Positions 1 to 64,000 of a stretch of DNA of 64,000 nt are shown piece after piece. Made by a program: the position numbers and the translations under genes. The notes under the pieces were generated by a model, which saw nothing but the letters and a program-made list of their open reading frames with translations, ran no database searches and was not told the origin of the DNA. Origin of the DNA: a virus (lineage: Duplodnaviria; Heunggongvirae; Uroviricota; Caudoviricetes). Positions within the stretch are counted from its first letter, which is position 1; each line of letters opens with the position of its first letter. Location of the stretch: IMG/VR virus record IMGVR_UViG_2609460332_000008; one strand, given 5' to 3'.

Positions 1-206
1 TTTATGCTCTTAACCAGGCAGAAGGAGTCGAGTTTGGGACTGTAACGGAAAAAGACGGTGTCTATAGCGCGACAGTAACTTCAAAACGAGCTGGTAAGAT
101 TACTATCGGTGTTAAATCTGATAGTCATGATTTCTCAGGTGTTAAGAAAGAAATCACCTTTATTGAGGACCGGCAGCAGGTTACATTCTCTCAGTTTGAA
201 GCCAGC
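1..206 (+). pseudogene. Host Ig-like-repeat adhesin gene (invasin/intimin-like), upstream segment, interrupted by the Mu-like prophage; gene start lies outside the window
   Basis: Open frame runs to position 206 and resumes in the same frame at 33777 once the prophage and one TSD copy are removed; the TGA at 207-209 is created by the Mu end. Confidence 0.75.
202..206. repeat. 5-bp target-site duplication CCAGC, copy at the Mu right end
   Basis: CCAGC immediately outside the Mu-type terminus TGAAGCGGCGCACGAAAAACGCGAAA; identical pentamer at 33777..33781. Confidence 0.85.
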
Positions 207-320
207 TGAAGCGGCGCACGAAAAACGCGAAAACGTTTCACGATAAATGCGAAAAATTTAATTTTCGCGCTTCAAACGAAACAGCGGCATTAACCGCTGT
301 TTTTTTATTCATTAAGTGGG
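207..320. promoter_or_regulatory. Mu right end (attR) with R1-type transposase-binding sequence
   Basis: Begins TGAAGCGGCGCACGAAAAACGCGAAAACGTTTCACGATAAATGCGAAAA, matching the Mu R1 sequence as I recall it. Confidence 0.8.
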
Positions 321-321
321 A

Positions 322-1059
322 TCACTTCGGGTAGGGCTGAATCCTGAATAGCTTAGTGTTTAGGCGCTTTTTTGCGCGCTTGTTCAGGAATCTGATGTAG
401 CGATACTGATTAAATTTGTGTACCACGGCCCGCTCCTTATTAGCCCGCAAATACTCGCCTCGTTGTCCTCCACGCTTAATCGCGTTCATCGTTATCTCGT
501 GATACCACTCGCCGTCCAGCTCGTAGAACGTGCTTTCATGGCTACCAATAAAATCAAAATTCGACGCCTGATACACAACGCCTGCGCGTCCGCAGCGTTC
601 GTCTGCAAAGGACTGAACCCACTCCACTGACGGATACAATAACCTGATGGTTTTTAGCGCATAGCTGATGGCCCGTGATTCAGAGTTGCGGGGCATGTCG
701 TCGTGTAGCCACATGCGGTTCAGTTCCATATAGCCCCGGTTATCCGTTTCCAGCACAACACGACGCCCTGAGTTGGGGTTAAGGGCATATCCCCACTGAA
801 GAACGCCAACCAGATCACGTCCGCTGAATACGCCAAGATGCAGGTAGGAGTTATTCACAAAACGGCGGGAATAGTGTTTTGTCTGAATGATTGTGCGGGC
901 CAGCCAGCAGGATATGGTTTCAACGCGCAGCTCCTTTGAACCATAGCCGACAATCCGGCCTTCATACTCAATAACGCAGGGTTTTGTCAGAATGCGTGAT
1001 TTCTTCTCTTTTCCCACAATACAGCTCCGTGGGATGCTCTTTGGCATTCGATATGACAA
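322..1059 (-). CDS. mom: Mom-like DNA modification protein; true start may be an internal GTG near 1017, giving 231 aa
   Basis: Last gene before the Mu right end, overlapping com upstream as in Mu; start position inferred. Confidence 0.7.
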
Positions 1060-1153
1060 TGTAACGTTTACAGCGAGGGCATTTAATTTCTATATGCTTA
1101 AAACCTCCTTTAAACAGTAATTTATTGCAGTTTTTACAGCGAACAGAGTCCAT
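968..1153 (-). CDS. com: Com, zinc-finger translational activator of mom
   Basis: Translation [33 protein letters not shown]... closely matches Mu Com including the CxxC...CxxC motif; AGGGGG Shine-Dalgarno before the ATG at 1153. Confidence 0.85.
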
Positions 1154-1226
1154 GATTCCCCCTGTGTAATAACCAGACATGACCGCCCGGAGGGCTGGGG
1201 GTATTTAATCACAACTGATGCAAACC

Positions 1227-1254
1227 GACGATCGATATGATGCTATCGATCGTC
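1227..1254. promoter_or_regulatory. Palindrome with two GATC sites upstream of com-mom; candidate Dam/OxyR-type control region
   Basis: GACGATCGATA-tgatgc-TATCGATCGTC, 11-bp perfect arms each carrying a GATC, about 75-100 bp upstream of the com start. Confidence 0.5.
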
Positions 1255-1317
1255 ATAAACTATACAAAATGATTATTTATAAGTACGCTCCACATCCACT
1301 TTTCATGCTGAATTGCT

Positions 1318-3135
1318 TCAGTACCGGATCATACCAACATCCATTTCAGGTGAATCCACTAACCAGAAATTTTCTGGTTTTAGCGTCAGGATTATCCAGG
1401 CTGTGTTTGTTGTTGATGGCCACGGAGGTAGCACATCATAGGTTGGATCATCACATGAATCTCTGTAACCAAACTTATTAAAAAGCGGGGCCATTGCAGC
1501 AATGAGATTCACTGCATTCAGCTCGTTACCCAGTTTGCGCTCAAACAGTGCCACGCCCGCCGTTCCTTCCACCCACACGCCGCGACTGTGACCACTGTAA
1601 CCGTAGTCAGGGTGATACGGTGTATAGCCTGTTGTTTCCCGCGTGCCAAATAAAAAACGCCCCATGTACTTACGACATCTTGCCGCTTTCCCGGTATCTA
1701 TATTGGCTATAAACAATCCACCCCAGGAAGACTGATCCAGTGCTGCCGCATTGTCATAGTGTGCCGGATGCACACCCTGACGGAATCGTCCCTCTTCTTC
1801 CACCCACATCCCCCTGATGATGCTTTGCGCCAGTTTTTCTGCACGTTTGGTGAAACCATCAAATCCGAGTCGCCCCATCAGTTCAAACAAAAACCAGATA
1901 TCAACGTTATGTTCCAGCGCGCACCATTCAGCAACAAAACTGGCGTCAAATTCGCCATTTACATAACGACCAAGACCACCTTTATATAAACCTTCTCTCA
2001 GGTCACCTTCTGTTGTCACAAGGAAAGAATCAAGCCAGACAATGCCGGATAACAACTTTTCCCGAACAATATTTACCTGCGCTCCGTCCGGATATTTCTC
2101 CAGATAAAAGGCCAAAGCATAATAAACCCATGCCGCATTCCCCAGGCGGTAATAGGTACGCGGTGACATGGCCGACAGCCTGTTAACAAAAAACTTTACT
2201 CCACCGTTTTCATCAACAAGCGCACACAAGCCCGCAACGTATCTTTCTACAGCCTCATGTCGCTGAACCATCAACGCCAGTGCTGCCAGCGCCTGGTCAT
2301 ACGTGTAACACCGATCTTTCATCACCCTGATCACTTCGGGGTCTGCGTCCTCCGGCATCCAGTAGCTACGAATGAGCAGTGGAAACTCCAGCGTTGTGAT
2401 CCACGCATTATCCTCAATCCGAATAAGACGAAACTGTTTTGCTCCCGTCCAGCAACGTCTGAAATAGAAAGTTCCGTCACTATTCAAATTAGCGTCGCCG
2501 TTAAAATACTCTCCGGTTGTATAAGCATACATTTCGACTTTATACTTTTCTGGTTCAGAAATATCGCAATATCCGTTAACTGCACCGACATAATTAAAAT
2601 CGATATTTTCTTTTATTTTTAAAGATATTGATGTATCAACAACCTCGGGTTGTTCCAGTTTCAGCATGGCTGTCGTACAACGGCTGAGTATGTCAGTAAA
2701 ATTTTCGTAACGCAGACCGGATATATTCCCGGCTATGTTTTGAATAGCTTCCAGAATCTTTACTGCTTGTTGGGATGATGATGCCGCCGTATCTGCATTT
2801 TCCTGCACCTTGTCTGCCAGTTCTTCGAATCTGCGCAAAGATTCTGGTCGTAAGTCAATTTCAGTTGCTCCCAGAAAATCATTAAGTGAACCATCGCGCG
2901 AATCCATATAGACCCGAATGACCCCGATTTCTGCAAGGCGCTGTGAACTGTGTGTCAGACGAACACTATATACTCCGGGCAGCACGGGGAAATCATATTC
3001 ACCGCTCAGAGTGGTTACGTGACTGTAAACACCTCTCAGGATCCCGGGTTGATTGTGTAGTGAGGTCAGGGTTATTGTTGCTCCGCTCAGCGGTTCTCCC
3101 ACAGGGGATGTAATTATACCTTTAAGCTGCGGCAT
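1318..3135 (-). CDS. Receptor-binding protein: Stf-like N-terminal tail-attachment domain fused to a large glycosidase-like (putative depolymerase) C-terminal domain
   Basis: N-terminal ~100 aa align with the lambda-type Stf at 61398 in this window (shared ...VY.DS..G.LNDFLGA...); the C-terminal ~450 aa are rich in Trp/Tyr/Asp, compatible with an alpha/alpha-toroid hydrolase (fold call inferred). Confidence 0.6.
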   Translation of the reverse strand: MPQLKGIITSPVGEPLSGATITLTSLHNQPGILRGVYSHVTTLSGEYDFPVLPGVYSVRLTHSSQRLAEIGVIRVYMDSRDGSLNDFLGATEIDLRPESLRRFEELADKVQENADTAASSSQQAVKILEAIQNIAGNISGLRYENFTDILSRCTTAMLKLEQPEVVDTSISLKIKENIDFNYVGAVNGYCDISEPEKYKVEMYAYTTGEYFNGDANLNSDGTFYFRRCWTGAKQFRLIRIEDNAWITTLEFPLLIRSYWMPEDADPEVIRVMKDRCYTYDQALAALALMVQRHEAVERYVAGLCALVDENGGVKFFVNRLSAMSPRTYYRLGNAAWVYYALAFYLEKYPDGAQVNIVREKLLSGIVWLDSFLVTTEGDLREGLYKGGLGRYVNGEFDASFVAEWCALEHNVDIWFLFELMGRLGFDGFTKRAEKLAQSIIRGMWVEEEGRFRQGVHPAHYDNAAALDQSSWGGLFIANIDTGKAARCRKYMGRFLFGTRETTGYTPYHPDYGYSGHSRGVWVEGTAGVALFERKLGNELNAVNLIAAMAPLFNKFGYRDSCDDPTYDVLPPWPSTTNTAWIILTLKPENFWLVDSPEMDVGMIRY

Positions 3136-3670
3136 CAGGATGCTCCGGCCAGTTGATGGCGTTATATGTGGCTTTATCTGTGATGGCGCTGAAATCCATT
3201 GCCCGCAGCGATTTCGCGTAAATGCGGTACGATTTCAGCTTCTCCCTCTCTTCGTCGCTGATTAATCCAAGCAGCAGGTCTTTTTCCCATTCACTGGTCA
3301 CGATGCTGACCTGTTTTAACAGTGCATCACGCTCATCTTCCGCTTTAAGTTTGTAGTCAAAAACAAATTCATCATTGCGGTAGAACCAGTAACCCGACGC
3401 ATCAATGCGACGATTGGCGGTAATATCCGGTAGCTCAATCACGCTTTTATTTTCCGGGCAGATTGAGGTGATGTCTTTTCCAACCCAGACCACTTCGCCA
3501 GTTTCAACATAAATAACTTTCAGAGTGTCTGGCTGAAATTTTTCCTGGGCTTCGTGCCATTCCTGACCATCATCGGAGAACAGCCACAATAAAAATTTAT
3601 GCTGTCGCGCCAGCTGGTATTGCTCAATTGTTTTAGGGTTTTGTGCCGTAAGATTTTTTAAGTGCATCAT
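3122..3670 (-). CDS. Tail fibre assembly protein (Tfa/Mu U family)
   Basis: MMHLKNLTAQNPKTIEQYQL... N-terminus typical of Tfa chaperones; immediately downstream of the tail fibre gene. Confidence 0.75.
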   Translation of the reverse strand: MMHLKNLTAQNPKTIEQYQLARQHKFLLWLFSDDGQEWHEAQEKFQPDTLKVIYVETGEVVWVGKDITSICPENKSVIELPDITANRRIDASGYWFYRNDEFVFDYKLKAEDERDALLKQVSIVTSEWEKDLLLGLISDEEREKLKSYRIYAKSLRAMDFSAITDKATYNAINWPEHPDAAA

Positions 3671-3672
3671 GA

Positions 3673-4434
3673 TTACAAACTCGCTACATTTCGCCAGACG
3701 CCATTAATCAGAACCTGCACCGGGCGTGCATTGGCCCAGTCCACACTTTCACCGCCATCAACACCACTCAGTAAATGACCTGATGGCGCATCTCCCCCAC
3801 GTCCAATACCAATGGCGCTGCCCAGACGTATATCCTGCACACCTGTAGCTGTGATGGTGATATCGCTGGTGCCATCAAACAGCACATTATTAATCCTGCG
3901 GGCCGTCTGAAGCCGGGTTGCCGTTCCGGCGTTGCCGCTGATGTTGCTGATGGTGATATCCGAAGACAGGGCCATGCCGTTGACCTTGCGGGTATTCGGT
4001 ACAGCACTGTTGGCTTTATTTACCGTGTCACGTAATGAAAGTACTTCGATAATTTCACCGGCTGTGTTTTTCCCGAGAATACCGCGCACAAAAGCACTGA
4101 GCGGTGTTAATGCCATTGTGTCTTCGCCGGTAAAATACGGGAACGTATTATTCTCACCGGTTAATCCGGCAATGGCACCGGCTGAACCACTGTTCGTAAT
4201 AAACAGTTTTTTCAGTGCCGTCATAATCTGGTCGGTGGTGTTTTTATCCGGTTTGATATTTGCCTGCCGGAGAATTTCCAGCAGTTCAGACTGAATAATA
4301 TTAAACCAGTCCGGCCCCGGATAAGTGGGCGGAATACCGTTCCCGCCTTCGGTGAAATAAAGCGTTGTTTTGCTTAATTCAGCCGCGACAGGTGGCATTA
4401 CCGGTACACCCGTCGGATTATCCACATGAAACAT
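3673..4434 (-). CDS. Tail fibre protein with P2 H-like C-terminal domain
   Basis: ...NTFPYFTGEDTMALTPLSAFVRGILGKN... and C-terminal ...LINGVWRNVASL resemble the P2 H / Mu S conserved regions. Confidence 0.75.
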   Translation of the reverse strand: MFHVDNPTGVPVMPPVAAELSKTTLYFTEGGNGIPPTYPGPDWFNIIQSELLEILRQANIKPDKNTTDQIMTALKKLFITNSGSAGAIAGLTGENNTFPYFTGEDTMALTPLSAFVRGILGKNTAGEIIEVLSLRDTVNKANSAVPNTRKVNGMALSSDITISNISGNAGTATRLQTARRINNVLFDGTSDITITATGVQDIRLGSAIGIGRGGDAPSGHLLSGVDGGESVDWANARPVQVLINGVWRNVASL

Positions 4435-4437
4435 AAA

Positions 4438-5022
4438 TTATTCTCCGGTGTAATAATATTCATATTCCGTGCCCGCCAGCCGGTAATGCTTCAGCAGGCA
4501 TTCCAGCTCGCGGGTGCGTTCGCTGATTAATGGCGTCATAACGTCATCAATACAGGTAAACCGTCCGGCATCTTTGTCCGGGACTTCAACTTTCAGCAGC
4601 CAGCGATACCGGGCCGGATGCAGCGGATACATACAGTCGCGCAGACAGTGGTGCGGCAGAACAGCCGTCACCTTTATGGTGAAGCCCAGCGCCGCCGCAG
4701 CGGCTTCAATCTGCCAGGTTGCCAGCCCGCCTTTGCGGCGGTATTTCTCCACCACGGCCCGGCGGCGGGCTTCCGTTGTGGTGGCGGCAATTCCGCATTC
4801 CGGCAGCGCCAGATATTGCTCCCACTCCGGCAGCAGCTGGAGCGTGGTTTCCGGGCGCATCTCCACATGCAGGCGCGAGGCGTCGTATTCAACGCGGGTT
4901 AAACGCTCTGCAAGCGCCCTTAAAAAACGGTTTAAATCCGCGTCGTTATCACGCGGCCATGCCTTACCCCGAGGCATGACCTGTTGCAGTGCGGTCAGCC
5001 ATTCCGTGACGCTGTGAGCCAT
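4438..5022 (-). CDS. Mu gp48-like baseplate/tail protein
   Basis: Position and size in the Mu-like baseplate cluster. Confidence 0.65.
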   Translation of the reverse strand: MAHSVTEWLTALQQVMPRGKAWPRDNDADLNRFLRALAERLTRVEYDASRLHVEMRPETTLQLLPEWEQYLALPECGIAATTTEARRRAVVEKYRRKGGLATWQIEAAAAALGFTIKVTAVLPHHCLRDCMYPLHPARYRWLLKVEVPDKDAGRFTCIDDVMTPLISERTRELECLLKHYRLAGTEYEYYYTGE

Positions 5023-6083
5023 GTAACCTCCCCGATGGTGATAAGTTCATCCACGTCACAGGTGGTGTCCTCCCCGATGTTGAGGAAGTAGTCTGTGATG
5101 CCGGACGTCATACCGATGGCCGTGCGCAGCGAGGACACCGGCAGCATCTGACCGGGGGTCAGCGTTTTCTGTAATGCGGTCAGGTTTGCCCGGACGGCGT
5201 TCCTGTTCACCTGGCTGTCCGGTGTCAGACGGATGGATAAATGAACTTTAATCAGTCTGACCTGTACCGGCCAGACCTCGATGCCGCCCGGTTTGCCCAC
5301 CATCACGCCGGTGGCCGGGTGTTTGTGGCAGAACAGATACTGCTCCATTGTCTTCAGGTCTTCGCGGGTCGGCACGATGTCTTCCCGGTCATCATAAAGC
5401 CATGCCAGCCCGACTGTGCCGGGGCCGTGCCACGCATCCCACGCCCACGCGCGGCTGACGCCCGGCACTTCACGCGCCCAGATGACGTAATCATGCAGTG
5501 CACCGCCCACCGGGGGATTGCGGCGCACATACAGCAGACGGTCCAGCAGCTCTGCGATGGATTCAATATCTGCGCCGCCGGTAATACCGCTATTCACCAC
5601 TGCACCGGTGCTGCCTGTTCCGGGCAACGGGGACAACAGGGTGAGCACGGCACCGGCAGCAAGATTGCCCGCCACACCGGCTTCTTCAGCCTGCACAATG
5701 ACGGTGACCTCGCCGTCATGTACCTCGCCGGATGTGAGCACCTGATACACCTGATTCGTGTCGGACTGCATCCGGGTTTCTGCCGGAATGGGGGACTGAC
5801 TGGTGAAGGTCACCGGCCCGCTGGCAAAGGTTGCCTGCTTGCGGATAACCCCTTCATACGTTGCTGTTTTGATAATGGTTTCATCATCAGATGCGGTGGA
5901 CGGGATTATCTGGTCCTTAATCCAGCTCTGATGGTCGTATAAATCCCGGACCTGACTGCTGAATGACACGTTCAGCGCCTGCTCAACACTGACAGGCGGC
6001 AGCTTTTGCAGACCGAGTTCATACGCAATATCTTTTTTGCCGTCGGCAATCAGTTTGCCCAGCGTGGGGATTTCATATGGCAT
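4995..6083 (-). CDS. Baseplate J-like protein (Mu gp47)
   Basis: 362 aa, position in the baseplate cluster. Confidence 0.7.
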   Translation of the reverse strand: MPYEIPTLGKLIADGKKDIAYELGLQKLPPVSVEQALNVSFSSQVRDLYDHQSWIKDQIIPSTASDDETIIKTATYEGVIRKQATFASGPVTFTSQSPIPAETRMQSDTNQVYQVLTSGEVHDGEVTVIVQAEEAGVAGNLAAGAVLTLLSPLPGTGSTGAVVNSGITGGADIESIAELLDRLLYVRRNPPVGGALHDYVIWAREVPGVSRAWAWDAWHGPGTVGLAWLYDDREDIVPTREDLKTMEQYLFCHKHPATGVMVGKPGGIEVWPVQVRLIKVHLSIRLTPDSQVNRNAVRANLTALQKTLTPGQMLPVSSLRTAIGMTSGITDYFLNIGEDTTCDVDELITIGEVTWLTASRNG

Positions 6084-6525
6084 TAATGGTGGCCTCCCAT
6101 CGGCGGGTGATTTCGATTGTGAGCGTGGTTTTGTCCGGGCGGGTTAACACCACCTGAAAGGCAATACGGTCAGGGACAATGATTCTGGCCGTGACGGCGG
6201 CATTACGGGCGTAACCGGCCCGCAGCAGCGGTTGCATGGACAGCCGCGCGTAATCTTCCACGCGCAGGCGGACATCTTCCGTCAGCTTTTCACGCTCAAG
6301 CAGCCACAGGCGGGAACCCCACGAAAAATCGCTGTACGTGTCGCCCGGCCAGCCGCGCGGGTCGCCGGAGCCGTCAGGAATGACATCATCGTCATCAGCA
6401 CGGGCATCGGTGAAAAGGCAGATAAGAACCTGAGTGACCAGCCCCTCATCCAGCGAGAGGCCGTTATGGGTGACGGTGATGTCACCCCGTGAGAGCATGT
6501 TATTCCAGTGGATTCCTGTCGTCAT
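6073..6525 (-). CDS. Mu gp46-like baseplate protein
   Basis: Synteny between gp45 and gp47 homologues. Confidence 0.65.
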   Translation of the reverse strand: MTTGIHWNNMLSRGDITVTHNGLSLDEGLVTQVLICLFTDARADDDDVIPDGSGDPRGWPGDTYSDFSWGSRLWLLEREKLTEDVRLRVEDYARLSMQPLLRAGYARNAAVTARIIVPDRIAFQVVLTRPDKTTLTIEITRRWEATINAI

Positions 6526-7058
6526 ACGGGCGGTGATGTATTCTCATTGTCGCCGTCCTTATGAATGTGTTCGATGAATGATTTACCGTTGATTCTGACA
6601 TCTTCAGTAAATTCACAGGGACCGACGAATTTCATTTGTTTACCGATAATATTCAGCAATTCGTCGGCGGTGAGATTTACCGTTTTCCCTGAAACGTTTA
6701 ATTGTTCTCCTGTGATTTCAATGACGCCGTTTTCCTTCAGGGTGATGTGTGATTTGCCGTCCCGGTGATAAAGCCGGACATCGCCGGGGGACAGTCCTTT
6801 CGGGCGACATCGCTTGTCCTCCACCGCAATGGCAACCAGCCCGTCACGCCGCCCGCCAACGGCCAGTACAATGGCTTCAGAACCTTCCGGCGGAACGGAA
6901 GTAAACCCGTAGTTCTGGAAGCGTTCCACGTCGTCATCGGTGGCATCTGCCAGCGTCTGAATCTGAAGGTTCTGCCGCTCCAGACTGTCAGACACCATGC
7001 GGACAATGGCACGGTCAACCATCAGCCGCAGACGGCGAGCAATGGCGTTTAATCCCAT
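6522..7058 (-). CDS. Baseplate assembly protein V-like (Mu gp45)
   Basis: Size and synteny. Confidence 0.65.
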   Translation of the reverse strand: MGLNAIARRLRLMVDRAIVRMVSDSLERQNLQIQTLADATDDDVERFQNYGFTSVPPEGSEAIVLAVGGRRDGLVAIAVEDKRCRPKGLSPGDVRLYHRDGKSHITLKENGVIEITGEQLNVSGKTVNLTADELLNIIGKQMKFVGPCEFTEDVRINGKSFIEHIHKDGDNENTSPPV

Positions 7059-8122
7059 GTTGCCACCGCCTTTGCTGATTTCTTCGTCTTCGCTTTCATT
7101 TCCGGCATATCCAGTGATTCAGGCGGAACCAGCGCCAGAACCGTCATCCTCCCCTGTGCGCCATCCGTCCAGGTCACCCCGGATATCAGCCAGGTGGTTT
7201 TCAGGTTCTGAATGCTGTCGTCGATATCGACAAGGCGGTTGGTCTGCCACAGCGGGCCGCTGTCGCCCTGTTCGCGCCAGCCTGCCACCGTGATTTCCGT
7301 CGTGCGGGATTCCCCCAGCATCCGGGCTTTGTACCATTCTCCGCGAATGCTGGCACCGCCCACGGTCAGACTGTCTTCATTGACCAGAATGCGCGGGCGG
7401 TAACGGTTAATTTCCAGGTCTTCGGTGATGTACTGGCGACCGCCCACCATCGAGGCAGGCTGGCTGTCCCACAGTTTGCCACCGGCACTGGTGGTGCCCT
7501 TGATGATGTACTGGCTGTTACGCTCCCGCCAGCTGAAGCGCCCACGGGCGGCGAGGATATTTTTTCCCAGCACCAGTGACACACCCGCGCGAACGGAAGA
7601 GGCGCGGGTGATAATCAGGTTACCTGCGCCGTCAGACGTCAGCAGAACGCCGCGCTGTTTTGCCAGCCGGTCGAGCAGTTCAAAACCCGTTTCACCCTGT
7701 TCCAGAACGACAGACGCAAACGCCTCCCCGGTCGGGGTTTCCGTAATGACGGTTATCCCGAACGGGCAGCAGACATCAGCCGCCACCTGTTCAATCCGCA
7801 CGCCTTTCCATTTCCCGGACGAATGCACCACAGAGCAGTCAACCAGGTCACCGGTTTTGTCGCGTCCCATGACGCGAATCTCCACGTTATCTGCGTCATA
7901 GCTGGGGATAAAATCATCGATATACCCCGTCAGCACGGTATCCGCGCCCAGCCTGACCGTGCAGGGTTGCCCCTCACGAATCACGCGCGGTGCCGCCGCC
8001 GACCAGCGGGTTGTCACACTGAGATCAAACTCACCGGCAATCGCCTTCAGGGAACGGCTGATGGACATTTCCGTCCAGCCTTCCCACAGTTTGCCGTCAA
8101 CGGTAAGAATCACGGATTCCAT
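7049..8122 (-). CDS. Baseplate hub / late control D-like protein (Mu gp44)
   Basis: 357 aa, downstream of the DNA circularisation gene. Confidence 0.65.
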   Translation of the reverse strand: MESVILTVDGKLWEGWTEMSISRSLKAIAGEFDLSVTTRWSAAAPRVIREGQPCTVRLGADTVLTGYIDDFIPSYDADNVEIRVMGRDKTGDLVDCSVVHSSGKWKGVRIEQVAADVCCPFGITVITETPTGEAFASVVLEQGETGFELLDRLAKQRGVLLTSDGAGNLIITRASSVRAGVSLVLGKNILAARGRFSWRERNSQYIIKGTTSAGGKLWDSQPASMVGGRQYITEDLEINRYRPRILVNEDSLTVGGASIRGEWYKARMLGESRTTEITVAGWREQGDSGPLWQTNRLVDIDDSIQNLKTTWLISGVTWTDGAQGRMTVLALVPPESLDMPEMKAKTKKSAKAVATWD

Positions 8123-9396
8123 CAGTCGGTAATCTCCACAGGTTGCGTTGGCAGGATGAATGACGGATGGCGCAGGCGGTTACGCTGCACGATTTCATCC
8201 CGTCGGCTGGTGTCACCATGCTCGCGCCATGCCAGCAATGCGGCAGATGTGGTTGTGGTCAGCGTCACCTGCCGGGTTTCCGGCAGACGGGCGGCACGCT
8301 TGCGGGCATCCGTAATCACGGCCTGCCGTAAATCGCGCAGCGTTCGCCACAATGCCCGCTGGTTATTTTCCACCGCCGCCACCGCCTGCTCATGCAGTTC
8401 AGCCGCCAGCGTGTCACCGGCAGATAACGCCGCATCACTGGTATCGAACGTCATCGAGGCCACGGCATTTGCCTGTCCCAGCAGGGTTTCCAGCACAACC
8501 ACCTGGCGGAAGTCGTCAATGTTCTTCTGCAGGCTGTCAGATACCGGCTGATAATCCGGTGACAGCCCGATAGCAAAGCCAATTTCGCCGTCTGCCACGC
8601 TGCCGGGCTTCACGGTGATATCTTCCGGCAGTGCGCCGGTGGCAACCTGTCGGGCGCGTTCTCCGGCCCACTGGTTGCGTAATGTCGTGTAAACTGCCAG
8701 TGCTTCGGGTGGTTCCGTCACCAGATCAACCACGCCGTCGATGAACGAGGACAACTCACTGACCAGACGCCCCGGCGTGGCAATGATGGTTCCGGCCATC
8801 TCCTTAAAATGGTTCAGCCTGTCCATCCACTGATTCAGTGCCGTCGGTAACGTGGGCAGGTTGGCCACAAGGTTTTCCATATCGGCCAGAAAGCTGTCGG
8901 CCATCTCACCCAGCCCGTCAGGTGCACCGAACCAGTTGCCATCGTCAATGGCCGCTTTTACCGCATCAATGCCCGTCAGCACTTCCTGCTGCGTGTTATC
9001 CGCCGCAGACGGGAACAGACGCTCGCCTGCCTCAAACACTTCAAATGTGACATACGCAATGCCATCTTCCTCCGTGCTGAGGCGATGGGTGACCTTGCCA
9101 ACCTGTACGGTCTGTATCCCGAACCACGGGTGGATAAGCTCACCGGGACCGGGGGTATTAAGCGCGTCTAAAAGGGCGTTTAAATCATCCTGGAAGTTTT
9201 TACCTGGCAGCTTTGCGTTAATCTGCTGTTGCCCCGGAACGGCCCCGTTATCATCCGTCCAGGCAGTTTCGCGCCGGGGATACGCACGGGGAATGGCACG
9301 ACGGCCACCGGTGCCTTCCGTATCCACCAGAAAGAAAGGGACGCCACGAAACGAGGCGTCGCGCAGCCCGTCCCATTTGCCTTTGCTCGTTGTCAT
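8122..9396 (-). CDS. DNA circularisation protein (Mu N/gp43-like)
   Basis: 424 aa immediately after the tape measure gene. Confidence 0.65.
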   Translation of the reverse strand: MTTSKGKWDGLRDASFRGVPFFLVDTEGTGGRRAIPRAYPRRETAWTDDNGAVPGQQQINAKLPGKNFQDDLNALLDALNTPGPGELIHPWFGIQTVQVGKVTHRLSTEEDGIAYVTFEVFEAGERLFPSAADNTQQEVLTGIDAVKAAIDDGNWFGAPDGLGEMADSFLADMENLVANLPTLPTALNQWMDRLNHFKEMAGTIIATPGRLVSELSSFIDGVVDLVTEPPEALAVYTTLRNQWAGERARQVATGALPEDITVKPGSVADGEIGFAIGLSPDYQPVSDSLQKNIDDFRQVVVLETLLGQANAVASMTFDTSDAALSAGDTLAAELHEQAVAAVENNQRALWRTLRDLRQAVITDARKRAARLPETRQVTLTTTTSAALLAWREHGDTSRRDEIVQRNRLRHPSFILPTQPVEITD

Positions 9397-18564: not shown

Positions 18565-20128
18565 GGCCGGTGTCCCCCAGCGCACGCGCCTTAAAGCACA
18601 CCTCCGCCAGTTGCAGGGCAAAGTCGTCCGCGTTCAGCGTTTCCTGAAGCTCAGGCAGACGTTTCAGAAAGTCATCAAAACTGTCGCATTCCTGCGCCAG
18701 TGTCAGCACCGGGTTCGTGAACACCTCGCCGGTTTTCTGCCAGTCACGCAGGGCATCATCCACCATCAGCGCCAGTTCGTCGGAGTGTTCACGGTTCAGG
18801 GCGACGCGCTCGCGGTTCATCGCCACATCACCTGACATTCCGGCAGACACCGGATGCAGAACATCAGCCCCGTCGTCCGGTTCAGCCAGGCCGAACCGGT
18901 CCCGCAGCTCCGATTCCTGAACCCGCATCCCCCGGTCAATCAGCGGCACCAGAGCATCTGTCAGCGCCTTCAGATCTTCCGCTTCACTGATACGCAGAAC
19001 AACACGGGGGTAGTGCGCCTGTGGCCCGTAGTTGGCCTCGATGTAGGGCCGCACCAGATATTCATTCAGCGTGTTAGCCAGCTGCCGCGCGTCCCAGCGC
19101 ACAATGTCCATGCGCACCTGATTGTGCACGTCCGCCTGTGAACGCGAACTGCCGTTATCCGTGGTCATGGTCTGCCCCAGCACAGCCTTACTGATTTGCG
19201 CATCACACCATTCCGCCATTTCACGGAACAGTGCGCCGCCGTTATTCCGGCTGGCGGTTTCCTTCATTTCCAGTTGCATGGACTGCGGAATGGCACACCC
19301 GGCATCCGAGGCAATGGAAGCAATCGCATCAATCAGCACGCGGATTTGCTCCTCCGTGGCGTTGGGGCCGTATTTCCCCACTGTAACCGGAATGCCGAAC
19401 TTTTCCGCAAATGCCCACCAGTCGCGCACGGTAAAGGATTTCAGCATGTACATCACCGCCACCAGACGGGCCAGACCGTTACGCAGCGGCAGACCGGATT
19501 TCAGGCGCGGCTGGTGAACAATGAATTTTCCCGGTGTCAGCGGTACGCCATCCACCGGTTCATCGTCAGTCAGCAGGCGGAACTGGCGCAGCGTGGTTTT
19601 TTCGGCTTTCAGAAAACGGGGATCAACCCACTCATAATCACGGGGCATCCAGTGGTTTTTGTGGGTATTCCACAGGATTTCACAGACCGCCACGCCTTTT
19701 CCCAGCCCGTCGAGCAAATCAAACATCAGTTCGGGGATTTGCGGGGCTTCCATCAGTGCACGGATGGCGTCCGCCAGTTGCACGTCAGCATCGTCATCAC
19801 TGGCGGCCACCACCACCGGTTCGATACCCGCCACCGTCAGCTTGCGGGTGCGCAGCACCGAGGCGTAATGCAAATCACGTTCTTCCATCTCTTCGGCAAG
19901 GATAAAAAAATCACGCGTGATGCCGTCGGCGGCATTGCGCAGAATGCCTGCCAGCCTGCCGGGATTCAGCCCGGAAGCAATGCTGATGCCCGGCGAGGCC
20001 GAACGTACGCCAGCCTGACGCGGGCGGGCCTGTGCTTCATTGAGCGCCTCTTTTTTCAGGGTGTCGCCCTCGCCGGTTGTCGGGTTCAGCAAATGACGAA
20101 CATCCCCGGTCTGTTGTTTCAGGTTCAC
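18557..20128 (-). CDS. Portal protein (Mu gp29-like)
   Basis: 523 aa directly downstream of the large terminase gene. Confidence 0.8.
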   Translation of the reverse strand: MNLKQQTGDVRHLLNPTTGEGDTLKKEALNEAQARPRQAGVRSASPGISIASGLNPGRLAGILRNAADGITRDFFILAEEMEERDLHYASVLRTRKLTVAGIEPVVVAASDDDADVQLADAIRALMEAPQIPELMFDLLDGLGKGVAVCEILWNTHKNHWMPRDYEWVDPRFLKAEKTTLRQFRLLTDDEPVDGVPLTPGKFIVHQPRLKSGLPLRNGLARLVAVMYMLKSFTVRDWWAFAEKFGIPVTVGKYGPNATEEQIRVLIDAIASIASDAGCAIPQSMQLEMKETASRNNGGALFREMAEWCDAQISKAVLGQTMTTDNGSSRSQADVHNQVRMDIVRWDARQLANTLNEYLVRPYIEANYGPQAHYPRVVLRISEAEDLKALTDALVPLIDRGMRVQESELRDRFGLAEPDDGADVLHPVSAGMSGDVAMNRERVALNREHSDELALMVDDALRDWQKTGEVFTNPVLTLAQECDSFDDFLKRLPELQETLNADDFALQLAEVCFKARALGDTGHA

Positions 20129-21660
20129 AGTAAACCTCCCTCATTTTTCAGGCCGCGTGTCAGCTTCATCTGGCGGCGCGTGTTGCCTTCTTCCGGTTTC
20201 GCCGGGCGGTTCAGGCGGTGCAGCTCGTAACGGTGGCAGTCATCCTTGCTGGCAAGGAAGCCCAGGAAAATGGCCACAGCGGCGTCGCCGTGACGCTTGC
20301 GGCCATCACTACCTTTAGTACGGGCATCGTCAATGCCGGGAACACCACGCAGTAACTGAATGGCCCCGAGGTCATTGATCACGTCTTCATGCTTCGGAAG
20401 GATCAGCTCATCATCTTCAAACGCTGCACGGAAACGGGGCATGTTTTCGCGGTAGAACGCCACGGACAGCATCACCTGTTCCACCTCATCGCCGTACCGC
20501 TCCGCCGCCTGTTCTGCCAGATACTGACCATTCCCCCGTGCATCCATTTTGATACCGTCACGACGGGGCAGACGATCGCAAAGCCAGAACAGCACCTGCT
20601 CCTGCTGTTTAAACGGCACATTGCCAAGCTCAACCAGGAACGGCACCTCGCGGGTGGTGTCATCGTTCACCGTCACCGGGGCCAGTACGGTCAGGTCACC
20701 CGAACGCGCAAAGTCTTCCCCCAGACAGTGGCGCAGGTTCTTCGGGAGTTTTTCCAGCTCGGGACGCACCACTGTTTCCAGCCATTCCCGGATATCTGCC
20801 CGGCGCTGACTTTCCGTCAGTGCGTTAAATTCCGGTGTGCCGGTAAAGCGCAACACTTTTCCGGTGCCACGGGCCGCACGTTCACGCAGTGAGCGGGGGA
20901 TATACGTGCCGCCGCCGTTTTTCGGGACGCAGTAATATTCCTCCAGGGCGTCTTCGCGGGTGGCGGTATTTCGCAGCAGGCCTTCTTTCCATTCCGCTTC
21001 GGCTTCCGGTGACCACACCATGCCGCGCACCTGACAGATACGCCGGTACAGCCCGTCATTGCAGGCGTCATCCAGCGTGATGGTGTGAATGCGGTAATCC
21101 CGTTTTCCTGCGCGGCTTTCCAGAATCAGCTGGTTAAACAGGTTGTCCACGCCGTCATGGGTGGAAATAAGGCGAATTTTTCCGCCCCATGTTTTCAGCG
21201 GCAGCACAGCCTTCAGCAGCTCGTCCAGTTTTTCATGGAACGCGGCCTCGTCGATGGTGACATTCCCCTGCATCCCGCGAATGTTGCTCGGGTTGCTGGA
21301 CAGTGCCTTGACCTTAAAACCGCTGGCGAAGTACACGACGAACGTCAGAATGTCCTTGTCTTCGTCGGTGATCACTTCCTCGCAGATTTCTTCCGCTGCC
21401 GCATTAAACGCTTTCGCCCACATCGCCACGGCGTCGATAAATTCGCGGGCCATCTCCTTATTCGAACCGATATAAAAGTGATCGCGCCCGCCGAATTCCT
21501 TCTTCAGTGATGCAGTCAGTGCCGCATCTGCCGCCTCCGCCCAGGTTAAACCGGTACGGCGGGATTTCTCGGCGATTTTCAGGTCGGCATCATCCGCCAC
21601 CCAGCGTTTCTGATACGGCAGCAGAACATCGGATTCACTGAACGTGTTCATCTGTGTCAT
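20125..21660 (-). CDS. Terminase large subunit (Mu gp28-like)
   Basis: 511 aa between small terminase and portal genes. Confidence 0.8.
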   Translation of the reverse strand: MTQMNTFSESDVLLPYQKRWVADDADLKIAEKSRRTGLTWAEAADAALTASLKKEFGGRDHFYIGSNKEMAREFIDAVAMWAKAFNAAAEEICEEVITDEDKDILTFVVYFASGFKVKALSSNPSNIRGMQGNVTIDEAAFHEKLDELLKAVLPLKTWGGKIRLISTHDGVDNLFNQLILESRAGKRDYRIHTITLDDACNDGLYRRICQVRGMVWSPEAEAEWKEGLLRNTATREDALEEYYCVPKNGGGTYIPRSLRERAARGTGKVLRFTGTPEFNALTESQRRADIREWLETVVRPELEKLPKNLRHCLGEDFARSGDLTVLAPVTVNDDTTREVPFLVELGNVPFKQQEQVLFWLCDRLPRRDGIKMDARGNGQYLAEQAAERYGDEVEQVMLSVAFYRENMPRFRAAFEDDELILPKHEDVINDLGAIQLLRGVPGIDDARTKGSDGRKRHGDAAVAIFLGFLASKDDCHRYELHRLNRPAKPEEGNTRRQMKLTRGLKNEGGLL

Positions 21661-22238
21661 GCGCTAATCCCCAGAAGTTCACGTTTGATGGTGTCAGCCG
21701 CACCGCCTGACAGACCGCCCGTTCTGACCAGTTCTTCGGTTTTCTCTGCCATCTCCTGCGCAAACGCATCGCGGATCGCTTTCTCGCGTTTATGGCTGGT
21801 CATGGCTGCCGCTTCCAGACGTTGGGCAACCAGCGCCAGTTGGCCCAGCGCCTTCGGTGCAACAGGTTTGTCATCTTCTGCCATCGACATGGACGTTTCA
21901 AAGGCCAGCGTTTTTACAAACTCCATCAGCAGCTTGCCGACGTCTGACGTCGGCGCGGAACCCAGCTTTGCCGCCCAGACTTCGGCCATTTCGCGGGAGG
22001 CGCGGATTTTGGCCCCGACTTTTTCCATGCGGATGGCATAGCGGTTTAAGCCCGTCCGGCTTAACTGCATCTCTTCCGGCAGGTTATGTTCGTCAATCAG
22101 GGCGTTGATGGCTTCGCGGATTTCTTCCTGTGTGTGCCGCTTTTCCCGCAGCATCTGATGCAACTGCTCCCGGATGCTGTCCGGGAGTAAATCCACTTTG
22201 GAAAGACGGCCACGGGTGGGGCGTTGTTCATTTTCCAT
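21657..22238 (-). CDS. Terminase small subunit-like protein (Mu gp27-like)
   Basis: AGGAGGG RBS before the ATG at 22238; overlaps the large terminase start. Confidence 0.7.
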   Translation of the reverse strand: MENEQRPTRGRLSKVDLLPDSIREQLHQMLREKRHTQEEIREAINALIDEHNLPEEMQLSRTGLNRYAIRMEKVGAKIRASREMAEVWAAKLGSAPTSDVGKLLMEFVKTLAFETSMSMAEDDKPVAPKALGQLALVAQRLEAAAMTSHKREKAIRDAFAQEMAEKTEELVRTGGLSGGAADTIKRELLGISA

Positions 22239-22675
22239 GTGTGCCCTCCTGTTGCTCACTACGCTGTGAACTTTCGTATGCAGATTTCAGCGCGCCACTC
22301 TGGATTTCACGCCATGTCAGGTTGTGCGCCAGACGGCGGAGTTCATCACGGGACGCTTTACTTATCGGATTCTTTTTACGGTTCACGACGGCCCCCGTCT
22401 TCAGTTCCCGGTGTTTTCAGACCGGCGTATATTTCTTCGCGAACGGAGCGGATATCCTTACCCAGCAGCTTCCACAGCCGCGCACATGCCGGTGATGAAC
22501 GCAGGGCACGTTTCATGGGGGTATCCGGTGCATCCGGGTTCCAGGGCTTTCCGGTCTGTTGTTCGTATGCACGGACAATGGCGTTTTGCTCAATATCTGC
22601 CAGCACAAGGCAGTACGCCAGTTGCCGCACGACGGCCCGTTCTCCGCGACTTAACGGCTTCAGTTTTCGGGCCAT
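22239..22675 (-). pseudogene. Mu gp26-like gene apparently split by a +1 frameshift at a G5 tract
   Basis: The 99-aa ORF (22376..22675) stops just after a GGGGG run (plus-strand CCCCC at 22392..22396); the +1 frame then runs ~60 codons to a stop overlapping the terminase small subunit ATG. Confidence 0.5.
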
Positions 22676-22677
22676 GC

Positions 22678-22971
22678 TCAGTCCCTCGCACGGGGTTTTT
22701 TAACGCCCGGAACGCTGGACAGGCCGTTTGCCACATCCTCGCCGCTGCCGGTGATTTCAGCCACGTAACAGCCGCCCACATCAGACAGACGAACCAGCCC
22801 CTGCTCGCGCAGCCATGCAAGCTGGGTGCGCACCACATCACGGGATACCTTATGACCGTAGGCCTGAAGGCAGGTCTGCAACACGGATTCATTCGCGCTG
22901 TCGCCACAGTCCAGCAGGGAACGCAGCAACACAAGACGACGGTCTTCAGTGAGGATCTCTTTCATCGCCAT
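22678..22971 (-). CDS. Small phage protein, possible winged-helix
   Basis: 97-aa ORF in the late region. Confidence 0.45.
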   Translation of the reverse strand: MAMKEILTEDRRLVLLRSLLDCGDSANESVLQTCLQAYGHKVSRDVVRTQLAWLREQGLVRLSDVGGCYVAEITGSGEDVANGLSSVPGVKKPRARD

Positions 22972-23276
22972 TATTTTTTTTCCTTTAACTCGTTCTCTAA
23001 TAACAAATCGCTGATGCGGGATACCTGGCGGATGGATGGCCCCAGCTCTTTGATTTCTCCCCGCAGGTTGCTGATATCCAGTTGCAGGCGGTGGAACTCA
23101 TCACGGTCGGGTAAATGGTGTACCTGGCTTTCCATCACCGACATGCGGGAACGGAGTGAATCAAACTCTTCGCGTTTGACGTAGGTTTTCGCCAGAATCA
23201 GCTGAAGCAGGTTTATTCCTGTCATCAGCAATGCCCACAGAATGGGCCAGTTGGCTCTGATCATTTCCCAGGACAC
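22971..23276 (-). CDS. Membrane-anchored coiled-coil protein; possible lysis accessory (i-spanin-like or releasin-like)
   Basis: N-terminal hydrophobic segment followed by a predicted helical region. Confidence 0.45.
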   Translation of the reverse strand: MSWEMIRANWPILWALLMTGINLLQLILAKTYVKREEFDSLRSRMSVMESQVHHLPDRDEFHRLQLDISNLRGEIKELGPSIRQVSRISDLLLENELKEKK

Positions 23277-23488
23277 GTTTTCCTCCTGCGTTCCCGCATC
23301 TGCTGACAGTCAATACAGGTCACCACATCCGGCAGCGCCGCAAGGCGCTGTGCCGGAATAACGTTCCCGCAGTCATTGCAGAAGCCCCGGCTGTGGGGCG
23401 CTTCTTTTGCCCGCGTCTGCCAGGCTTTAACGACGCTCTGACGCTCGTTCAGAACCACTTCACTGATGCGGTCGATTTCGTCGGTCAT
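23261..23488 (-). CDS. TraR/DksA-family C4 zinc-finger protein
   Basis: CNDCGNVIPAQR...CIDC motif in a 75-aa protein. Confidence 0.7.
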   Translation of the reverse strand: MTDEIDRISEVVLNERQSVVKAWQTRAKEAPHSRGFCNDCGNVIPAQRLAALPDVVTCIDCQQMRERRRKTCPGK

Positions 23489-24093
23489 TTCGGCCCCGCA
23501 GACATTTTGTGACGGCTCGATTTGCTGTAACGGGCAAAACCGTCAAGGGTTCTTACGCCGAGATAGCCCAGCGCCGGGGTAAGCAACATCAGCGTGATAT
23601 CCCAGTCCGGTGACGGCATATGCAGCGAGATACCTCTGGCACAGGCAATGGCTCCGGCAATCTGGCCGCAGGAGAGCAACAGCACATAGGCCAGACTGCT
23701 GTAACAGGAAAGGCGGGCCAGCAGCGGGCGCGTCTGGCGCACATAGCTGTCCGTGGCGTTGTCACCATTGCGGATGGTTTCCTGCTGTTCGTGGTGTGCG
23801 GCCTGCTGGTCAGCCAGCACCAGCTTCTGCCGTTCCACCTCCAGCTGTTGCAGCTGAATTTTCAGGGTTTCCAGTTGCACCAGTTGCTCCGGTGACAGCA
23901 TCACCAGTTTTTGTTCCAGAATGCGTTGCTGTTCAGCAACGGGAAGGCTTTCCCGGACGCTTTCCACCATACCGGCCACCGAGTCAGCGGCGGCAGATGT
24001 ACTGCCACCAAACCAGCGCCCGACGGAACGAATCAGCCCCGGCCCGGCTTTCAGCAGAACAGAGGCGATGCCTGAAAGGGTTAACGGATCCAC
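23485..24093 (-). CDS. Putative holin-like membrane protein; start inferred at an internal GTG
   Basis: C-terminal hydrophobic segments; GGAGG RBS 7 nt before the GTG overlapping the upstream stop. Confidence 0.5.
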   Translation of the reverse strand: MDPLTLSGIASVLLKAGPGLIRSVGRWFGGSTSAAADSVAGMVESVRESLPVAEQQRILEQKLVMLSPEQLVQLETLKIQLQQLEVERQKLVLADQQAAHHEQQETIRNGDNATDSYVRQTRPLLARLSCYSSLAYVLLLSCGQIAGAIACARGISLHMPSPDWDITLMLLTPALGYLGVRTLDGFARYSKSSRHKMSAGPK

Positions 24094-24494
24094 GGGAAAC
24101 CTCCATACAGATAACGCTGAAGACAGAGCAGACCGCCGCAACTGCCACCACACAGCCAGAACACCGGATGCACCGGTGACATCATCATCAGCGTGCTGAA
24201 GACGCAGCAGAAATATCCCAGCGCCCAGACCACCCATGACCACACGATGATGTGGCGACCAAAAGCCCGGTAACGGACCTCAGGCAGCAGGCGAAATGGC
24301 ACATTCCCGAGGCTTGCGCTGTATGAAAACAACACCACCCCGGCAAAGGACAACAACATCAACACGAACGATCGCCAGCCACATAACATGCTGATGATGA
24401 ACATGCAGAGTGTCAGTCCGGCCAGCGGCCATGGGGTTCTCATCAGTCGGGAACAAAGCAGCCAGTCACACAGTTTTAAAATTTTGTTCATTAC
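24081..24494 (-). CDS. Multi-pass membrane protein in the lysis cassette
   Basis: Several hydrophobic helices; AAGG RBS before MNKILKL... Confidence 0.5.
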   Translation of the reverse strand, partial: VMNKILKLCDWLLCSRLMRTPWPLAGLTLCMFIISMLCGWRSFVLMLLSFAGVVLFSYSASLGNVPFRLLPEVRYRAFGRHIIVWSWVVWALGYFCCVFSTLMMMSPVHPVFWLCGGSCGGLLCLQRYLYGGFPWIR

Positions 24495-24717
24495 CTTTTT
24501 CCACATTGAATTTTTCCCTGTACTTCTGGCACTGCCAGAAAATGTCCCGTGTATCCACGGAGTTCCAGCCACGCATGTAGTAGCTGGCGTGTGTGCCGTC
24601 ATGGCCGGTATAGTCCAGCGGTTTCGGGGGCGGACCTCCGGCCATGCGGTGCAGAACCTCCTGACGCAGGCGGTCACGCCGCCCGGCTTTCAGTGAGGCA
24701 TCCCAGCCTTTGCCCAT
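24466..24717 (-). CDS. Hypothetical protein coupled to the endolysin gene
   Basis: ATG one nt after the endolysin stop (TGAtATG). Confidence 0.4.
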   Translation of the reverse strand: MGKGWDASLKAGRRDRLRQEVLHRMAGGPPPKPLDYTGHDGTHASYYMRGWNSVDTRDIFWQCQKYREKFNVEKGNEQNFKTV

Positions 24718-24718
24718 A

Positions 24719-25315
24719 TCACCCCCGCGTGGCGGACATGATGCCCAGAGGGGTATCGATGATTTCCAGACAGGCGTCGGTCAGTTTTTCCATGCGGTTA
24801 AACCAGCCGTTCAGGTATTTACCCTGGGCGGGTTTTGACTTGATGATGTCGGCATAAAAGCGGGAACGACGGACAATGCAGCGGGCCAGCAACCAGTCCG
24901 GGGTGAACAGACTCACGGCCTTACGGGTACGTGGGCCGATGATGCCGTCAGCATCCACATCAGCGGCTTCCTGCAAAATTTTGATGGCTTTTTTAACGCC
25001 ATGCTGAACCGCTGCATCGAACACAAACATCGCCACGCCATCAGGCCACTGGTCACATCCGGCAGGCAGCCAGTAATCGCGCCAGTAAATCTGCGCGACC
25101 TGTTCGCGGGTTAAATCCTTAATGCGGGTATCCGGTTTGCCGTCGCCGTTGACATCGGTTTTGCCGTCAATCACACCGTCGCGGCGGTCAGAAATGCCGT
25201 ATTTGGTTTCGCCGCCACGGTCAGTGGGGTCATTGACATAGACGCCTTCGATATCGGGACGCAGAATGAAATTCAGCGCATGCTCAAAGGCCGGGGAGAA
25301 TTTTTGATTTTCCAT
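24719..25315 (-). CDS. Endolysin, GH108-type muramidase with peptidoglycan-binding domain
   Basis: ...DPTDRGGETKYGIS... N-terminal motif typical of GH108 followed by a PG-binding-like region. Confidence 0.7.
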   Translation of the reverse strand: MENQKFSPAFEHALNFILRPDIEGVYVNDPTDRGGETKYGISDRRDGVIDGKTDVNGDGKPDTRIKDLTREQVAQIYWRDYWLPAGCDQWPDGVAMFVFDAAVQHGVKKAIKILQEAADVDADGIIGPRTRKAVSLFTPDWLLARCIVRRSRFYADIIKSKPAQGKYLNGWFNRMEKLTDACLEIIDTPLGIMSATRG

Positions 25316-25370
25316 AAAAGCACCTGTGAAGCAGATTTAAACGTGGTCTGCTTCATGGTGCCGGAGGCAT

Positions 25371-25396
25371 AAAAAAAGCCGGATTTACCGGCTTCA
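25371..25396 (-). promoter_or_regulatory. Dyad element, copy 2, about 60 bp upstream of the endolysin gene and just after mor
   Basis: Identical to 17636..17661; minus strand reads AAGCCGGTAAATCCGGCTTTTTTT. Confidence 0.6.
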
Positions 25397-25400
25397 TTGA

Positions 25401-25850
25401 TTAAGGGCGTCGTGGCGGACGACGAACGGGGTGAGGCAGGTTCGGGGAGGGGTAAAACAAATCCGGCTGGTATTTATTGCGCTCCAGACGTCGCATCCGT
25501 TTGATGGCCTTGTAGACGGTTTTATACGTCACCCCGTAACGCTGAACCAGTTCAGGAATATTATGGCCGTTAAAATCACGCCAGATACGCATATCCCGGA
25601 CAAGATTCTCCAGAATATTCCCCCTCGGAACATAAACCTGCATCCCGCCGATATGGCGACAAATCGCCACAACCAGCTCAAGGGAATGGGCAGGGTCTGC
25701 ACCAATCCGGGCCAGTTCTTTACGCAGCAGTGCGTTCAGTTCAGAAAGTAACGCCGGATAAGCGGTGTTTTCCTGGTAATCATGAAGATATTCCAGAACG
25801 CTGTCGTCCCGAAGGTCTTCGAATAAATCCTGCTCTTTCATCTGTTTCAT
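25401..25850 (-). CDS. mor: Mor/C-family transcription activator
   Basis: Matches the Mor/C family as I recall it (DLFEDLRDD..., ...GVTYKTVYKAIKRMRRL... HTH); sits directly after gemA. Confidence 0.8.
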   Translation of the reverse strand: MKQMKEQDLFEDLRDDSVLEYLHDYQENTAYPALLSELNALLRKELARIGADPAHSLELVVAICRHIGGMQVYVPRGNILENLVRDMRIWRDFNGHNIPELVQRYGVTYKTVYKAIKRMRRLERNKYQPDLFYPSPNLPHPVRRPPRRP

Positions 25851-26398
25851 ACAGCAATTCTCCCGCTGTTTCGTGCGCGGGCATACGCACTGGTCAGTGC
25901 ATCATAGCCGCGCAGCTCCCGCCCGGTTTCGCTCACAGGTAAAGGCACACCATGTCGGGCAAAGGCTTCCCGGATGCAGCGCATATGCCACTGTTTGAGC
26001 GTTTCGAGCACAATCTGCAACGATTCCCCGTGACACCATGCCAGCGTGGAAACACCCTGACCGCCATTACGTCTGGCCGTCAGGCGTTCAACGTATTTGT
26101 CCAGCGCGGCGTCGCTGATATCGGAAACGAAACCATCAAGGAACATCTGCTGCCAGATTTTGTAAATCTTCTCGCGCGGTGTGACATGCCCCTTAAAGCG
26201 ACGGCGGGGATGTTTTTTCTGCTTCTTAAAACCGCGCTCTTTCATGGCATCGAGCACCTGTTCCAGTTGTGCGACAGTCAGCTCGCGGCAACTGGTCTTG
26301 CCTGTGCACTGCACCAGAAAGGCGCGGTAAGTGTCATCGTCGAGTTGTAGATCACGACGGGCGACATGAATTAATTTAATCAGGGATGTGCGATTCAT
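25847..26398 (-). CDS. gemA: GemA-like protein (Mu gp16)
   Basis: GGAGG RBS before the ATG at 26398; position before mor. Confidence 0.65.
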   Translation of the reverse strand: MNRTSLIKLIHVARRDLQLDDDTYRAFLVQCTGKTSCRELTVAQLEQVLDAMKERGFKKQKKHPRRRFKGHVTPREKIYKIWQQMFLDGFVSDISDAALDKYVERLTARRNGGQGVSTLAWCHGESLQIVLETLKQWHMRCIREAFARHGVPLPVSETGRELRGYDALTSAYARARNSGRIAV

Positions 26399-26471
26399 TA
26401 TCGTACCTCCAGAAAAGGGGGCGGTGCGGCAACACCGCCAGAATCCACTCACTAAACAGAGGAAGCTTTTT

Positions 26472-26738
26472 ATGAAAAACAGTGAACAACCTTATGATGT
26501 TGCAGGGTATACCATTGCCTCAAGGTTGCTGATACTCCTTGTCAGAAAGGGGCTGATTACCGCAGAGGAAGGAAAAACAATCCTCAAATCCGCTGCAGTC
26601 GTAGCTGCAGAGGCTCCGGTATTGAGAACAACGAATGATTCCGCCCTGCAAATATCGCAGCTAATCACTGAAACCATCAGTTTGTTAGACCAAGATCCTG
26701 ATGAATATCAAAAGCCTCAGCCATCTGAGCATCCGTAA
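26472..26738 (+). CDS. Hypothetical 88-aa protein on the opposite strand to the surrounding operon; AT-rich
   Basis: GAGGA RBS 9 nt before the ATG; rare codons; 3' end overlaps the convergent gene 26677..26991 by ~60 bp. Confidence 0.45.
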   Translation: MKNSEQPYDVAGYTIASRLLILLVRKGLITAEEGKTILKSAAVVAAEAPVLRTTNDSALQISQLITETISLLDQDPDEYQKPQPSEHP

Positions 26739-26991
26739 GAATATCTTTATTTGATAGCCCCAGCCTGCGACGAATGTATTCCTCGCGGGCTGCTTCATTT
26801 TGTAGCGCCACGGCAGCTTCCACCTGGTTCATTTCACGGTTAATAATGCTCCGGACTTCTCTGGCGGTGAGGTCATGCTCAATACCATATTTAACGATAT
26901 CGTGCATACGTTCCAGCATCTTTAAATTAGCCATGACGCCATCAATATCAACTGGTGTGAATTTCATTTCTTTATTCTCTGGTTTATTCAT
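26677..26991 (-). CDS. Hypothetical 104-aa helical protein, AT-rich accessory gene
   Basis: GAGG RBS before the ATG at 26991. Confidence 0.5.
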   Translation of the reverse strand: MNKPENKEMKFTPVDIDGVMANLKMLERMHDIVKYGIEHDLTAREVRSIINREMNQVEAAVALQNEAAREEYIRRRLGLSNKDILTDAQMAEAFDIHQDLGLTN

Positions 26992-27166
26992 TTCGTAATA
27001 CCTCTTCGCAATAAAAGATTTCACTGGGATAACGTTTTTGTATGCGCTCCATCACCTGCATACATGCCTGTTCTGTGGGCCAGATTTTTTCCGTTACCGG
27101 AATGGCATCGCAGGCATCATTCCCACAGGTGCCAACCAGCAGGACAAAGCCAATTGACTTAATCAT
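26984..27166 (-). CDS. Small Cys-containing protein with hydrophobic N-terminus
   Basis: 60 aa, four Cys; start overlaps the upstream stop (ATGATTAA). Confidence 0.45.
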   Translation of the reverse strand: MIKSIGFVLLVGTCGNDACDAIPVTEKIWPTEQACMQVMERIQKRYPSEIFYCEEVLRNE

Positions 27167-27698
27167 GCTCGCTGATTTCCTGTGTTTCCGCCGGAACCGG
27201 TGAATAATCAAGAATGAGATAGCGCAGGACGTGGTCGGTGATATTCCAGCCACTGGAACCACAAATAAAGCGCCCCAGCCGGATATCGATATACGCCATC
27301 ACAAAACGGGGCATCCCCTGTTTGCACATCTCGTCATCCACTTCAGCAACGATGTAAACCGACTCGCAGGTCAGTACGCCTGTCGCAAATTCTTTTGCCA
27401 GTGCCGGAATTGCATTGCCTTCCAGCCAGGGCAAAGAGCGGCGGAACGCACACCATTGAGCATCATCAACAGCGGGGTGCTCCGTTGCGTTTCGTCTTAC
27501 AGGAGGCGTCGGACGAGGGCGCGGAACATCATAAAATCCGTTGCATTCTGTCAGCATTCCGGCATCAACCGCATCACGCAGGAAATACACCATTGACGAG
27601 GGAGGCATCTTCATTTTTTCAGCCAGAACGCCACAGGTCAGACGCCCGTAAGCCCGTAATAATGTGCTGACACCGTTCAGAACTTTTGCATCAACCAT
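27159..27698 (-). CDS. Hypothetical protein with helix-turn-helix-like N-terminus and Pro-rich linker
   Basis: AAGGA RBS; 179 aa; preceded by a 98-bp AT-rich gap after gam. Confidence 0.55.
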   Translation of the reverse strand: MVDAKVLNGVSTLLRAYGRLTCGVLAEKMKMPPSSMVYFLRDAVDAGMLTECNGFYDVPRPRPTPPVRRNATEHPAVDDAQWCAFRRSLPWLEGNAIPALAKEFATGVLTCESVYIVAEVDDEMCKQGMPRFVMAYIDIRLGRFICGSSGWNITDHVLRYLILDYSPVPAETQEISEHD

Positions 27699-27796
27699 TT
27701 TTTATTCCTTAGTAGTTTGTTTCAGGCGCGAGCAATCCCCTGACGCATCGCGCCATAATTAAAAGAAAGTGAATTAATTAAATATTCGTGGTGGTA

Positions 27797-28321
27797 TTAA
27801 ATACCGGCTTCCTGTTCAAACGGAATAATAGAAAAATCTTCAATGCCCGATTTAACTGTAATTCCGGCAACACCTGCGACCGCTTTCGGTTCCAGTAAAA
27901 TCGCTTCCTTGTTGATTTCCTGTTTCGTGCGAATAAAACGTTGCAGGCCAAGACGCTCCAGCGTTTCCATCACCGCATCCACACCGCGAATACTTACCGA
28001 TGGCGGGCGCTGACGCCATGACACATCGCCGGTTACCAGGTTTGCCGTCTTCACCTTGCCACCGTTCGTCAGTTCGTCGCGGTTCGCTTCACACCATCCC
28101 TGAACGCCTTTTGAAAGGGTTTCAATACTGGTTTTAAGTGGCGCAATCTGTGAGGCGTATTTCTCCGTAATATCAGCGATAGCGTCATTCATTTCCGTTT
28201 CAAGTCGTGCTGCTTCGCGTTGCAGGTCCCCAATCCGGCGGATATCACATACCACGGCATCGCGGGATTGCGGAACATAAGCCGCTGCGGCGTTCTTGAT
28301 TCGTTTTGCTGGTTTAGCCAT
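27797..28321 (-). CDS. gam: Gam, host-nuclease inhibitor (Ku-like DNA end binding)
   Basis: Near-identical to Mu Gam as recalled (MAKPAKRIK...VKTANLVTGDVSWR...FIRTKQEINKEAILLEPKAVAGVAGITVKSGIEDFSIIPFEQEAGI). Confidence 0.9.
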   Translation of the reverse strand: MAKPAKRIKNAAAAYVPQSRDAVVCDIRRIGDLQREAARLETEMNDAIADITEKYASQIAPLKTSIETLSKGVQGWCEANRDELTNGGKVKTANLVTGDVSWRQRPPSVSIRGVDAVMETLERLGLQRFIRTKQEINKEAILLEPKAVAGVAGITVKSGIEDFSIIPFEQEAGI

Positions 28322-28341
28322 ATAAATAAAGCTCCTGTTAA

Positions 28342-28632
28342 TTAATATTCACTGTATACAATGCTGGATACAGCACGATTGCTTAATTCCATCTTTTGGG
28401 CTATCACATGAATAGCTAGCCCTTCTTTATAAAGTTCACGACACAAATATTTGTCGTGCTCACTGATTCGGTAAACACACAACGATATTCCGTGCCTTCT
28501 GGCATGTGCCCGGAGAGCGGTTGTGGCAACTTTCAGTTTTTTCGCCATTTCTTCGACGGTCATTTTTCCGACATTGGCTTCGATAAATTCCCGGTCTTCG
28601 CGTGACCATCTTTTGCGAGGGATTATCATCAT
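28342..28632 (-). CDS. Small early protein with two HTH-like segments
   Basis: 96-aa ORF between B and gam. Confidence 0.5.
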   Translation of the reverse strand: MMIIPRKRWSREDREFIEANVGKMTVEEMAKKLKVATTALRAHARRHGISLCVYRISEHDKYLCRELYKEGLAIHVIAQKMELSNRAVSSIVYSEY

Positions 28633-28643
28633 GCCTCCTGCAA

Positions 28644-28913
28644 TTAATGTTTAGCTGCATCCGGGTTATACCGGAATAACTCGCCTTCGGCTTCCAGCCC
28701 AAGTTCTCTGGCTGACTTCAACAACTCCTGGGTTGCTTTTTCAATAATTTCAGGAGCCATGCTCTTGATAATGCCTGCCATCACGTCATGCGGTCCGATT
28801 TGCTCCTTAGGAGACTGTTCTTCCAGTTGCACACTCATTCCTACAAAGAAACCTCCTTTTTTCTGAAACTCAACATCTTCCATGCGGTTAAATTCAAAGA
28901 TTACTTTTTCCAT
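28644..28913 (-). CDS. Small early protein
   Basis: AAGGAG RBS before the internal ATG (MEKVIFEF...). Confidence 0.5.
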   Translation of the reverse strand: MEKVIFEFNRMEDVEFQKKGGFFVGMSVQLEEQSPKEQIGPHDVMAGIIKSMAPEIIEKATQELLKSARELGLEAEGELFRYNPDAAKH

Positions 28914-28954
28914 TTTGTTTCTCCTTTCAAATATCATTTGTCATATAGCAGGAT

Positions 28955-29236
28955 TTATTTACGTCTTACGCCTGCCTTACGTGGACGTGTAACCCTGAAT
29001 CTGACATCACGACAAAACTTAATTAATGCCTTTTGTGCCAGTCGCTGATTTGGCGCTTCCGGGATACCCGGAACCAGCAATTGCACCGGAGCTGTTCGGG
29101 AATGTCGCGCGAGTACTTCAATTGCATCTTTTACCGCTTTTTCTTCGCCGCTGATGACTGGTAAGGCACCATCAGGAACCTTATCGCCAAACTCAATCAG
29201 GCCACTGGCCCAGACATAAGCCGTAATTTTTTTCAT
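28955..29236 (-). CDS. Small early protein
   Basis: GGAG RBS; 93 aa. Confidence 0.5.
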   Translation of the reverse strand: MKKITAYVWASGLIEFGDKVPDGALPVISGEEKAVKDAIEVLARHSRTAPVQLLVPGIPEAPNQRLAQKALIKFCRDVRFRVTRPRKAGVRRK

Positions 29237-29239
29237 CTT

Positions 29240-29466
29240 TCATCTCCAGATAATCTGACAACCATTAAGGCGGGCCGTCCATACTGAACGGGCAACCCCT
29301 GATTTATGCTCCATAATTCTGATGGCGTTCCTGACCAGCTCCGGTGGCGGGCAGGTAATTTCAAGCACCGGGCGGGCTACGCCCAGCCAAGATTCGTTGA
29401 CGTGGCTGCCGCGCTCCTGTAACCAGGTCTTTACTTCCGTCGCCATTTTGATATTCCGTGACATCA
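29240..29466 (-). CDS. Small early protein following B
   Basis: AGGAGA RBS overlapping the B stop; tandem ATG ATG start. Confidence 0.5.
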
Positions 29467-29480
29467 TGATTTCGCTCTCC

Positions 29481-30419
29481 TTACGTGCGCAGCAGGGTTG
29501 AAATATCAACGTCCAGGTCTAATTCACGGAAAGCCTGACGCAGATAATCTTCATTAACACGTTCACCTTTGCCGTGGGCAGTCATGGCCGCAAGGCGCAG
29601 CGAGTGGTTCAGGATGCGAAGCGCACCTGGTTTTTGTGCAATCTGCTGTAATAATTCCCGCTCGTTTTCGCCGGTAATTTGCCAGGCATCCGCAATGGCT
29701 TTTACATCGTCAATTTTTGTTTTATTAATTGCCGTCCGCTTTGCAATACGGGAAAACAGGCGGGCAAATTCAACTGTTCTGTTACCACCGGTCATGTTTG
29801 AATAAACACGGTGATTCCCCATCAGAACAAGGCCAATACGGGCGGATTCCTGCAACAGGCGGAGTTCTTCCAGAACTTCAGCGCCAAGATGATCAGCTTC
29901 GTCGATAATGACCAGCCCCTGCGTACCTTCAAGGCGGCGTCGCAAAGCGCGGGAGAGCGGCCCTTTGCGGCGCGGTGCGTCATTCATTCCCAGTTCATAA
30001 GCCAGTTCAGTGAGACATTCCAGAACACTGGCGCAGGATGGGGTAATGGTGATCATCCAAACATTGTTATTGGTGCGACGAAATTCGCGGGCTGCTTCAG
30101 TTTTTCCCACACCTGGATTACCGCAGATAACAGAAATACTTTCAGTCAGACTGGCAAAACGCATACTCGTCCAGATTTGGCGTGCTGTTCTGGTTTCCAC
30201 AAAACGCGGTGGTTCTGGCAGCTCTGCGGCACGGTGATAGTTCTCCAGCCAGCGTTCCAGCGTCTGCGCAACACGTTCATTGTCGCCGTTGTACTTGTTA
30301 TTCACGAATGCGCTTAACGTTCCTGCGGCCACGCCGGACTCGCGGGCAATTTGTGCATAAGTGGCTTTTTCACTTTCTACAAGCGTGCGCAGTCCTGCGC
30401 GAATATCGGAAATATTCAT
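29481..30419 (-). CDS. B: MuB, ATP-dependent target-DNA activator
   Basis: 312 aa with Walker A GNPGVGKT; immediately after the transposase gene. Confidence 0.9.
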
Positions 30420-30456
30420 CTGAATAACCTCGTAATTAAATTTGTTTAAACGTTAA

Positions 30457-32448
30457 TTAAATGGCTTTTTTACGTCTGTTCTGTTCCAGAATATCCAGTG
30501 AATGATTCAGATATTCATCACGATCAGTTTCATATTCATCATCGGGGTCCTGGTATTTCACCTGCACCGTGTTACCGGAAGGCCGGAAAATACCAACAAC
30601 CCTTGATTCTGGCGCTGCTGGTTCGGCTATCTGCGGCAGCAGTTCAGCAACTTCCAGCGCGTCCATTTGCTTCTGCGCCTTAATGGCTGCTTTAGTTGCA
30701 GATTTCAGTTGCTTCTGGCGGCGGCGATATTCACGGCCTGCCGCAGCATCATTAAACGCAACAGGTGCCAGACATTCCGCTTCACATATAAACCGACCCT
30801 CCAGGGTGTAGCAATAAACTGTGCTGTGTAGCTGCTGCGGATCAAACCTGACCACAACTTTTTTCACTCCGGCATTCATTAACGCCATGTTGTAATAAAC
30901 GTTTTTCGCGCCTTTAAGGGAGCCGCCAACTTTAAGCGTAAACTCGCCTTTGCGTGAAACGTTCACCGCTTCGGCAGGCAGTAACAGCATCCGTTTTTGT
31001 TCTTCGGTTGGCTTACGCACAATCGTTCTGACGTATTCACGCTCGAAAACATCATCAAACGAGAGTTTGCCCCCGCACATTTCTGTTTCACGGCCTGTTC
31101 TGGCATTGAACATCGCAACACCTTCAGCAAGGGTTTTCAGAAACAGCTCTGCATCAACAGCACGGTCGCCATAGTTATCAGGTTTTGCCTGCGGATTTGG
31201 CCCCGTATATGCGCCAGCCAGTGCCGGATGCTTATCAACGTATTCCTCAAGCCCACCAACACCGAAAGCACGTTCAACAGGTTTTGCCTGGCCCCAGCCT
31301 TTACCGGCAACAACGCTTGTCCAGTGCATTTTTGCGCCCATCAGTAAAAACAGCCCCTTTGGATCGTCCTCTTTTACCTTAAAGCGGTAACGATTGGGCG
31401 CGCCCCCCGTCAGCCATTTATTCGCTGCACCACGGGTGTTATCAATGGTGATGTGAAAATCCTCCGGGATACCGTAGCGAGTCACAACATCCATGAACGA
31501 GAGGCGAATTGAATCAATGTTCTCGCTCACATCGCAGCGCCAGCCCAGGATTTTTCGGGTTTTCACATCCTGCCAGAACCATGTTTTCGGGCGGATCACA
31601 TCACCGTTAAACCAGCGTACAAAGACGTTATGCAGATAACCGTCGCCGTTGATCCACTGCATGGCGTCCAGGTGTTCCACAGTTCGCTGCTGTGCAGGTA
31701 TCAGATGCATCAGTGCATGTTCACCTTCACGGCAGGCAACAACCATTGCCTCGTCCAGTTGCTGAATCCGGCGAAAGGCCGTGGCACGGGAGGGAATATT
31801 CCAGCCATGCTCACGTGCTGCCAGTTCCAGACGCTCATAACATTTGCGAAAGGCGGGTTTTTCCGGTCGCAGATAATCTGCAATCAGAAACTGCCAGGCA
31901 TCCTCGTCAAATTCACTTTTGTGAACGTTGCGACGGGATGCACCACGTCCATCAACAAGCGCAGCCGCCCAGTCAGGCTTCGCAAACTTCTGTACCTGGT
32001 AATATTTGTCTCGCAAAGTGGATGCGCTGACCTGGTAATGTCCTGCAACGGTCGCAAATGCCGTTTTCGTTGAAATCCCCTGGTTCAGCATTTCGTCTGC
32101 AGCCTGAACCGCAGGCAACCATTTTTCAGCAAGTTTGCGCTGGGAATCGCTGGCGTTATCCCATTTGCTCCACAGTGCCTCACGATCATAATCATGGGCT
32201 TCCAGCGTGGGGCGGGCGATTTCAAAACGGCCCTGGCTTGTTTCAATCTCTCCTTGTCTAAGCAATAACGCCGCTTTCGCTTCAACAGGTAAAGAGTTAG
32301 CATTGTATTCAATTGCTTTACCTCCTTTGACACCTGCTCTAGTGCGGTTTTGCCATCCTTGCTTCTTAGCGACATAAATCACACCAGCTGATGTTTTCGG
32401 CAAGCCAGGAAGATTTGCACACTCTTTCGGTGACACCCAAAGTTCCAT
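30457..32448 (-). CDS. A: MuA DDE transposase
   Basis: 663 aa from the ATG at 32448 (AGGTGA RBS), the length I recall for MuA; follows ner. Confidence 0.9.
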
Positions 32449-32449
32449 A

Positions 32450-32677
32450 TTATTCACCTGCTTGATATCGGCTAGGCCAGATGACTTCCGGTTTAGTTTC
32501 AAGGGCGTTAGCAATAATCTGTTCGCCCTTTGGCCAGTGCCGTTCTAGCGCATTAGCTAATGTTGTTGGCGCATAACCAAACTGCCGAGAAAGAGCTGAT
32601 AAAGAGAGCTTTCTTTTCTTAAGTCCCGCAATCACATCAGCACGATGCCAATCACGGACCTTTTCGTTGGAACACAT
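32450..32677 (-). CDS. ner: Ner, DNA-binding negative regulator of early transcription
   Basis: 75 aa with the Ner HTH region; directly upstream of A. Confidence 0.85.
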
Positions 32678-32845
32678 TTAAAAACCCTCCTAAGTTTTGT
32701 AATCTATAAAGTTAGCAATTTAACTAAGTGCAAAAACTTAGTTTACTTGCCAAAAAGATAAATACTGAAAAGTCTTTTGTAAAGTGACTTTTTAGTATTG
32801 TTGATCATGTTTTGTGTATTATGTTGAAAAATAAGGGTTTAAATT
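32678..32845. promoter_or_regulatory. Operator/early promoter region between ner and c
   Basis: 168-bp AT-rich divergent intergenic region with repeated CTGAAAAGT-like motifs. Confidence 0.65.
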
Positions 32846-33436
32846 TTGAAAAGTAACTTTATAGAATCTGGTGATACTGAAAAGTCAATCTGGTGTACGC
32901 CGCAAGAAATTATGGCTGCTGATGGTATGCCTGGATCTGTTGCAGGTGTTCACTATCGGGCAAATGTTCAAGGCTGGACAAAGCGAAAAAAGGAAGGTGT
33001 GAAGGGGGGTAAAGCAGTTGAATACGATGTGATGTCTATGCCCACCAAAGAACGAGAGCAAGTTATTGCACACCTAGGTCTGTCTATTCCTGGCACTGCT
33101 GCTCAAGCTAATGAGCAGCAGGATTCTTCGGAGCTGATAAACAAATTAACCACAACCTTAATCAATATGATTGAAGAACTGGAACCAGATGAAGCACGTA
33201 AGGCACTGAAACTATTAAGCAAAGGTGGGCTACTGGCGTTAATGCCACTTGTATTTAATGAACAGAAACTTTACAGCTTTATAGGATTTTCACAGCAAAG
33301 TATCCAGACGTTGATGATGCTAGATGCATTACCTGAAGAAAAACGCAAAGAGATTTTGTCAAAGTATGGGATTAATGAACAGGAGAGTCTTGTAGCTCCT
33401 TTGCAGGATCCACAAGATGTAAAAAAAGCCGTATAA
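32846..33436 (+). CDS. c: Mu-type repressor c
   Basis: 196 aa, divergent from ner/A/B as in Mu. Confidence 0.85.
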   Translation: MKSNFIESGDTEKSIWCTPQEIMAADGMPGSVAGVHYRANVQGWTKRKKEGVKGGKAVEYDVMSMPTKEREQVIAHLGLSIPGTAAQANEQQDSSELINKLTTTLINMIEELEPDEARKALKLLSKGGLLALMPLVFNEQKLYSFIGFSQQSIQTLMMLDALPEEKRKEILSKYGINEQESLVAPLQDPQDVKKAV

Positions 33437-33599
33437 CAACCAGGAATCTAGCTAAAACACGCACTTTCCCTCAAGTAACCTAGAGGGTAAGATACTGAAA
33501 CAACAAAACCTGTTTTTGATATACGTCATTCGCCAGAAGCCTGGTTGTTATCGGGTTTGAAGCGTTTTTGAAGCTGCAATTGAAATAATGCGTGAAGCA

Positions 33600-33776
33600 A
33601 TTGCTTTTCGTATGTTTAATGAAACAAAAGCCATTTCTAACAATCTTTCGCGTTTCAATGCTTAACGGCTAAAATTTGCTCTACAGGCTTGCAAGCCCCA
33701 CCAAATCTAATCCCGTCAAATCCCGAATAATCCAATATCCTCCCGGTTTTTTTCGTACTTCTCGTGAATCAATACA
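33600..33776. promoter_or_regulatory. Mu left end (attL) with L1-type transposase-binding sequence
   Basis: Reverse complement reads TGTATTGATTCACGAGAAGTACGAAAAAAACCGGGAGGATATTGGATTATTCGGGATTTGACGGG..., ~93% identical to the Mu left end as recalled. Confidence 0.8.
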
Positions 33777-33781
33777 CCAGC
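33777..33781. repeat. 5-bp target-site duplication CCAGC, copy at the Mu left end
   Basis: Identical to 202..206. Confidence 0.85.
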
Positions 33782-35323
33782 CAAAATAATGCATTGGCTG
33801 ATGGAAAACAGAGAAATATGGTAACTGTAAGCCTTGCGGACCGTTTCGGCAATGTTGTTCCTGGTTATGCTGTCACATTGTCTTTACCAGCAGGGATAAC
33901 TCAAGTTGGTGGTGAACATGCTGTTTCAACTGACGAAAATGGTAATGCTATTTTTGCGTTAATAAGCTCCACTCCGGGGTCTTACGTGATTACAGCTCAT
34001 GCTGGTTCTCAGATGTCTACTGAGTTAACAGTGACCTTTGCATCAAATATGACCGGAGCTTCACTGTCACTGACGCCTGAAAGCAGTAGTTTAATTTCCA
34101 ATATTCCTGCTAATGGTAAGGATGCAGCGGTATTAGATGTGCAGCTGACAAATACGAATGCGTCGGTCAATGGGCAAAAGATTCAGCTCATCACCTCATC
34201 TGAAGGATTATCTGTACCAACAAATATCGTGACTGATTCAACAGGGCATGTTTCTGTTCCGCTTACAACGGTGAAAGCTGGTGAGTACACGGTGACTGCA
34301 CGGGTGACTGACGGTTCCCATAGCGTGGAATCTGGCAGCGTTAAGTTAACTTTTGTGCCCGATGTTGCTTCTGCAGAACTGAATATGAGTGTATCAAAAC
34401 AGGAGATTGTGGCCGATGGCAGTGAAAACGCAACAGTAAACATTCAGTTGGTTGATGCGAATAACAATGCGTTTACAGGCGAGGTGGATTTAACGATTAC
34501 ACCATCGACGGGAGCATCATTGACCAGTAGTAATCTGCAACTGGATGCTCATGGACAGGCAACAACGCAGTTCACTGCATCGAAATCAGGCCAGTACACA
34601 ATTCAGGCCGAGTATGTTCTGGATGGGAAACGCATAACCGCAAGCCAGAATATTGATGCCGTGACGGATGTGAAGGGGGCTGTGTTGGAGATCACATCAT
34701 CTGCATCTTCGGCTGTAGTGAGCGATACCAACAATCTGGTATTTACGTTACTGTTGAAAAGTAAGTCAGGCGAAGCATTAAGTGGTCGAGCATTGAATGT
34801 TAAGACATCTGGGCCGTCTAAATATGGTGCGTTGGTGGTTGATAAAACCACAGTAACGACTGATGAGAACGGTCAGGCTACGGTAAGCGTACATGGTCGA
34901 ACGGTTGGTTCGTATAAATTAACGGCGACCTTAAACGAACTTGGCAGTGATGTTAGCGCGGTGAAATCATTCTCCCTGTACGCTGATGACGCAAATGGAG
35001 TATTGACTCTAACAAAAGATCCTGGTTATGAGACAAACGATGGATCTCCAGTAGGTATTTATGCTCGATTTGTCGATCATTTTGGAAACCCATTATCTGG
35101 TACGGTTGAGTTTTCTGCTGGTAGTGAAGATAGTCCAGACTCTCAACGGGTCAAAATGGAGCCTGCTACAGTAACGTTACACTGGACAGGTAATGCAGCT
35201 TCGGAATTCAGCACCTATGAAAGTGGTTATCACTGGATTAAGGCCAAAATAACGAATAGCAAAAATACATATGAGAAAACAATAAGGACTTATGTTGTAA
35301 AACTACCTGAAAAGGATAGTTAA
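33777..35323 (+). pseudogene. Host Ig-like-repeat adhesin gene, downstream segment after the Mu-like insertion
   Basis: Repeated ~90-aa beta-rich segments typical of bacterial Ig-like domains; in frame with 1..206 across the insertion. Confidence 0.7.
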
Positions 35324-35333
35324 CAAAATTGAA

Positions 35334-35360
35334 TGGGGAGGGCTTAGCCCTCCCTCTTTT
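35334..35360. terminator. Bidirectional rho-independent terminator between convergent adhesin and esterase genes
   Basis: GGGAGGGC-tta-GCCCTCCC followed by TCTTTTT on the plus strand and a T-rich run on the minus strand. Confidence 0.7.
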
Positions 35361-36403
35361 TACAGGTTAGCGTTTGGGTTTTGTTGTTGGGGAGCTGTTT
35401 TTATAGGCGCTCCCAGGTTTTTAGTAAACCACTCAACGACTCTGTTTATAATAATTGGCTGATACCATGTCTTATCGCCATGCTCGGCCCCTTCTACCAG
35501 CACGTACTCAGCGTTATCACCGTTCTTCTTCAACATCCTGAATAGTTTGGCGCTTTGCTCAGGTGAAACCAGAGTGTCTTTGCTACCATGCATAATAAGA
35601 AATGGGGGTTTTACTCCTTTCATATGTCCGATTGGACTGGCGTTTAGCGCTTTTTCTTTTGACGCTGTGATGGGGGCTCCCGCAAAATTTCTGAATGCAG
35701 GGCCATTGATCATTAAGGCTTCGGTTACGGCAGGAGAGCGATGAACCTCCTGCACTGATTCAGGGAACCCCTCGCCAATATTCAACAAGTCAGAAATCCC
35801 ATAAAGTGTGGCAACTGCCTGAACATCTGAGGATTGCTGAAGAAAGTCACCTTTATCAAAGGTTTTGTCACCATTTGTAGTTCCCATCATCTGGGCAAGC
35901 CATCCACCGGCAGAGTCACCCAGAACTCCGATTCTTTGAGGATCAATCCCATAATTGCTGGCATGCTCTCTCAGGTAACGTATTGCAGCTTTTCCATCCT
36001 CAACTGGTGCTGGAAATGTATCAGGAATTGTTCTGTATTCTACAGCGGCCACAACAAAACCAGCTTCTGCCAGAGCCATTCTCATTTCAATAAATTTGTC
36101 ATGTTCAGAAGACATGAATCCGCCGCCGGGATAATAAATAATGGCTGGTTTTAAATCATTTGTTCGCGGGACAAGAACTGACATGTGAAGCTGTCTGACA
36201 GAACGAGTTCCTTTTATCTGGGAATAAACAACATCACCAATGAGATCGACCTGGTTTCTGGTCGGTGAAACACTAATGATATCTGCACCCGGGGTGTAAC
36301 CAGGAAGATTAGTCTGGACAGGTGTTGCACAACTCCCGACCGACATGGCCATTGACATACCATACAATAGTGTTGCAGATGATAATATCTTGTTAATTTT
36401 CAT
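35360..36403 (-). CDS. Alpha/beta-hydrolase fold esterase/lipase, probable lipoprotein
   Basis: Signal peptide with lipobox ...MSVGSC; oxyanion-hole-like YYPGGGF and nucleophile-elbow GDSAGG motifs. Confidence 0.75.
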   Translation of the reverse strand: MKINKILSSATLLYGMSMAMSVGSCATPVQTNLPGYTPGADIISVSPTRNQVDLIGDVVYSQIKGTRSVRQLHMSVLVPRTNDLKPAIIYYPGGGFMSSEHDKFIEMRMALAEAGFVVAAVEYRTIPDTFPAPVEDGKAAIRYLREHASNYGIDPQRIGVLGDSAGGWLAQMMGTTNGDKTFDKGDFLQQSSDVQAVATLYGISDLLNIGEGFPESVQEVHRSPAVTEALMINGPAFRNFAGAPITASKEKALNASPIGHMKGVKPPFLIMHGSKDTLVSPEQSAKLFRMLKKNGDNAEYVLVEGAEHGDKTWYQPIIINRVVEWFTKNLGAPIKTAPQQQNPNANL

Positions 36404-36850
36404 GTTTTACATGCCTTGACTTATCGGATGAAATTCTCTTACTAAATTTAACGGCAGTTTAATAGCCGTACAACTCGTGGTAGCCAGGGAAATATCCCAG
36501 TCGTGGTTAAGGTTGTACTTGACGGCTATTATTTCAACAATGCTTAAAGTGAGAGCTTAAGGTTATGCGTATGTTTTACAGTCCGAGTAGATTCTGACCA
36601 ATAGCTTCTTTGTATAATTCTGTCAGAAATAAATCTTGGCTTGCATGAAGTTTGAGACCTTATCTTGTTTGATTATGAATAATCAATTCGCCATAATTGT
36701 ATCACCGGAGCCTGAACAACTCCGGTGACTTCTGCGCTAAACGGGGACGTTTATGCGCACACACAATCCAAACTCTCTTCTCCCTTCACAGATGCAGAAA
36801 TGCACCTGCGTTTTTTTGCATCTAGCGTCTGACCTCTGTGGAGGTGAAGC

Positions 36851-37306
36851 GTGAACCTACCACAAGATGGCATCAAACTGCATCGCGGTAACTTCATCGC
36901 TATCGGCCAGCAGATCCAGCCTTATCTGGAGAACGGAAAATGCTTTCGCATGGTGCTTAAACCGTGGCGTGAGAAACGCAGTCTTTCCCAGAATGCACTC
37001 AGCCACATGTGGTACAGCGAAATCAGTGAATACCTCATCAGCAGGGGGAAATCGTTCGCTACCGCAGCATGGGTAAAAGATGCTCTCAAACACACATACC
37101 TCGGTTATGAAACCAAGGACCTGGTTGATGTCGTAACCGGCGAAATCACTACTATCCAGTCGTTACGCCATACCTCCGATCTCGATACCGGAGAGATGTA
37201 TGTCTTCCTGTGTAAGGTTGAAGCCTGGGCGGTGAATATTGGCTGCCACCTGACTATTCCGCAGAGCTGCGAGTTCCAGCTGCTGCGCGACAAGCAGGAG
37301 GCGTAA
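36851..37306 (+). CDS. ninB: NinB/Orf-family recombination protein
   Basis: ...[26 protein letters not shown]... matches the NinB family (DLP12 ybcN-like); GTG start with GGAGGTGA RBS. Confidence 0.8.
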
Positions 37307-37476
37307 TGGCTACACCGCTTATTCGTGTCATGAACGGACACATCTACAGAGTACCAAATCGTCGTAAGCGTAAGCCTGAGCTGAAACCATCCGAAATACC
37401 AACACTGCTCGGATATACCGCCAGCCTGGTTGATAAAAAATGGTTGCGACTGGCAGCAAGGAGGAATCATGGCTGA
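37306..37476 (+). CDS. ninE: NinE-like small protein (56 aa; missed by the 60-aa ORF cut-off)
   Basis: ATG overlaps the ninB stop (TAATG); translation [27 protein letters not shown]... Confidence 0.7.
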   Translation: MATPLIRVMNGHIYRVPNRRKRKPELKPSEIPTLLGYTASLVDKKWLRLAARRNHG

Positions 37477-37759
37477 CTTGAGAAAAGCAGCGCGTGGTCG
37501 GGAATGCCAGGTAAGAATCCCTGGCGTATGTAATGGCAATCCTGAAACGTCAGTACTGGCACATATCCGGCTGGCTGGATTGTGCGGTACCGGTATCAAA
37601 CCGCCAGACCTGATTGCCACCATTGCATGTTCTGCCTGCCACGACGAAATCGACCGTCGCACGCATTTTGTTGACGCTGGATATGCAAAAGAATGTGCGC
37701 TGGAAGGTATGGCGAGAACACAGGTTATCTGGCTGAAAGAGGGGGTAATTAAGGCGTGA
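37469..37759 (+). CDS. ybcO-like lambdoid nin-region protein
   Basis: [34 protein letters not shown]...; AGGAGG RBS. Confidence 0.7.
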
Positions 37760-38118
37760 ATACTTACTGCATCACACTACCCTGGCCGCCGAGCAATAAT
37801 CGCTATTACCGCCATAATCGCGGACGCACGCATATCAGCGCAGAGGGGCAGGCATACCGCGATAATGTCGCCCGAATCATTAAAAACGCAATGCTGGATA
37901 TCGGCCTGGCTATTCCTGTGAAAATCAGCATTGAGTGCCACATGCCGGATCGCCGTCGCCGTGACCTTGATAATCTGCAAAAGGCCGCTTTTGACGCACT
38001 CACCAAAGCAGGTTTCTGGCTGGATGATGCTCAGGTCGTTGATTACCGCGTTGTGAAGATGCCCGTTACCAAAGGTGGGAAGCTGGAGCTGACTATCACT
38101 GAACTGGGAGATGAATGA
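37756..38118 (+). CDS. rusA: RusA Holliday-junction resolvase
   Basis: 120 aa, [18 protein letters not shown]... matches RusA as recalled. Confidence 0.9.
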
Positions 38119-38255
38119 TGTTTGAGTCTTATATGGCAGAACGTCTTCGCCGCCGCTGGGTGCGCCTGCGCTTATATCGTTTTCCTAGTTCTGTTTTGAC
38201 CGATTACCGGATACTGAAGAATTACGCCAAAACACTGAAAGGAGCTGCCGCATGA
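38118..38255 (+). CDS. ylcG: YlcG-like small protein (45 aa; below the ORF-track cut-off)
   Basis: [45 protein letters not shown]; overlaps the rusA stop and the Q start. Confidence 0.7.
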   Translation: MFESYMAERLRRRWVRLRLYRFPSSVLTDYRILKNYAKTLKGAAA

Positions 38256-38941
38256 ATACCCAATATTTACAGTATGTCCGCGAGCAACTCATTGTGGCTA
38301 CCGCTGATTTGAGCGGAGCAACGAAAGGACAGCTTGAAGCCTGGCTGGAGCATGCACAATTTGATACTGGTACATACAAACGAAAGAAGCCGCGCATTCT
38401 GGATGAGGTAACTGGCAGGATGATTACGCTGGATAATCCGCCGATTTCCGGTAAGCAGTTGTACGCAAAAGGTTCATCCATTGCACTGGTCAGCCAGGTT
38501 GAGTTCTCAACCTCGTCATGGCGCCGCGCGGTTCTGTCTCTCGAAGAACATCAGAAAGCGTGGTTGCTGTGGAGTTACAGCGAAAGTGTTCGCTGGGAAC
38601 ATCAGGTCACCATAACGCAGTGGGCATGGAGCGAGTTTAAGACTCTGTTGGGTACCAGGAAAATTGCAGGTAAAACACTGGAACGTTTGAAGAAGTTGAT
38701 CTGGCTGGCGGCACAGGATGTGAAGAACGAGCTGGCAGGGCGTAAGACCTATGAATACCAGGAGCTGGCATCACTGGTGGGAGTGACATCAAAAAACTGG
38801 TCTGAGACATTTACTGAACGCTGGGTTGCAATGAAGCACATTTTTCTACAGCTTGATAGCCAAGCTTTATTGCTTTTAACGAAAACACGTTCAAAACAAA
38901 AGACCATATTTTCACAGCAAGATATTGCAAAACTGGATTAA
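38252..38941 (+). CDS. Late-gene antiterminator Q-like protein (not lambda Q type)
   Basis: 229 aa in the Q position between the nin region and the lysis cassette. Confidence 0.6.
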   Translation: MNTQYLQYVREQLIVATADLSGATKGQLEAWLEHAQFDTGTYKRKKPRILDEVTGRMITLDNPPISGKQLYAKGSSIALVSQVEFSTSSWRRAVLSLEEHQKAWLLWSYSESVRWEHQVTITQWAWSEFKTLLGTRKIAGKTLERLKKLIWLAAQDVKNELAGRKTYEYQELASLVGVTSKNWSETFTERWVAMKHIFLQLDSQALLLLTKTRSKQKTIFSQQDIAKLD

Positions 38942-39122
38942 AAATCATATATTTTATGTAAATCTGATATTTTGCCAATGTTGTACGCACTGGCAGTAAT
39001 CCAAATTCAAGCCCGAGGTTTAAAGCCTTGGGCTTTTCTGTTTCTGAACGGTGAGTAGCCTTCCAACCTACCCCAGCCAGGGTGTCTTCAGCTGTTGAGT
39101 TGATATTGCTTAACCCTCTGTT

Positions 39123-39148
39123 GCCAGCTACATGCTGGCTTTTTTATT
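39123..39148 (+). terminator. Rho-independent terminator, candidate tR' of the late leader
   Basis: GCCAGC-tacat-GCTGGC followed by TTTTTTATT; a second hairpin at 39009..39035 is an alternative. Confidence 0.6.
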
Positions 39149-39262
39149 CCAGGCTTGCGGGGAGCATCAACTCCGTGCTTTGTCGTTAAATTACCCCGTG
39201 AGCCTGATTTCTGACATTTAACGTCCCGGCCTTTTGTCGGCGGCGAAACATTGGCTATTCAT

Positions 39263-39568
39263 ATGCACGAAAAAGAGAGCCTTGCCGGAGCGTTCTGGCT
39301 CGTTTTGCTGATCATCGCAGGTTGGGGCGGTCTGGTCCGCTACCTGATAGATGTGAAGCAGAGTAAAGCAACGTGGAGTTGGATAAATGCTCTGGCTCAA
39401 ATAGTGGTATCAGGATTCACCGGTGTTATTGGTGGCCTGATCAGCATCGAAAGTGGATTCAGTATTTACATGATTCTCGCGACAGCGGGGATTAGTGGTG
39501 CGATGGGTTCGGTTGCACTGACGTACTTCTGGGAACGACTGACAGGGGTGAAAAATGCAAAATCTTAA
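39263..39568 (+). CDS. Holin (possible dual-start holin/antiholin)
   Basis: Hydrophobic helices; directly upstream of and overlapping R; upstream in-frame TTG at 39251. Confidence 0.7.
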   Translation: MHEKESLAGAFWLVLLIIAGWGGLVRYLIDVKQSKATWSWINALAQIVVSGFTGVIGGLISIESGFSIYMILATAGISGAMGSVALTYFWERLTGVKNAKS

Positions 39569-40031
39569 TCCTCAGCGTAAAGCCTTCCTCGATATGTTGG
39601 CGTGGTCAGAAGGAACGGATAACGGGCGACAACCGACACGTAACCACGGTTATGATGTTATTGTTGGCGGCGAACTGTTTACTGATTACTCCGATCACCC
39701 TCGCAAACTTGTCACGCTACACCCCAAACTCAAATCAACAGCCGCCGGACGTTATCAGCTTCTTTCACGCTGGTGGGATGCTTACCGTAAACAGCTTGGT
39801 TTGAAAGACTTCTCCCCCAAAAGCCAGGACGCAGTGGCATTACAGCAGATTAAAGAGCGTGGTGCTTTACCGATGATTGATCGCGGTGATATCCGTCAGG
39901 CAATCGACCGTTGCAGCAATATCTGGGCTTCACTGCCGGGCGCTGGTTATGGTCAGTTCGAGCATAAGGCTGACAGCCTGATTGCAAAATTCAAAGAAGC
40001 TGGCGGAACGCTCAGAGAGAGTGAGGTATGA
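39555..40031 (+). CDS. R: Endolysin R (lambda-type lytic transglycosylase)
   Basis: ...[20 protein letters not shown]...[26 protein letters not shown]... near-identical to lambda R as recalled. Confidence 0.9.
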
Positions 40032-40489
40032 GCAGAATAACCGCGATTATCTCCGCTCTGGTTATCTGCGTCATCGTCTGCCTTTCATGGGCGGTTAATC
40101 ATTACCGCGATAACGCGATTACCTACAAAGCCCAGCGCGACAAAAATGCCAGAGAACTGACGCTGGCGAACGCGGCAATTACTGACATACAGATGCGTCA
40201 GCGTGATGTTGCTGCGCTCGATGCAAAATACACGAAGGAGTTAGCTGATGCGAAAGCTGAAAATGATGCTCTGCGTGATGATGTTGCCGCTGGTCGTCGT
40301 CGGTTGCACATCAAAGCAGTCTGTCAGTCAGTGCGTGAAGCCACCACCGCCTCCGGCGTGGATAATGCAGCCTCCCCCCGACTGGCAGACACCGCTGAAC
40401 GGGATTATTTCACCCTCAGAGAGAGGCTGATCACTATGCAAAAACAACTGGAAGGAACCCAGAAGTATATTAATGAGCAGTGCAGATAG
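40028..40489 (+). CDS. Rz: Rz i-spanin
   Basis: N-terminal TM segment plus coiled-coil periplasmic domain; matches lambda Rz. Confidence 0.9.
40248..40430 (+). CDS. Rz1: Rz1 o-spanin lipoprotein embedded in Rz (+1 frame)
   Basis: [60 protein letters not shown] matches lambda Rz1. Confidence 0.9.
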
Positions 40490-40520
40490 AGCTGCCCATA
40501 TCGATGGGCAACTCATGCAA

Positions 40521-40814
40521 TTATTGTGAGCAATACACACGCGCTTCCAGCGGAGTATAAATGCCTAAAGTAATAAAACCGAGCAATCCATTTACGAATG
40601 TTTGCTGGGTTTCTGTTTTAACAACATTTTCTGCACCACCACAAATTTTTGCTGCATCGACAGTTTTCTTCTGCCCAATTCCCGAAACGAAGAAATGATG
40701 GGTGATGGTTTCCTTTGGTGTTACTGCTGTAGGTTTGTTTCCAACAGTAAACGTCTGTTGAGCACATCCTGTAATAAGCATTGCCAGAGCGGCAGAAAAC
40801 AACATTTTTTTCAT
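40521..40814 (-). CDS. bor: Bor serum-resistance lipoprotein
   Basis: MKKMLFSAALAMLITGCAQQTFTV... matches lambda Bor; opposite strand between Rz and cos as in lambda. Confidence 0.9.
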   Translation of the reverse strand: MKKMLFSAALAMLITGCAQQTFTVGNKPTAVTPKETITHHFFVSGIGQKKTVDAAKICGGAENVVKTETQQTFVNGLLGFITLGIYTPLEARVYCSQ

Positions 40815-41294
40815 CTTATTATCCTGCATTGTTAAAAACGGCAGAATCCTATGTGACAACAATTAAACGATAGTTAAATGGATTGATGAAAATTAAAACT
40901 ACACAGGTGGGCTCAGACTATTGGAGGAAGTTGGGGACACTCAGAATCCTGTGGAATGAAATAAACCGGTCTATCCGTCCATTACCCTTTTAGCTGCGCT
41001 GTATCGTCGCCGTATTCCCGCATTAACCATGACCGTAGCCCGACGGGGAATTCCTTCTGCGTGAGTGTGCGGGAATAATTAAAAACGATGCACACCGGGT
41101 TTTTACCGCGTTAATGATTCGCGGGTTTATCCCGGTGCGATGGTGGAAGAAACAGGAAGCTGTATTACAGAAAGTGCTACTACTGTATCCCGATGCGATG
41201 TATGTAATGTGAGTCAGATAATGGCACAGGATGTGGTGATGTGGCAGTCTGGAACACAGGATATATTGTCAGAATAAGACCCGTAGGAATAAAA

Positions 41295-41621
41295 ATGAAA
41301 AGACGCCTTTTACTACTTTTTCTGTTATCTGTCCTGGCAGTGGGATGCTCGCAGCAAAAAGCTGATGAGCCCCGGCAATTAGTGACGGTGTATCCACGAT
41401 ATCCGGAATATGCTGCAGCAAATTATATCAAGGGGCTGGTTGAGGTTAAGTTCGATATTGGTGCTGATGGGACTGTGACACGGATCGTTTTTCTCCGCTC
41501 AGAGCCTCATAATTTGTTTCGTGATGAAGTGGTGAAGGCCATGGCGAAATGGCGATTTGAAAAGAATCGCCCCTGTCAGGGAGTGAAGAGACAATTTATC
41601 TTTACGCCGTCACGTCCTTGA
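41295..41621 (+). CDS. Lipoprotein with TonB-C-terminal-like domain (moron)
   Basis: Lipobox LAVGC; ...VYPRYPEYAAANYIKGLVEVKFDIGADGTVTRIVFL...AMAKWRFEKNRP fits the TonB C-terminal pattern. Confidence 0.6.
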   Translation: MKRRLLLLFLLSVLAVGCSQQKADEPRQLVTVYPRYPEYAAANYIKGLVEVKFDIGADGTVTRIVFLRSEPHNLFRDEVVKAMAKWRFEKNRPCQGVKRQFIFTPSRP

Positions 41622-41743
41622 TGCTTCCAGGTAGAGAGGGGCTGGAAGCAGGAGAAAAATGAAAGAGCCAGCGGTTATATTTTTGTCATGGCTGACGAGG
41701 AATGATGGAAGAAGGCGTTGTATGCCACACAACGCCTCACTGT

Positions 41744-41923
41744 TCATTTCTTCTTTTTCTCTGGTGGAACCCGATGAATAAGAGTTGCACTGGTTTCCGA
41801 TGAGATGGCGATATACTCGGGCAAAGTATGCTGGCAGTTTTCCAACTGGTCAAAAATACCTGCTCTCGTCTGTTGCAATGCCTGCAGCATGCGGCGGCAA
41901 TGCGCCTTGCTTTTACTAACCAT
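41744..41923 (-). CDS. Hypothetical 59-aa protein (start chosen at the ATG with a strong RBS)
   Basis: GAGGAAGGAAAG directly upstream of ATG (MVSKSKAHCRRMLQ...). Confidence 0.45.
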   Translation of the reverse strand: MVSKSKAHCRRMLQALQQTRAGIFDQLENCQHTLPEYIAISSETSATLIHRVPPEKKKK

Positions 41924-41984
41924 CTTTCCTTCCTCTATCAGTCGCTGCGTGAACTCATCATGGAATACCAGGTAAATGCGGATG

Positions 41985-42236
41985 TTATCGGTTTTGGCTA
42001 CGCAGCATAGTACAAAACGGACAGGTGCATCCCGGGACGGGGGAGGCGTCACATGTCCCTGTGATGGTTGTTCCGGGTAATGTACTGTGTGGGGCATAAA
42101 AATGTCCGATAATTTTACTTTCTACCGCAGTTAGTTGATTCGTTGGTCCTGGTAGCACATTGGGCGAGGATTTAAATGCCAGGCAACTGAAGGATGATGT
42201 CGCAAGGGAGATAGCGAGAATATTTCTGATTTTCAT
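41985..42236 (-). CDS. Small secreted Cys-rich peptide (83 aa)
   Basis: N-terminal signal-peptide-like MKIRNILAISLATSSFSCLA; C-terminal ...GTCDASPVPGCTCPFC... cysteine cluster. Confidence 0.45.
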   Translation of the reverse strand: MKIRNILAISLATSSFSCLAFKSSPNVLPGPTNQLTAVESKIIGHFYAPHSTLPGTTITGTCDASPVPGCTCPFCTMLRSQNR

Positions 42237-42384
42237 TTGATGATGCCTCTGTGTGAAATGACGGTAAACGACGCACTTGTGCCGGCACATAATAGCAAGC
42301 ACCATAATAGATCAGATTCGATTCTTGCTGTAAGTGATAATTATTCTCGTTTTCGGGTCCTTTCCGTCGATCCAACAGGTTACG

Positions 42385-42396
42385 GGGCGGCGACCT
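42385..42396 (+). other. cos: cosN cohesive-end site (GGGCGGCGACCT)
   Basis: ...AGGTTACG|GGGCGGCGACCTCGCGGGTTTTCGCTATTTATGAAAATTTTCCGG... matches the lambda cos junction; about 180 bp upstream of nu1. Confidence 0.85.
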
Positions 42397-42573
42397 CGCG
42401 GGTTTTCGCTATTTATGAAAATTTTCCGGTTTAAGGCGTTTCCGTTCTTCTTCGCCGTAACTTAATGTTTTTATTTAAAACACTCCCTGAAAAGAAAGGA
42501 AACGACAGGTGCTGAAAACGGGCTTTTTGGCCTCTGTCGTTTCCTTTCTCTGTTTTTGTCCGTGGAATGAACA

Positions 42574-43093
42574 ATGGAAGTCAACAAAAAGCAGCTGGCT
42601 GACATTTTCGGCGCGAGTATCCGTACTATTCAGAACTGGCAGGAGCAGGGAATGCCCGTTCTGCGAGGCGGTGGGAAGGGTAATGAGGTGCTTTATGACT
42701 CTGCCGACGTCATAAAATGGTATGCCGAAAGGGATGCTGAAATTGAGAACGAAAAGCTGCGCCGGGAGGTTGAAGAACTGCGACAGGCCAGCGAGACAGA
42801 TCTCCAGCCAGGGACTATTGAGTACGAACGCCATCGACTTACGCGTGCGCAGGCCGACGCACAGGAGCTGAAAAATGCCAGAGACTCCGCTGAAGTGGTG
42901 GAAACCGCATTCTGTACTTTCGTGCTGTCGCGGATCGCAGGTGAAATTGCCAGTATTCTCGACGGGATCCCCCTGTCGGTGCAGCGGCGTTTTCCGGAAC
43001 TGGAAAACCGACATGTTGATTTCCTGAAACGGGATATCATCAAAGCCATGAACAAAGCAGCCGCGCTGGATGAACTGATACCGGGGTTGCTGA

Positions 43094-43119
<26 letters not shown>
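42574..43119 (+). CDS. nu1: Terminase small subunit Nu1
   Basis: MEVNKKQLADIFGASIRTIQNWQEQGMPV... near-identical to lambda Nu1. Confidence 0.95.
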
Positions 43120-46810
<3,691 letters not shown>

Positions 46811-46820
<10 letters not shown>

Positions 46821-48120
46821 TCTCCCGCATATTGCCAGTATGGCCTTTAATGAGCCGCTGATGCTTGAACCCGCCTATGCGCGGGTTTTCTTTTGTGCGC
46901 TTGCAGGCCAGCTTGGGATCAGCCGCCTGACGGATGCGGTATCCGGCGACAGCCTGACTGCCGGAGAGGCACCCGCGGCGCTGGCGTTATCCGTTGATGA
47001 TGACGGACCACGACAGGCCCGCAGTTATCAGGTCATGAACGGCATCGCCGTGCTGCCGGTGTCCGGCACGCTGGTCAGTCGGACGCGAGCGCTGCAGCCG
47101 TATTCGGGGATGACCGGTTACAACGGCATTATCGCCCGTCTGCAACAGGCTGCCAGCGACCCGATGGTGGACGGCATTCTGCTCGATATGGATACGCCAG
47201 GCGGGATGGTGGCAGGGGCATTTGACTGCGCTGACATCATCGCCCGTGTGCGTGACATAAAGCCGGTATGGGCGCTGGCCAACGACATGAACTGCAGTGC
47301 AGGTCAGTTGCTTGCCAGCGCCGCCTCCCGACGTCTGGTCACGCAGACCGCCCGGACAGGCTCCATCGGCGTCATGATGGCTCACAGTAATTACGGTGCT
47401 GCGCTGGAGAAACAGGGCGTGGAAATCACGCTGATTTACAGCGGCAGCCATAAGGTGGATGGCAACCCCTACAGCCATCTACCGGATGATGTCCGGGAAA
47501 CACTGCAGTCCCGGATGGATGCAACCCGCCGGATGTTTGCACAGAAGGTGTCGGCATATACCGGCCTGTCCGTGCAGGCTGTGCTGGATACCGAGGCTGC
47601 AGTGTACAGCGGTCAGGAGGCCATTGATGCCGGACTGGCTGATGAACTTGTTAACAGTACCGATGCGATCACCGTCATGCGTGATGCACTGGATGCACGT
47701 AAATCCCGTCTCTCAGGAGGGCGAATGACCAAAGAGACTCAATCAACAACTGTTTCAGCCACTGCTTCGCAGGCTGACGTTACTGGCGTGGTGCCAGCGA
47801 CGGAGGGCGAGAACGCCAGCGCTGCGCAGCCGGACGTGAACGCGCAGATCACCGCAGCGGTTGCGGCAGAAAACAGTCGCATTATGGGGATCCTCAACTG
47901 TGAGGAAGCTCACGGACGCGAAGAACAGGCACGCGTGCTGGCCGAAACCCCTGGTATGACCGTGGAAACGGCCCGCCGCATTCTGGCAGTTGCACCACAG
48001 AGTGCACAGGCGCGCAGTGACACTGCGCTGGATCGTCTGATGCAGGGGGCACCGGCACCGCTGGCTGCAGGTAACCTGGCATCTGATGCCGTTAACGATT
48101 TGCTGAACACACCAGTGTAA
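46811..48120 (+). CDS. C: Prohead protease / minor capsid protein C (GTG start)
   Basis: GGAGGAGAAGA then GTG-ACA-GCA-GAG (VTAELRNLPHIAS...); ClpP-like region. Confidence 0.85.
47725..48120 (+). CDS. nu3: Scaffold protein Nu3, nested in-frame in the 3' end of C
   Basis: In-frame ATG at 47725 (MTKETQSTTV...); arrangement as in lambda. Confidence 0.65.
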   Translation: MTKETQSTTVSATASQADVTGVVPATEGENASAAQPDVNAQITAAVAAENSRIMGILNCEEAHGREEQARVLAETPGMTVETARRILAVAPQSAQARSDTALDRLMQGAPAPLAAGNLASDAVNDLLNTPV

Positions 48121-48129
48121 GGGATGTTT

Positions 48130-48462
48130 ATGACGAGCAAAGAAACCTTTACCCATTACCAGCCGCTGGGCAACAGTGACCCGGCTCATACCGCAACCGC
48201 GCCCGGCGGATTGAGTGCGAAAGCGCCTGCAATGACCCCGCTGATGCTGGACACCTCCAGCCGTAAGCTGGTTGCGTGGGATGGCACCACCGACGGTGCT
48301 GCCGTTGGCATTCTTGCGGTTGCTGCTGACCAGACCAGCACCACGCTGACGTTCTACAAGTCCGGCACGTTCCGTTATGAGGATGTGCTCTGGCCGGAGG
48401 CTGCCAGCGACGAGACGAAAAAACGGACCGCGTTTGCCGGAACGGCAATCAGCATCGTTTAA
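48130..48462 (+). CDS. D: Head decoration protein D
   Basis: [27 protein letters not shown]... matches lambda gpD. Confidence 0.95.
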
Positions 48463-48517
48463 CTTTACCCTTCATCACTAAAGGCCGCCTGTGCGGCTTT
48501 TTTTACGGGATTTTTTT

Positions 48518-49543
48518 ATGTCGATGTACACAACCGCCCAGCTGCTGGCGGCAAATGAGCAGAAATTTAAGTTTGATCCGCTGTTTCTGCGTCTCTTTTT
48601 CCGTGAGAGCTATCCCTTCACCACGGAGAAAGTCTATCTCTCACAAATTCCGGGACTGGTAAACATGGCGCTGTACGTTTCGCCGATTGTTTCCGGTGAG
48701 GTTATCCGTTCCCGTGGCGGCTCCACCTCTGAATTTACGCCGGGATATGTCAAGCCGAAGCATGAAGTGAATCCGCAGATGACCCTGCGTCGCCTGCCGG
48801 ATGAAGATCCGCAGAATCTGGTGGACCCGGCTTACCGCCGCCGTCGCATCATCATGCAGAACATGCGTGACGAAGAGCTGGCCATTGCTCAGGTCGAAGA
48901 GATGCAGGCAGTTTCTGCCGTGCTTAAGGGCAAATACACCATGACCGGTGAAGCCTTCGATCCGGTTGAGGTGGATATGGGCCGCAGTGAGGAGAATAAC
49001 ATCACGCAGTCCGGCGGCACGGAGTGGAGCAAGCGTGACAAGTCCACGTATGACCCGACCGACGATATCGAAGCCTACGCGCTGAACGCCAGCGGTGTGG
49101 TGAATATCATCGTGTTCGATCCGAAAGGCTGGGCGCTGTTCCGTTCCTTCAAAGCCGTCAAGGAGAAGCTGGATACCCGTCGTGGTTCTAATTCCGAGCT
49201 GGAGACAGCGGTGAAAGACCTGGGTAAAGCGGTGTCCTATAAGGGGATGTATGGCGATGTGGCCATCGTCGTGTATTCCGGACAGTACGTGGAAAACGGC
49301 GTCAAAAAGAACTTCCTGCCGGACAACACGATGGTGCTGGGGAACACTCAGGCACGCGGTCTGCGCACCTATGGCTGCATTCAGGATGCGGACGCACAGC
49401 TCGAAGGCATTAACGCCTCTGCCCGTTACCCGAAAAACTGGGTGACCACCGGCGATCCGGCGCGTGAGTTCACCATGATTCAGTCAGCACCGCTGATGCT
49501 GCTGGCTGACCCTGATGAGTTCGTGTCCGTACAACTGGCGTAA
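48518..49543 (+). CDS. E: Major capsid protein E
   Basis: MSMYTTAQLLAANEQKFKFDPLFLRLFF... matches lambda gpE. Confidence 0.95.
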   Translation: MSMYTTAQLLAANEQKFKFDPLFLRLFFRESYPFTTEKVYLSQIPGLVNMALYVSPIVSGEVIRSRGGSTSEFTPGYVKPKHEVNPQMTLRRLPDEDPQNLVDPAYRRRRIIMQNMRDEELAIAQVEEMQAVSAVLKGKYTMTGEAFDPVEVDMGRSEENNITQSGGTEWSKRDKSTYDPTDDIEAYALNASGVVNIIVFDPKGWALFRSFKAVKEKLDTRRGSNSELETAVKDLGKAVSYKGMYGDVAIVVYSGQYVENGVKKNFLPDNTMVLGNTQARGLRTYGCIQDADAQLEGINASARYPKNWVTTGDPAREFTMIQSAPLMLLADPDEFVSVQLA

Positions 49544-49584
49544 TCATGGCCCTTCGGGGCCATTGTTTCTCTGTGGAGGAGTCC

Positions 49585-49983
49585 ATGACGAAAGATGAAC
49601 TGATTGCCCGTCTCCGCTCGCTGGGTGAACAACTGAACCGTGATGTCAGCCTGACGGGGACGAAAGAAGAACTGGCGCTCCGTGTGGCAGAGCTGGAAGA
49701 GGAGCTTGATGACACGGATGAAACTGCCGGTCAGGACACCCCTCTCAGCCGGGAAAATGTGCTGACCGGACATGAAAATGAGGTGGGATCAGCGCAGCCG
49801 GATACCGTGATTCTGGATACGTCTGAACTGGTCACGGTCGTGGCACTGGTGACGCTGCATACTGATGCACTTCACGCCACGCGGGATGAACCTGTGGCAT
49901 TTGTGCTTCCGGGAACGGCGTTCCGTGTCTCTGCCGGTGTGGCAGCCGAAATGACAGAACGTGGCCTGGCCAGAATGCAATAA
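49585..49983 (+). CDS. FI: DNA packaging protein FI
   Basis: MTKDELIARLRSLGEQLNRD...; position after E. Confidence 0.85.
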   Translation: MTKDELIARLRSLGEQLNRDVSLTGTKEELALRVAELEEELDDTDETAGQDTPLSRENVLTGHENEVGSAQPDTVILDTSELVTVVALVTLHTDALHATRDEPVAFVLPGTAFRVSAGVAAEMTERGLARMQ

Positions 49984-49994
49984 CGGGAGGCGCT

Positions 49995-50348
49995 GTGGCT
50001 GATTTCGATAACCTGTTCGATGCTGCCATTGTCCGCGCCGATGAAACGATACGCGGGTACATGGGAACGTCAGCCACCATGACATCCGGTGAGCAGTCCG
50101 GCGCAGTAATACGTGGTGTTTTTGATGACCCTGAAAATATCAGCTATGCCGGACAGGGCGTGCGCGTTGAAGGCTCCAGCCCGTCCCTGTTTGTCCGGAC
50201 TGATGATGTGCGGCAGCTGCGGCGCGGCGACACGCTGACCATCGGTGAGGAAAACTTCTGGATAGACCGGATTTCGACGGATGATGGCGGAAGCTGTCAT
50301 CTCTGGCTTGGGCGTGGCGTGCCGCCTGCCGTTAACCGTCGTCGCTGA
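49995..50348 (+). CDS. FII: Head-tail connector protein FII
   Basis: 117 aa, MADFDNLFDAAI... Confidence 0.9.
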   Translation: MADFDNLFDAAIVRADETIRGYMGTSATMTSGEQSGAVIRGVFDDPENISYAGQGVRVEGSSPSLFVRTDDVRQLRRGDTLTIGEENFWIDRISTDDGGSCHLWLGRGVPPAVNRRR

Positions 50349-50359
50349 AGGGGGGATGT

Positions 50360-50938
50360 ATGGCCATAAAAGGTCTTGAGCAGGCCGTTGAAAACCTCAG
50401 CCGTATCAGCAGAACGGCGGTGCCCGGTGCCGCCGCAATGGCCATTAACCGCGTTGCTTCATCCGCGATATCGCAGTCGGCGTCACAGGTTGCCCGTGAG
50501 ACAAAGGTACGCCGGAAACTGGTAAAGGAAAGGGCCAGGCTGAAAAGGGCCACGGTCAAAAATCCGCAGGCCAGAATCAAGGTTAACCGGGGGGATTTGC
50601 CCGTAATCAGGCTGGGTAACGCGCGGGTTGTCCTGTCCCGACGCAGGCGTCGTAAAAAGGGGCAGCGTTCATCCCTGAAAGGTGGCGACAGCGTGCTTGT
50701 GGTGGGAAACCGTCGTATTCCCGGCGCGTTTATTCAGCAACTGAAAAATGGCCGATGGCATGTCATGCAGCGTGTGGCCGGGAAAAACCGTTACCCCATT
50801 GATGTGGTGAAAATCCCGATGGCAGTGCCGCTGACCACGGCGTTTAAACAGAATATTGAGCGGATACGGCGTGAACGTCTTCCGAAAGAGCTGGGCTATG
50901 CGCTGCAGCATCAACTGAGGATGGTAATAAAGCGATGA
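50360..50938 (+). CDS. Z: Tail completion protein Z
   Basis: 192 aa, position and length as lambda Z. Confidence 0.85.
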   Translation: MAIKGLEQAVENLSRISRTAVPGAAAMAINRVASSAISQSASQVARETKVRRKLVKERARLKRATVKNPQARIKVNRGDLPVIRLGNARVVLSRRRRRKKGQRSSLKGGDSVLVVGNRRIPGAFIQQLKNGRWHVMQRVAGKNRYPIDVVKIPMAVPLTTAFKQNIERIRRERLPKELGYALQHQLRMVIKR

Positions 50939-51330
50939 AACATACAGAACTCCGTGCAGCCGTACTGGATGCACTGGAAAAACATGACACCGGGGCGACG
51001 CTTTTTGATGGTCGCCCCGCTGTTTTTGATGAGGAGGATTTTCCGGCAGTTGCCGTTTATCTCACCGGCGCTGAATACACGGGCGAAGAGCTGGACAGCG
51101 ATACCTGGCAGGCGGAGCTGCATATTGAAGTTTTCCTGCCTGCTCAGGTGCCGGATTCAGAGCTGGATTCGTGGATGGAGTCCCGGATTTATCCGGTGAT
51201 GAGCGATGTCCCGGCACTGTCAGATTTGATCACCAGTATGGTGGCCAGTGGCTATGACTACCGGCGCGACGATGATGCGGGCCTGTGGAGTTCAGCCGAT
51301 CTGACTTATGTCATTACCTATGAAATGTGA
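50935..51330 (+). CDS. U: Tail terminator protein U
   Basis: 131 aa, [17 protein letters not shown]... Confidence 0.9.
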
Positions 51331-51337
51331 GGACGAT

Positions 51338-52078
51338 ATGCCTGTACCAAATCCAGTAATGCCGGTGAAAGGGGCCGGGACCACCCTGTGGGTTTATAAG
51401 GGGAACGGTGACCCTTATGCGAACCCGCTTTCAGACGTTGACTGGTCGCGTCTGGCTAAAGTTAAAGACCTGACGCCCGGCGAACTGAGCGCTGAGTCCT
51501 ATGACGACAGCTATCTCGATGATGAAGATGCGGACTGGACTGCGACCGGGCAGGGGCAGAAATCTGCCGGAGATACCAGCTTCACGCTGGCGTGGATGCC
51601 CGGAGAGCAGGGGCAGCAGGCGCTGCTGGCGTGGTTTAATGAAGGGGATACCCGTGCCTATAAAATCCGCTTCCCGAACGGCACGGTCGATGTGTTCCGC
51701 GGCTGGGTCAGCAGTATCGGTAAGGCGGTGACGGCGAAGGAAGTGATCACCCGCACGGTGAAAGTCACCAACGTGGGACGTCCGTCGATGGCAGAAGATC
51801 GCAGCACGGTGACGGCGACAACCGGCATGACGGTGACACCCGCCAGTGCTTCCGTAGTGAAAGGGCAGAGCACTACGCTGACCGTGGCATTCCAGCCGGA
51901 GGGCGCAACCGACAAGAGCTTCCGTGCGGTGTCTGCGGATAAAACAAAAGCCACCGTGTCGGTCAGCGGTATGACCATCACCGTGAACGGCGTTGCTGCA
52001 GGCAAGGTCAACATTCCGGTTGTATCCGGTAATGGTGAGTTTGCTGCGGTTGCAGAAATCACCGTCACCGCCAGTTAA
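51338..52078 (+). CDS. V: Major tail protein V
   Basis: [22 protein letters not shown]...; C-terminal Ig-like part. Confidence 0.9.
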
Positions 52079-52093
52079 TCCGGAGAGTCAGCG

Positions 52094-52516
52094 ATGTTCC
52101 TGAAAACCGAATCATTTGAATATAACGGCGTGACCGTCACGCTTTCTGAACTGTCAGCCCTGCAGCGTATTGAGCATCTTGCCCTGATGAAACGGCAGGC
52201 AGAACCGGCGGGATCCGACAGCAACCGGCAGGTTACTGTGGAAGACGTCATCAGAACCGGCGCGTTTCTGGTGGCGATGTCCCTGTGGCATAACCATCCG
52301 AAGAAGACGCAGATGCCGTCCATGAATGAAGCCGTTAAACAGATTGAGCAGGAAGTGCTTACCACCTGGCCCACAGAGGCAATTTCTCATGCTGAAAACG
52401 TGGTGTACCGGCTGTCCGGTATGTATGAGTTTGTGGTGAATAATGCCCCCGAACAGGCAGAGGACGCCGGGCCTGCAGAGCCTGTTTCTGCGGGAAAGTG
52501 TTCGACGGTGAGCTGA
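52094..52516 (+). CDS. G: Tail assembly chaperone G
   Basis: 140 aa; ends just after the slippery heptamer G-GGA-AAG (~52490..52496). Confidence 0.9.
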   Translation: MFLKTESFEYNGVTVTLSELSALQRIEHLALMKRQAEPAGSDSNRQVTVEDVIRTGAFLVAMSLWHNHPKKTQMPSMNEAVKQIEQEVLTTWPTEAISHAENVVYRLSGMYEFVVNNAPEQAEDAGPAEPVSAGKCSTVS

Positions 52517-52932
52517 GTTTTGCCCTGAAACTGGCGCGTGAGATGGGGCGACCCGACTGGCGTGCCATGCTTGCCGGGATGTCATCCACGGAGTATGCCG
52601 ACTGGCACCGCTTTTACAGTACCCATTATTTTCATGATGTTCTGCTGGATATGCACTTTTCCGGGCTGACGTACACCGTGCTCAGCCTGTTTTTCAGCGA
52701 TCCGGATATGCATCCGCTGGATTTCAGTCTGCTGAACCGGCGCGAGGCTGACGAAGAGCCTGAAGATGATGTGCTGATGCAGAAAGCGGCAGGGCTTGCC
52801 GGAGGTGTCCGCTTTGGCCCGGACGGGAATGAAGTTATCCCCGCTTCCCCGGATGTGGCGGACATGACGGAGGATGACGTAATGCTGATGACAGTATCAG
52901 AAGGGATCGCAGGAGGAGTCCGGTATGGCTGA
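52094..52932 (+). CDS. T: Tail assembly chaperone G-T fusion made by programmed -1 frameshift
   Basis: Slippery G GGA AAG near the end of G; T frame open 52498..52932. Confidence 0.8.
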
Positions 52933-55486
52933 ACCGGTAGGCGATCTGGTCGTTGATTTGAGTCTGGATGCGGCCAGATTTGACGAGCAGATGGCCAGAG
53001 TCAGGCGTCATTTTTCCGGTACGGAAAGTGATGCGAAAAAAACAGCGGCAGTCGTTGAACAGTCGCTGAGCCGACAGGCGCTGGCTGCACAGAAAGCGGG
53101 GATTTCCGTCGGGCAGTATAAAGCCGCCATGCGTATGCTGCCTGCACAGTTCACCGACGTGGCCACGCAGCTTGCAGGCGGGCAAAGTCCGTGGCTGATC
53201 CTGCTGCAACAGGGGGGGCAGGTGAAGGACTCCTTCGGCGGGATGATCCCCATGTTCAGGGGGCTTGCCGGTGCGATCACCCTGCCGATGGTGGGGGCCA
53301 CCTCGCTGGCGGTGGCGACCGGTGCGCTGGCGTATGCCTGGTATCAGGGCAACTCAACCCTGTCCGATTTCAACAAAACGCTGGTCCTTTCCGGCAATCA
53401 GGCGGGTCTGACGGCAGATCGTATGCTGGTCCTGTCCAGAGCCGGGCAGGCGGCAGGGCTGACGTTTAACCAGACCAGCGAGTCACTCAGCGCACTGGTT
53501 AAGGCGGGGGTAAGCGGTGAGGCTCAGATTGCGTCCATCAGCCAGAGTGTGGCGCGTTTCTCCTCTGCATCCGGCGTGGAGGTGGACAAGGTCGCTGAAG
53601 CCTTCGGGAAGCTGACCACAGACCCGACGTCGGGGCTGACGGCGATGGCACGCCAGTTCCATAACGTGACGGCGGAGCAGATTGCGTATGTTGCTCAGTT
53701 GCAGCGTTCCGGCGATGAAGCCGGGGCATTGCAGGCGGCGAACGAGGCCGCAACGAAAGGGTTTGATGACCAGACCCGCCGCCTGAAAGAGAACATGGGC
53801 ACGCTGGAGACCTGGGCAGACAGGACTGCGCGGGCATTCAAATCCATGTGGGATGCGGTGCTGGATATTGGTCGTCCTGATACCGCGCAGGAGATGCTGA
53901 TTAAGGCAGAGGCTGCGTTTAAGAAAGCAGACGACATCTGGAATCTGCGCAAGGATGATTATTTTGTTAACGATGAAGCGCGGGCGCGTTACTGGGATGA
54001 TCGTGAAAAGGCCCGTCTTGCGCTTGAAGCCGCCCGAAAGAAGGCTGAACAGCAGAGTCAACAGGACAAAAATGCGCAGCAGCAGAGCGATACCGAAGCG
54101 TCACGGCTGAAATATACCGAAGAGGCGCAGAAGGCTTACGAACGGCTGCAGACGCCGCTGGAGAAATATGCCGCCCGTCAGGAAGAACTGAATAAGGCCC
54201 TGAAAGACGGAAAAATCCTGCAGGCAGATTACAACACGCTGATGGCGGCAGCGAAAAAGGACTATGAAACGACACTGAAAAAGCCGAAGCAGTCCGGCGT
54301 GAAGGTGTCTGCGGGCGATCGTCAGGAAGACAGTGCTCATGCTGCCCTGCTGACGCTTCAGGCTGAACTCCGGACGCTGGAGAAGCATGCCGGAGCAAAT
54401 GAGAAAATCAGCCAGCAGCGCCGGGATTTGTGGAAGGCGGAGAGTCAGTTCGCGGTACTGGAGGAGGCGGCGCAACGTCGCCAGCTGTCTGTACAGGAGA
54501 AATCCCTGCTGGCGCATAAAGATGAGACGCTGGAGTACAAACGCCAGCTGGCTGCACTTGGCGACAAGGTTACGTATCAGGAGCGCCTGAACGCGCTGGC
54601 GCAGCAGGCGGATAAATTCGCACAGCAGCAACGGGCAAAACGGGCCGCCATTGATGCGAAAAGCCGGGGGCTGACTGACCGGCAGGCAGAACGGGAAGCC
54701 ACGGAACAGCGCCTGAAGGAACAGTATGGCGATAATCCGCTGGCGCTGAATAACGTCATGTCAGAGCAGAAAAAGACCTGGGCGGCTGAAGACCAGCTTC
54801 GCGGGAACTGGATGGCAGGCCTGAAGTCCGGCTGGAGTGAGTGGGAAGAGAGCGCCACGGACAGTATGTCGCAGGTAAAAAGTGCAGCCACGCAGACCTT
54901 TGATGGTATTGCACAGAATATGGCGGCGATGCTGACCGGCAGTGAGCAGAACTGGCGCAGCTTCACCCGTTCCGTGCTGTCCATGATGACAGAAATTCTG
55001 CTTAAGCAGGCAATGGTGGGGATTGTCGGGAGTATCGGCAGCGCCATTGGCGGGGCTGTTGGTGGCGGCGCATCCGCGTCAGGCGGTACAGCCATTCAGG
55101 CCGCTGCGGCGAAATTCCATTTTGCAACCGGAGGATTTACGGGAACCGGCGGCAAATATGAGCCAGCGGGGATTGTTCACCGTGGTGAGTTTGTCTTCAC
55201 GAAGGAGGCAACCAGCCGGATTGGCGTGGGGAATCTTTACCGGCTGATGCGCGGCTATGCCACCGGCGGTTATGTCGGTACACCGGGCAGCATGGCAGAC
55301 AGCCGGTCGCAGGCGTCCGGGACGTTTGAGCAGAATAACCATGTGGTGATTAACAACGACGGCACGAACGGGCAGATAGGTCCGGCTGCTCTGAAGGCGG
55401 TGTATGACATGGCCCGCAAGGGTGCCCGTGATGAAATTCAGACACAGATGCGTGATGGTGGCCTGTTCTCCGGAGGTGGACGATGA
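52925..55486 (+). CDS. H: Tail tape measure protein H
   Basis: 853 aa, the lambda gpH length. Confidence 0.9.
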   Translation: MAEPVGDLVVDLSLDAARFDEQMARVRRHFSGTESDAKKTAAVVEQSLSRQALAAQKAGISVGQYKAAMRMLPAQFTDVATQLAGGQSPWLILLQQGGQVKDSFGGMIPMFRGLAGAITLPMVGATSLAVATGALAYAWYQGNSTLSDFNKTLVLSGNQAGLTADRMLVLSRAGQAAGLTFNQTSESLSALVKAGVSGEAQIASISQSVARFSSASGVEVDKVAEAFGKLTTDPTSGLTAMARQFHNVTAEQIAYVAQLQRSGDEAGALQAANEAATKGFDDQTRRLKENMGTLETWADRTARAFKSMWDAVLDIGRPDTAQEMLIKAEAAFKKADDIWNLRKDDYFVNDEARARYWDDREKARLALEAARKKAEQQSQQDKNAQQQSDTEASRLKYTEEAQKAYERLQTPLEKYAARQEELNKALKDGKILQADYNTLMAAAKKDYETTLKKPKQSGVKVSAGDRQEDSAHAALLTLQAELRTLEKHAGANEKISQQRRDLWKAESQFAVLEEAAQRRQLSVQEKSLLAHKDETLEYKRQLAALGDKVTYQERLNALAQQADKFAQQQRAKRAAIDAKSRGLTDRQAEREATEQRLKEQYGDNPLALNNVMSEQKKTWAAEDQLRGNWMAGLKSGWSEWEESATDSMSQVKSAATQTFDGIAQNMAAMLTGSEQNWRSFTRSVLSMMTEILLKQAMVGIVGSIGSAIGGAVGGGASASGGTAIQAAAAKFHFATGGFTGTGGKYEPAGIVHRGEFVFTKEATSRIGVGNLYRLMRGYATGGYVGTPGSMADSRSQASGTFEQNNHVVINNDGTNGQIGPAALKAVYDMARKGARDEIQTQMRDGGLFSGGGR

Positions 55487-55812
55487 AGACCTTCCGCTGG
55501 AAAGTGAAACCCGGTATGGATGTGGCTTCGGTCCCTTCTGTAAGAAAGGTGCGCTTTGGTGATGGCTATTCTCAGCGAGCGCCTGCCGGGCTGAATGCCA
55601 ACCTGAAAACGTACAGCGTGACGCTTTCTGTCCCCCGTGAGGAGGCCACGGTACTGGAGTCGTTTCTGGAAGAGCACGGGGGCTGGAAATCCTTTCTGTG
55701 GACGCCGCCTTATGAGTGGCAGCAGATAAAGGTGACCTGCGCAAAATGGTCGTCGCGGGTCAGTATGCTGCGTGTTGAGTTCAGCGCAGAGTTTGAACAG
55801 GTGGTGAACTGA
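55483..55812 (+). CDS. M: Tail tip protein M
   Basis: 109 aa, MKTFRWKVKPGMDVASVPSVRKVRFGDGYSQRAPAGLNANLKTYSV... Confidence 0.9.
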   Translation: MKTFRWKVKPGMDVASVPSVRKVRFGDGYSQRAPAGLNANLKTYSVTLSVPREEATVLESFLEEHGGWKSFLWTPPYEWQQIKVTCAKWSSRVSMLRVEFSAEFEQVVN

Positions 55813-56509
55813 TGCAGGATATCCGGCAGGAAACACTGAATGAATGCACCCGTGCGGAGCAGTCGGCCAGCGTGGTGCTCTGGGAAATCGACCTGACAGA
55901 GGTCGGTGGAGAACGTTATTTTTTCTGTAATGAGCAGAACGAAAAAGGTGAGCCGGTCACCTGGCAGGGGCGACAGTATCAGCCGTATCCCATTCAGGGG
56001 AGCGGTTTTGAACTGAATGGCAAAGGCACCAGTACGCGCCCCACGCTGACGGTTTCTAACCTGTACGGTATGGTCACCGGGATGGCGGAAGATCTGCAGA
56101 GTCTGGTCGGCGGAACGGTGGTCCGGCGTAAGGTTTACGCCCGTTTTCTGGATGCGGTGAACTTCGTCAACGGAAACAGTTATGCCGATCCGGAGCAGGA
56201 GGTGATCAGCGCTGGCGCATTGAGCAGTGCAGCGAACTGAGCGCGGTGAGTGCCTCCTTTGTACTGTCCACGCCGACGGAAACGGATGGCGCTGTTTTTC
56301 CGGGACGTATCATGCTGGCCAACACCTGCACCTGGACCTATCGCGGTGACGAGTGCGGTTATAGCGGTCCGGCTGTCGCGGATGAATATGACCAGCCAAC
56401 GTCCGATATCACGAAGGATAAATGCAGCAAATGCCTGAGCGGTTGTAAGTTCCGCAATAACGTCGGCAACTTTGGCGGCTTCCTTTCCATTAACAAACTT
56501 TCGCAGTAA
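55812..56509 (+). pseudogene. L: Tail tip protein L, disrupted by a 1-nt deletion frameshift (two ORFs: 55812..56240 and 56246..56509)
   Basis: First ORF matches the gpL N-terminus, second (different frame, no ATG) matches the gpL C-terminus with Cys cluster; break near 56208..56212, where lambda reads ATCAGCCGCTGG by memory and this reads ATCAGCGCTGG. Confidence 0.75.
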
Positions 56510-56513
56510 TCCC

Positions 56514-57257
56514 ATGACACAGACAGAATCAGCGATTCTGGCGCACGCCCGGCGATGTGCGCCAGCGGAGTCGTGTGGCTTCGTGGTGAGAACGCCGAAG
56601 GGGGAAAGATATTTTCCCTGCGTGAATATCTCCGGTGAGCCGGAGGCGTATTTCCGGATGTCGCCGGAGGACTGGCTGCGGGCAGAGATGCAGGGTGAGA
56701 TTGTGGCGCTGGTCCACAGCCACCCCGGTGGTCTGCCCTGGCTGAGTGAGGCTGACAGGCGGCTGCAGGTGCAGAGCGATTTGCCGTGGTGGCTGGTCTG
56801 CCGGGGTGAGATTCATAAATTCCGCTGTGTGCCGCATCTTACCGGGCGGTGCTTTGAGCACGGGGTGACGGACTGTTACACGCTGTTCCGGGATGCTTAT
56901 CATCTGGCGGGGATTGAGATGCCGGATTTTCATCGCGGGGATGACTGGTGGCGTCACGGTCAGAATCTCTATCTGGATAATCTGGAGGCCACAGGGCTGT
57001 ATCAGGTGCCGTTGTCATCAGCACAACCGGGCGATGTGCTGCTGTGCTGTTTTGGTTCATCGGTGCCGAATCATGCCGCCATTTACTGTGGTGATGGCGA
57101 GCTGCTGCACCATATTCCTGAACAACTGAGCAAACGAGAGAGGTATACCGACAAATGGCAGCGACGCACACACTCCCTCTGGCGTCACCGGGCATGGCGC
57201 GCATCTGCCTTTACGGGGATTTACAACGATTTGGCCGCCGCATCGACCTTCGTGTGA
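56514..57257 (+). CDS. K: Tail tip assembly protein K (JAB/MPN plus NlpC/P60-like)
   Basis: MTQTESAILAHARRCAPAESCGFVV... with HSHP metal-site motif. Confidence 0.9.
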   Translation: MTQTESAILAHARRCAPAESCGFVVRTPKGERYFPCVNISGEPEAYFRMSPEDWLRAEMQGEIVALVHSHPGGLPWLSEADRRLQVQSDLPWWLVCRGEIHKFRCVPHLTGRCFEHGVTDCYTLFRDAYHLAGIEMPDFHRGDDWWRHGQNLYLDNLEATGLYQVPLSSAQPGDVLLCCFGSSVPNHAAIYCGDGELLHHIPEQLSKRERYTDKWQRRTHSLWRHRAWRASAFTGIYNDLAAASTFV

Positions 57258-57796
57258 AAACGGGGGCTGAAGCCATCCGGGCGCTGGCCACACAGCTCCC
57301 GGCGTTTCGTCAGAAACTGAGCGACGGCTGGTATCAGGTACGGATTGCCGGGCGTGATACAGGTGAAACGGAATTATCAGCCCGTCTTAATGAACCGCTG
57401 GCAAATGGTGCTGTGATCCATATCGTGCCGCGTCTGGCAGGAGCCAAAAGTGGCGGTGTGTTTCAGGCTGTGCTGGGGGCGGCTGTTATGGCGGTTGCTA
57501 TATGGATGCCGGGGGTAGGAATTATGGCGAGTAATCTGCTGTTTTCTCTCGGTGCCAGTATGACGCTTGGCGGTGTTGCACAGATGCTGGCCCCTAAACC
57601 CAGAACCCCCCGCACACAGACAACGGATAACGGCAAACAGAACACCTATTTTTCTTCACTGGATAATATGGTTGCCCAGGGCAATGTTCTGCCCGTTCTG
57701 TACGGTGAAATGCGCGTGGGATCACGTGTGGTATCTCAGGAGATCAGCACAGCAGATGAAGGTGATGGTGGTCAGGTTGTGGTGATTGGTCGCTGA
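57155..57796 (+). CDS. I: Tail tip assembly protein I
   Basis: MAATHTLPLASPGMARICLYGDLQRFG...; overlaps the K 3' end as in lambda. Confidence 0.85.
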   Translation: MAATHTLPLASPGMARICLYGDLQRFGRRIDLRVKTGAEAIRALATQLPAFRQKLSDGWYQVRIAGRDTGETELSARLNEPLANGAVIHIVPRLAGAKSGGVFQAVLGAAVMAVAIWMPGVGIMASNLLFSLGASMTLGGVAQMLAPKPRTPRTQTTDNGKQNTYFSSLDNMVAQGNVLPVLYGEMRVGSRVVSQEISTADEGDGGQVVVIGR

Positions 57797-57856
57797 TGAA
57801 AAACGTTTTATGTGAAACCGCCTCCGGGCGGTTTTATCGTTTATGGAGCATGACGA

Positions 57857-60800
57857 ATGGGTAAAGGCAGCAGTAAGGGGCATACCCCGCGCGAAGCGAA
57901 GGACAACCTGAAGTCCACGCAGCTGCTGAGTGTGATCGATGCCATCAGCGAAGGGCCGGTTGAAGGTCCGGTGGATGGATTAAAAAGCGTGCTGCTGAAC
58001 AGTACGCCGGTGCTGGACAGTGAGGGGAATACCAATATATCCGGCGTCACGGTGGTGTTCCGGGCCGGTGAGCAGGAGCAGTCACCGCCGGAGGGATTTG
58101 AATCCTCCGGCTCCGAGACGGTGCTGGGTACGGAAGTGAAATATGACACGCCGATCACCCGGACCATCACGTCGGCAAACATCGACCGTCTGCGCTTTAC
58201 CTTCGGTGTACAGGCACTGGTGGAAACCACCTCAAAGGGAGACAGGAATCCGTCGGAAGTTCGCCTGCTGGTTCAGATACAGCGTAACGGTGGCTGGGTG
58301 ACGGAAAAAGACATCACCATTAAGGGCAAAACCACCTCGCAGTATCTGGCCTCGGTGGTGGTGGATAACCTGCCGCCGCGCCCGTTTAATATCCGGATGC
58401 GCAGGATGACGCCGGACAGCACCACAGACCAGCTGCTGAACAAAACGCTCTGGTCGTCATACACCGAAATCATCGATGTGAAACAGTGCTACCCGAACAC
58501 GGCACTGGTTGGCGTGCAGGTGGACTCGGAGCAGTTCGGCAGCCAGCAGGTGAGCCGTAATTATCATCTTCGCGGGCGCATTCTGCAGGTGCCGTCGAAC
58601 TATAACCCGCAGACGCGGCAATACAGCGGTATCTGGGACGGAACGTTAAAACCGGCATACAGCAACAACATGGCCTGGTGTCTGTGGGATATGCTGACCC
58701 ATCCGCGCTACGGCATGGGGAAACGTCTTGGTGCGGCGGATGTGGATAAATGGGCGCTGTATGTCATCGGCCAGTACTGCGACCAGTCGGTGCCGGACGG
58801 CTTTGGCGGCACGGAGCCGCGCATTACCTGTAATGCGTACCTGACCACACAGCGCAAGGCGTGGGATGTGCTCAGTGATTTCTGCTCGGCGATGCGCTGT
58901 ATGCCGGTATGGAACGGGCAGACGCTGACGTTCGTGCAGGACCGACCATCAGATAAGGTGTGGACCTATAACCGCAGTAATGTGGTGATGCCGGATGATG
59001 GCGCGCCGTTCCGCTACAGCTTCAGCGCCCTGAAGGACCGCCATAATGCCGTTGAGGTGAACTGGATTGACCCGGATAACGGCTGGGAGACGGCGACAGA
59101 GCTCGTGGAGGATACGCAGGCCATTGCCCGTTACGGCCGTAACGTCACGAAGATGGATGCCTTTGGCTGTACCAGCCGGGGGCAGGCACACCGCGCCGGG
59201 CTGTGGCTGATTAAAACGGAGCTGCTGGAAACGCAGACCGTGGACTTCAGCGTGGGTGCTGAAGGGCTTCGCCATGTACCGGGGGATGTCATTGAAATCT
59301 GCGATGATGACTATGCCGGTATCAGCACCGGTGGTCGTGTGCTGGCGGTGAACAGCCAGACCCGGACGCTGACGCTCGACCGTGAAATCACGCTGCCATC
59401 CTCCGGTACCACGCTGATAAGCCTGGTTGACGGAAGTGGCAATCCGGTCAGCGTGGAGGTTCAGTCCGTCACCGACGGCGTGAAGGTGAAAGTGAGCCGT
59501 GTTCCTGACGGTGTTGCTGAATACAGCGTATGGGGGCTGAAGCTGCCGACGCTGCGCCAGCGACTGTTCCGCTGCGTGAGTATCCGTGAAAACGACGACG
59601 GCACGTATGCCATCACCGCCGTGCAGCATGTGCCGGAAAAAGAGACCATCGTGGATAACGGGGCGCACTTTGACGGCGAACAGAGTGGCACGGTGAATGG
59701 TGTCACGCCGCCCGCGGTGCAGCACCTGACCGCAGAAGTCACCGCAGACAGCGGGGAATATCAGGTGCTGGCGCGATGGGACACACCGAAGGTGGTGAAG
59801 GGGGTGAGCTTTATGCTTCGCCTGACCGTGGCAGCGGATGACGGCAGTGAGCGGCTGGTCAGCACGGCCAGGACGACGGAAACCACATACCGCTTCAGGC
59901 AACTGGCGCTGGGGAACTACAGGCTGACAGTCCGGGCGGTAAATGCGTGGGGGCAGCAGGGGGATCCGGCGTCGGTATCGTTCCGGATTGCCGCACCGGC
60001 AGCGCCATCGCGGATTGAGCTGACGCCGGGCTATTTTCAGATAACCGCAACGCCGCATCTTGCCGTTTATGATCCGACGGTACAGTTTGAGTTCTGGTTC
60101 TCGGAAAAGCGGATTGCGGATATCAGGCAGGTTGAAGCCAGCGCGCGTTATCTTGGTACGGCGCTGTACTGGATAGCCGCCAGTATCAATATCAAACCGG
60201 GCCATGATTATTATTTTTACATTCGCAGTGTGAACACCGTTGGCAAATCGGCATTTGTGGAGGCTGTTGGCCAGCCGAGTGATGATGCATCCGGCTATCT
60301 GGATTTTTTCAAAGGAGAGATAGGGAAAACCCATCTGGCTCAGGAGTTGTGGACGCAGATTGATAACGGTCAGCTTGCGCCTGACCTGGCTGAAATCAGG
60401 ACGTCCATTACGGATGTCAGCAATGAAATCACGCAGACCGTCAATAAGAAACTGGAAGACCAGAGTGCAGCGATCCAGCAGATACAGAAGGTTCAGGTTG
60501 ATACAAATAATAACCTGAACAGCATGTGGGCTGTGAAGCTGCAGCAGATGCAGGACGGACGCCTTTATATCGCGGGTATTGGTGCCGGTATTGAGAATAC
60601 CCCTGACGGTATGCAGAGTCAGGTGCTGCTGGCGGCGGACAGGATTGCGATGATTAATCCTGCGAATGGCAATACAAAGCCGATGTTTGTTGGGCAGGGC
60701 GATCAGATATTCATGAACGAAGTGTTCCTGAAATATCTGACGGCTCCCACCATTACCAGCGGTGGCAATCCCCCAACGTTTTCACTGACACCTGATGGTC

Positions 60801-61339
60801 GACTTTCTGCGAGAAATGCGGATATCAGCGGTAACGTGAATGCGAACTCCGGGACGCTCAATAATGTCACGATTAACCAGAACTGTCGGATTCTGGGAAA
60901 ACTGTCAGCTAACCAGATTGAAGGTGATATTGTCAAAACGGTGGGAAAAGCCTTTCCGAGAAATGGCAGTTATGCCAGCGGTACAATAACGGTCACTGTG
61001 TACGATGACCAGGCTTTTGACCGTCAGATAGTCGTCCCCCCCGTTCTGTTTCGCGGTGGTAAGCATGAAAACTTCAACAGCAACAACCAACAGTCATACT
61101 GGTATTCAACCTGTAAGCTGCAGGTGCTGAAGAACGGACAGGAAATCTTTCAGCAACCCGCGACGGATGTCAGCAGGGTATTTTCATCAGTCATTGATAT
61201 GCCTGCCGGACACGGCCATGTCACCCTGACTTTCAATGTTTCTTCATATGGTGCAAATAACTGGACGCCAACGACCAGTATCAGCGACCTTCTTGTTGTC
61301 GTGATGAAGAAATCAACAGCCGGCATCAGTATCAGTTGA
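57857..61339 (+). CDS. J: Central tail fibre / host-specificity protein J, with divergent C-terminal receptor-binding region
   Basis: 1160 aa; N-terminal ~1000 aa lambda-J-like; last ~150 aa differ from lambda J as I recall it. Confidence 0.85.
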
Positions 61340-61397
61340 ATTTTAAAACCCAAATTCGGGCACCAGAAATGGTGCCTTTTTTATTTGTGGAGTGAAT

Positions 61398-63419
61398 ATG
61401 GCAGTACAGATTTCAGGTGTGCTGAAAGACGGTGCAGGAAAACCGATACAGAACTGCACCATTCAGCTCAAAGCAAAACGTAACAGCACCACAGTTGTGG
61501 TGAACACGGTGGCCTCAGAAAATCCGGATGAAGCCGGACGTTACAGCATGGATGTTGAGTATGGCCAGTACAGCGTCGCCCTGCTGGTTGAAGGTTTTCC
61601 GCCTTCACATGCCGGGACCATCACCGTGTATGAGGATTCTAAGCCGGGGACATTGAATGATTTTCTGGGCGCTGCAACAGAAGATGATGTTTGTCCGGAG
61701 GCACTGTATCGTTTTGAAAAGATGGTGGAAGAGGCGGCACGCAACGCTGAAGCCGCCTCTCAGAGCGCAGCGGCAGCAAAGAAATCAGAAACAGCAGCGG
61801 CATCGTCCAGGAACGCGGCGAAAACATCAGAGACGAATGCAGGTAACAGCGCGAAAGCGGCAGCTTCTTCAAAAACAGCCGCACAAAACGCAGCAACAGC
61901 GGCAGAACGTTCAGAGACAAATGCCCGTGCGTCAGAAGAAGCCTCCGCAGACAGTGAAGAGGCTTCCCGCCGTAATGCAGAGTCAGCCGCTGAAAATGCC
62001 GGAGTCGCCACCACAAAAGCGCGGGAGGCCGCAGCAGACGCAACAAAGGCCGGGCAGAAAAAGGATGAGGCTCTGTCGGCAGCGACACGAGCTGAAAAGG
62101 CGGCAGACCGCGCAGAAGCCGCAGCGGAAGTGACTGCAGAGCCCTGTGCGAATATAGTGCCGCCGCTGCCTGATGTGTGGATACCGTTTAACGATTCACT
62201 GGATATGATTACGGGTTTTTCGCCATCTTATAAAAAGATAGTTATTGGTGACGATGAAATAACAATGCCAGGCGACAAGATTGTTAAGTTTAAACGTGCT
62301 TCAACAGCAACGTATATTAATAAGTCCGGCCAACTCAAGCTTGCTGAAGTTGACGAACCGCGATTTGAGCGCGATGGCTTATTGATTGAAGGACAGAGGA
62401 CAAATTATCTGAGGAACTCAAATAAACCAGACTCATGGACTGTTCATTCCGCACTGAATAAAACATTTGGCACTGATAAACAGGGGTTCAATTATGCCAC
62501 GGTGACACCCACGGAAAGTATAGTGGGAACAACAGGTGGCTATACTGTGCATGGTGTGGTTGCAGCAGACAGATTCCCGCTGGCAAGTGGTGAATGTTTC
62601 ACTTTTTCGTGCCGGGTTAAAGGCGCTAAAGCACGATGCAGGTTAAGAGTTTCAGTTATTATTGGTGGAACAGATACCTTCTCTGCTGACTCTTATCTTG
62701 ATCTGGATACCCGGATCGCAACAGTAAGCGGTAATACATCCCTTATAACAGCCAAAGCTGAACAACAGGGCGAGTGGACCTACTATGAGGCCACTTATAC
62801 AGCTAATACGGACATTGATACCGTTAACTGTGCTTTTTATATGACAAATAAAATAAGTAATGAGACATTCTATGATGACTCAACATTAACCATGACGACG
62901 CCGCAAATTGAACTGGGCAATACGGCATCGTCATTTATTGTAACTACAATGCCAACAACACGCGCAAGTGATGTAGTTACTATCCCATCGCAGAATAACC
63001 TGTCAACACGGCCTTTTACGGTATTGTGCGAAGTAAGCAGGAACTGGAGTACACCGCCCAATGTTGCGCCAAGGATATTTGATGTTGGAGGGCACAGTAT
63101 TGATGATAATTATTTATCGCTGGGGTTTGTTGCAACAGGAAAGATAAGCGCCAACGTAGGAATGGTTCAGCCACAAATTGCCTCAGATGGAGAAAGGTTC
63201 ATTGTGGGTGTGAGAGCTAAATCTGATTTATCAGTAAATGCAATATGCAATGGTAATTATACAACAAACCTTAATGGTAAAATATTTGGAGTTACAGCAA
63301 CATCGTACCGGTTTGGTGGGCAGACCGCAGCAGGAACGCGTCATTTGTTTGGACACATCAGAAATTTCAGAGTCTGGTTTAAAGAATTAAATGACAGGCA
63401 AATCAAGGAGGCAGTATGA
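61398..63419 (+). CDS. stf: Side tail fibre Stf with variant, low-GC C-terminal domain
   Basis: MAVQISGVLKDGAGKPIQNCTIQLKA... lambda Stf N-terminus, Ala/Ser-rich shaft, then a ~420-aa divergent AT-richer distal domain. Confidence 0.8.
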   Translation: MAVQISGVLKDGAGKPIQNCTIQLKAKRNSTTVVVNTVASENPDEAGRYSMDVEYGQYSVALLVEGFPPSHAGTITVYEDSKPGTLNDFLGAATEDDVCPEALYRFEKMVEEAARNAEAASQSAAAAKKSETAAASSRNAAKTSETNAGNSAKAAASSKTAAQNAATAAERSETNARASEEASADSEEASRRNAESAAENAGVATTKAREAAADATKAGQKKDEALSAATRAEKAADRAEAAAEVTAEPCANIVPPLPDVWIPFNDSLDMITGFSPSYKKIVIGDDEITMPGDKIVKFKRASTATYINKSGQLKLAEVDEPRFERDGLLIEGQRTNYLRNSNKPDSWTVHSALNKTFGTDKQGFNYATVTPTESIVGTTGGYTVHGVVAADRFPLASGECFTFSCRVKGAKARCRLRVSVIIGGTDTFSADSYLDLDTRIATVSGNTSLITAKAEQQGEWTYYEATYTANTDIDTVNCAFYMTNKISNETFYDDSTLTMTTPQIELGNTASSFIVTTMPTTRASDVVTIPSQNNLSTRPFTVLCEVSRNWSTPPNVAPRIFDVGGHSIDDNYLSLGFVATGKISANVGMVQPQIASDGERFIVGVRAKSDLSVNAICNGNYTTNLNGKIFGVTATSYRFGGQTAAGTRHLFGHIRNFRVWFKELNDRQIKEAV

Positions 63420-63694
63420 AAGATTTAACTTTGAAATTTCCTGGTAACAGAGAGTTTAAATCCTTCCTGTCATCTCTTGACTGGGAGGAGGATGAAGACC
63501 TCCAGAATAAACTGTTAGTCGATGAAATTGGTTTCACCTACACAGAAACAGGGGTAACAGAAGAGGGAGAACCTGTCTGTGTCCGGAATGACGGTTATTT
63601 TGTCAACATTCGCATTCTTGATGACTTGTTTGATGTTTCTGTATTCTCTGATTATGTCGTGGAGCTGGAAACACCGCTTCGGGAATGGAGCTGA
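63416..63694 (+). CDS. Acidic 92-aa protein coupled to stf; possible fibre chaperone or accessory
   Basis: ATG overlaps the stf stop (ATGA); not Tfa-like. Confidence 0.45.
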   Translation: MKDLTLKFPGNREFKSFLSSLDWEEDEDLQNKLLVDEIGFTYTETGVTEEGEPVCVRNDGYFVNIRILDDLFDVSVFSDYVVELETPLREWS

Positions 63695-63706
63695 AAGGAG
63701 GAAATA

Positions 63707-64000
63707 ATGGATATAAGCCCCTTACTTCATGCACTTTGTGCTGTGGCTGCGCAGATACTGGTTGGTCTTTTTACCGGAAACTGGGCTTACGGAGCGATAG
63801 CCGGTTGTACGTTCTTCATTGCGCGTGAACATACCCAGGCAGAATATCGCTGGATTGAAATGTTCGGGCATGGCAAGCGAATGAATATGCCGTGGTGGGG
63901 CGGTTTTGATCCGCGAGCTTGGGATGTGGCAAGCCTGATGGATTTTGCTGTGCCGGTGGTGGCGTGTCTGCTGGTCTGGCTGTTGGTTAATCGTGGGTGA
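63707..64000 (+). CDS. Membrane protein, truncated by the window end
   Basis: AGGAGG RBS; hydrophobic helices at both ends of the visible 97 aa; no stop within the window. Confidence 0.45.
   Translation: MDISPLLHALCAVAAQILVGLFTGNWAYGAIAGCTFFIAREHTQAEYRWIEMFGHGKRMNMPWWGGFDPRAWDVASLMDFAVPVVACLLVWLLVNRG

What the first reader, a model, noticed from the sequence alone, without database searches (positions are those of the whole stretch)
26984..27698. Two uncharacterised early genes between gam and gemA: HTH/Pro-linker protein and a small Cys-rich protein
A 179-aa protein with an HTH-like N-terminus, a Pro-rich linker and an unrecognised C-terminal domain is translationally coupled to a 60-aa protein with a hydrophobic N-terminus and four cysteines. 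They follow a 98-bp AT-rich gap after gam that contains a GC hairpin, suggesting an internal regulatory point. I could not assign either to any known Mu gene.
Basis: inference. Interest (0 to 1): 0.45.

Follow-up and report, generated by a model that had tools for sequence, protein, structure and literature searches.

The report
Mu gp11 plus swapped small gene
The two genes are real but ordinary: one is the ortholog of phage Mu's uncharacterised early gene gp11, and the other is a small four-cysteine accessory gene that here replaces Mu genes gp12 and gp13; neither has a known function.

Summary
On the minus strand, a 179-aa ORF (27159-27698) overlaps a 60-aa ORF (26984-27166) by 8 nt (ATGATTAA). 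Both follow a 98-bp AT-rich gap after gam that holds a GC hairpin.

The 179-aa protein is the ortholog of Mu gp11 (88% identity; Pfam Gp11_C, 133 bits). It has a winged-helix fold, a disordered Pro-rich linker and a Gp11_C domain with no solved relative. Its function is unknown.

The 60-aa protein is not a Mu gene. A 212-bp segment here replaces 724 bp of Mu (gp11 tail, gp12, gp13). It belongs to PHROG 16556, with at least 279 clusters in Enterobacterales, found in prophage early operons and in some chromosomal sites. AlphaFold2 (pLDDT 90) gives a soluble β-β-α-β fold, so the hydrophobic N-terminus is a core strand, not a signal peptide or membrane anchor. A link to YebW/DUF1482 is suggestive but unproven.

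In 34 Mu-like loci the small gene and gp12/gp13 never co-occur. Both genes are under purifying selection (dN/dS 0.11 and 0.17).

The hairpin is conserved across E. coli and Salmonella Mu-like phages, with compensatory stem changes. It always follows gam or DUF3164 and is not a canonical terminator.

Verdict: known, uncharacterised families. Low to moderate interest.

The parts
27797..28321 (-). gam (host-nuclease inhibitor); the upstream neighbour, given for context
   Evidence: Pfam Phage_Mu_Gam E=2.9e-43; PHROG 491; aligned with Mu Mup10.
27699..27796 (-). 98-bp AT-rich intergenic gap between gam and gp11
   Evidence: 38% GC. 91% column identity with Mu and SfMu. No sigma-70-like promoter or canonical terminator. 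No Rfam match.
27725..27754 (-). Conserved stem-loop: outer stem GGCGCGA/TCGCGCC, inner stem GTC/GA(C/U), loop AGGG. It lies inside the conserved element ATGGCG…CGTCAGGGGA…CGCCTGAA at 27721-27756
   Evidence: One match in the window against 0 expected. 89 matches in IMG/VR Mu-like contigs, always after Gam or DUF3164. Stem pair 7-28 is CG in 13 and UA in 7 of 20 distinct variants and is never broken; 95% of cells are paired against 36-53% when slid. No U-tract follows the stem.
27159..27698 (-). Ortholog of Mu gp11 (179 aa)
   Evidence: 88% identity to Mu Mup11; PHROG 1949 E=4.6e-104; median dN/dS 0.17; SD AAGGA lies 7 nt before the ATG.
27525..27698 (-). gp11 residues 1-58: winged-helix domain (helices 4-17, 22-29 and 33-45, then a wing)
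27444..27524 (-). gp11 residues 59-85: Pro-rich, variable, disordered linker (PRPRPTPPVRRNATEHPAVDDAQWCAF)
   Evidence: 6 Pro in 27 residues; pLDDT 32-46; the most variable stretch of alignment A2.
27198..27431 (-). gp11 residues 90-167: Gp11_C domain (small alpha/beta domain)
27159..27166 (-). Overlapping stop/start junction ATGATTAA (gp11 stop, small-gene start)
   Evidence: Read directly from the sequence. The gp11 tail …TQE(I/V)SEHD co-occurs with the small gene in 15 of 15 prophage copies.
26984..27166 (-). 60-aa four-cysteine protein (PHROG 16556): soluble beta-beta-alpha-beta fold
   Evidence: PHROG 16556 E=1.4e-28. 279 clusters in Enterobacterales. Invariant G6 F7 C14 C19 A21 P23 C35 C53. 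AF2 pLDDT 90. Median dN/dS 0.11. Not related to Mu gp13.
26978..27189 (-). Cassette segment with no DNA homology to Mu. It replaces Mu's gp11 tail, gp12 and gp13 (724 bp)
   Evidence: blastn against Mu: homology ends at window 27190 and resumes at 26977. The megablast match also stops at about 27193.
26677..26991 (-). gp14-like gene (104 aa from the ATG at 26991); the downstream neighbour, start-stop coupled (ATGAATAA)
   Evidence: 71% identity to Mu gp14; RefSeq nt; junction sequence.

Best explanation
The interval is part of the 'semi-essential' stretch of the early operon of an E. coli Mu-like prophage.

Shown:
(1) The 179-aa gene is the ortholog of Mu gp11. It is a two-domain protein: a winged helix, a flexible Pro-rich linker, and the Gp11_C domain.
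(2) The 60-aa gene is a horizontally exchanged accessory cassette. In this lineage it occupies the slot that holds gp12 (with or without gp13) in Mu. It encodes a soluble, acidic beta-beta-alpha-beta protein with four invariant cysteines.
(3) The genes lie in the same orientation as the early operon and are joined by overlapping stop/start codons. A conserved stem-loop precedes them, marking the border between the gam/DUF3164 module and a highly mosaic accessory region.

Inferred:
(a) gp11 acts as an adaptor rather than a classical repressor. Its non-basic winged helix binds a nucleic acid or a protein, and Gp11_C is an effector or oligomerisation module that phages recombine with other N-terminal modules.
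(b) The product of the coupled downstream gene (gp12 or the 60-aa protein) works with gp11 or in the same pathway. That pathway is a dispensable host-interaction or takeover function, not a core replication step.
(c) The cysteines of the small protein bind a metal or sense redox state.
(d) The hairpin acts on the early mRNA. It may be a stabilising stem at the new 5' end after cleavage in the AU-rich stretch just upstream, or a processing site, and so set expression of the accessory region.

I put identity and architecture at about 0.9, and the mechanistic inferences (a) to (d) at about 0.25-0.35 each.
For: Identity of gp11. Winged-helix fold. Linker and domain confidence.

Gp11_C as a shuffled module: it is found behind a double-HTH N-terminus (P0248), behind regions with weak Ead/Ea22-like matches (P0257, P0259), and behind unrecognised N-termini.

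Cassette replacement: breakpoints at 27190 and 26977. Among 34 loci spanning hairpin to GemA, the small gene is in 16 and gp12/gp13 in 18, never together. The gp11 tail tracks the cassette in 15 of 15 copies.

Horizontal mobility of the small gene: in Yersinia, Aeromonas, Hafnia and Serratia temperate phages it sits at the distal end of the early-left operon, after RecT/SSB and before xis/int. Stand-alone chromosomal copies exist in Pantoea, Mixta and Edwardsiella.

Soluble fold. Purifying selection.

Hairpin conservation and covariation.

Dispensability and unknown function of the region: PMC3820752. Frameshifted copies of both genes occur in some prophages.
Against: There is no direct functional evidence for either protein. 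No transcript, protein or phenotype data were available, and the literature search found nothing on gp11.

The gp11 model is poor overall (mean pLDDT 60, winged-helix domain ~55), so the winged-helix assignment rests on a low-confidence model plus a faint HMM hit.

The small gene also occurs without gp11, in lambdoid-type phages and in chromosomes, so it cannot strictly need gp11 as a partner. Conversely, gp12 occurs without gp11 in L025.

Mutual exclusivity in 34 related loci may reflect only a few recombination events.

I could not measure Cys-Cys distances because no coordinates were available. From the topology, C35 probably lies far from C14, C19 and C53, so a single Cys4 site in a monomer is doubtful.

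Four outer stem pairs and the loop of the hairpin were fixed by my search pattern. Only two pairs carry covariation, possibly from one or two events. A palindromic protein-binding DNA site, or a recombination boundary, would look similar.
Confidence: 0.55

Rival explanations
1. gp11 is a sequence-specific DNA-binding transcription regulator. On this view it controls an internal regulatory point of the early operon or host genes.
Confidence: 0.15
2. The 60-aa protein is a distant member of the YebW/DUF1482 family of enterobacterial small proteins. On this view it is a host-derived stress or physiology modulator that phages captured, and it works on its own rather than with gp11.
For: BLASTP of the window protein against E. 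coli K-12 YebW gives E=0.002 with 34% identity over 50 aa; three Cys and the 'TEQxC' motif align. Both families are about 60 aa, start with a hydrophobic strand and have four invariant Cys. Three of 47 members touch Pfam DUF1482 at E~0.04. Stand-alone chromosomal copies share a -10-like TATACT upstream. YebW overexpression raises MICs of gentamicin, ceftriaxone and levofloxacin twofold (PMC5857375 with corrigendum PMC9676061). Its promoter is bound by sigma-S RNA polymerase (PMC4447067).
Against: The profile-profile comparison is weak: hhalign probability 7%, E=0.005, 26 columns. The window protein itself has no Pfam hit. Cys spacing differs (C-x4-C against C-x5-C) and the fourth Cys does not align. 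The YebW phenotype is small, and the knockout has none.
Confidence: 0.3
3. The 60-aa protein is a secreted or lipid-anchored envelope protein, for example a Cor/Llp-like superinfection-exclusion lipoprotein. This was suggested by the hydrophobic N-terminus followed by Cys.
For: The N-terminus MIKSIGFVLLVGTC resembles a short signal peptide plus lipobox. Some relatives read LLVSAC, which fits [LVI][ASTVI][GAS]C.
Against: The window protein has Thr at position -1. Many members have Pro at -1 (LLVSPC). Most start directly with MLIGFV, with no basic n-region, or carry Asp there (MAD…, MVD…). Only 11-13 residues precede the Cys. AF2 places residues 2-12 as a central beta-strand at pLDDT 94. The 'mature' part would lose a core strand.
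Confidence: 0.04
4. The conserved stem-loop after gam is not an expression signal. It is a module-boundary sequence, a short conserved linker at which mosaic Mu-like genomes recombine, or a DNA-level protein-binding palindrome.
For: It sits exactly where gene content switches: Gam or DUF3164 upstream, and at least five different gene sets downstream. The flanking AT-rich sequence is conserved too. No U-tract, promoter or Rfam family was found.
Against: Compensatory changes keep the stem paired (CG to UA, GC to AU). A pure recombination linker does not require that. A DNA palindrome bound by a dimer would be expected to keep its bases rather than swap them.
Confidence: 0.3
5. One or both ORFs are decaying remnants with no function in this prophage.
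For: Frameshifted or stop-containing copies exist elsewhere: P0010-P0012, Hafnia phage yong1, L060 and L061. The region is dispensable in Mu.
Against: Both ORFs are intact here and identical in E. coli KFu019. dN/dS is 0.11 and 0.17. Cysteines and core residues are invariant across genera.
Confidence: 0.03

Closest known systems
Bacteriophage Mu gp11 (Mup11, NP_050615; formerly E10/E11/E12); Pfam PF25754 Gp11_C; PHROG 1949
   Same: 88% identical over the whole length. Same place directly after gam and the conserved hairpin, with the same three-part architecture. The gap and ribosome-binding site are almost identical to Mu's.
   Different: The last ~10 residues differ (…PVPAETQEISEHD here, …PAPAAVQEVA in Mu), because the recombination breakpoint lies inside the 3' end of the gene. 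Here the gene is coupled to the 60-aa gene instead of gp12.
Mu gp12 (PF26885 Phage_Mu_Gp12, 176 aa) and Mu gp13 (60 aa, Cys-rich zinc-ribbon-like)
   Same: They occupy the same slot between gp11 and gp14 and are start-stop coupled to gp11. gp13 is also 60 aa and Cys-rich. In 34 loci they are mutually exclusive with the 60-aa gene.
   Different: No sequence relationship: BLASTP E=0.099 over 6 residues, hhalign probability 0.4%, gp11 against gp12 E=11. gp13 has CxxC pairs typical of zinc ribbons. The 60-aa protein has C-x4-C…C…C on a beta-beta-alpha-beta fold.
PHROG 16556: small uncharacterised proteins in the early-left operons of temperate Yersinia, Aeromonas, Hafnia and Serratia phages
   Same: 40-57% identity. 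Same length, the same invariant motif (G-F-x-L-L-V-x-x-C-G-x-D-A-C-D-A-L-P-V) and the same four Cys. Always the last or nearly last small gene of an early operon, often overlapping the preceding gene's stop.
   Different: Those phages are integrase-type (lambdoid or P2-like), not transposable. The preceding gene there is RecT or another unrelated protein, not gp11.
E. coli K-12 YebW (b1837), Pfam DUF1482
   Same: About 60 aa, with a hydrophobic first strand, four invariant Cys and a shared (Y/W)-x-T-E-x-x-C motif. BLASTP E=0.002.
   Different: Homology is not established (hhalign probability 7%). Cys spacing and the C-terminal half differ. YebW is a core Enterobacteriaceae gene next to pphA, not a phage gene.
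Small phage proteins with the same fold: anti-CRISPR AcrIC8 (PDB 8g9s); uncharacterised proteins of Salmonella phage 9NA and Serratia phages SMP and MTx; the ClpS adaptor

Membership tests
Mu gp11 family (Pfam PF25754 Gp11_C / PHROG 1949) | Gp11_C domain scoring above Pfam's gathering threshold | tested here: met
   133.5 bits against a cutoff of 27; profile positions 1-78 of 78; residues 90-167.
Mu gp11 family (Pfam PF25754 Gp11_C / PHROG 1949) | Full-length similarity to Mu Mup11 | tested here: met
   88% identity, 176 of 176 aligned, E=3e-108; PHROG 1949 E=4.6e-104.
Mu gp11 family (Pfam PF25754 Gp11_C / PHROG 1949) | Position in the early operon downstream of gam and upstream of gemA | tested here: met
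   Gene order A, B, …, gam, [gap], gp11, …, gp14, gp15(opposite strand), gemA, mor, as in NC_000929.
Mu gp12 (PF26885) / Mu gp13 | Sequence similarity of the 60-aa protein, or of any ORF in the interval, to gp12 or gp13 | tested here: not met
   No Pfam hit. BLASTP against gp13 E=0.099 over 6 aa. hhalign probability 0.4%. No DNA homology to Mu between window 27190 and 26977.
PHROG 16556 | Significant full-length match to the family profile | tested here: met
   E=1.4e-28, residues 3-59 on profile positions 2-55 of 55.
DUF1482 / YebW | Pfam DUF1482 match above threshold | tested here: not met
   The window protein has no hit. Three of 47 relatives reach E~0.04 only.
DUF1482 / YebW | Profile-profile homology to a YebW alignment | tested here: inconclusive
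   hhalign A3 against A6: probability 7.2%, E=0.005, 26 columns. Pairwise BLASTP E=0.002.
DUF1482 / YebW | Same three-dimensional fold | not testable with these tools
afdb50 was unavailable.
Bacterial lipoproteins / Sec signal peptides | Basic n-region, hydrophobic h-region and lipobox [LVI][ASTVI][GAS]C | tested here: not met
   The window protein has V-G-T-C, with Thr at -1. Relatives often have Pro at -1 and no basic residue before the hydrophobic run. AF2 models residues 2-12 as a core strand, pLDDT 94.
Winged-helix (MarR/ArsR-type) transcription regulators | Winged-helix fold | tested here: met
Winged-helix (MarR/ArsR-type) transcription regulators | Match to a curated HTH family model | tested here: not met
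   No Pfam HTH family. Best NCBIfam hit E=0.054, 13 bits against a cutoff of 220.
Winged-helix (MarR/ArsR-type) transcription regulators | Sequence-specific DNA binding | not testable with these tools
   Indirect only: the domain has pI 6.0 and a recognition helix poor in basic residues, which argues against it but does not exclude it.
Rho-independent terminator | GC-rich stem followed by a U-tract | tested here: not met
   The stem is present, but it is followed by CUGAAACAAAC. The terminator scan does not report it.
Any Rfam RNA family | Covariance-model match in 26300-28500 | tested here: not met
   No match up to E=1.
Known anti-phage defence proteins (PADLOC) | Match to a PADLOC model | tested here: not met
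   No hit for either protein.

The most novel reading that the evidence does not exclude
Gp11 is a docking adaptor, and the gene translationally coupled to it (gp12/gp13 in Mu, the 60-aa four-Cys protein here) is an interchangeable effector. Together they would form a modular host-takeover or counter-defence unit in the semi-essential region of Mu-like phages. The conserved hairpin after gam/DUF3164 would be an RNA processing or stabilising signal that sets the dosage of this accessory block. The 60-aa protein would then be a phage-borrowed relative of the YebW family, giving that orphan E. coli family its first functional context.
Probability: 0.1. Interest if true: 0.55.

Novelty: new member of a known kind. 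Interest (0 to 1): 0.27.

Why it matters
As found, it matters little. The larger gene is a close ortholog of Mu gp11, and the smaller is one more member of an already catalogued, unstudied phage protein family.

The follow-up gives three modest, testable leads:
1. Mu-like phages have a defined swap site after gp11, where gp12/gp13 and an unrelated four-Cys mini-protein are alternatives.
2. That mini-protein family is widespread in Enterobacterales, both in prophage early operons and in chromosomes. It may be distantly related to E. coli YebW.
3. A conserved stem-loop, undescribed as far as I could find, marks the start of the mosaic accessory part of the Mu early operon.

The semi-essential region of Mu has stayed functionally opaque for decades, so any of these could serve as an entry point. 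None overturns current understanding.

Tried and rejected
- **Diverged Mu gp13.** Rejected.
- **Lipoprotein or signal peptide.** Rejected on the lipobox, the n-region and the AF2 model.
- **Curated libraries.** Pfam, NCBIfam and PADLOC gave nothing for the small protein, and only Gp11_C for gp11.
- **Sequence search of PDB with both family profiles.** Nothing below E=0.4.
- **BFVD search.** Only uncharacterised phage proteins.
- **afdb50.** Not available.
- **Intergenic gap.** Promoter and terminator scan and Rfam found nothing. The fold z-score of the whole gap is only -1.7.
- **Regulator boxes upstream of chromosomal copies.** No LexA, Fur, Zur, OxyR, SoxS, CRP, FNR or IscR box.
- **Literature.** Searches on Mu gp11, the semi-essential region, arm/cim/sot and the accession numbers returned nothing on these genes. 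I could not check whether the classical 'arm' function maps here.
- **Exhaustive profile search for gp11.** The family is small (48 clusters at 50% identity) and gave no fusion to a domain of known function.
- **Cys-Cys distances.** Could not be measured, because model coordinates are not exposed.
Full report
**Setting.** The window carries a Mu-like prophage with its early operon on the minus strand. The order is MuA (30457-32514), MuB (29481-30419), several small ORFs, gam (27797-28321), the two genes of the finding, a gp14-like gene (26677-26991), a gp15-like ORF on the opposite strand (26388-26738), gemA, mor and the endolysin. The 1.1-kb stretch around the finding is 100% identical to the chromosome of E. 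coli KFu019. The same arrangement occurs in 27 of 5,426 complete E. coli genomes, and every gene in it is annotated 'hypothetical protein'.

**Observation.**
- A 179-aa ORF lies at 27159-27698 and a 60-aa ORF at 26984-27166.
- They share an 8-nt stop/start overlap: …GAG CAT GAT TAA, with the ATG inside CATGAT.
- A 98-bp gap of 38% GC follows gam.
- A GC stem (GGCGCGA/TCGCGCC) lies at 27725-27754.
- The same overlap geometry (ATGAATAA) joins the small gene to gp14.

Both genes are real coding genes. Across Mu-like prophage alleles the median dN/dS is 0.17 for the large gene (128 pairs) and 0.11 for the small one (36 pairs).

**The 179-aa protein is Mu gp11.**
- It is 88% identical to Mup11 over 176 residues, and it sits in the same place.
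- It scores 133.5 bits on Pfam PF25754 'Phage Mu Gp11 C-terminal domain' against a cutoff of 27. It matches PHROG 1949 at E=4.6e-104.
- The old Mu left-end record split this gene into E10, E11 and E12 because of frameshift errors.

**Architecture of gp11.**
- The AlphaFold2 model is weak overall (pLDDT 60). It gives three helices (4-17, 22-29, 33-45) followed by a wing, a disordered linker with 6 Pro in 27 residues, and a better-defined alpha/beta C-terminal domain (pLDDT about 77-91).
- The 'HTH-like' call is therefore right at the fold level. But the domain is not basic (pI 6.0; whole protein 5.2), its third helix carries one Arg and two Asp, and no curated HTH model is matched. I therefore favour an adaptor role over a classical repressor.

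**Gp11_C as a module.**
- The whole family is small: 48 clusters at 50% identity among 1.84 billion proteins.
- The domain occurs behind other N-terminal modules: a double HTH in P0248, regions with weak Ead/Ea22-like coiled-coil matches in P0257 and P0259, and unrecognised ones.

**The 60-aa protein is not a Mu gene.**
- DNA homology to Mu stops at window 27190, ten codons before the gp11 stop. It resumes at 26977, just inside gp14. So 212 bp here replace 724 bp of Mu that encode the gp11 tail, gp12 and gp13.
- The protein is unrelated to gp13, despite the equal length and Cys-richness.
- It belongs to PHROG 16556.
- Its closer relatives lie in Mu-like prophages of E. coli, Shigella and Salmonella.
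- At 40-57% identity it occurs in integrase-type temperate phages of Yersinia, Aeromonas, Hafnia and Serratia. There it is the last small gene of the early-left operon, after RecT/SSB and before xis/int, among Lar-like and methylase genes.
- A profile search found 279 clusters, all in Enterobacterales, all 56-69 aa and none annotated.
- Some copies are stand-alone chromosomal genes in syntenic, non-phage surroundings: Pantoea and Mixta next to a DUF305 gene, and Edwardsiella. These share a -10-like TATACT upstream and no recognisable stress-regulator box.

**Fold of the small protein.**
- G6, F7, C14, C19, A21, P23, C35 and C53 are invariant in 47 sequences.
- With that alignment AlphaFold2 gives a confident model (pLDDT 90): strand 2-12, a loop carrying C14 and C19, strand 21-29, helix 32-45, strand 50-59.
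- The hydrophobic N-terminus is thus a core strand.
- Three family features also argue against a secreted or membrane reading: there is no basic n-region, Pro or Thr lies just before the Cys, and only 11-13 residues precede it. This excludes a lipoprotein or membrane anchor.

**Possible link to YebW.**
- Three family members touch Pfam DUF1482 at E~0.04.
- I fetched E. coli K-12 yebW, annotated DUF1482.
- BLASTP against the window protein gives E=0.002 with 34% identity over 50 residues. Three Cys and a 'TEQxC' motif align.
- YebW also has four invariant Cys and a hydrophobic first strand.
- But the profile-profile comparison reaches only 7% probability (E=0.005). The relationship is a lead, not a result.
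- YebW itself is uncharacterised. Overexpression raises three antibiotic MICs twofold and the knockout has no phenotype (PMC5857375, corrected in PMC9676061). Its promoter is a sigma-S ChIP target (PMC4447067).

**A swap site after gp11.**
- I collected 89 Mu-like contigs through the hairpin motif and typed their genes by tblastn.
- Among the 34 loci that span hairpin to GemA, 16 carry the small gene and 18 carry gp12 and/or gp13. None carries both.
- The gp11 C-terminal tail follows the cassette strictly: …TQE(I/V)SEHD with the small gene in 15 of 15 copies, and …EVA with gp12. This is expected, because the small gene's ATG is embedded in the His-Asp codons.
- In Salmonella and SfMu the common order is DUF5420, gp11, gp12. 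The window lacks both DUF5420 and gp12.
- The small gene can occur without gp11 (L061, frameshifted, and all the non-Mu phages), and gp12 can occur without gp11 (L025).
- These loci are related to one another, so the exclusivity may rest on few recombination events.

**The hairpin.**
- The gap is nearly invariant in Mu and SfMu, even where the downstream gene differs.
- The core ATGGCG…CGTCAGGGGA…CGCCTGAA recurs in Salmonella Mu-like prophages. It always comes after Gam or its alternative DUF3164, and before at least five different gene sets.
- In 20 distinct variants, stem pair 7-28 is C-G in 13 and U-A in 7 and is never broken. Pair 8-27 is GC in 6, AU in 4, UG in 1 and unpaired in 9.
- 95% of cells pair, against 36-53% when the partner is slid. 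No shuffle out of 500 reaches the observed covariation score.
- Caveats: the four outer pairs and the loop were fixed by my search pattern, and the covariation may reflect one or two events.
- There is no U-tract, no promoter-like site and no Rfam family.
I favour an RNA-level role: an AU-rich stretch of the kind RNase E cleaves (general knowledge), followed by a stem that would cap the downstream fragment. A recombination boundary or a DNA-binding palindrome cannot be excluded.

**Verdict.** The finding is a correct description of two genuine but ordinary accessory genes. One is already known as Mu gp11, a family with a Pfam entry and no known function. The other is a member of a catalogued but unstudied small-protein family, which here replaces gp12/gp13. 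Nothing points to a new kind of system. The modest novelty lies in the defined swap site, the breadth and possible YebW affinity of the four-Cys mini-protein family, and the conserved hairpin. Function remains inferred only.

Noticed in passing
window 27721-27756 (-); also L001, L002, L020-L024 and 89 IMG/VR loci L025-L113: A conserved stem-loop element (ATGGCG…CGTCAGGGGA…CGCCTGAA) follows Gam or DUF3164 in E. coli, Shigella and Salmonella Mu-like phages, whatever gene comes next. It shows compensatory stem changes. It is not in Rfam and, as far as I could find, is not described.
   Followed up: yes
L020-L023, L025, L035 (Salmonella and other Mu-like prophages): In many Mu-like prophages a DUF3164 protein (212 aa) occupies the position of Gam, directly upstream of the same hairpin. 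This suggests that Gam and DUF3164 are alternative modules, possibly with analogous functions.
   Followed up: no
P0248, P0249, P0257, P0259, P0274, P0282: The Gp11_C domain is combined with different N-terminal modules: a double HTH, weak Ead/Ea22-like coiled coil, or unknown. It is a shuffled phage early-protein module, not a fixed partner of the winged helix.
   Followed up: partly
L009 5001-5171, L014 5001-5171, L018 5001-5201: Stand-alone chromosomal copies of the four-Cys mini-protein lie in non-phage, partly syntenic surroundings in Pantoea, Mixta and Edwardsiella. They share a TATACT -10-like box about 55 nt upstream.
   Followed up: partly
L114 5122-5313 (E. coli K-12 yebW): YebW (DUF1482) resembles the phage mini-protein in length, first strand, four Cys and a TEQxC motif. 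The Serratia prophage copy lies about 1.7 kb from yebY-copD-copC and about 4.6 kb from holE, a gene cluster that in K-12 lies within about 3 kb of yebW. The Yersinia phage copy is directly followed by a holE-like (theta) gene.
   Followed up: partly
P0010-P0012 (E. coli); L007 3486-3665 (Hafnia phage yong1); L060, L061: Some prophages and phages carry frameshifted or stop-interrupted copies of the small gene, and L060 carries a frameshifted gp11. This is consistent with dispensable accessory genes.
   Followed up: partly
window 26420-26439 (-): A terminator-like hairpin (GGCGGTGTTGCCGCACCGCC followed by CCCTTTTCTG) lies on the early-operon strand, just upstream of the gemA start that RefSeq annotates and next to the start of the opposite-strand gp15-like ORF. 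It could be an attenuator or a bidirectional element.
   Followed up: no
window 26388-26738 (+) and 26677-26991 (-): The gp15-like ORF on the opposite strand overlaps the 3' end of the gp14-like gene by about 60 nt, as in Mu. This convergent overlap inside the early operon is conserved at 53% protein identity.
   Followed up: no
L002 3194-3748 (SfMu); L020 2419-2997; L024 1868-2997: DUF5420 and a ~182-aa ORF cross-hit in tblastn, so they look like paralogues. They are inserted, sometimes in tandem, between the hairpin and gp11 in SfMu and the Salmonella prophages, but are absent from Mu and from this window.
   Followed up: no

What the first reader, a model, noticed from the sequence alone, without database searches (positions are those of the whole stretch)
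40863..41621. TonB-C-terminal-like lipoprotein moron between bor and cos
The bor-cos interval is a known accessory locus. Here it carries a 108-aa lipoprotein whose mature part resembles a TonB C-terminal domain, preceded by a 430-bp non-coding stretch that could hold its own promoter. A prophage lipoprotein that mimics TonB could interfere with TonB-dependent receptors and so block superinfection or colicin entry.
Basis: inference. Interest (0 to 1): 0.55.

Follow-up and report, generated by a model that had tools for sequence, protein, structure and literature searches.

The report
Prophage lipoprotein copying TonB's receptor-binding domain
A lambda-like prophage carries a small, selectively maintained gene for an outer-membrane lipoprotein that is essentially just the receptor-binding end of the host energy transducer TonB; it probably jams TonB-dependent entry of toxins and phages, but nobody has tested this although up to about 30% of complete E. 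coli genomes carry it.

Summary
Window 41295-41621 (+) encodes a 108-aa protein: a lipoprotein signal peptide (…LAVGC18|S), a 7-residue linker, then a complete TonB C-terminal domain. Support: Pfam TonB_C at 49 bits; a gapless 39%-identity alignment to E. coli TonB residues 153-235 (the protein's C-terminus); AlphaFold model versus TonB in the BtuB complex, TM 0.92, rmsd 1.0 Å. It lacks TonB's membrane anchor and proline-rich rod, so it cannot transduce energy.

It is a real gene. dN/dS is 0.12 against a 72%-identical allele. Two alleles occur in 1225 and 415 of 5426 complete E. coli genomes, including phage 21 and Nissle 1917. Relatives hold the same position (after the lysis cassette, before terminase, late-operon strand) in Klebsiella and Rahnella prophages and 73 of 80 viral contigs examined. 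In Serratia, soluble relatives form a mobile block with a colicin immunity gene and an SOS-controlled colicin.

Best reading (about 0.45): an un-energised, outer-membrane-tethered decoy that binds TonB boxes and blocks TonB-dependent import. This is untested.

The "own promoter" idea is not supported. The upstream stretch mostly holds a conserved structured-RNA-like element shared by lambdoid phages that lack this gene.

The TonB resemblance is already annotated in public records. No functional study was found.

The parts
41295..41621 (+). Gene for the 108-aa lipoprotein with a stand-alone TonB C-terminal domain (stop codon included). It is identical to WP_000830178.1 of E. coli Nissle 1917 and to CPT_21_73 of phage 21.
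   Evidence: ORF list; Pfam and NCBIfam matches; 100% DNA identity to phage 21 and Nissle; dN/dS 0.12 against allele B.
41295..41348 (+). Signal peptide with lipobox (MKRRLLLLFLLSVLAVGC). Cys18 would be the lipidated first residue. Ser at +2 predicts sorting to the outer membrane by Lol.
   Evidence: Read directly from the sequence. The Cys is invariant in the alignments. The +2 rule is established knowledge. Lipidation itself was not tested.
41370..41603 (+). TonB C-terminal domain, residues 26-103, which align with E. coli TonB residues 153-230. The order is strand, short helix, beta1, beta2, helix, beta3. The conserved TonB positions P161, Y163, P164, F180, G186, F202, W213 and F230 are kept. 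R158, Q160 and R166 are replaced by T, Y and Y.
41349..41369 (+). Seven-residue tether (SQQKADE) between the lipid anchor and the domain. It stands in place of TonB's roughly 120-residue membrane anchor plus proline-rich rod.
   Evidence: Gapless alignment to TonB begins at residue 24-26. pLDDT is low at residues 17-21.
41285..41288 (+). Shine-Dalgarno sequence AGGA, 6 nt before the ATG.
   Evidence: Read from the sequence. GGAAT is also present before allele B.
41267..41275 (+). TGTCAGAAT, an extended -10-like block inside the only upstream stretch conserved between alleles A and B (ATTGT[C/T]AGAATAAGAC). It is a candidate weak promoter and is unproven.
   Evidence: Alignment. PWM scan: allele B TGtTAGAAT scores 10.9. 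The window's best site scores 7.9, against a background median of 7.0 and a 90th percentile of 9.5.
40995..41165 (+). Conserved structured-RNA-like element in the sense of the late transcript. It is not specific to this gene. The 5' domain at 40998-41094 was modelled as R1.
40521..40814 (-). bor/iss lipoprotein gene, the left neighbour on the opposite strand.
   Evidence: Pfam Lambda_Bor at 105 bits; annotated as iss in Nissle.
40028..40489 (+). Rz i-spanin, with Rz1 o-spanin embedded at 40248-40430. This is the end of the lysis cassette and shows that the phage already has its spanin pair.
   Evidence: ORF list; annotations of identical DNA in phage 21.
42574..43119 (+). nu1, the small terminase gene and first gene after cos. 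The cos end by comparison with the linear phage 21 record is at about 42384.

Best explanation
The gene makes an outer-membrane lipoprotein whose whole folded part is a copy of the TonB C-terminal domain, hung on a 7-residue tether from the inner leaflet of the outer membrane. It has no ExbB/ExbD-coupled anchor and no periplasm-spanning rod, so it cannot deliver energy.

The most likely action is competitive. It would bind TonB-box strands by beta-strand addition to its beta3 edge. These strands could belong to TonB-dependent transporters such as FhuA, FepA, Cir and BtuB, to incoming group-B colicins that carry their own TonB box, or to both. Occupying them next to the membrane would leave real TonB unable to energise uptake.

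The expected result is tolerance to TonB-dependent colicins and microcins and to phages such as T1 and phi80, at some cost in iron and B12 uptake.

The gene sits in the late operon's orientation between the lysis and packaging genes. It is therefore certainly transcribed after induction. Whether it is also made in the lysogen is open.

Shown here: a real gene under purifying selection; a lipoprotein signal; the TonB_C fold with the TonB core residues; the missing energy-coupling parts; a conserved position in prophages; linkage of relatives to a colicin-immunity block.

Inferred: outer-membrane location, binding to TonB boxes, the phenotype, and the timing of expression.
For: - Fold and sequence. 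Pfam TonB_C scores 49.2 bits. The alignment to E. coli TonB residues 153-235 (the end of the 108-aa protein) is gapless at 39% identity, and P161, Y163, P164, F180, G186, F202, W213 and F230 are kept. The best structural match is TonB in its receptor-bound state, 2gsk_B, with TM 0.92 and rmsd 1.0 Å.
- Missing parts. NCBIfam TonB equivalogs match only profile positions about 150-240 and score 45-69 bits against cut-offs of 265-448.
- Selection. dN/dS is 0.12 at dS about 1.5 between alleles A and B. Allele A is at least 99% identical in 1203 of the 1225 genomes that carry it.
- A distinct stand-alone family. Short signal-peptide proteins of 107-133 aa score 83-99 bits, whereas enterobacterial TonB fragments score 54-60 bits.
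- Conserved position over 31-72% protein identity and different lysis and terminase modules. This holds for E. coli phages 21 and JLK-2012, a Klebsiella phage and a Rahnella prophage. In 80 IMG/VR loci, 73 have a same-strand lysis gene as the nearest recognised upstream gene, and 42 have a same-strand terminase downstream.
- Serratia. A soluble relative lies 67 nt upstream of, and on the same strand as, a colicin-E1-type immunity gene. That pair is convergent with a pore-forming colicin that has a perfect LexA box and an N-terminal DSMTVTG motif resembling a TonB box. The 2.55-kb block is shared at about 90% identity between a chromosomal and a plasmid-like context, and the shared DNA starts 22 nt before the TonB_C ATG.
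- Precedents. TonB boxes of receptors and of colicin M pair with the TonB beta-sheet (PMC2533080). Howard et al. 2001 (title seen; content from my own knowledge) showed that periplasmic TonB C-terminal fragments inhibit FhuA and FecA functions. Phage T5 Llp is an outer-membrane lipoprotein that jams FhuA from the periplasmic side and gives resistance to phi80, colicin M and albomycin (PMC9586334).
Against: - No experiment on this protein was found in the held literature.
- No promoter of its own stands out, so expression in lysogens is unproven. If the gene is only expressed late, the benefit is less obvious.
- TonB is needed for virulence of extraintestinal E. coli (Torres et al. 2001; title seen). 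Yet the gene is nearly invariant in many such strains, including Nissle and ATCC 25922. A strong constitutive TonB antagonist should be costly.
- The residues equivalent to TonB R158, Q160 and R166, which contact receptors in the solved complexes (my knowledge of 2GSK and 2GRX), are changed to T/Y/Y in allele A and K/L/Y in allele B. Binding specificity may therefore differ.
- Whether a 7-residue tether lets the domain reach a TonB box was not modelled.
- The Serratia colicin also carries a ColA_N domain, so it may be Tol-dependent. Other Serratia strains have the TonB_C gene at the same site without the colicin.
- Several relatives sit in ordinary chromosomal contexts.
Confidence: 0.45

Rival explanations
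1. The protein is a selective toxin decoy rather than a general TonB antagonist. It would capture the TonB box, or another translocation epitope, of incoming bacteriocins or phage proteins in the periplasm, without appreciably occupying the host's nutrient transporters. It would then act as an import-level immunity factor at little cost in iron uptake.
For: - In Serratia, relatives are co-oriented with, and move together with, a colicin immunity gene and its colicin.
- That colicin has both a TonB-box-like motif and a ColA_N domain.
- Receptor-contact residues R158, Q160 and R166 are replaced.
- The gene is common and nearly invariant in iron-hungry extraintestinal E. coli, which argues against a costly general blockade.
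- Colicin M's own TonB box binds TonB (PMC2533080).
Against: - The E. coli prophages that carry the gene show no linked bacteriocin.
- TonB-box binding is largely backbone pairing, so discrimination between receptor boxes and toxin boxes is not obviously achievable.
- No binding data exist.
Confidence: 0.2
2. The protein is a late-lytic envelope function. As an outer-membrane lipoprotein it would bind peptidoglycan or envelope proteins to time or assist lysis, or to protect progeny from debris. Under this reading it has nothing to do with blocking import in lysogens.
For: - The gene is always just downstream of the lysis genes and on the late strand.
- No promoter of its own was detected.
- Its PHROG family (phrog_1267, E 5e-43) is labelled 'Rz-like spanin' in the lysis category.
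- Affinity of the TonB C-terminus for peptidoglycan has been reported (my own knowledge, not checked here).
Against: - A complete Rz/Rz1 spanin pair is already present.
- The protein is a 90-residue globular TonB domain, unlike the short proline-rich o-spanins, so the PHROG label looks like annotation by position.
- bor, on the opposite strand in the same interval, shows that this interval holds lysogenic-conversion cargo.
- Chromosomal and colicin-linked relatives have no lysis context.
Confidence: 0.12
3. The protein is a host-benefit factor that acts positively or in signalling. It might prime or modulate particular TonB-dependent transporters or their signalling. Alternatively it might contribute to serum or host survival together with the neighbouring bor/iss gene.
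For: - It is adjacent to iss/bor.
- It is enriched in human and animal extraintestinal isolates among the listed hits.
- Stand-alone relatives occur in ordinary chromosomal loci.
Against: - No energy coupling is possible without the TonB N-terminus, so activation of transport is hard to picture.
- Adjacency to bor is not conserved: JLK-2012, Klebsiella and Rahnella phages lack bor at this position.
Confidence: 0.08
4. The gene is a dead fragment of a captured tonB gene, as the labels 'TonB fragment' and 'partial tonB-like membrane protein' imply.
For: Those labels appear in some records. Some genomes carry truncated or frameshifted copies.
Against: - dN/dS is 0.12 with saturated synonymous change.
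- The protein has a purpose-built lipoprotein signal peptide joined precisely to the start of the domain.
- It is only 39% identical to host TonB but 41-46% identical to other stand-alone proteins in other genera.
- Its position is conserved across genera.
Confidence: 0.03

Closest known systems
E. coli TonB, C-terminal domain (residues about 150-239; PDB 1U07, 2GSK chain B, 2GRX chain C)
   Same: - Same fold: TM 0.92, rmsd 1.0 Å.
- 39% identity without gaps.
- The YP motif, the aromatic core and the beta3 edge strand that pairs with TonB boxes are all kept.
   Different: - No N-terminal transmembrane helix and no proline-rich rod.
- It is anchored to the outer membrane by lipid rather than to the inner membrane.
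- R158, Q160 and R166 are replaced.
- It ends four residues short of TonB's C-terminus, aligning through TonB residue 235 of 239.
- It cannot transduce proton-motive force.
Engineered periplasmic TonB C-terminal fragments (Howard, Herrmann, Stratilo and Braun 2001, J Bacteriol 183:5885)
   Same: Each is a TonB C-terminal domain delivered to the periplasm without the energy-coupling part. These fragments act as dominant-negative inhibitors of FhuA- and FecA-dependent functions (title seen; content from my own knowledge).
   Different: The fragments are laboratory constructs that are soluble and overexpressed. The protein here is a natural phage gene, lipid-anchored next to the receptors, and a diverged homologue rather than TonB itself.
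Phage T5 Llp and the Cor lipoproteins of phi80, N15, HK022 and T1-like phages
   Same: They are small phage-encoded outer-membrane lipoproteins that act from the periplasmic side on a TonB-dependent transporter. They give exclusion of phages and resistance to colicin M and albomycin (PMC9586334).
   Different: - No sequence or fold relation: this protein hits only TonB_C in Pfam, NCBIfam and PHROGs.
- Llp binds the FhuA plug and works by allostery on one receptor. A TonB-domain copy would target the TonB box that all such transporters share.
Prophage-encoded mimics of host surface-machinery parts (for example phage FimU-like pilins in Pseudomonas; PMC12952977, abstract seen)
   Same: The logic is the same: a prophage carries a copy of one component of a host envelope machine, and that copy interferes with entry of other phages.
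   Different: The machine is different (type IV pilus) and the protein family is different. That case has experimental proof.
Stand-alone TonB_C proteins of Serratia, linked to a colicin immunity gene
   Same: They have the same single-domain architecture behind a signal peptide and are 30-34% identical. Their context points to protection against an imported toxin.
   Different: They are soluble (signal peptidase I site, no lipobox). They are chromosomal or plasmid-borne rather than phage-borne. Their function is equally untested.

Membership tests
TonB energy transducer (NCBIfam PRK10819 equivalogs) | N-terminal transmembrane anchor that couples to ExbB/ExbD | tested here: not met
   Residues 1-18 are a cleavable lipoprotein signal peptide. 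The TonB equivalog profiles match only their positions about 150-240 and score 45-69 bits against cut-offs of 265-448.
TonB energy transducer (NCBIfam PRK10819 equivalogs) | Proline-rich periplasm-spanning spacer | tested here: not met
   Only seven residues (SQQKADE) lie between Cys18 and the start of the domain.
TonB energy transducer (NCBIfam PRK10819 equivalogs) | C-terminal receptor-binding domain | tested here: met
TonB_C domain (Pfam PF03544 / TIGR01352) | Profile score above the curated cut-off, and the alpha/beta fold with a three-stranded sheet | tested here: met
   Scores are 49.2 bits against 24.6 and 47.4 against 27.1. The AlphaFold2 domain has pLDDT above 95 with strands at 47-55, 61-70 and 94-103. 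Foldseek finds TonB structures as the top 11 hits.
Bacterial outer-membrane lipoprotein | Lipobox with invariant Cys, and no Asp at +2 (the Lol avoidance signal) | tested here: met
   The sequence reads LAVGC|SQ. The Cys is invariant in phage-borne relatives, and +2 is S, T or A. Actual lipidation and location cannot be tested here.
Llp/Cor superinfection-exclusion lipoproteins | Sequence or fold relation to Llp or Cor | tested here: not met
   No match other than TonB_C families in Pfam, NCBIfam, PHROGs or PADLOC.
Llp/Cor superinfection-exclusion lipoproteins | Inactivation of a TonB-dependent receptor, giving phage or colicin resistance | not testable with these tools
   This needs the expression and sensitivity assays described under next steps.
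Moron (autonomous transcription unit inside a phage operon) | Own promoter upstream | tested here: inconclusive
   No + strand site was found by the consensus scan. The best PWM score is 7.9, within background (median 7.0, 90th percentile 9.5). A conserved TGT[C/T]AGAAT block is the only candidate.
Moron (autonomous transcription unit inside a phage operon) | Own terminator downstream | tested here: not met
   There is no intrinsic-terminator-like site on the + strand between 41621 and 42092. A hairpin at 41625-41649 has no T run.
Spanin (label of phrog_1267) | An i-spanin/o-spanin pair, or a unimolecular spanin, needed for outer-membrane disruption | tested here: not met
   A separate Rz/Rz1 pair is present at 40028-40489. 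This protein is a globular TonB domain, and the PHROG name appears to be positional.

The most novel reading that the evidence does not exclude
Stand-alone TonB C-terminal domains may be a widespread and so far unrecognised class of import-level immunity proteins. In prophages of Escherichia, Klebsiella, Rahnella and relatives they would be lipid-tethered under the outer membrane. There they would act as un-energised decoys for TonB boxes, giving broad tolerance to TonB-dependent colicins, microcins, phages and sideromycin antibiotics. In Serratia the same domain would have been recruited as a second, periplasmic layer of immunity in a mobile colicin module. With up to about 30% of complete E. 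coli genomes carrying one of the two alleles (Nissle 1917 carries the one studied here), this would change how colicin and phage sensitivity and sideromycin susceptibility are predicted from genomes.
Probability: 0.35. Interest if true: 0.75.

Novelty: new variant of a known kind. Interest (0 to 1): 0.52.

Why it matters
- **A broader kind of exclusion.** If the decoy reading is right, a single small prophage gene would blunt every TonB-dependent entry route at once. Llp and Cor, by contrast, each act on one receptor.
- **Prevalence.** The gene is in 1225 of 5426 complete E. coli genomes, and a second allele is in 415 of 5426. Carriers include the probiotic Nissle 1917, the reference strain ATCC 25922 and the species type strain.
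- **Practical reach.** It could affect colicin and microcin warfare in the gut, the host range of therapeutic phages that need TonB, and susceptibility to siderophore-conjugated antibiotics.
- **Testability.** The question can be answered with one cloned gene and standard spot assays.
- **A test in nature.** The Serratia link offers an independent natural test of the same idea.
- **Annotation.** The names 'TonB family protein', 'TonB fragment' and 'Rz-like spanin' are all misleading for this family.

Tried and rejected
- **Literature.** Nine full-text searches found no functional study of this gene (one search turned up the TonB-box precedent paper read, and one search confirmed that Howard et al. 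2001 is cited). Two O157 expression papers that mention CP-933N do not cover it. Howard et al. 2001 could not be opened.
- **First AlphaFold run.** A 7-sequence alignment gave pLDDT 55, which is unusable. It was replaced by a 27-sequence alignment.
- **The search for related loci.** The narrower A5 worked.
- **ColV/ColBM plasmids.** I tested whether the gene travels with iss on these plasmids. It does not. There are only 5 plasmid-labelled records, all non-mobilizable and four of them 175-730 kb.
- **Rfam.** Nothing was found in the upstream stretch at E up to 1.
- **Fur box.** Read by eye from the sequences, the GATAAT-containing sites match only about 10 of 19 positions. I rejected it as not significant.
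- **Sigma-54 motif.** A TGGCAG motif upstream has no proper -12 element, so I rejected it.
- **bor promoter.** The sigma-70 promoter annotated inside the conserved element of HK629 and lambda, pointing toward bor, has hexamers that are not conserved in this window. It therefore does not explain the conservation.
- **PADLOC.** No defence-system match for this protein or for three neighbouring small ORFs.
Full report
**What is there**

The window around the finding is the right end of a lambda-like prophage late region:

| Feature | Coordinates |
|---|---|
| Q | 38252-38941 |
| S | 39251-39568 |
| R | 39555-40031 |
| Rz | 40028-40489 |
| Rz1 (embedded) | 40248-40430 |
| bor/iss (minus strand) | 40521-40814 |
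| The ORF in question | 41295-41621 |
| nu1 | 42574-43119 |
| Terminase A | from 43094 |

The same DNA, 100% identical from Rz to cos, is the right end of phage 21. The linear phage 21 record ends at window position about 42384, which places cos there. The gene does lie between bor and cos.

The ORF encodes 108 aa:

MKRRLLLLFLLSVLAVGC|SQQKADE|PRQLVTVYPRYPEY…FIFTPSRP

An AGGA ribosome-binding site lies upstream.

**Is it a TonB C-terminal domain?**

Yes, by every test available.

- Pfam TonB_C scores 49.2 bits against a cut-off of 24.6. TIGR01352 scores 47.4 against 27.1.
- Against all PDB sequences the best hits are the E. coli TonB C-terminal domain itself (1u07, 2gsk_B, 2grx_C). E is about 1e-14, and the alignment is gapless from residue 24-26 to 103, equivalent to TonB 151-230.
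- Identity to TonB residues 153-235 is 39%. P161, Y163, P164, F180, G186, F202, W213 and F230 are kept. Y215 is F. R158, Q160 and R166 are T, Y and Y.
- A first AlphaFold2 run on 7 close sequences was poor, with pLDDT 55. With 27 sequences from a second homologue search, mean pLDDT was 86.8 and the domain exceeded 95.
- Foldseek against the PDB puts TonB from the BtuB:TonB complex first, with target TM 0.92, rmsd 1.0 Å and 40% identity. Ten more TonB or FusB domains follow. TolA domains appear only at E above 0.1.

**What it is not**

It is not a TonB.

- The NCBIfam TonB equivalog profiles match only their C-terminal 85-90 positions, at 45-69 bits against cut-offs of 265-448.
- The N-terminus is a lipoprotein signal peptide, not the ExbB/ExbD-coupled anchor.
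- Seven residues replace the proline-rich rod.

It is not a spanin, despite the label of its PHROG family (phrog_1267, 'Rz-like spanin'). The phage has its own Rz/Rz1 pair.

It is not a dead fragment. Against the 72%-identical allele B of phage JLK-2012 the nucleotide identity is 73%, dS is 1.5, dN is 0.18 and dN/dS is 0.12.

**Distribution**

- Allele A (this window) is in 1225 of 5426 complete E. coli genomes, and 1203 of those copies are at least 99% identical.
- Allele B is in 415 of 5426.
- Carriers include Nissle 1917, ATCC 25922 and the type strain DSM 30083.
- Public records already call it 'TonB family protein' (PGAP), 'TonB C-terminal domain protein' (phage 21), 'TonB fragment' (phage Perceval) or 'partial tonB-like membrane protein encoded within prophage CP-933N'. 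The resemblance is therefore not new.
- None of nine full-text literature searches turned up a functional study (searches did find the precedent papers).

**A wider family**

An exhaustive profile search found 2795 TonB_C proteins at E up to 0.001. The best non-self hits are not TonBs. They are other 107-133-aa proteins aligned from the signal peptide to the end, at 83-99 bits and 41-46% identity. Enterobacterial TonB fragments score 54-60 bits.

Some of these short proteins have lipoboxes: the E. coli phage alleles, the Klebsiella/Raoultella type, the Rahnella type and others. Others have signal peptidase I sites, as in Erwinia and Serratia.

**Genomic context**

The phage-borne members keep one position across large sequence distance and across unrelated lysis and packaging modules:

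- Phage 21, PhiR47_2 and Nissle: Rz, bor, then the gene, then cos and nu1.
- JLK-2012 and Stx1a phages: no bor, and HK97-type terminase.
- Klebsiella phage ST13-OXA48phi12.4, 41% identity.
- A Rahnella inusitata prophage, 31% identity: holins, GH19 endolysin, Rz, a 74-aa ORF, the gene, then DUF1441 small terminase.

I compared 80 IMG/VR loci with a panel of lysis and terminase proteins.

- In 73 loci the nearest recognised upstream gene is a lysis gene on the same strand.
- In 42 loci the nearest recognised downstream gene is a terminase on the same strand.
- No locus showed an opposite-strand arrangement.
- In most of the remainder the recognised neighbour was missing because the contig ended or the gene was not in my panel.

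Other relatives are chromosomal, with no phage context, in Raoultella, Erwinia and others.

**The Serratia link**

- In S. ureilytica (L021, L022) and in a plasmid-like contig of Serratia sp. BIGb0234 (L028, L029), a soluble relative lies 67 nt upstream of a colicin-E1-type immunity gene on the same strand.
- That pair is convergent with a 554-575-aa pore-forming colicin.
- The colicin has a perfect LexA box, CTGTGCATTCGTACAG, before its start.
- Near its N-terminus it has DSMTVTG, which resembles the TonB boxes of group-B colicins and receptors. That comparison is from my own knowledge of DTMVV, ETLTV and DTLVVTA.
- It also has a ColA_N domain.
- The two contexts share exactly one 2.55-kb block at about 90% identity. 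It runs from 22 nt before the TonB_C ATG to just beyond the colicin promoter.

Two caveats apply. Other Serratia strains carry the TonB_C gene at the same chromosomal site without the colicin. The ColA_N domain may also mean that the colicin is Tol-dependent.

**How it most likely works**

Established structural work shows that the TonB box of a receptor, and of colicin M, adds as a strand to the TonB C-terminal sheet (PMC2533080).

TonB C-terminal fragments exported to the periplasm inhibit FhuA- and FecA-dependent functions. This is Howard et al. 2001. Its title was seen, the paper could not be opened, and the content is from my own knowledge.

Phage T5 Llp shows that a small lipoprotein under the outer membrane can jam FhuA and give resistance to phi80, colicin M and albomycin (PMC9586334).

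A lipid-anchored, energy-less TonB domain is therefore best read as a competitive decoy for TonB boxes, sited at the membrane where they emerge. I put this at about 0.45, with a further 0.2 on the toxin-selective version of the same idea.

Points against:

- There are no data.
- Expression in lysogens is unproven.
- The likely cost to iron uptake sits awkwardly with the gene's near invariance in strains that depend on TonB.
- The substitutions at R158, Q160 and R166 may alter binding.

**The upstream stretch**

Measured from the true bor start it is about 480 nt.

The consensus scan finds no + strand sigma-70 site. My PWM scan gives a best score of 7.9. The median best score of 496-nt blocks across the window is 7.0, and the 90th percentile is 9.5.

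Only one block next to the gene is conserved between alleles A and B: ATTGT[C/T]AGAATAAGAC. It contains an extended -10-like TGT[C/T]AGAAT at 41267-41275. That is a candidate, no more.

The gene lies on the strand of the Q-antiterminated late transcript, so it is transcribed after induction in any case.

**A separate finding inside that stretch**

Positions about 40995-41165 are about 95% identical between the window and JLK-2012, although the adjacent genes are only 73% identical. The same element follows the lysis genes in lambda/HK629, VT2-Sakai, many Stx phages, O157 prophages and Salmonella phage S135. It was found in 432 phage records. It occurs with or without bor, with or without this gene, and with different terminases.

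RNAalifold predicts nested helices on the + strand. The evidence for them is:

- Lambda has a C:G to G:C swap.
- S135 has changed three consecutive pairs of the long helix. Two changed on both sides; the third is a one-sided U:A/U:G to C:G change.
- Most one-sided changes are C:G to U:G, which would be mismatches on the other strand.
- 96.7% of cells pair, against 30-59% for shifted controls.

A covariance model finds the element before the gene in all 40 E. coli-type viral loci, in none of the Klebsiella- or Rahnella-type loci, and once in the window. Rfam has nothing here.

The covariation support is modest, because there are few independent changes. I report it as a lead, not a result.

**Verdict**

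The TonB likeness is already annotated. The functional class, a phage lipoprotein that copies TonB's receptor-binding domain, would be a new variant of phage lipoprotein-mediated exclusion. It is directly testable.

Noticed in passing
window 40995-41165 (+); 5' domain 40998-41094: A conserved structured-RNA-like element sits directly after the lysis cassette and is shared by lambda/HK629, phage 21, VT2-Sakai, many Stx phages and a Salmonella phage (432 phage records). Its presence does not depend on bor, on the TonB-like gene or on terminase type. It shows compensatory and G:U-preserving changes on the late-transcript strand, has no Rfam family, and is far more conserved (about 95%) than the adjacent gene (73%).
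   Followed up: partly
L021 5001-7510, L028 5001-7447 (Serratia): A 2.55-kb mobile block holds a soluble stand-alone TonB_C protein, a colicin-E1-type immunity protein and a LexA-controlled pore-forming colicin. The colicin has a TonB-box-like DSMTVTG motif and a ColA_N domain. The block is shared at about 90% identity between a chromosomal and a plasmid-like context.
   Followed up: partly
window 41744-41923 (-): A 59-aa ORF (MVSKSKAHCRRMLQAL…) matches phrog_4843 over its full length (E 3e-46), with function unknown. Public records disagree on which strand is coding in 41650-42100: phage 21 and PGAP call + strand ORFs, whereas PhiR47_2 calls - strand ORFs.
   Followed up: no
window 41985-42236 (-): An 83-aa ORF begins with a plausible secretion signal (MKIRNILAISLATSSFSCLA) just left of cos. 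It has no Pfam, NCBIfam, PHROG or PADLOC match, and its coding status was not tested.
   Followed up: no
window 38957-39036 (+): There is a sub-threshold Rfam match to isrJ (30.4 bits against a gathering score of 37, E 0.01) just downstream of Q, where the pR' leader and terminator region of lambdoid phages lies. It is probably a terminator-like hairpin rather than a true isrJ.
   Followed up: no
PHROG family phrog_1267: The PHROG family that contains this protein is labelled 'Rz-like spanin' in the lysis category, apparently because of its position next to Rz and its lipoprotein signal. The members are TonB_C lipoproteins, so the label is likely to propagate wrong annotations.
   Followed up: partly
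one search hits P0036, P0043, P0047 and others: Among the best distant hits are long proteins of 480-1300 aa with 3-6 tandem TonB_C-like stretches. This architecture is unlike both TonB and the stand-alone proteins.
   Followed up: no

What the first reader, a model, noticed from the sequence alone, without database searches (positions are those of the whole stretch)
56160..56260. Tail tip gene L broken by a single-nucleotide deletion
The two adjacent ORFs together make up the L protein but lie in different frames. The break maps near 56208..56212, where the lambda reference as I recall it has AGCCGC and this sequence has AGCGC. gpL is essential for tail tip assembly, so if real the prophage cannot form infectious tails even though every other morphogenesis gene is intact.
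Basis: partly seen in the sequence, partly recalled or inferred. Interest (0 to 1): 0.45.

Follow-up and report, generated by a model that had tools for sequence, protein, structure and literature searches.

The report
Likely sequencing-error frameshift in gene L
The tail-tip gene L of this lambda-like prophage really is split by one missing C in the sequence given, but the same missing base recurs in unrelated error-prone assemblies and never in finished genomes, so it is most likely a sequencing artefact rather than a dead gene.

Summary
Gene L (55812..56509) is split into 142-aa and 87-aa ORFs by loss of one C from CAGCCGCTGG, leaving a single C at 56210. It is the only difference from finished genomes across 30.2 kb.

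The biological reading is doubtful. The window equals draft contig CBWJ010000074.1 (GCA_000529615.1). The deletion occurs in no complete E. coli genome out of 5,426, and in none of 50,697 phage records. It does occur in a sister draft from an adjacent accession, which has 4 more one-base indels and no substitutions in 17.7 kb. It also occurs in a metagenome contig that is true lambda with 2 mismatches and 25 gap columns, and in noisy gut-metagenome contigs of a third haplotype. In those noisy contigs, deletions are mostly C/G lost from short runs. CC sites in the context CAGCC are hit far more often than other CC sites, even with this site excluded (p=3e-4). That points to a context-specific base-calling artefact (about 0.75). 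A real deletion confined to two isolates remains possible (about 0.2).

Even if real, it would not be the only lesion. A 33.6-kb Mu-like prophage (207..33776, 5-bp duplication) splits this lambdoid prophage, taking it to about 76 kb.

The parts
55812..56240 (+). N-terminal ORF of gene L: gpL residues 1-133, then 9 out-of-frame residues (AGALSSAAN) and a TGA stop
   Evidence: the product hits Pfam PF05100 Phage_tail_L
56209..56211 (+). Deletion site: G-C-G where every reference has G-C-C-G. One C of a CC pair is missing, and the local sequence becomes the perfect palindrome CAGCGCTG (56207..56214)
56211..56509 (+). C-terminal two-fifths of gene L in the -1 frame (gpL residues 134-232). The mechanical ORF starts at GTG 56246 (87 aa). 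Encodes the end of the hub HDI domain and the whole [4Fe-4S] domain with Cys173/182/205/212
   Evidence: domain limits from PMC10721106
55483..55812 (+). Gene M (distal tail protein), intact, immediately upstream
56514..57257 (+). Gene K (C40 peptidase family, 247 aa), intact, immediately downstream. Contains TGCGCCAGCGG (56558..56568), the inverted partner of CCGCTGGCGCA at the L site
207..33776 (-). Mu-like transposable prophage inserted into the inverse-autotransporter gene of the lambdoid prophage (context: a second and certain lesion of the same prophage)
33777..33781 (.). CCAGC, the right copy of the 5-bp target-site duplication (left copy at 202..206)

Best explanation
The missing C is most likely a context-specific sequencing or consensus error carried in the public draft assembly from which the window was taken (GCA_000529615.1, contig CBWJ010000074.1, position 56645). 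It is probably not a mutation in the bacterium. Steps that are shown: the lesion is one C lost from a two-base run in the context CAGCC. The same loss appears in at least three independent projects on three different L haplotypes. All of those assemblies have indel-dominated error profiles, and no finished genome or phage record has it. Steps that are inferred: the draft was produced with an indel-prone, flow-type chemistry (454 or Ion Torrent era, 2013). In that case random indels were removed by coverage and one systematic under-call of CC survived in the consensus. The real prophage would then encode a normal 232-aa gpL.
For: (1) The window is identical to CBWJ010000074.1. Only one other assembly, GCA_000529555.1 (CBWR, an adjacent accession), encodes the same truncated protein. 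(2) That sister assembly has 4 further private one-base indels (+T, +T, -A in an A7 run, +T in a T5 run) and 0 substitutions in 17.7 kb. They break Z, H and I. This pattern is not natural decay, so that assembly is demonstrably indel-prone. (3) A 49-nt junction query that can only match the deleted allele finds nothing in 5,426 complete E. coli genomes, which hold 9,560 L-like places, and nothing in 50,697 phage records. At least 120 IMG/VR contigs carry the wild-type junction against 1 with the mutant one. (4) That one contig (L007) is true lambda, with 2 mismatches but 25 gap columns in 10.7 kb, and one of its indels is exactly this C. The chance of an indel landing on a named site there is about 0.002. 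(5) Four noisy human-gut contigs of a third haplotype all carry it too. (6) In these five contigs, 34 of 41 isolated one-base deletions are C/G and 29 of those lie in runs of 2 or more. CC sites preceded by CAG are deleted in 9/63 cases against 4/1169 for other CC sites (p=8e-10). Excluding this site the figures are 4/58 (p=2.7e-4). Another site (lambda 16912) is shared between two unrelated projects. (7) Published description of Ion Torrent high-frequency indels: single-base, C/G deletions in 2-3-mers, A/T insertions, causing frameshifts in assemblies (PMC3623719). (8) There are 0 substitutions beside the deletion in 30.2 kb.
Against: The sequencing platform of CBWJ/CBWR could not be established, and no reads are available. 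The window's assembly is otherwise very clean: this is the only uncompensated one-base indel in about 56 kb of near-identical comparison. The artefact therefore has to be an unusually penetrant one. Two assemblies sharing the lesion is also what a real inherited mutation would give. The four gut contigs come from one study and could represent one real strain. According to the cited paper, most Ion Torrent high-frequency indels are run-specific rather than reproducible.
Confidence: 0.75

Rival explanations
1. A real, very recent one-base deletion inherited by a small clade (the two draft isolates). It truncates gpL after residue 133, so the prophage cannot build a tail tip. This is ordinary prophage decay by frameshift.
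For: The lesion is present in two separately deposited assemblies. The window assembly shows no other uncompensated indel in about 56 kb. The prophage in this strain is already disabled by a Mu-like insertion, so L would be free of selection. gpL residues 134-232 include part of the HDI hub domain and all four Fe-S cysteines, so the truncation would be inactivating.
Against: There are no accompanying substitutions in 30 kb. The deletion is absent from all finished genomes, which include hundreds with the identical 22-kb region. The identical lesion in lab-type lambda DNA and in a third haplotype needs a separate explanation. The sister assembly's other frameshifts are clearly errors.
Confidence: 0.2
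2. A genuine mutational hotspot. Loss of the central C turns the quasi-palindrome CAGC-C-GCTG into the perfect palindrome CAGCGCTG, for example by template-switch correction, so the same deletion arises repeatedly in vivo in lambdoid prophages.
For: The deletion does create a perfect 8-bp palindrome. It occurs on three haplotypes. A chimeric metagenome contig (L034) breaks exactly at this site, where an 11-bp inverted repeat links L and K.
Against: No case among 9,560 L-like places in finished genomes, many of them in defective prophages. Every carrier is an assembly with many other C/G run deletions. The 4-bp arms are too short for a stable hairpin. The inverted partner in K keeps CC, so it could not template the loss.
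Confidence: 0.03
3. The split is functional. Full-length gpL would be restored by a -1 ribosomal frameshift, or the two fragments would be made separately (TGA 56238..56240, restart at GTG 56246) and assemble together.
For: A -1 shift is the right direction to compensate a one-base deletion. The stop and the GTG are only 5 nt apart. The same operon uses a programmed -1 shift in G/GT (GGGAAAG at 52492).
Against: There is no X_XXY_YYZ heptamer and no homopolymer of 5 or more in the zone 56132..56240 where the -1 frame is open. There is no convincing Shine-Dalgarno sequence before the GTG. All homologues have a single ORF. The cut lies inside the HDI beta-sandwich domain.
Confidence: 0.02

Closest known systems
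Bacteriophage lambda gpL (tail tip hub protein, Pfam PF05100 Phage_tail_L; PDB 8iyk, 8iyl, 8k35, 8xcg, 9e7m)
   Same: With the C restored, the product is 231/232 identical to lambda gpL and 232/232 identical to the L of phage Perceval and of the EC958 prophage. The gene order is the same (H-M-L-K-I-J) and the four Fe-S cysteines are the same.
   Different: In the window the reading frame is broken after codon 133 by one missing base.
Systematic single-base indel errors of flow-based sequencers (Ion Torrent 'high-frequency indels', Bragg et al. 2013, PMC3623719; 454 homopolymer miscalls)
   Same: A single C deleted from a run of two. It recurs at the same site in independent noisy assemblies. 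The accompanying errors are C/G deletions in short runs and A/T insertions. It produces a frameshift in an assembly.
   Different: The platform of this assembly is unknown. The paper reports most such errors as run-specific, whereas this one appears in every noisy assembly that covers the site.
Frameshift pseudogenes of cryptic lambdoid prophages, and the stf frameshift of laboratory lambda
   Same: A one-base frameshift in a tail gene of a lambdoid element. The lambda stf frameshift is mentioned in PMC10721106.
   Different: Those lesions are reproducibly found in finished sequences of the lineage. This one is found in no finished sequence.

Membership tests
Lambda gpL / Phage_tail_L (PF05100) | Full-length sequence similarity to gpL | tested here: met
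   The repaired translation is 231/232 identical to lambda gpL. phmmer against PDB 8iyk_L gives E=4.6e-160 over residues 1-232. Both fragments hit PF05100.
Lambda gpL / Phage_tail_L (PF05100) | One continuous ORF of about 232 codons | tested here: not met
   In the window as given the gene is split into 142 aa + 87 aa in two frames.
Lambda gpL / Phage_tail_L (PF05100) | Four conserved cysteines that ligate the [4Fe-4S] cluster (Cys173, 182, 205, 212) | tested here: met
   All four are encoded, but only in the downstream frame (positions from PMC10721106).
Lambda gpL / Phage_tail_L (PF05100) | Position in the tail-tip gene block H-M-L-K-I-J | tested here: met
Context-specific sequencing/consensus artefact | The same lesion recurs in independent error-prone assemblies, whatever the haplotype | tested here: met
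   Found on the ST131-type haplotype, true lambda and a third haplotype, in at least 3 projects.
Context-specific sequencing/consensus artefact | Absent from finished, high-accuracy sequences | tested here: met
   0 of 5,426 complete E. coli genomes and 0 of 50,697 phage records.
Context-specific sequencing/consensus artefact | Belongs to a measurable error class in the carrier assemblies | tested here: met
   CAGCC sites are deleted in 4/58 cases against 4/1169 for other CC sites, excluding this site (p=2.7e-4). 34 of 41 isolated deletions are C/G.
Context-specific sequencing/consensus artefact | Reads of this isolate disagree with the consensus, or show strand bias at the site, or an independent chemistry restores the base | not testable with these tools
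   No reads are available, and the platform of CBWJ/CBWR was not found.
Real prophage pseudogene | Lesion reproduced in independently sequenced relatives | tested here: inconclusive
   Two assemblies carry it, but they have adjacent accessions and one of them is demonstrably indel-prone.
Programmed -1 ribosomal frameshift | Slippery X_XXY_YYZ heptamer in the frame overlap, and a two-frame arrangement conserved in homologues | tested here: not met
   No heptamer in 56132..56240. All homologues examined have a single frame.
Mu-like transposable prophage (the insert at 207..33776) | Mu-type ends, 5-bp target duplication, MuA/MuB transposition genes | tested here: met
   Ends are TGTATTGATTCAC... 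and TGAAGCGGCGCACGAAAAACGCGAAA. The target duplication is CCAGC. Transposase (PF02914, PF09299) and MuB (PF09077) genes are present, and mom/com is 89% identical to Mu.

The most novel reading that the evidence does not exclude
The deletion is real and recurrent: CAGC-C-GCTG is an in-vivo hotspot whose collapse to the perfect palindrome CAGCGCTG repeatedly knocks out the tail-tip hub gene in lambdoid prophages, a built-in route to prophage domestication.
Probability: 0.04. Interest if true: 0.45.

Novelty: not a real feature. Interest (0 to 1): 0.08.

Why it matters
If the deletion were real, it would be one more frameshift pseudogene in a prophage that a Mu-like insertion has already disabled. 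That is routine prophage decay of little general interest. The practical value is as a caution: this frameshift, and others in CAGCC or short C/G-run contexts, can propagate from older draft and metagenome assemblies into pseudogene counts and 'defective prophage' calls. The site (lambda coordinate 13827) could serve as a quick marker of this error class, because lambda DNA is so often sequenced.

Tried and rejected
- Programmed or transcriptional frameshift rescue: rejected. There is no slippery heptamer and no homopolymer in the overlap zone.
- Quasi-palindrome or template-switch origin using the 11-bp inverted repeat in K: rejected as a mechanism, because the partner keeps CC.
- Whether the sister assembly shares the Mu-like insertion, which would show clonality. 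The MuB product is too widespread to be informative. The 519-aa junction ORF is not on record. The 501-aa truncated autotransporter product and the 145-aa Mu repressor product returned only the window's own assembly in this context. The test is inconclusive but leans towards the sister lacking the insertion.
- Literature search for the accessions CBWJ/CBWR/GCA_000529615/GCA_000529555: the only hit was an unrelated accession (JACBWJ...), so the strain identity and sequencing platform stay unknown.
- L033 carries the 87-aa product only because the contig starts inside L. L034 is an inverted chimera. Neither counts as a carrier.
- The insertion at lambda 14266 that all sequences share, including the intact references, is a peculiarity of the J02459 record and not of these assemblies.

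Full report
**What is in the sequence.**
The ORF list shows gene L as two adjacent ORFs in different frames: 55812..56240 (142 aa) and 56246..56509 (87 aa). I aligned 56100..56320 with lambda J02459, phage Perceval and the EC958 prophage. A single gap appears: every reference reads CAGCCGCTGG and the window reads CAGCGCTGG, with the surviving C at 56210. Over the 698 bases of L this is the only difference from Perceval and EC958. Lambda differs at two further positions, 56094 (M95L) and 56183 (silent). Restoring the C gives a 232-aa protein identical to those L proteins and 231/232 identical to lambda gpL.

**Consequence if the deletion were real.**
- The frame shifts after residue 133, adds nine wrong residues and stops.
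- The lambda tail structure places the hub HDI domain at residues 1-166. The [4Fe-4S] domain spans 154-232, with ligands Cys173/182/205/212 (PMC10721106; PDB 8iyk and others).
- The cut therefore lies inside the hub domain and removes the whole Fe-S domain.
- No rescue is apparent. The zone 56132..56240, where the downstream frame is open, has no X_XXY_YYZ heptamer and no homopolymer of five or more. The GTG at 56246 has no convincing ribosome-binding site.

**Where the window comes from.**
- An exact-product look-up finds the truncated 142-aa protein in only two public contigs. One is CBWJ010000074.1 of GCA_000529615.1, which is base-identical to the window (window 1 = contig 436). The other is CBWR010000058.1 of GCA_000529555.1.
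- Window 33777..64000 matches the finished chromosome NZ_CP023844.1, and hundreds of other ST131-type genomes, with 0 mismatches and 1 gap in 30,225 columns.

**Is the deletion anywhere else?**
- I used a 49-nt query centred on the junction. Each arm is shorter than megablast's 28-nt word, so wild-type copies cannot match. It finds nothing in 5,426 complete E. coli genomes, although 4,334 of them hold 9,560 L-like places. It also finds nothing in 50,697 phage records.
- That one contig (L007) is lambda itself. Over 10.7 kb it has 2 mismatches and 25 gap columns. Natural divergence does not produce that profile, so its indels are sequencing errors, and one of them is this C.
- The look-up of the 87-aa product and the metagenome scan add four contigs from one human-gut study: ERZ504554, plus OQEB, OQHV and OQER. 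They have k-mer coverage 0.5-2.9 and a third L haplotype, and all carry the deletion.

**The error class.**
- I placed every indel on lambda coordinates. Site 13827 (this C) is the only true indel shared by all seven assemblies. The other shared site, 14266, is also present in intact references, so it reflects the old J02459 record.
- The five noisy contigs hold 41 isolated one-base deletions. Of these, 34 are C or G, and 29 of those lie in runs of two or more.
- Several sites recur between contigs: 12709, 13466, 15093 and 15409. Site 16912 is shared between L007 and L155, which come from different projects.
- Three of the deletions share the context CAG[C]C. Across contigs, two-base C runs preceded by CAG are deleted in 9/63 cases, against 4/1169 for other CC sites (Fisher p=8e-10). 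Leaving out site 13827, the figures are 4/58 against 4/1169 (p=2.7e-4).
- The same contigs have H, I and J broken in the same manner.

**The sister draft.**
Relative to the window, and hence to the finished reference, the sister assembly has four private one-base indels in 17.7 kb and no substitutions:
- +T at 48494;
- +T at 50842;
- -A in an A7 run at 53036;
- +T in a T5 run at 57648.

These break Z, H and I. Five frameshifts with no substitutions is not natural decay, so that assembly is indel-prone. Its profile and the shared C deletion match the published description of Ion Torrent errors. Those are A/T insertions, C/G deletions in 2-3-mers and under-called long runs, and they lead to frameshifts in assemblies (PMC3623719). 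I could not establish the platform of either draft, so the platform assignment is an inference.

**Evidence on the other side.**
- The window's own assembly is clean. Besides the 30.2-kb comparison, window 8000..33776 differs from strain KFu019 by about six substitutions and no gaps.
- The gaps at 749..7078 lie in a diverged block and are compensated pairs or an in-frame triplet.
- The L deletion is thus the only uncompensated one-base indel in about 56 kb.
- This fits a highly penetrant systematic error that survives good coverage. It equally fits a real mutation shared by two related isolates.
- I put the artefact at about 0.75, a real clade-restricted deletion at about 0.2, and a true mutational hotspot or a functional split at a few per cent together. 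The hotspot idea rests on the deletion turning CAGC-C-GCTG into the perfect palindrome CAGCGCTG.

**The prophage is not otherwise intact.**
- Window 1..206 continues in the reference directly into 33777 onward, with a 5-bp overlap.
- The intervening 33,570 bases (207..33776) have canonical Mu ends and a CCAGC target duplication. They also carry MuA- and MuB-type genes, a full set of Mu-like head and contractile-tail genes, and a mom/com module 89% identical to Mu.
- The element sits inside the inverse-autotransporter gene, between replication gene P and the ybcN-Q-lysis-morphogenesis block. No complete genome shares this junction.
- The reference prophage, integrated at icd, is about 42.3 kb. 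With the insert it would be about 76 kb.
- From established knowledge of lambda cos packaging limits (roughly 78-105% of 48.5 kb), such a genome could not be packaged. The insert also separates Q and the late genes from the early promoter.
- So even a real L lesion would be a second hit in a prophage that is already disabled.

**Verdict.**
- The most likely status is an assembly artefact, and the interest is low.
- The decisive test is read-level or Sanger evidence at CBWJ010000074.1:56645.

Noticed in passing
window 207..33776 (target duplication CCAGC at 202..206 and 33777..33781): A complete-looking 33.6-kb Mu-like transposable prophage. It has Mu-type ends, repressor, ner-like, MuA, MuB, gam, mor, head and contractile-tail genes, and com/mom. 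It is inserted inside the inverse-autotransporter gene of the lambdoid prophage, so one prophage is nested in another. It is 99.4% identical overall to a Mu-like prophage at a different chromosomal site in strain KFu019. This insertion junction is found in no complete E. coli genome.
   Followed up: yes
window 1..206 and 33777..35323: The inverse-autotransporter (intimin/invasin-like, Big_1/Invasin_D3 repeats) cargo gene of the lambdoid prophage is cut in two by the Mu-like insertion. Other genomes show the same gene interrupted by IS66-family elements at other points.
   Followed up: partly
window 56210..56219 and 56558..56568: In intact L, an 11-bp inverted repeat (CCGCTGGCGCA in L, TGCGCCAGCGG in K) lies about 350 bp apart. 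A 640-nt metagenome contig (L034, ERZ917294) is an inverted chimera joined exactly at this repeat, probably a template-switch artefact.
   Followed up: partly
lambda J02459 coordinate 14266 (window ~56649): Every other sequence examined has one extra G here relative to J02459. This includes the lambda-derived contig L007 and the intact references. With the G, gene K reads as a 247-aa C40 peptidase starting right after L, instead of the 199-aa K annotated in J02459.
   Followed up: no
window 52492..52498: The GGGAAAG slippery heptamer of the known lambda G/GT programmed -1 frameshift is present at the G-T overlap (G 52094..52516, T frame to 52932).
   Followed up: partly
window 61392..63419: A 675-aa side-tail-fibre-like ORF is open in the window, but PGAP annotates the identical sequence in finished genomes as two partial pseudogenes (N-terminal tail-fibre domain plus head-spike-fibre domain). 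It looks like a chimeric fibre gene.
   Followed up: no
window 57857..61339: J is 1160 aa against 1132 aa in lambda, and it diverges from lambda towards the C-terminal receptor-binding end. This suggests a different receptor specificity from lambda.
   Followed up: no
window ~40521..40814 (- strand): A bor/iss (increased serum survival) lipoprotein gene lies downstream of the lysis genes, followed by a TonB-family ORF. These are virulence-associated cargo of this prophage.
   Followed up: no
sister contig L029 (GCA_000529555.1), equivalent to window 48494, 50842, 53036, 57648: Four private one-base indels with no substitutions break Z, H and I in the sister assembly. Any pseudogene count from that assembly would be inflated.
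   Followed up: yes

Follow-up and report, generated by a model that had tools for sequence, protein, structure and literature searches.

A phage-21-type host-recognition region and two conserved small genes beside its side tail fibre

Phage 21 (OL657228) carries, as CPT_21_21 to CPT_21_24, genes for a central tail fibre, a side tail fibre, a hypothetical protein and a putative membrane protein, and the native receptor of Phi21 is LamB (PMC11336670; bioRxiv 10.1101/2023.04.13.536812). Lambda has a lom gene, and the side tail fibre (Stf) of lambda is served by the chaperone Tfa (Caudo_TAP); both OmpC and the O16 O-antigen have been assigned to lambda Stf as receptor (PMC11990801). Several virulent siphoviruses are relevant here as well, namely the T5-like phages IrisVonRoten/Bas32 and SIA3lw, PeterMerian (Drexlerviridae), JenP1 (Nonagvirus) and KarlBarth (Dhillonvirus). 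Their lateral fibres are thought to bind O-antigen (PMC8594841), and the ability of IrisVonRoten to overcome the O16 O-antigen is credited to these fibres (PMC8594841, PMC11990801). In DT57C the lateral fibre is branched and made of two proteins, the second (LtfB) being attached via the first (LtfA), which ends in an autocleaving S74 chaperone domain; no small gene is described between the two (PMC4728585). Finally, a small inner-membrane exclusion protein embedded in a tail operon, gp15 of HK97, appears in a passage of PMC11364771 that cites it (refs 15-16).

The window analysed here is a stretch of viral DNA of 64,000 nucleotides. We consider it rather likely that its last part, 57857-64000, is the distal late-operon end of a phage-21-like lambdoid prophage at icd, consisting of three separable units: a phage-21-type J, a side tail fibre with its companion, and a separate inner-membrane protein of 97 residues (Table 1). 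Judged by sequence comparison, the region is already known; it is an ordinary phage-21-type host-recognition end that has been sequenced before. At the nucleotide level, 60850-64000 is 100% identical to the temperate coliphage 1H12 and to the Lambda_ev series, which have exactly this Stf allele; hundreds of E. coli genomes have a prophage at icd in which it is equally 100% identical. With phage 21 the window shares the gene order, the absence of lom, the context downstream (sitDCBA, then an icd fragment and the attachment site), nearly identical residues 1-340 and last ~30 residues of Stf, a 92-residue protein (93% identical) and the 97-residue protein (100% identical). Only the middle of the Stf tip, residues ~340-640, is another allele (~26-46% identical): nucleotides 63308-64000 are 94% identical to phage 21, whereas 62408-63307 are not.

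Table 1. Features at the end of the window (positions counted from its first nucleotide)
Feature	Coordinates	Strand	Remarks
J, tail tip attachment protein, whole	57857-61339	+	1160 aa
J residues 1-806, lambda-like part	57857-60274	+	~98% identical to lambda J; GC 58.9%
J residues 807-1160, phage-21-type distal part with C-terminal receptor-binding domain	60275-61339	+	GC 49.1%
Terminator-like hairpin and T-run between J and stf	61358-61377	+	Phage 21 has an annotated terminator here too
Stf, side tail fibre, whole	61398-63419	+	673 aa
Stf residues 1-254, N-terminal tail-attachment domain and Ala/Ser/Glu-rich rod	61398-62159	+	GC 55.2%
Stf residues 255-673, low-GC distal fibre-tip module	62160-63419	+	GC 42.9%
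Gene of the 92-residue acidic protein, putative fibre-tip companion	63416-63694	+	ATGA overlap with stf
Gene of the 97-residue three-helix membrane protein, complete	63707-64000	+	Window ends with its stop codon

The preliminary description of this DNA had seen a swapped host-range cassette in it. Measured against lambda the arrangement is indeed different, in distal J, in the missing lom, in the Stf tip, which is unrelated to that of lambda, and in the missing Tfa, although the place at the late operon's end is shared with lambda; a fresh swap, on the other hand, is not borne out, since this is the standard phage-21 arrangement and is found 100% identical in many phages and genomes. It had also been said that distal Stf and both genes downstream of it are AT-rich. 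This applies to the last ~420 residues of Stf and to the gene of the 92-residue protein (GC 41.9%), against 53.5% over positions 1-57856, but not to the gene of the 97-residue protein (52.7%), so that the low-GC block comprises the Stf tip and the 92-codon gene only. One could take this block for a recent, strain-specific foreign insertion, and the end of the window for the prophage boundary with a host-derived last gene. The drop in GC would agree with this, and so would the ends of the window and of many IMG/VR prophage calls, which fall 3 nt past the 97-codon gene. Nevertheless, we regard this explanation as almost certainly wrong. The same gene order, with sitDCBA next, occurs in the virion-derived phage 21 (an isolate of the 1950s), 1H12 and PhiR47_2; sitDCBA lies downstream of the region in JJ1887 too, and in both phage 21 and JJ1887 the icd fragment with the attachment site follows ~6 kb further on. 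The allele of the window is present at an identity of at least 99% in 464 E. coli records. A prophage boundary at the window end was rejected because the genomes of phage 21, JJ1887 and PhiR47_2 carry on past the 97-codon gene.

J as a whole (residues 1-1160) matches the NCBIfam model lambda_TipJ (NF049904) with 2387.7 bits against a cut-off of 1950, and residues 1038-1160 match the Pfam family Ig_GpJ_C (PF12421), to which the C-terminus of lambda J belongs as well, with 129 bits against a cut-off of 26.2. Our predecessor reading placed the difference from lambda in the last 150 residues. The distal divergence is real, but it is not confined to this part: it begins at about residue 807, ~350 residues before the end, includes an insertion of 28 residues, and coincides with the fall in GC within J that is visible in Table 1. 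The last ~140 residues are ~45% identical to lambda J. The distal part agrees in 356 of 360 residues (99%) with the J of phage 21, and going by this identity the central fibre of the prophage, although it diverges from that of lambda, most probably binds LamB. Between J and stf lies a gap of 58 nt, which contains the terminator-like hairpin; lom is not present, as had been noticed before.

Stf combines a lambda-like N-terminus with a different, AT-richer distal part. Residues 1-131 match the Pfam family phage_tail_N (PF08400; E=2.8e-67, 225.3 bits), and nucleotides 61381-61747 are 84% identical to lambda stf; nucleotide similarity to lambda ends at 61747. The rod and N-terminal part are nearly identical to those of phage 21. 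A lambda-like distal receptor-binding part was not found in Stf. Instead, and in keeping with the earlier remark that distal Stf differs from lambda, domain searches on the tip return the NCBIfam model GTA_spike_fiber (NF048003; E=7.5e-18, 65.7 bits against a cut-off of 36) and, weakly, Laminin_G_3 (PF13385), the latter with 20.3 bits against a gathering cut-off of 27.6. Laminin_G_3 matches five of seven homologues of the tip at E<=0.5 (best E=2.2e-5). A profile of the tip searched against PDB finds the head spike fibre Rcc01080 of RcGTA (6TB9, chain entry 6TB9_F3; E=7e-14) over ~240 residues. The tip divides into a conserved neck, a GTA-head-spike-like domain at residues ~329-523 and a weakly LamG-like end at ~524-670; in a comparison with six other alleles the middle domain showed no more than 23-29% identity. 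By homology, the middle part is a beta-sandwich domain related to the RcGTA head-spike fibre (PDB 6TB9/6TBA/6TSU). The difference is that Rcc01080 decorates the head of a gene transfer agent and is not a tail fibre, and that it has neither the LamG-like end nor the rod nor the 92-residue partner.

Virulent siphoviruses of four groups have lateral fibre tips that are homologous to the Stf tip over its full length (41-47% identity); full-length homologues are found in IrisVonRoten, PeterMerian, JenP1, KarlBarth and 2G7b. The same module is present in virulent T5-like, T1-like, Nonagvirus and Dhillonvirus phages, and on these comparisons the distal ~420 residues of Stf are a horizontally mobile fibre-tip module. 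In the virulent phages the tip, homologous end to end, is likewise followed by an overlapping gene for a homologue of the 92-residue protein (85-92 aa, 47-55% identity). Their fibres differ from that of the window in the N-terminal anchor, in that a further fibre gene, usually of the S74 type, follows the small gene, and in that the 97-codon gene is missing from this position.

As to function, we suppose that the lambda-type N-terminus would anchor an unbranched side fibre to the tail, and that the initial contact with the cell, a reversible one, would be made by the tip with a glycan of the surface, O-antigen or LPS. We expect such a contact because of the domain homology and the behaviour of the related lateral fibres, and the Stf tip probably binds a glycan. 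Westbye et al. are said to have found in 2016 that the RcGTA head spikes bind capsular polysaccharide. Given that lambda Stf has been credited with both a protein and an O-antigen, a protein receptor for the Stf tip may also be considered.

The small gene behind stf was described beforehand as acidic, translationally coupled to stf and not Tfa-like, and all three points stand. It is preceded by a Shine-Dalgarno sequence, AAGGAGG, and its start codon overlaps the stf stop codon in ATGA; the product has a mass of 10.7 kDa and a pI of 4.05, with 22 Asp and Glu against 8 Lys and Arg. At E<=0.1 it matches no Pfam or NCBIfam family, hence not the Tfa family (Caudo_TAP), and the annotations of phage 21 (from stf to the attachment site) and of JJ1887 (from stf to the prophage end) contain no tfa. 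Where lambda has the Tfa chaperone, the window has a member of an uncharacterised family, PHROG 1361, matched over residues 1-91 of 92 (E=1.6e-39). Homologues adjoin a fibre gene in all 144 phage records (144/144), and they are 47-55% identical across unrelated phage families. The gene is kept in phage 21, with a dN/dS of 0.41 relative to the window.

It seems, from this association, that the 92-residue protein is probably a fibre accessory protein, a chaperone or an adaptor, dedicated to this type of tip. Its identity among homologues tracks no variable sub-domain of the tip, so it is probably the conserved parts of the fibre tip that it contacts. Most likely it would be an assembly factor and do for this fibre what Tfa does for lambda Stf; another option is that it would serve as an adaptor on which a second, S74-type fibre docks, where such a fibre is present. 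In its full form the alternative states that the protein is not a chaperone at all but a structural part of the LamG-tipped fibre, which receives the N-terminus of an S74-type fibre to give a branched fibre, and that in the lineage of phage 21 the second fibre has been lost and the adaptor is now a leftover or a cap. We find this possible, if somewhat doubtful. In other phages an S74 fibre follows the 92-residue homologue and a motif at its N-terminus, MVTKTVIPxDITxLKN, is conserved: the next gene starts with this motif in five of five other loci examined, and a Peptidase_S74 fibre is present in four of these five, being in those four the motif gene itself. KarlBarth has instead a motif protein of 98 residues, followed by a Phage_tail_C_2 protein. 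The virion of SIA3lw contains both large fibre proteins (PMC12752171), and the branched LtfA/LtfB fibres of DT57C provide a precedent (PMC4728585), the relatives of the window having S74 chaperone domains on the second fibre. The independence from the variable tip domains would suit an adaptor as well. The window itself differs from DT57C in that its Stf has no S74 domain and there is no LtfB; a second fibre gene, with Peptidase_S74 and/or the docking motif, is absent after the 92-codon gene, and the 97-codon gene follows instead after 12 nt. SIA3lw carries a homologue of the 92-residue protein, and proteomics of its virion covered a gel range of 19-132 kDa, a protein of 10.7 kDa being outside it (PMC12752171).

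The next gene does encode a membrane protein, as had been stated, but it is not cut by the end of the window: the ORF is complete, with 97 codons and then its stop codon, and has the same length in phage 21 and JJ1887. The product matches PHROG 1443, a family of unknown function. An AF2 model (pLDDT 90.9) has three mostly hydrophobic helices, at residues 4-23, 26-53 and 74-96, and for this reason we place it in the inner membrane and do not take it for an outer-membrane lipoprotein; no lipobox is apparent in its sequence. The family has an invariant motif, REHTQAEYRWI...MPWWGGFD, and 27 invariant columns, including H8, Q16, C34, E41, E46, D68, D79 and C87, with several of the invariant polar residues within the modelled helices. 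That these form a ligand- or metal-binding site is speculation on our part. A holin was considered and rejected, for the lysis genes lie ~24 kb upstream (window ~39262-40488, by the JJ1887 annotation) and the C-terminus of the protein, ...LLVNRG, lacks a charged tail. Neither in the window nor in JJ1887 is a promoter or terminator predicted around the gene, the counts being at chance level.

In composition and distribution the gene differs from its neighbours, and on these grounds it is not part of the fibre cassette. Its carriers are mostly temperate phages, and in the virion-derived genomes of phage 21, 1H12 and PhiR47_2 it lies upstream of sitDCBA and attP. Homologues adjoin receptor-binding proteins as unrelated as a P22-like tailspike, a pectate-lyase spike, an S74 fibre and a LamG-tipped fibre, and they are found also after P2/HP1-like fibres, a giant J-like protein and, in phiHAP-1, a Tfa. 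In the P22-like phage Gally the homologue comes after the tailspike, a terminator and a weak promoter-like site; another one lies between tailspike genes on a contig of 160 kb, which we take to be from a virulent Kuttervirus-type phage. In Aeromonas, chromosomal copies adjoin pirin, and three further genomes, probably of sphingomonads, have copies next to ligA. The preliminary description had allowed that the 92-residue protein might belong to a known fibre assembly family and the membrane protein be a conserved host gene beyond the prophage; in fact the former has no known family and the latter is phage-borne.

What does the 97-residue protein do? It would be read from the late transcript via its own Shine-Dalgarno sequence; as no promoter is predicted upstream, expression in the lysogen is only putative. 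Our best guess is that its site of action would be the cytoplasmic membrane, during infection or in the lysogen, whatever receptor the phage uses. The earlier suggestion of an immunity factor matched to this cassette, which like Cor or Llp would block the receptor of the phage's own fibre, is in our opinion very improbable. It is true that the gene stands directly after the receptor-binding genes, a position that cor occupies in phi80-type phages, that it is spaced tightly from the 92-codon gene, and that in phages it repeatedly adjoins receptor-binding genes. However, its product keeps 57-93% identity while the neighbouring receptor-binding protein changes completely, and thus does not co-vary with receptor specificity as a protein of the Cor/Llp type would. 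The GC content differs from that of the Stf tip, the modelled hydrophobic helices suggest to us the inner membrane and not an outer-membrane lipoprotein, and some copies are chromosomal, with no phage gene nearby.

The protein may have a role in exclusion of a general kind: one candidate would be a block to incoming DNA, comparable to HK97 gp15 or T4 Imm. As a complete explanation, namely that the gene is a superinfection-exclusion moron which stops genome entry or another membrane step irrespective of the receptor, as HK97 gp15, T4 Imm and P22 SieA do, we hold it only tentatively. Like these three it is a small phage-encoded membrane protein among or after tail genes, mostly in temperate phages; HK97 gp15 sets a precedent for exclusion proteins of the inner membrane in tail operons; and the Gally homologue, after the late terminator and between tailspike and int, has a position of lysogenic conversion. 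Yet no sequence or fold relationship to these three was detected, PADLOC gave no match, and in the window no promoter was detected. Homologues also reside inside late tail operons, overlapping a fibre gene, and on the presumably virulent contig, while proteins in an arms race are not usually conserved so highly, with a polar motif that never varies. Another difference from the known exclusion proteins is that this family has chromosomal members in non-phage contexts; orthologues with conserved synteny in Aeromonas, and probably in sphingomonads, suggest a cellular role, maybe unrelated to phage exclusion. It is thus quite possible, even if we would stop short of calling it probable, that the protein is a cell-derived housekeeping or envelope-physiology protein, which hitch-hikes at the recombination edge of receptor-binding cassettes or benefits the lysogen in some way that has nothing to do with phages. 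Apart from the chromosomal copies by pirin and ligA and the invariant columns, this would agree with the sizes in the family (of 430 clusters formed at 50% identity, the best 150 listed all have 58-146 aa and are unfused to another domain) and with the location of the gene on the conserved right-hand flank, 63308-64000, of the variable Stf segment.

Taken by itself, the region offers nothing new; its value is in pointing to two conserved small genes beside the fibre. We would put forward, with considerable reserve, that PHROG 1361 and PHROG 1443 mark two uncharacterised and widespread phage functions. PHROG 1361 would then be a new accessory class, chaperone or branching adaptor, specific to lectin-tipped lateral fibres and common to temperate lambdoid phages and four groups of virulent siphoviruses. 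PHROG 1443 would be a conserved inner-membrane protein of three helices, marked by its invariant polar motif, which accompanies receptor-binding cassettes in phages of the lambdoid, P22-like, P2/HP1-like and multi-tailspike kinds, and which has a receptor-independent effect at the membrane, for example exclusion of incoming genomes or a change in envelope glycan synthesis. Whether the 92-residue protein is needed to build lectin-tipped fibres matters for anyone who engineers the fibres of lambda, T5-like and T1-like phages; the role of the 97-residue protein would tell whether a common prophage alters the susceptibility or the envelope of its host. An active experimental community works on phage 21, a tractable model, and prophages of this family are very common among E. 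coli of humans. Among complete E. coli genomes, 511 reach a query coverage of at least 80% and about a tenth carry the region unchanged, and the best matches include notably strains of the O25b:H4/JJ1887 type (ST131 lineage).

Judged by its sequence, the segment 60850-64000 is the host-recognition end of phage 21, already known both as sequence and as annotation. Its counterpart in the temperate coliphage 1H12 and in phages of the Lambda_ev series has exactly the same sequence (100% identity), and that in PhiR47_2 is 99.8% identical (a literature search on the ECOR PhiR phages found no paper). In 511 complete E. coli genomes matches span at least 80% of it, and identity is at least 99% in 464 records, O25b:H4 and JJ1887-type strains among them. 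All four genes recur in phage 21 (OL657228; PMC9119081), where they are annotated as central tail fibre, side tail fibre, hypothetical protein and putative membrane protein. The preliminary description, which took the region for a swapped host-range cassette, indeed read its general nature correctly, but the sequence is unchanged from that of deposited phage genomes.

Features of the host-recognition end and of the prophage nested in the same window
Feature	Coordinates	Strand	Length	Remarks
J (tail tip attachment protein)	57857-61339	+	1160 aa	from the ORF listing
Terminator-like hairpin	61358-61377	+		between J and stf
stf (side tail fibre)	61398-63419	+	673 aa	ATG start, matching phage annotations
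92-aa ORF	63416-63694	+	92 aa	ATG overlaps the stf stop (ATGA); AAGGAGG Shine-Dalgarno in front
97-aa ORF (membrane protein)	63707-64000	+	97 aa	12 nt past the 92-aa gene; own AAGGAGG
Mu-like transposable prophage	207-33776		33,570 bp	nested in the phage-21-like prophage

Base composition changes several times along the region. GC content is 58.9% in J residues 1-806 and 49.1% in residues 807-1160, 55.2% in Stf residues 1-254 and 42.9% in the tip (residues 255-673), 41.9% in the 92-aa gene and 52.7% in the 97-aa gene, with 53.5% for window positions 1-57856. The low-GC block therefore consists of the Stf tip and the 92-aa gene, and the membrane-protein gene lies outside it; an AT-rich character had been ascribed to all three. 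Nor is this last gene cut by the window end, as had been assumed: its stop codon forms the final three bases, so the 97-aa ORF is complete. Promoter and terminator scans around both small genes gave counts at chance level, and no promoter is predicted ahead of the 97-aa gene in the window.

In annotated records convergent sitDCBA and a few small genes lie beyond the window, and an icd fragment and the attachment site then follow in phage 21 and in JJ1887 (NZ_CP014316.1), an E. coli strain with the same prophage at icd. The 97-aa gene is therefore phage-borne, and the scenario in which it would be a conserved host gene past the prophage boundary fails. Many IMG/VR prophage predictions (L025-L053 and others) stop exactly 3 nt past the 97-aa gene, like the present one at 64000. 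The real prophage runs about 6 kb further, via sitDCBA, to the icd fragment and attachment site, and a systematic IMG/VR boundary artefact that removes the sit cargo is likely.

J is about 98% identical to lambda J as far as residue ~806, where a 28-residue insertion and divergence follow; over the final ~140 residues identity is about 45%. The divergence from lambda pointed out earlier is thus real, but it begins at about residue 807 and not in the last ~150 residues. The protein passes the cut-off of the curated lambda_TipJ model and also matches the Pfam C-terminal receptor-binding domain. Its distal 360 residues are identical to those of phage 21 J at 356 positions, and the native receptor of Phi21 is LamB, OmpC and OmpF being gained only via J mutations (PMC11336670; bioRxiv 10.1101/2023.04.13.536812). 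The divergent J tip is therefore a known allele, most probably of the LamB type, and would share its receptor with lambda.

Stf begins with a prophage tail fibre N-terminal domain (residues 1-131) and an Ala/Ser/Glu-rich rod, and changes at residue ~255 (PPLPDVWIPFNDSLDM...) to a different unit that continues to the C-terminus. This tip can be aligned over its full length (41-47% identity) with the distal parts of lateral tail fibres from five further phages: IrisVonRoten (T5-like), PeterMerian (Drexlerviridae), JenP1 (Nonagvirus), KarlBarth (Dhillonvirus) and the lambdoid 2G7b. In domain searches, as suggested for the tip in the preliminary description, residues 329-523 match the GTA head-spike-fibre domain above the cut-off (NCBIfam), and the last ~150 residues match Laminin_G_3, a ConA-like lectin domain, with a score below it. 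A profile built from seven tips matches the RcGTA head spike fibre Rcc01080 (PDB 6TB9, E=7e-14), a match that came only from this profile and not from a single sequence; single-sequence PDB searches with the tip or with either of the two small proteins found nothing.

Compared with the phage 21 protein, our Stf is near-identical up to residue ~340 and over the last ~30 residues, whereas in between identity falls to 26-46%. Across seven loci (window 62148-63416 against L001 and L005-L009) three sub-regions of the tip recombine independently, giving a mosaic. Phage 21 and 2G7b share 93% identity in the middle domain and 49% in the LamG part; IrisVonRoten and PeterMerian have the reverse pattern, with 28% and 84%, respectively. 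Since the middle domain of the window is only 23-29% identical to all six others, it represents a separate allele in terms of specificity. O-antigen is regarded as the ligand of related lateral fibres (PMC8594841). IrisVonRoten is able to get past the O16 O-antigen, and even in Ur-lambda the Stf of lambda itself allows passage through unmodified O16 (PMC11990801). In a published atlas of fibres, those of siphoviruses are described as having coiled-coil rods and heads built as lectin-like beta-sandwiches (PMC12143355). From domain homology and from these fibres we infer that Stf would be a glycan-binding side fibre.

The RefSeq/PGAP annotation of JJ1887 splits the intact 673-codon stf (8549-10570 of locus L002, equal to window 61398-63419) into two 'incomplete' pseudogene fragments, one with the tail fibre N-terminal domain and one with the head spike fibre domain. 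This looks like an annotation artefact, because the reading frame has no break and plaque-forming phages have the identical ORF. Interruptions do occur in relatives: an stf of this type is broken by IS4 in Lambda_4B5 and by ISEc52 in three E. coli chromosomes (matches H1 and H26-H28), and in phage 4A7 (L010) mobile-element genes separate a 642-aa stf ORF from the 92-aa gene. This would suit a side fibre that phages can do without in some situations.

The 92-aa product is acidic (pI 4.05), as had been noticed together with its coupling to stf; it has no Pfam or NCBIfam match and belongs to PHROG 1361, a family without assigned function. A translated search found homologues in 144 phage records, in all 144 at a tail fibre gene. 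In the loci examined, the homologue overlaps the 3' end of the fibre gene, the fibre carries the same tip, and identity between unrelated phage families is 47-55%. In the five other loci examined, the following gene starts with the conserved motif MVTKTVIPxDITxLKN. It encodes a Peptidase_S74 fibre in four of them, and in KarlBarth a protein of 98 aa, after which comes the gene of a Phage_tail_C_2 protein. These motif genes (L005:4289, L006:4292, L007:4289, L008:4270, L009:4792) share an invariant N-terminal MxTxTxIPxDIxxLK and are otherwise unrelated; the motif has the look of a peptide that docks onto some conserved partner.

We consider two roles for the 92-aa protein: it would more probably serve in assembly of the lectin-tipped fibre than as a branching adaptor. 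The second fibre gene is absent from the window and from phage 21, yet the 92-aa gene is intact in both, with dN/dS of 0.41 against phage 21. Both large fibre proteins of SIA3lw, which carries a 92-aa homologue, were found in virions, in a gel whose mass range did not reach down to 10 kDa (PMC12752171). No small gene between the fibre genes is described in the DT57C papers. Over the seven loci, identity of the 92-aa protein has no positive correlation with identity of any tip sub-domain (r = 0.02, -0.13 and -0.35), so this test identified no contact domain and gave no support to co-evolution. As the protein follows no variable sub-domain, it probably contacts conserved parts. Its six differences from the phage 21 protein (CPT_21_23) all fall within residues 9-16 (window 63440-63463; PGNREFKS versus HDKLQFKA), placed by the structure model in a predicted loop and the start of helix 1.

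The 97-aa protein belongs to PHROG 1443, likewise without assigned function, and its AlphaFold2 model (pLDDT 90.9) has three helices, 4-23, 26-53 and 74-96. Among 26 homologues, which come from Escherichia, Salmonella, Leclercia, Citrobacter, Aeromonas and Comamonas, identity to this protein is 57-93% and 27 columns are invariant, including REHTQAEYRWI, MPWWGGFD, H8, Q16, C34, D79 and C87. At a 50% identity level, an exhaustive profile search yielded 430 clusters; the 150 best listed ones are all 58-146 residues long, so no domain fusion is seen among them. An IMG/VR scan for the family gave only near-identical E. coli prophages, and a species-level scan with one genome per species was used in its place.

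In phages the gene lies directly 3' of receptor-binding genes of quite different kinds: an S74 second fibre in 2G7b, a tail fibre that it overlaps in P2/HP1-like prophages of Leclercia and Aeromonas, a pectate-lyase spike in a Citrobacter lambdoid prophage, a giant J-like protein in Comamonas, and a tail fibre assembly gene in Halomonas phage phiHAP-1. In the P22-like phage Gally it follows a tailspike and a terminator, in the lysogenic-conversion position ahead of int. It also sits between two tailspike genes on a 160-kb contig of a Salmonella assembly, which we take to be a Kuttervirus-like phage. It was absent from the inspected fibre loci of virulent siphoviruses in which the 92-aa gene is present. 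Chromosomal members (one genome per species) follow pirin in Aeromonas (L014, L105, L107, L111), with no phage genes near the member in the Aeromonas locus inspected, and NAD-dependent DNA ligase in three genomes, probably of sphingomonads and not tied to particular loci; among other upstream neighbours are DAHP synthase and PNPase. The loci in the L145-L166 range are mostly sphingomonad or alphaproteobacterial MAGs. The pirin and ligase neighbours are apparently conserved, in a family tally rather than a per-locus classification, since crude ORF calling is noisy in GC-rich loci and the scan was limited to the closest upstream ORFs in the same orientation with 150 aa or more.

The membrane protein had been suggested as a candidate exclusion or immunity factor. 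High conservation (57-93% identity) beside unrelated receptor-binding proteins disfavours an immunity protein matched to the receptor in the manner of Cor or Llp, and on this comparison such a role seems unlikely; a receptor-independent membrane role, e.g. general exclusion or an envelope function, is possible. PADLOC gave no matches for Stf or either small protein, and the defence system of the Tai paper is unrelated to the family. A holin, considered since the Comamonas homologue precedes several small genes, was rejected: the gene is away from the lysis cassette and its product has no charged C-terminal tail. Compositionally the gene is unrelated to the fibre cassette. Its position in the conserved stretch that borders the variable Stf segment on the right suggests that it may also move with fibre cassettes via recombination.

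The nested Mu-like prophage is flanked by a 5-bp target duplication, CCAGC (202-206 and 33777-33781), and splits a 4.3-kb inverse-autotransporter accessory gene of the lambdoid prophage that is intact in JJ1887. Its ends, TGAAGCGGCGCACGAAAAACGCG... and ...CGTACTTCTCGTGAATCAATACA, we presume to be of Mu type. Most of its first 12 kb searched gave no close match in the phage collection; the com/mom end is ~89% identical to Mu and SfMu. According to the JJ1887 annotation (L020), the lambdoid prophage carries as further cargo iss, a bor-like serum-survival lipoprotein gene 3' of the lysis genes (window ~40520-40813), and an alpha/beta hydrolase gene (~35359-36402).
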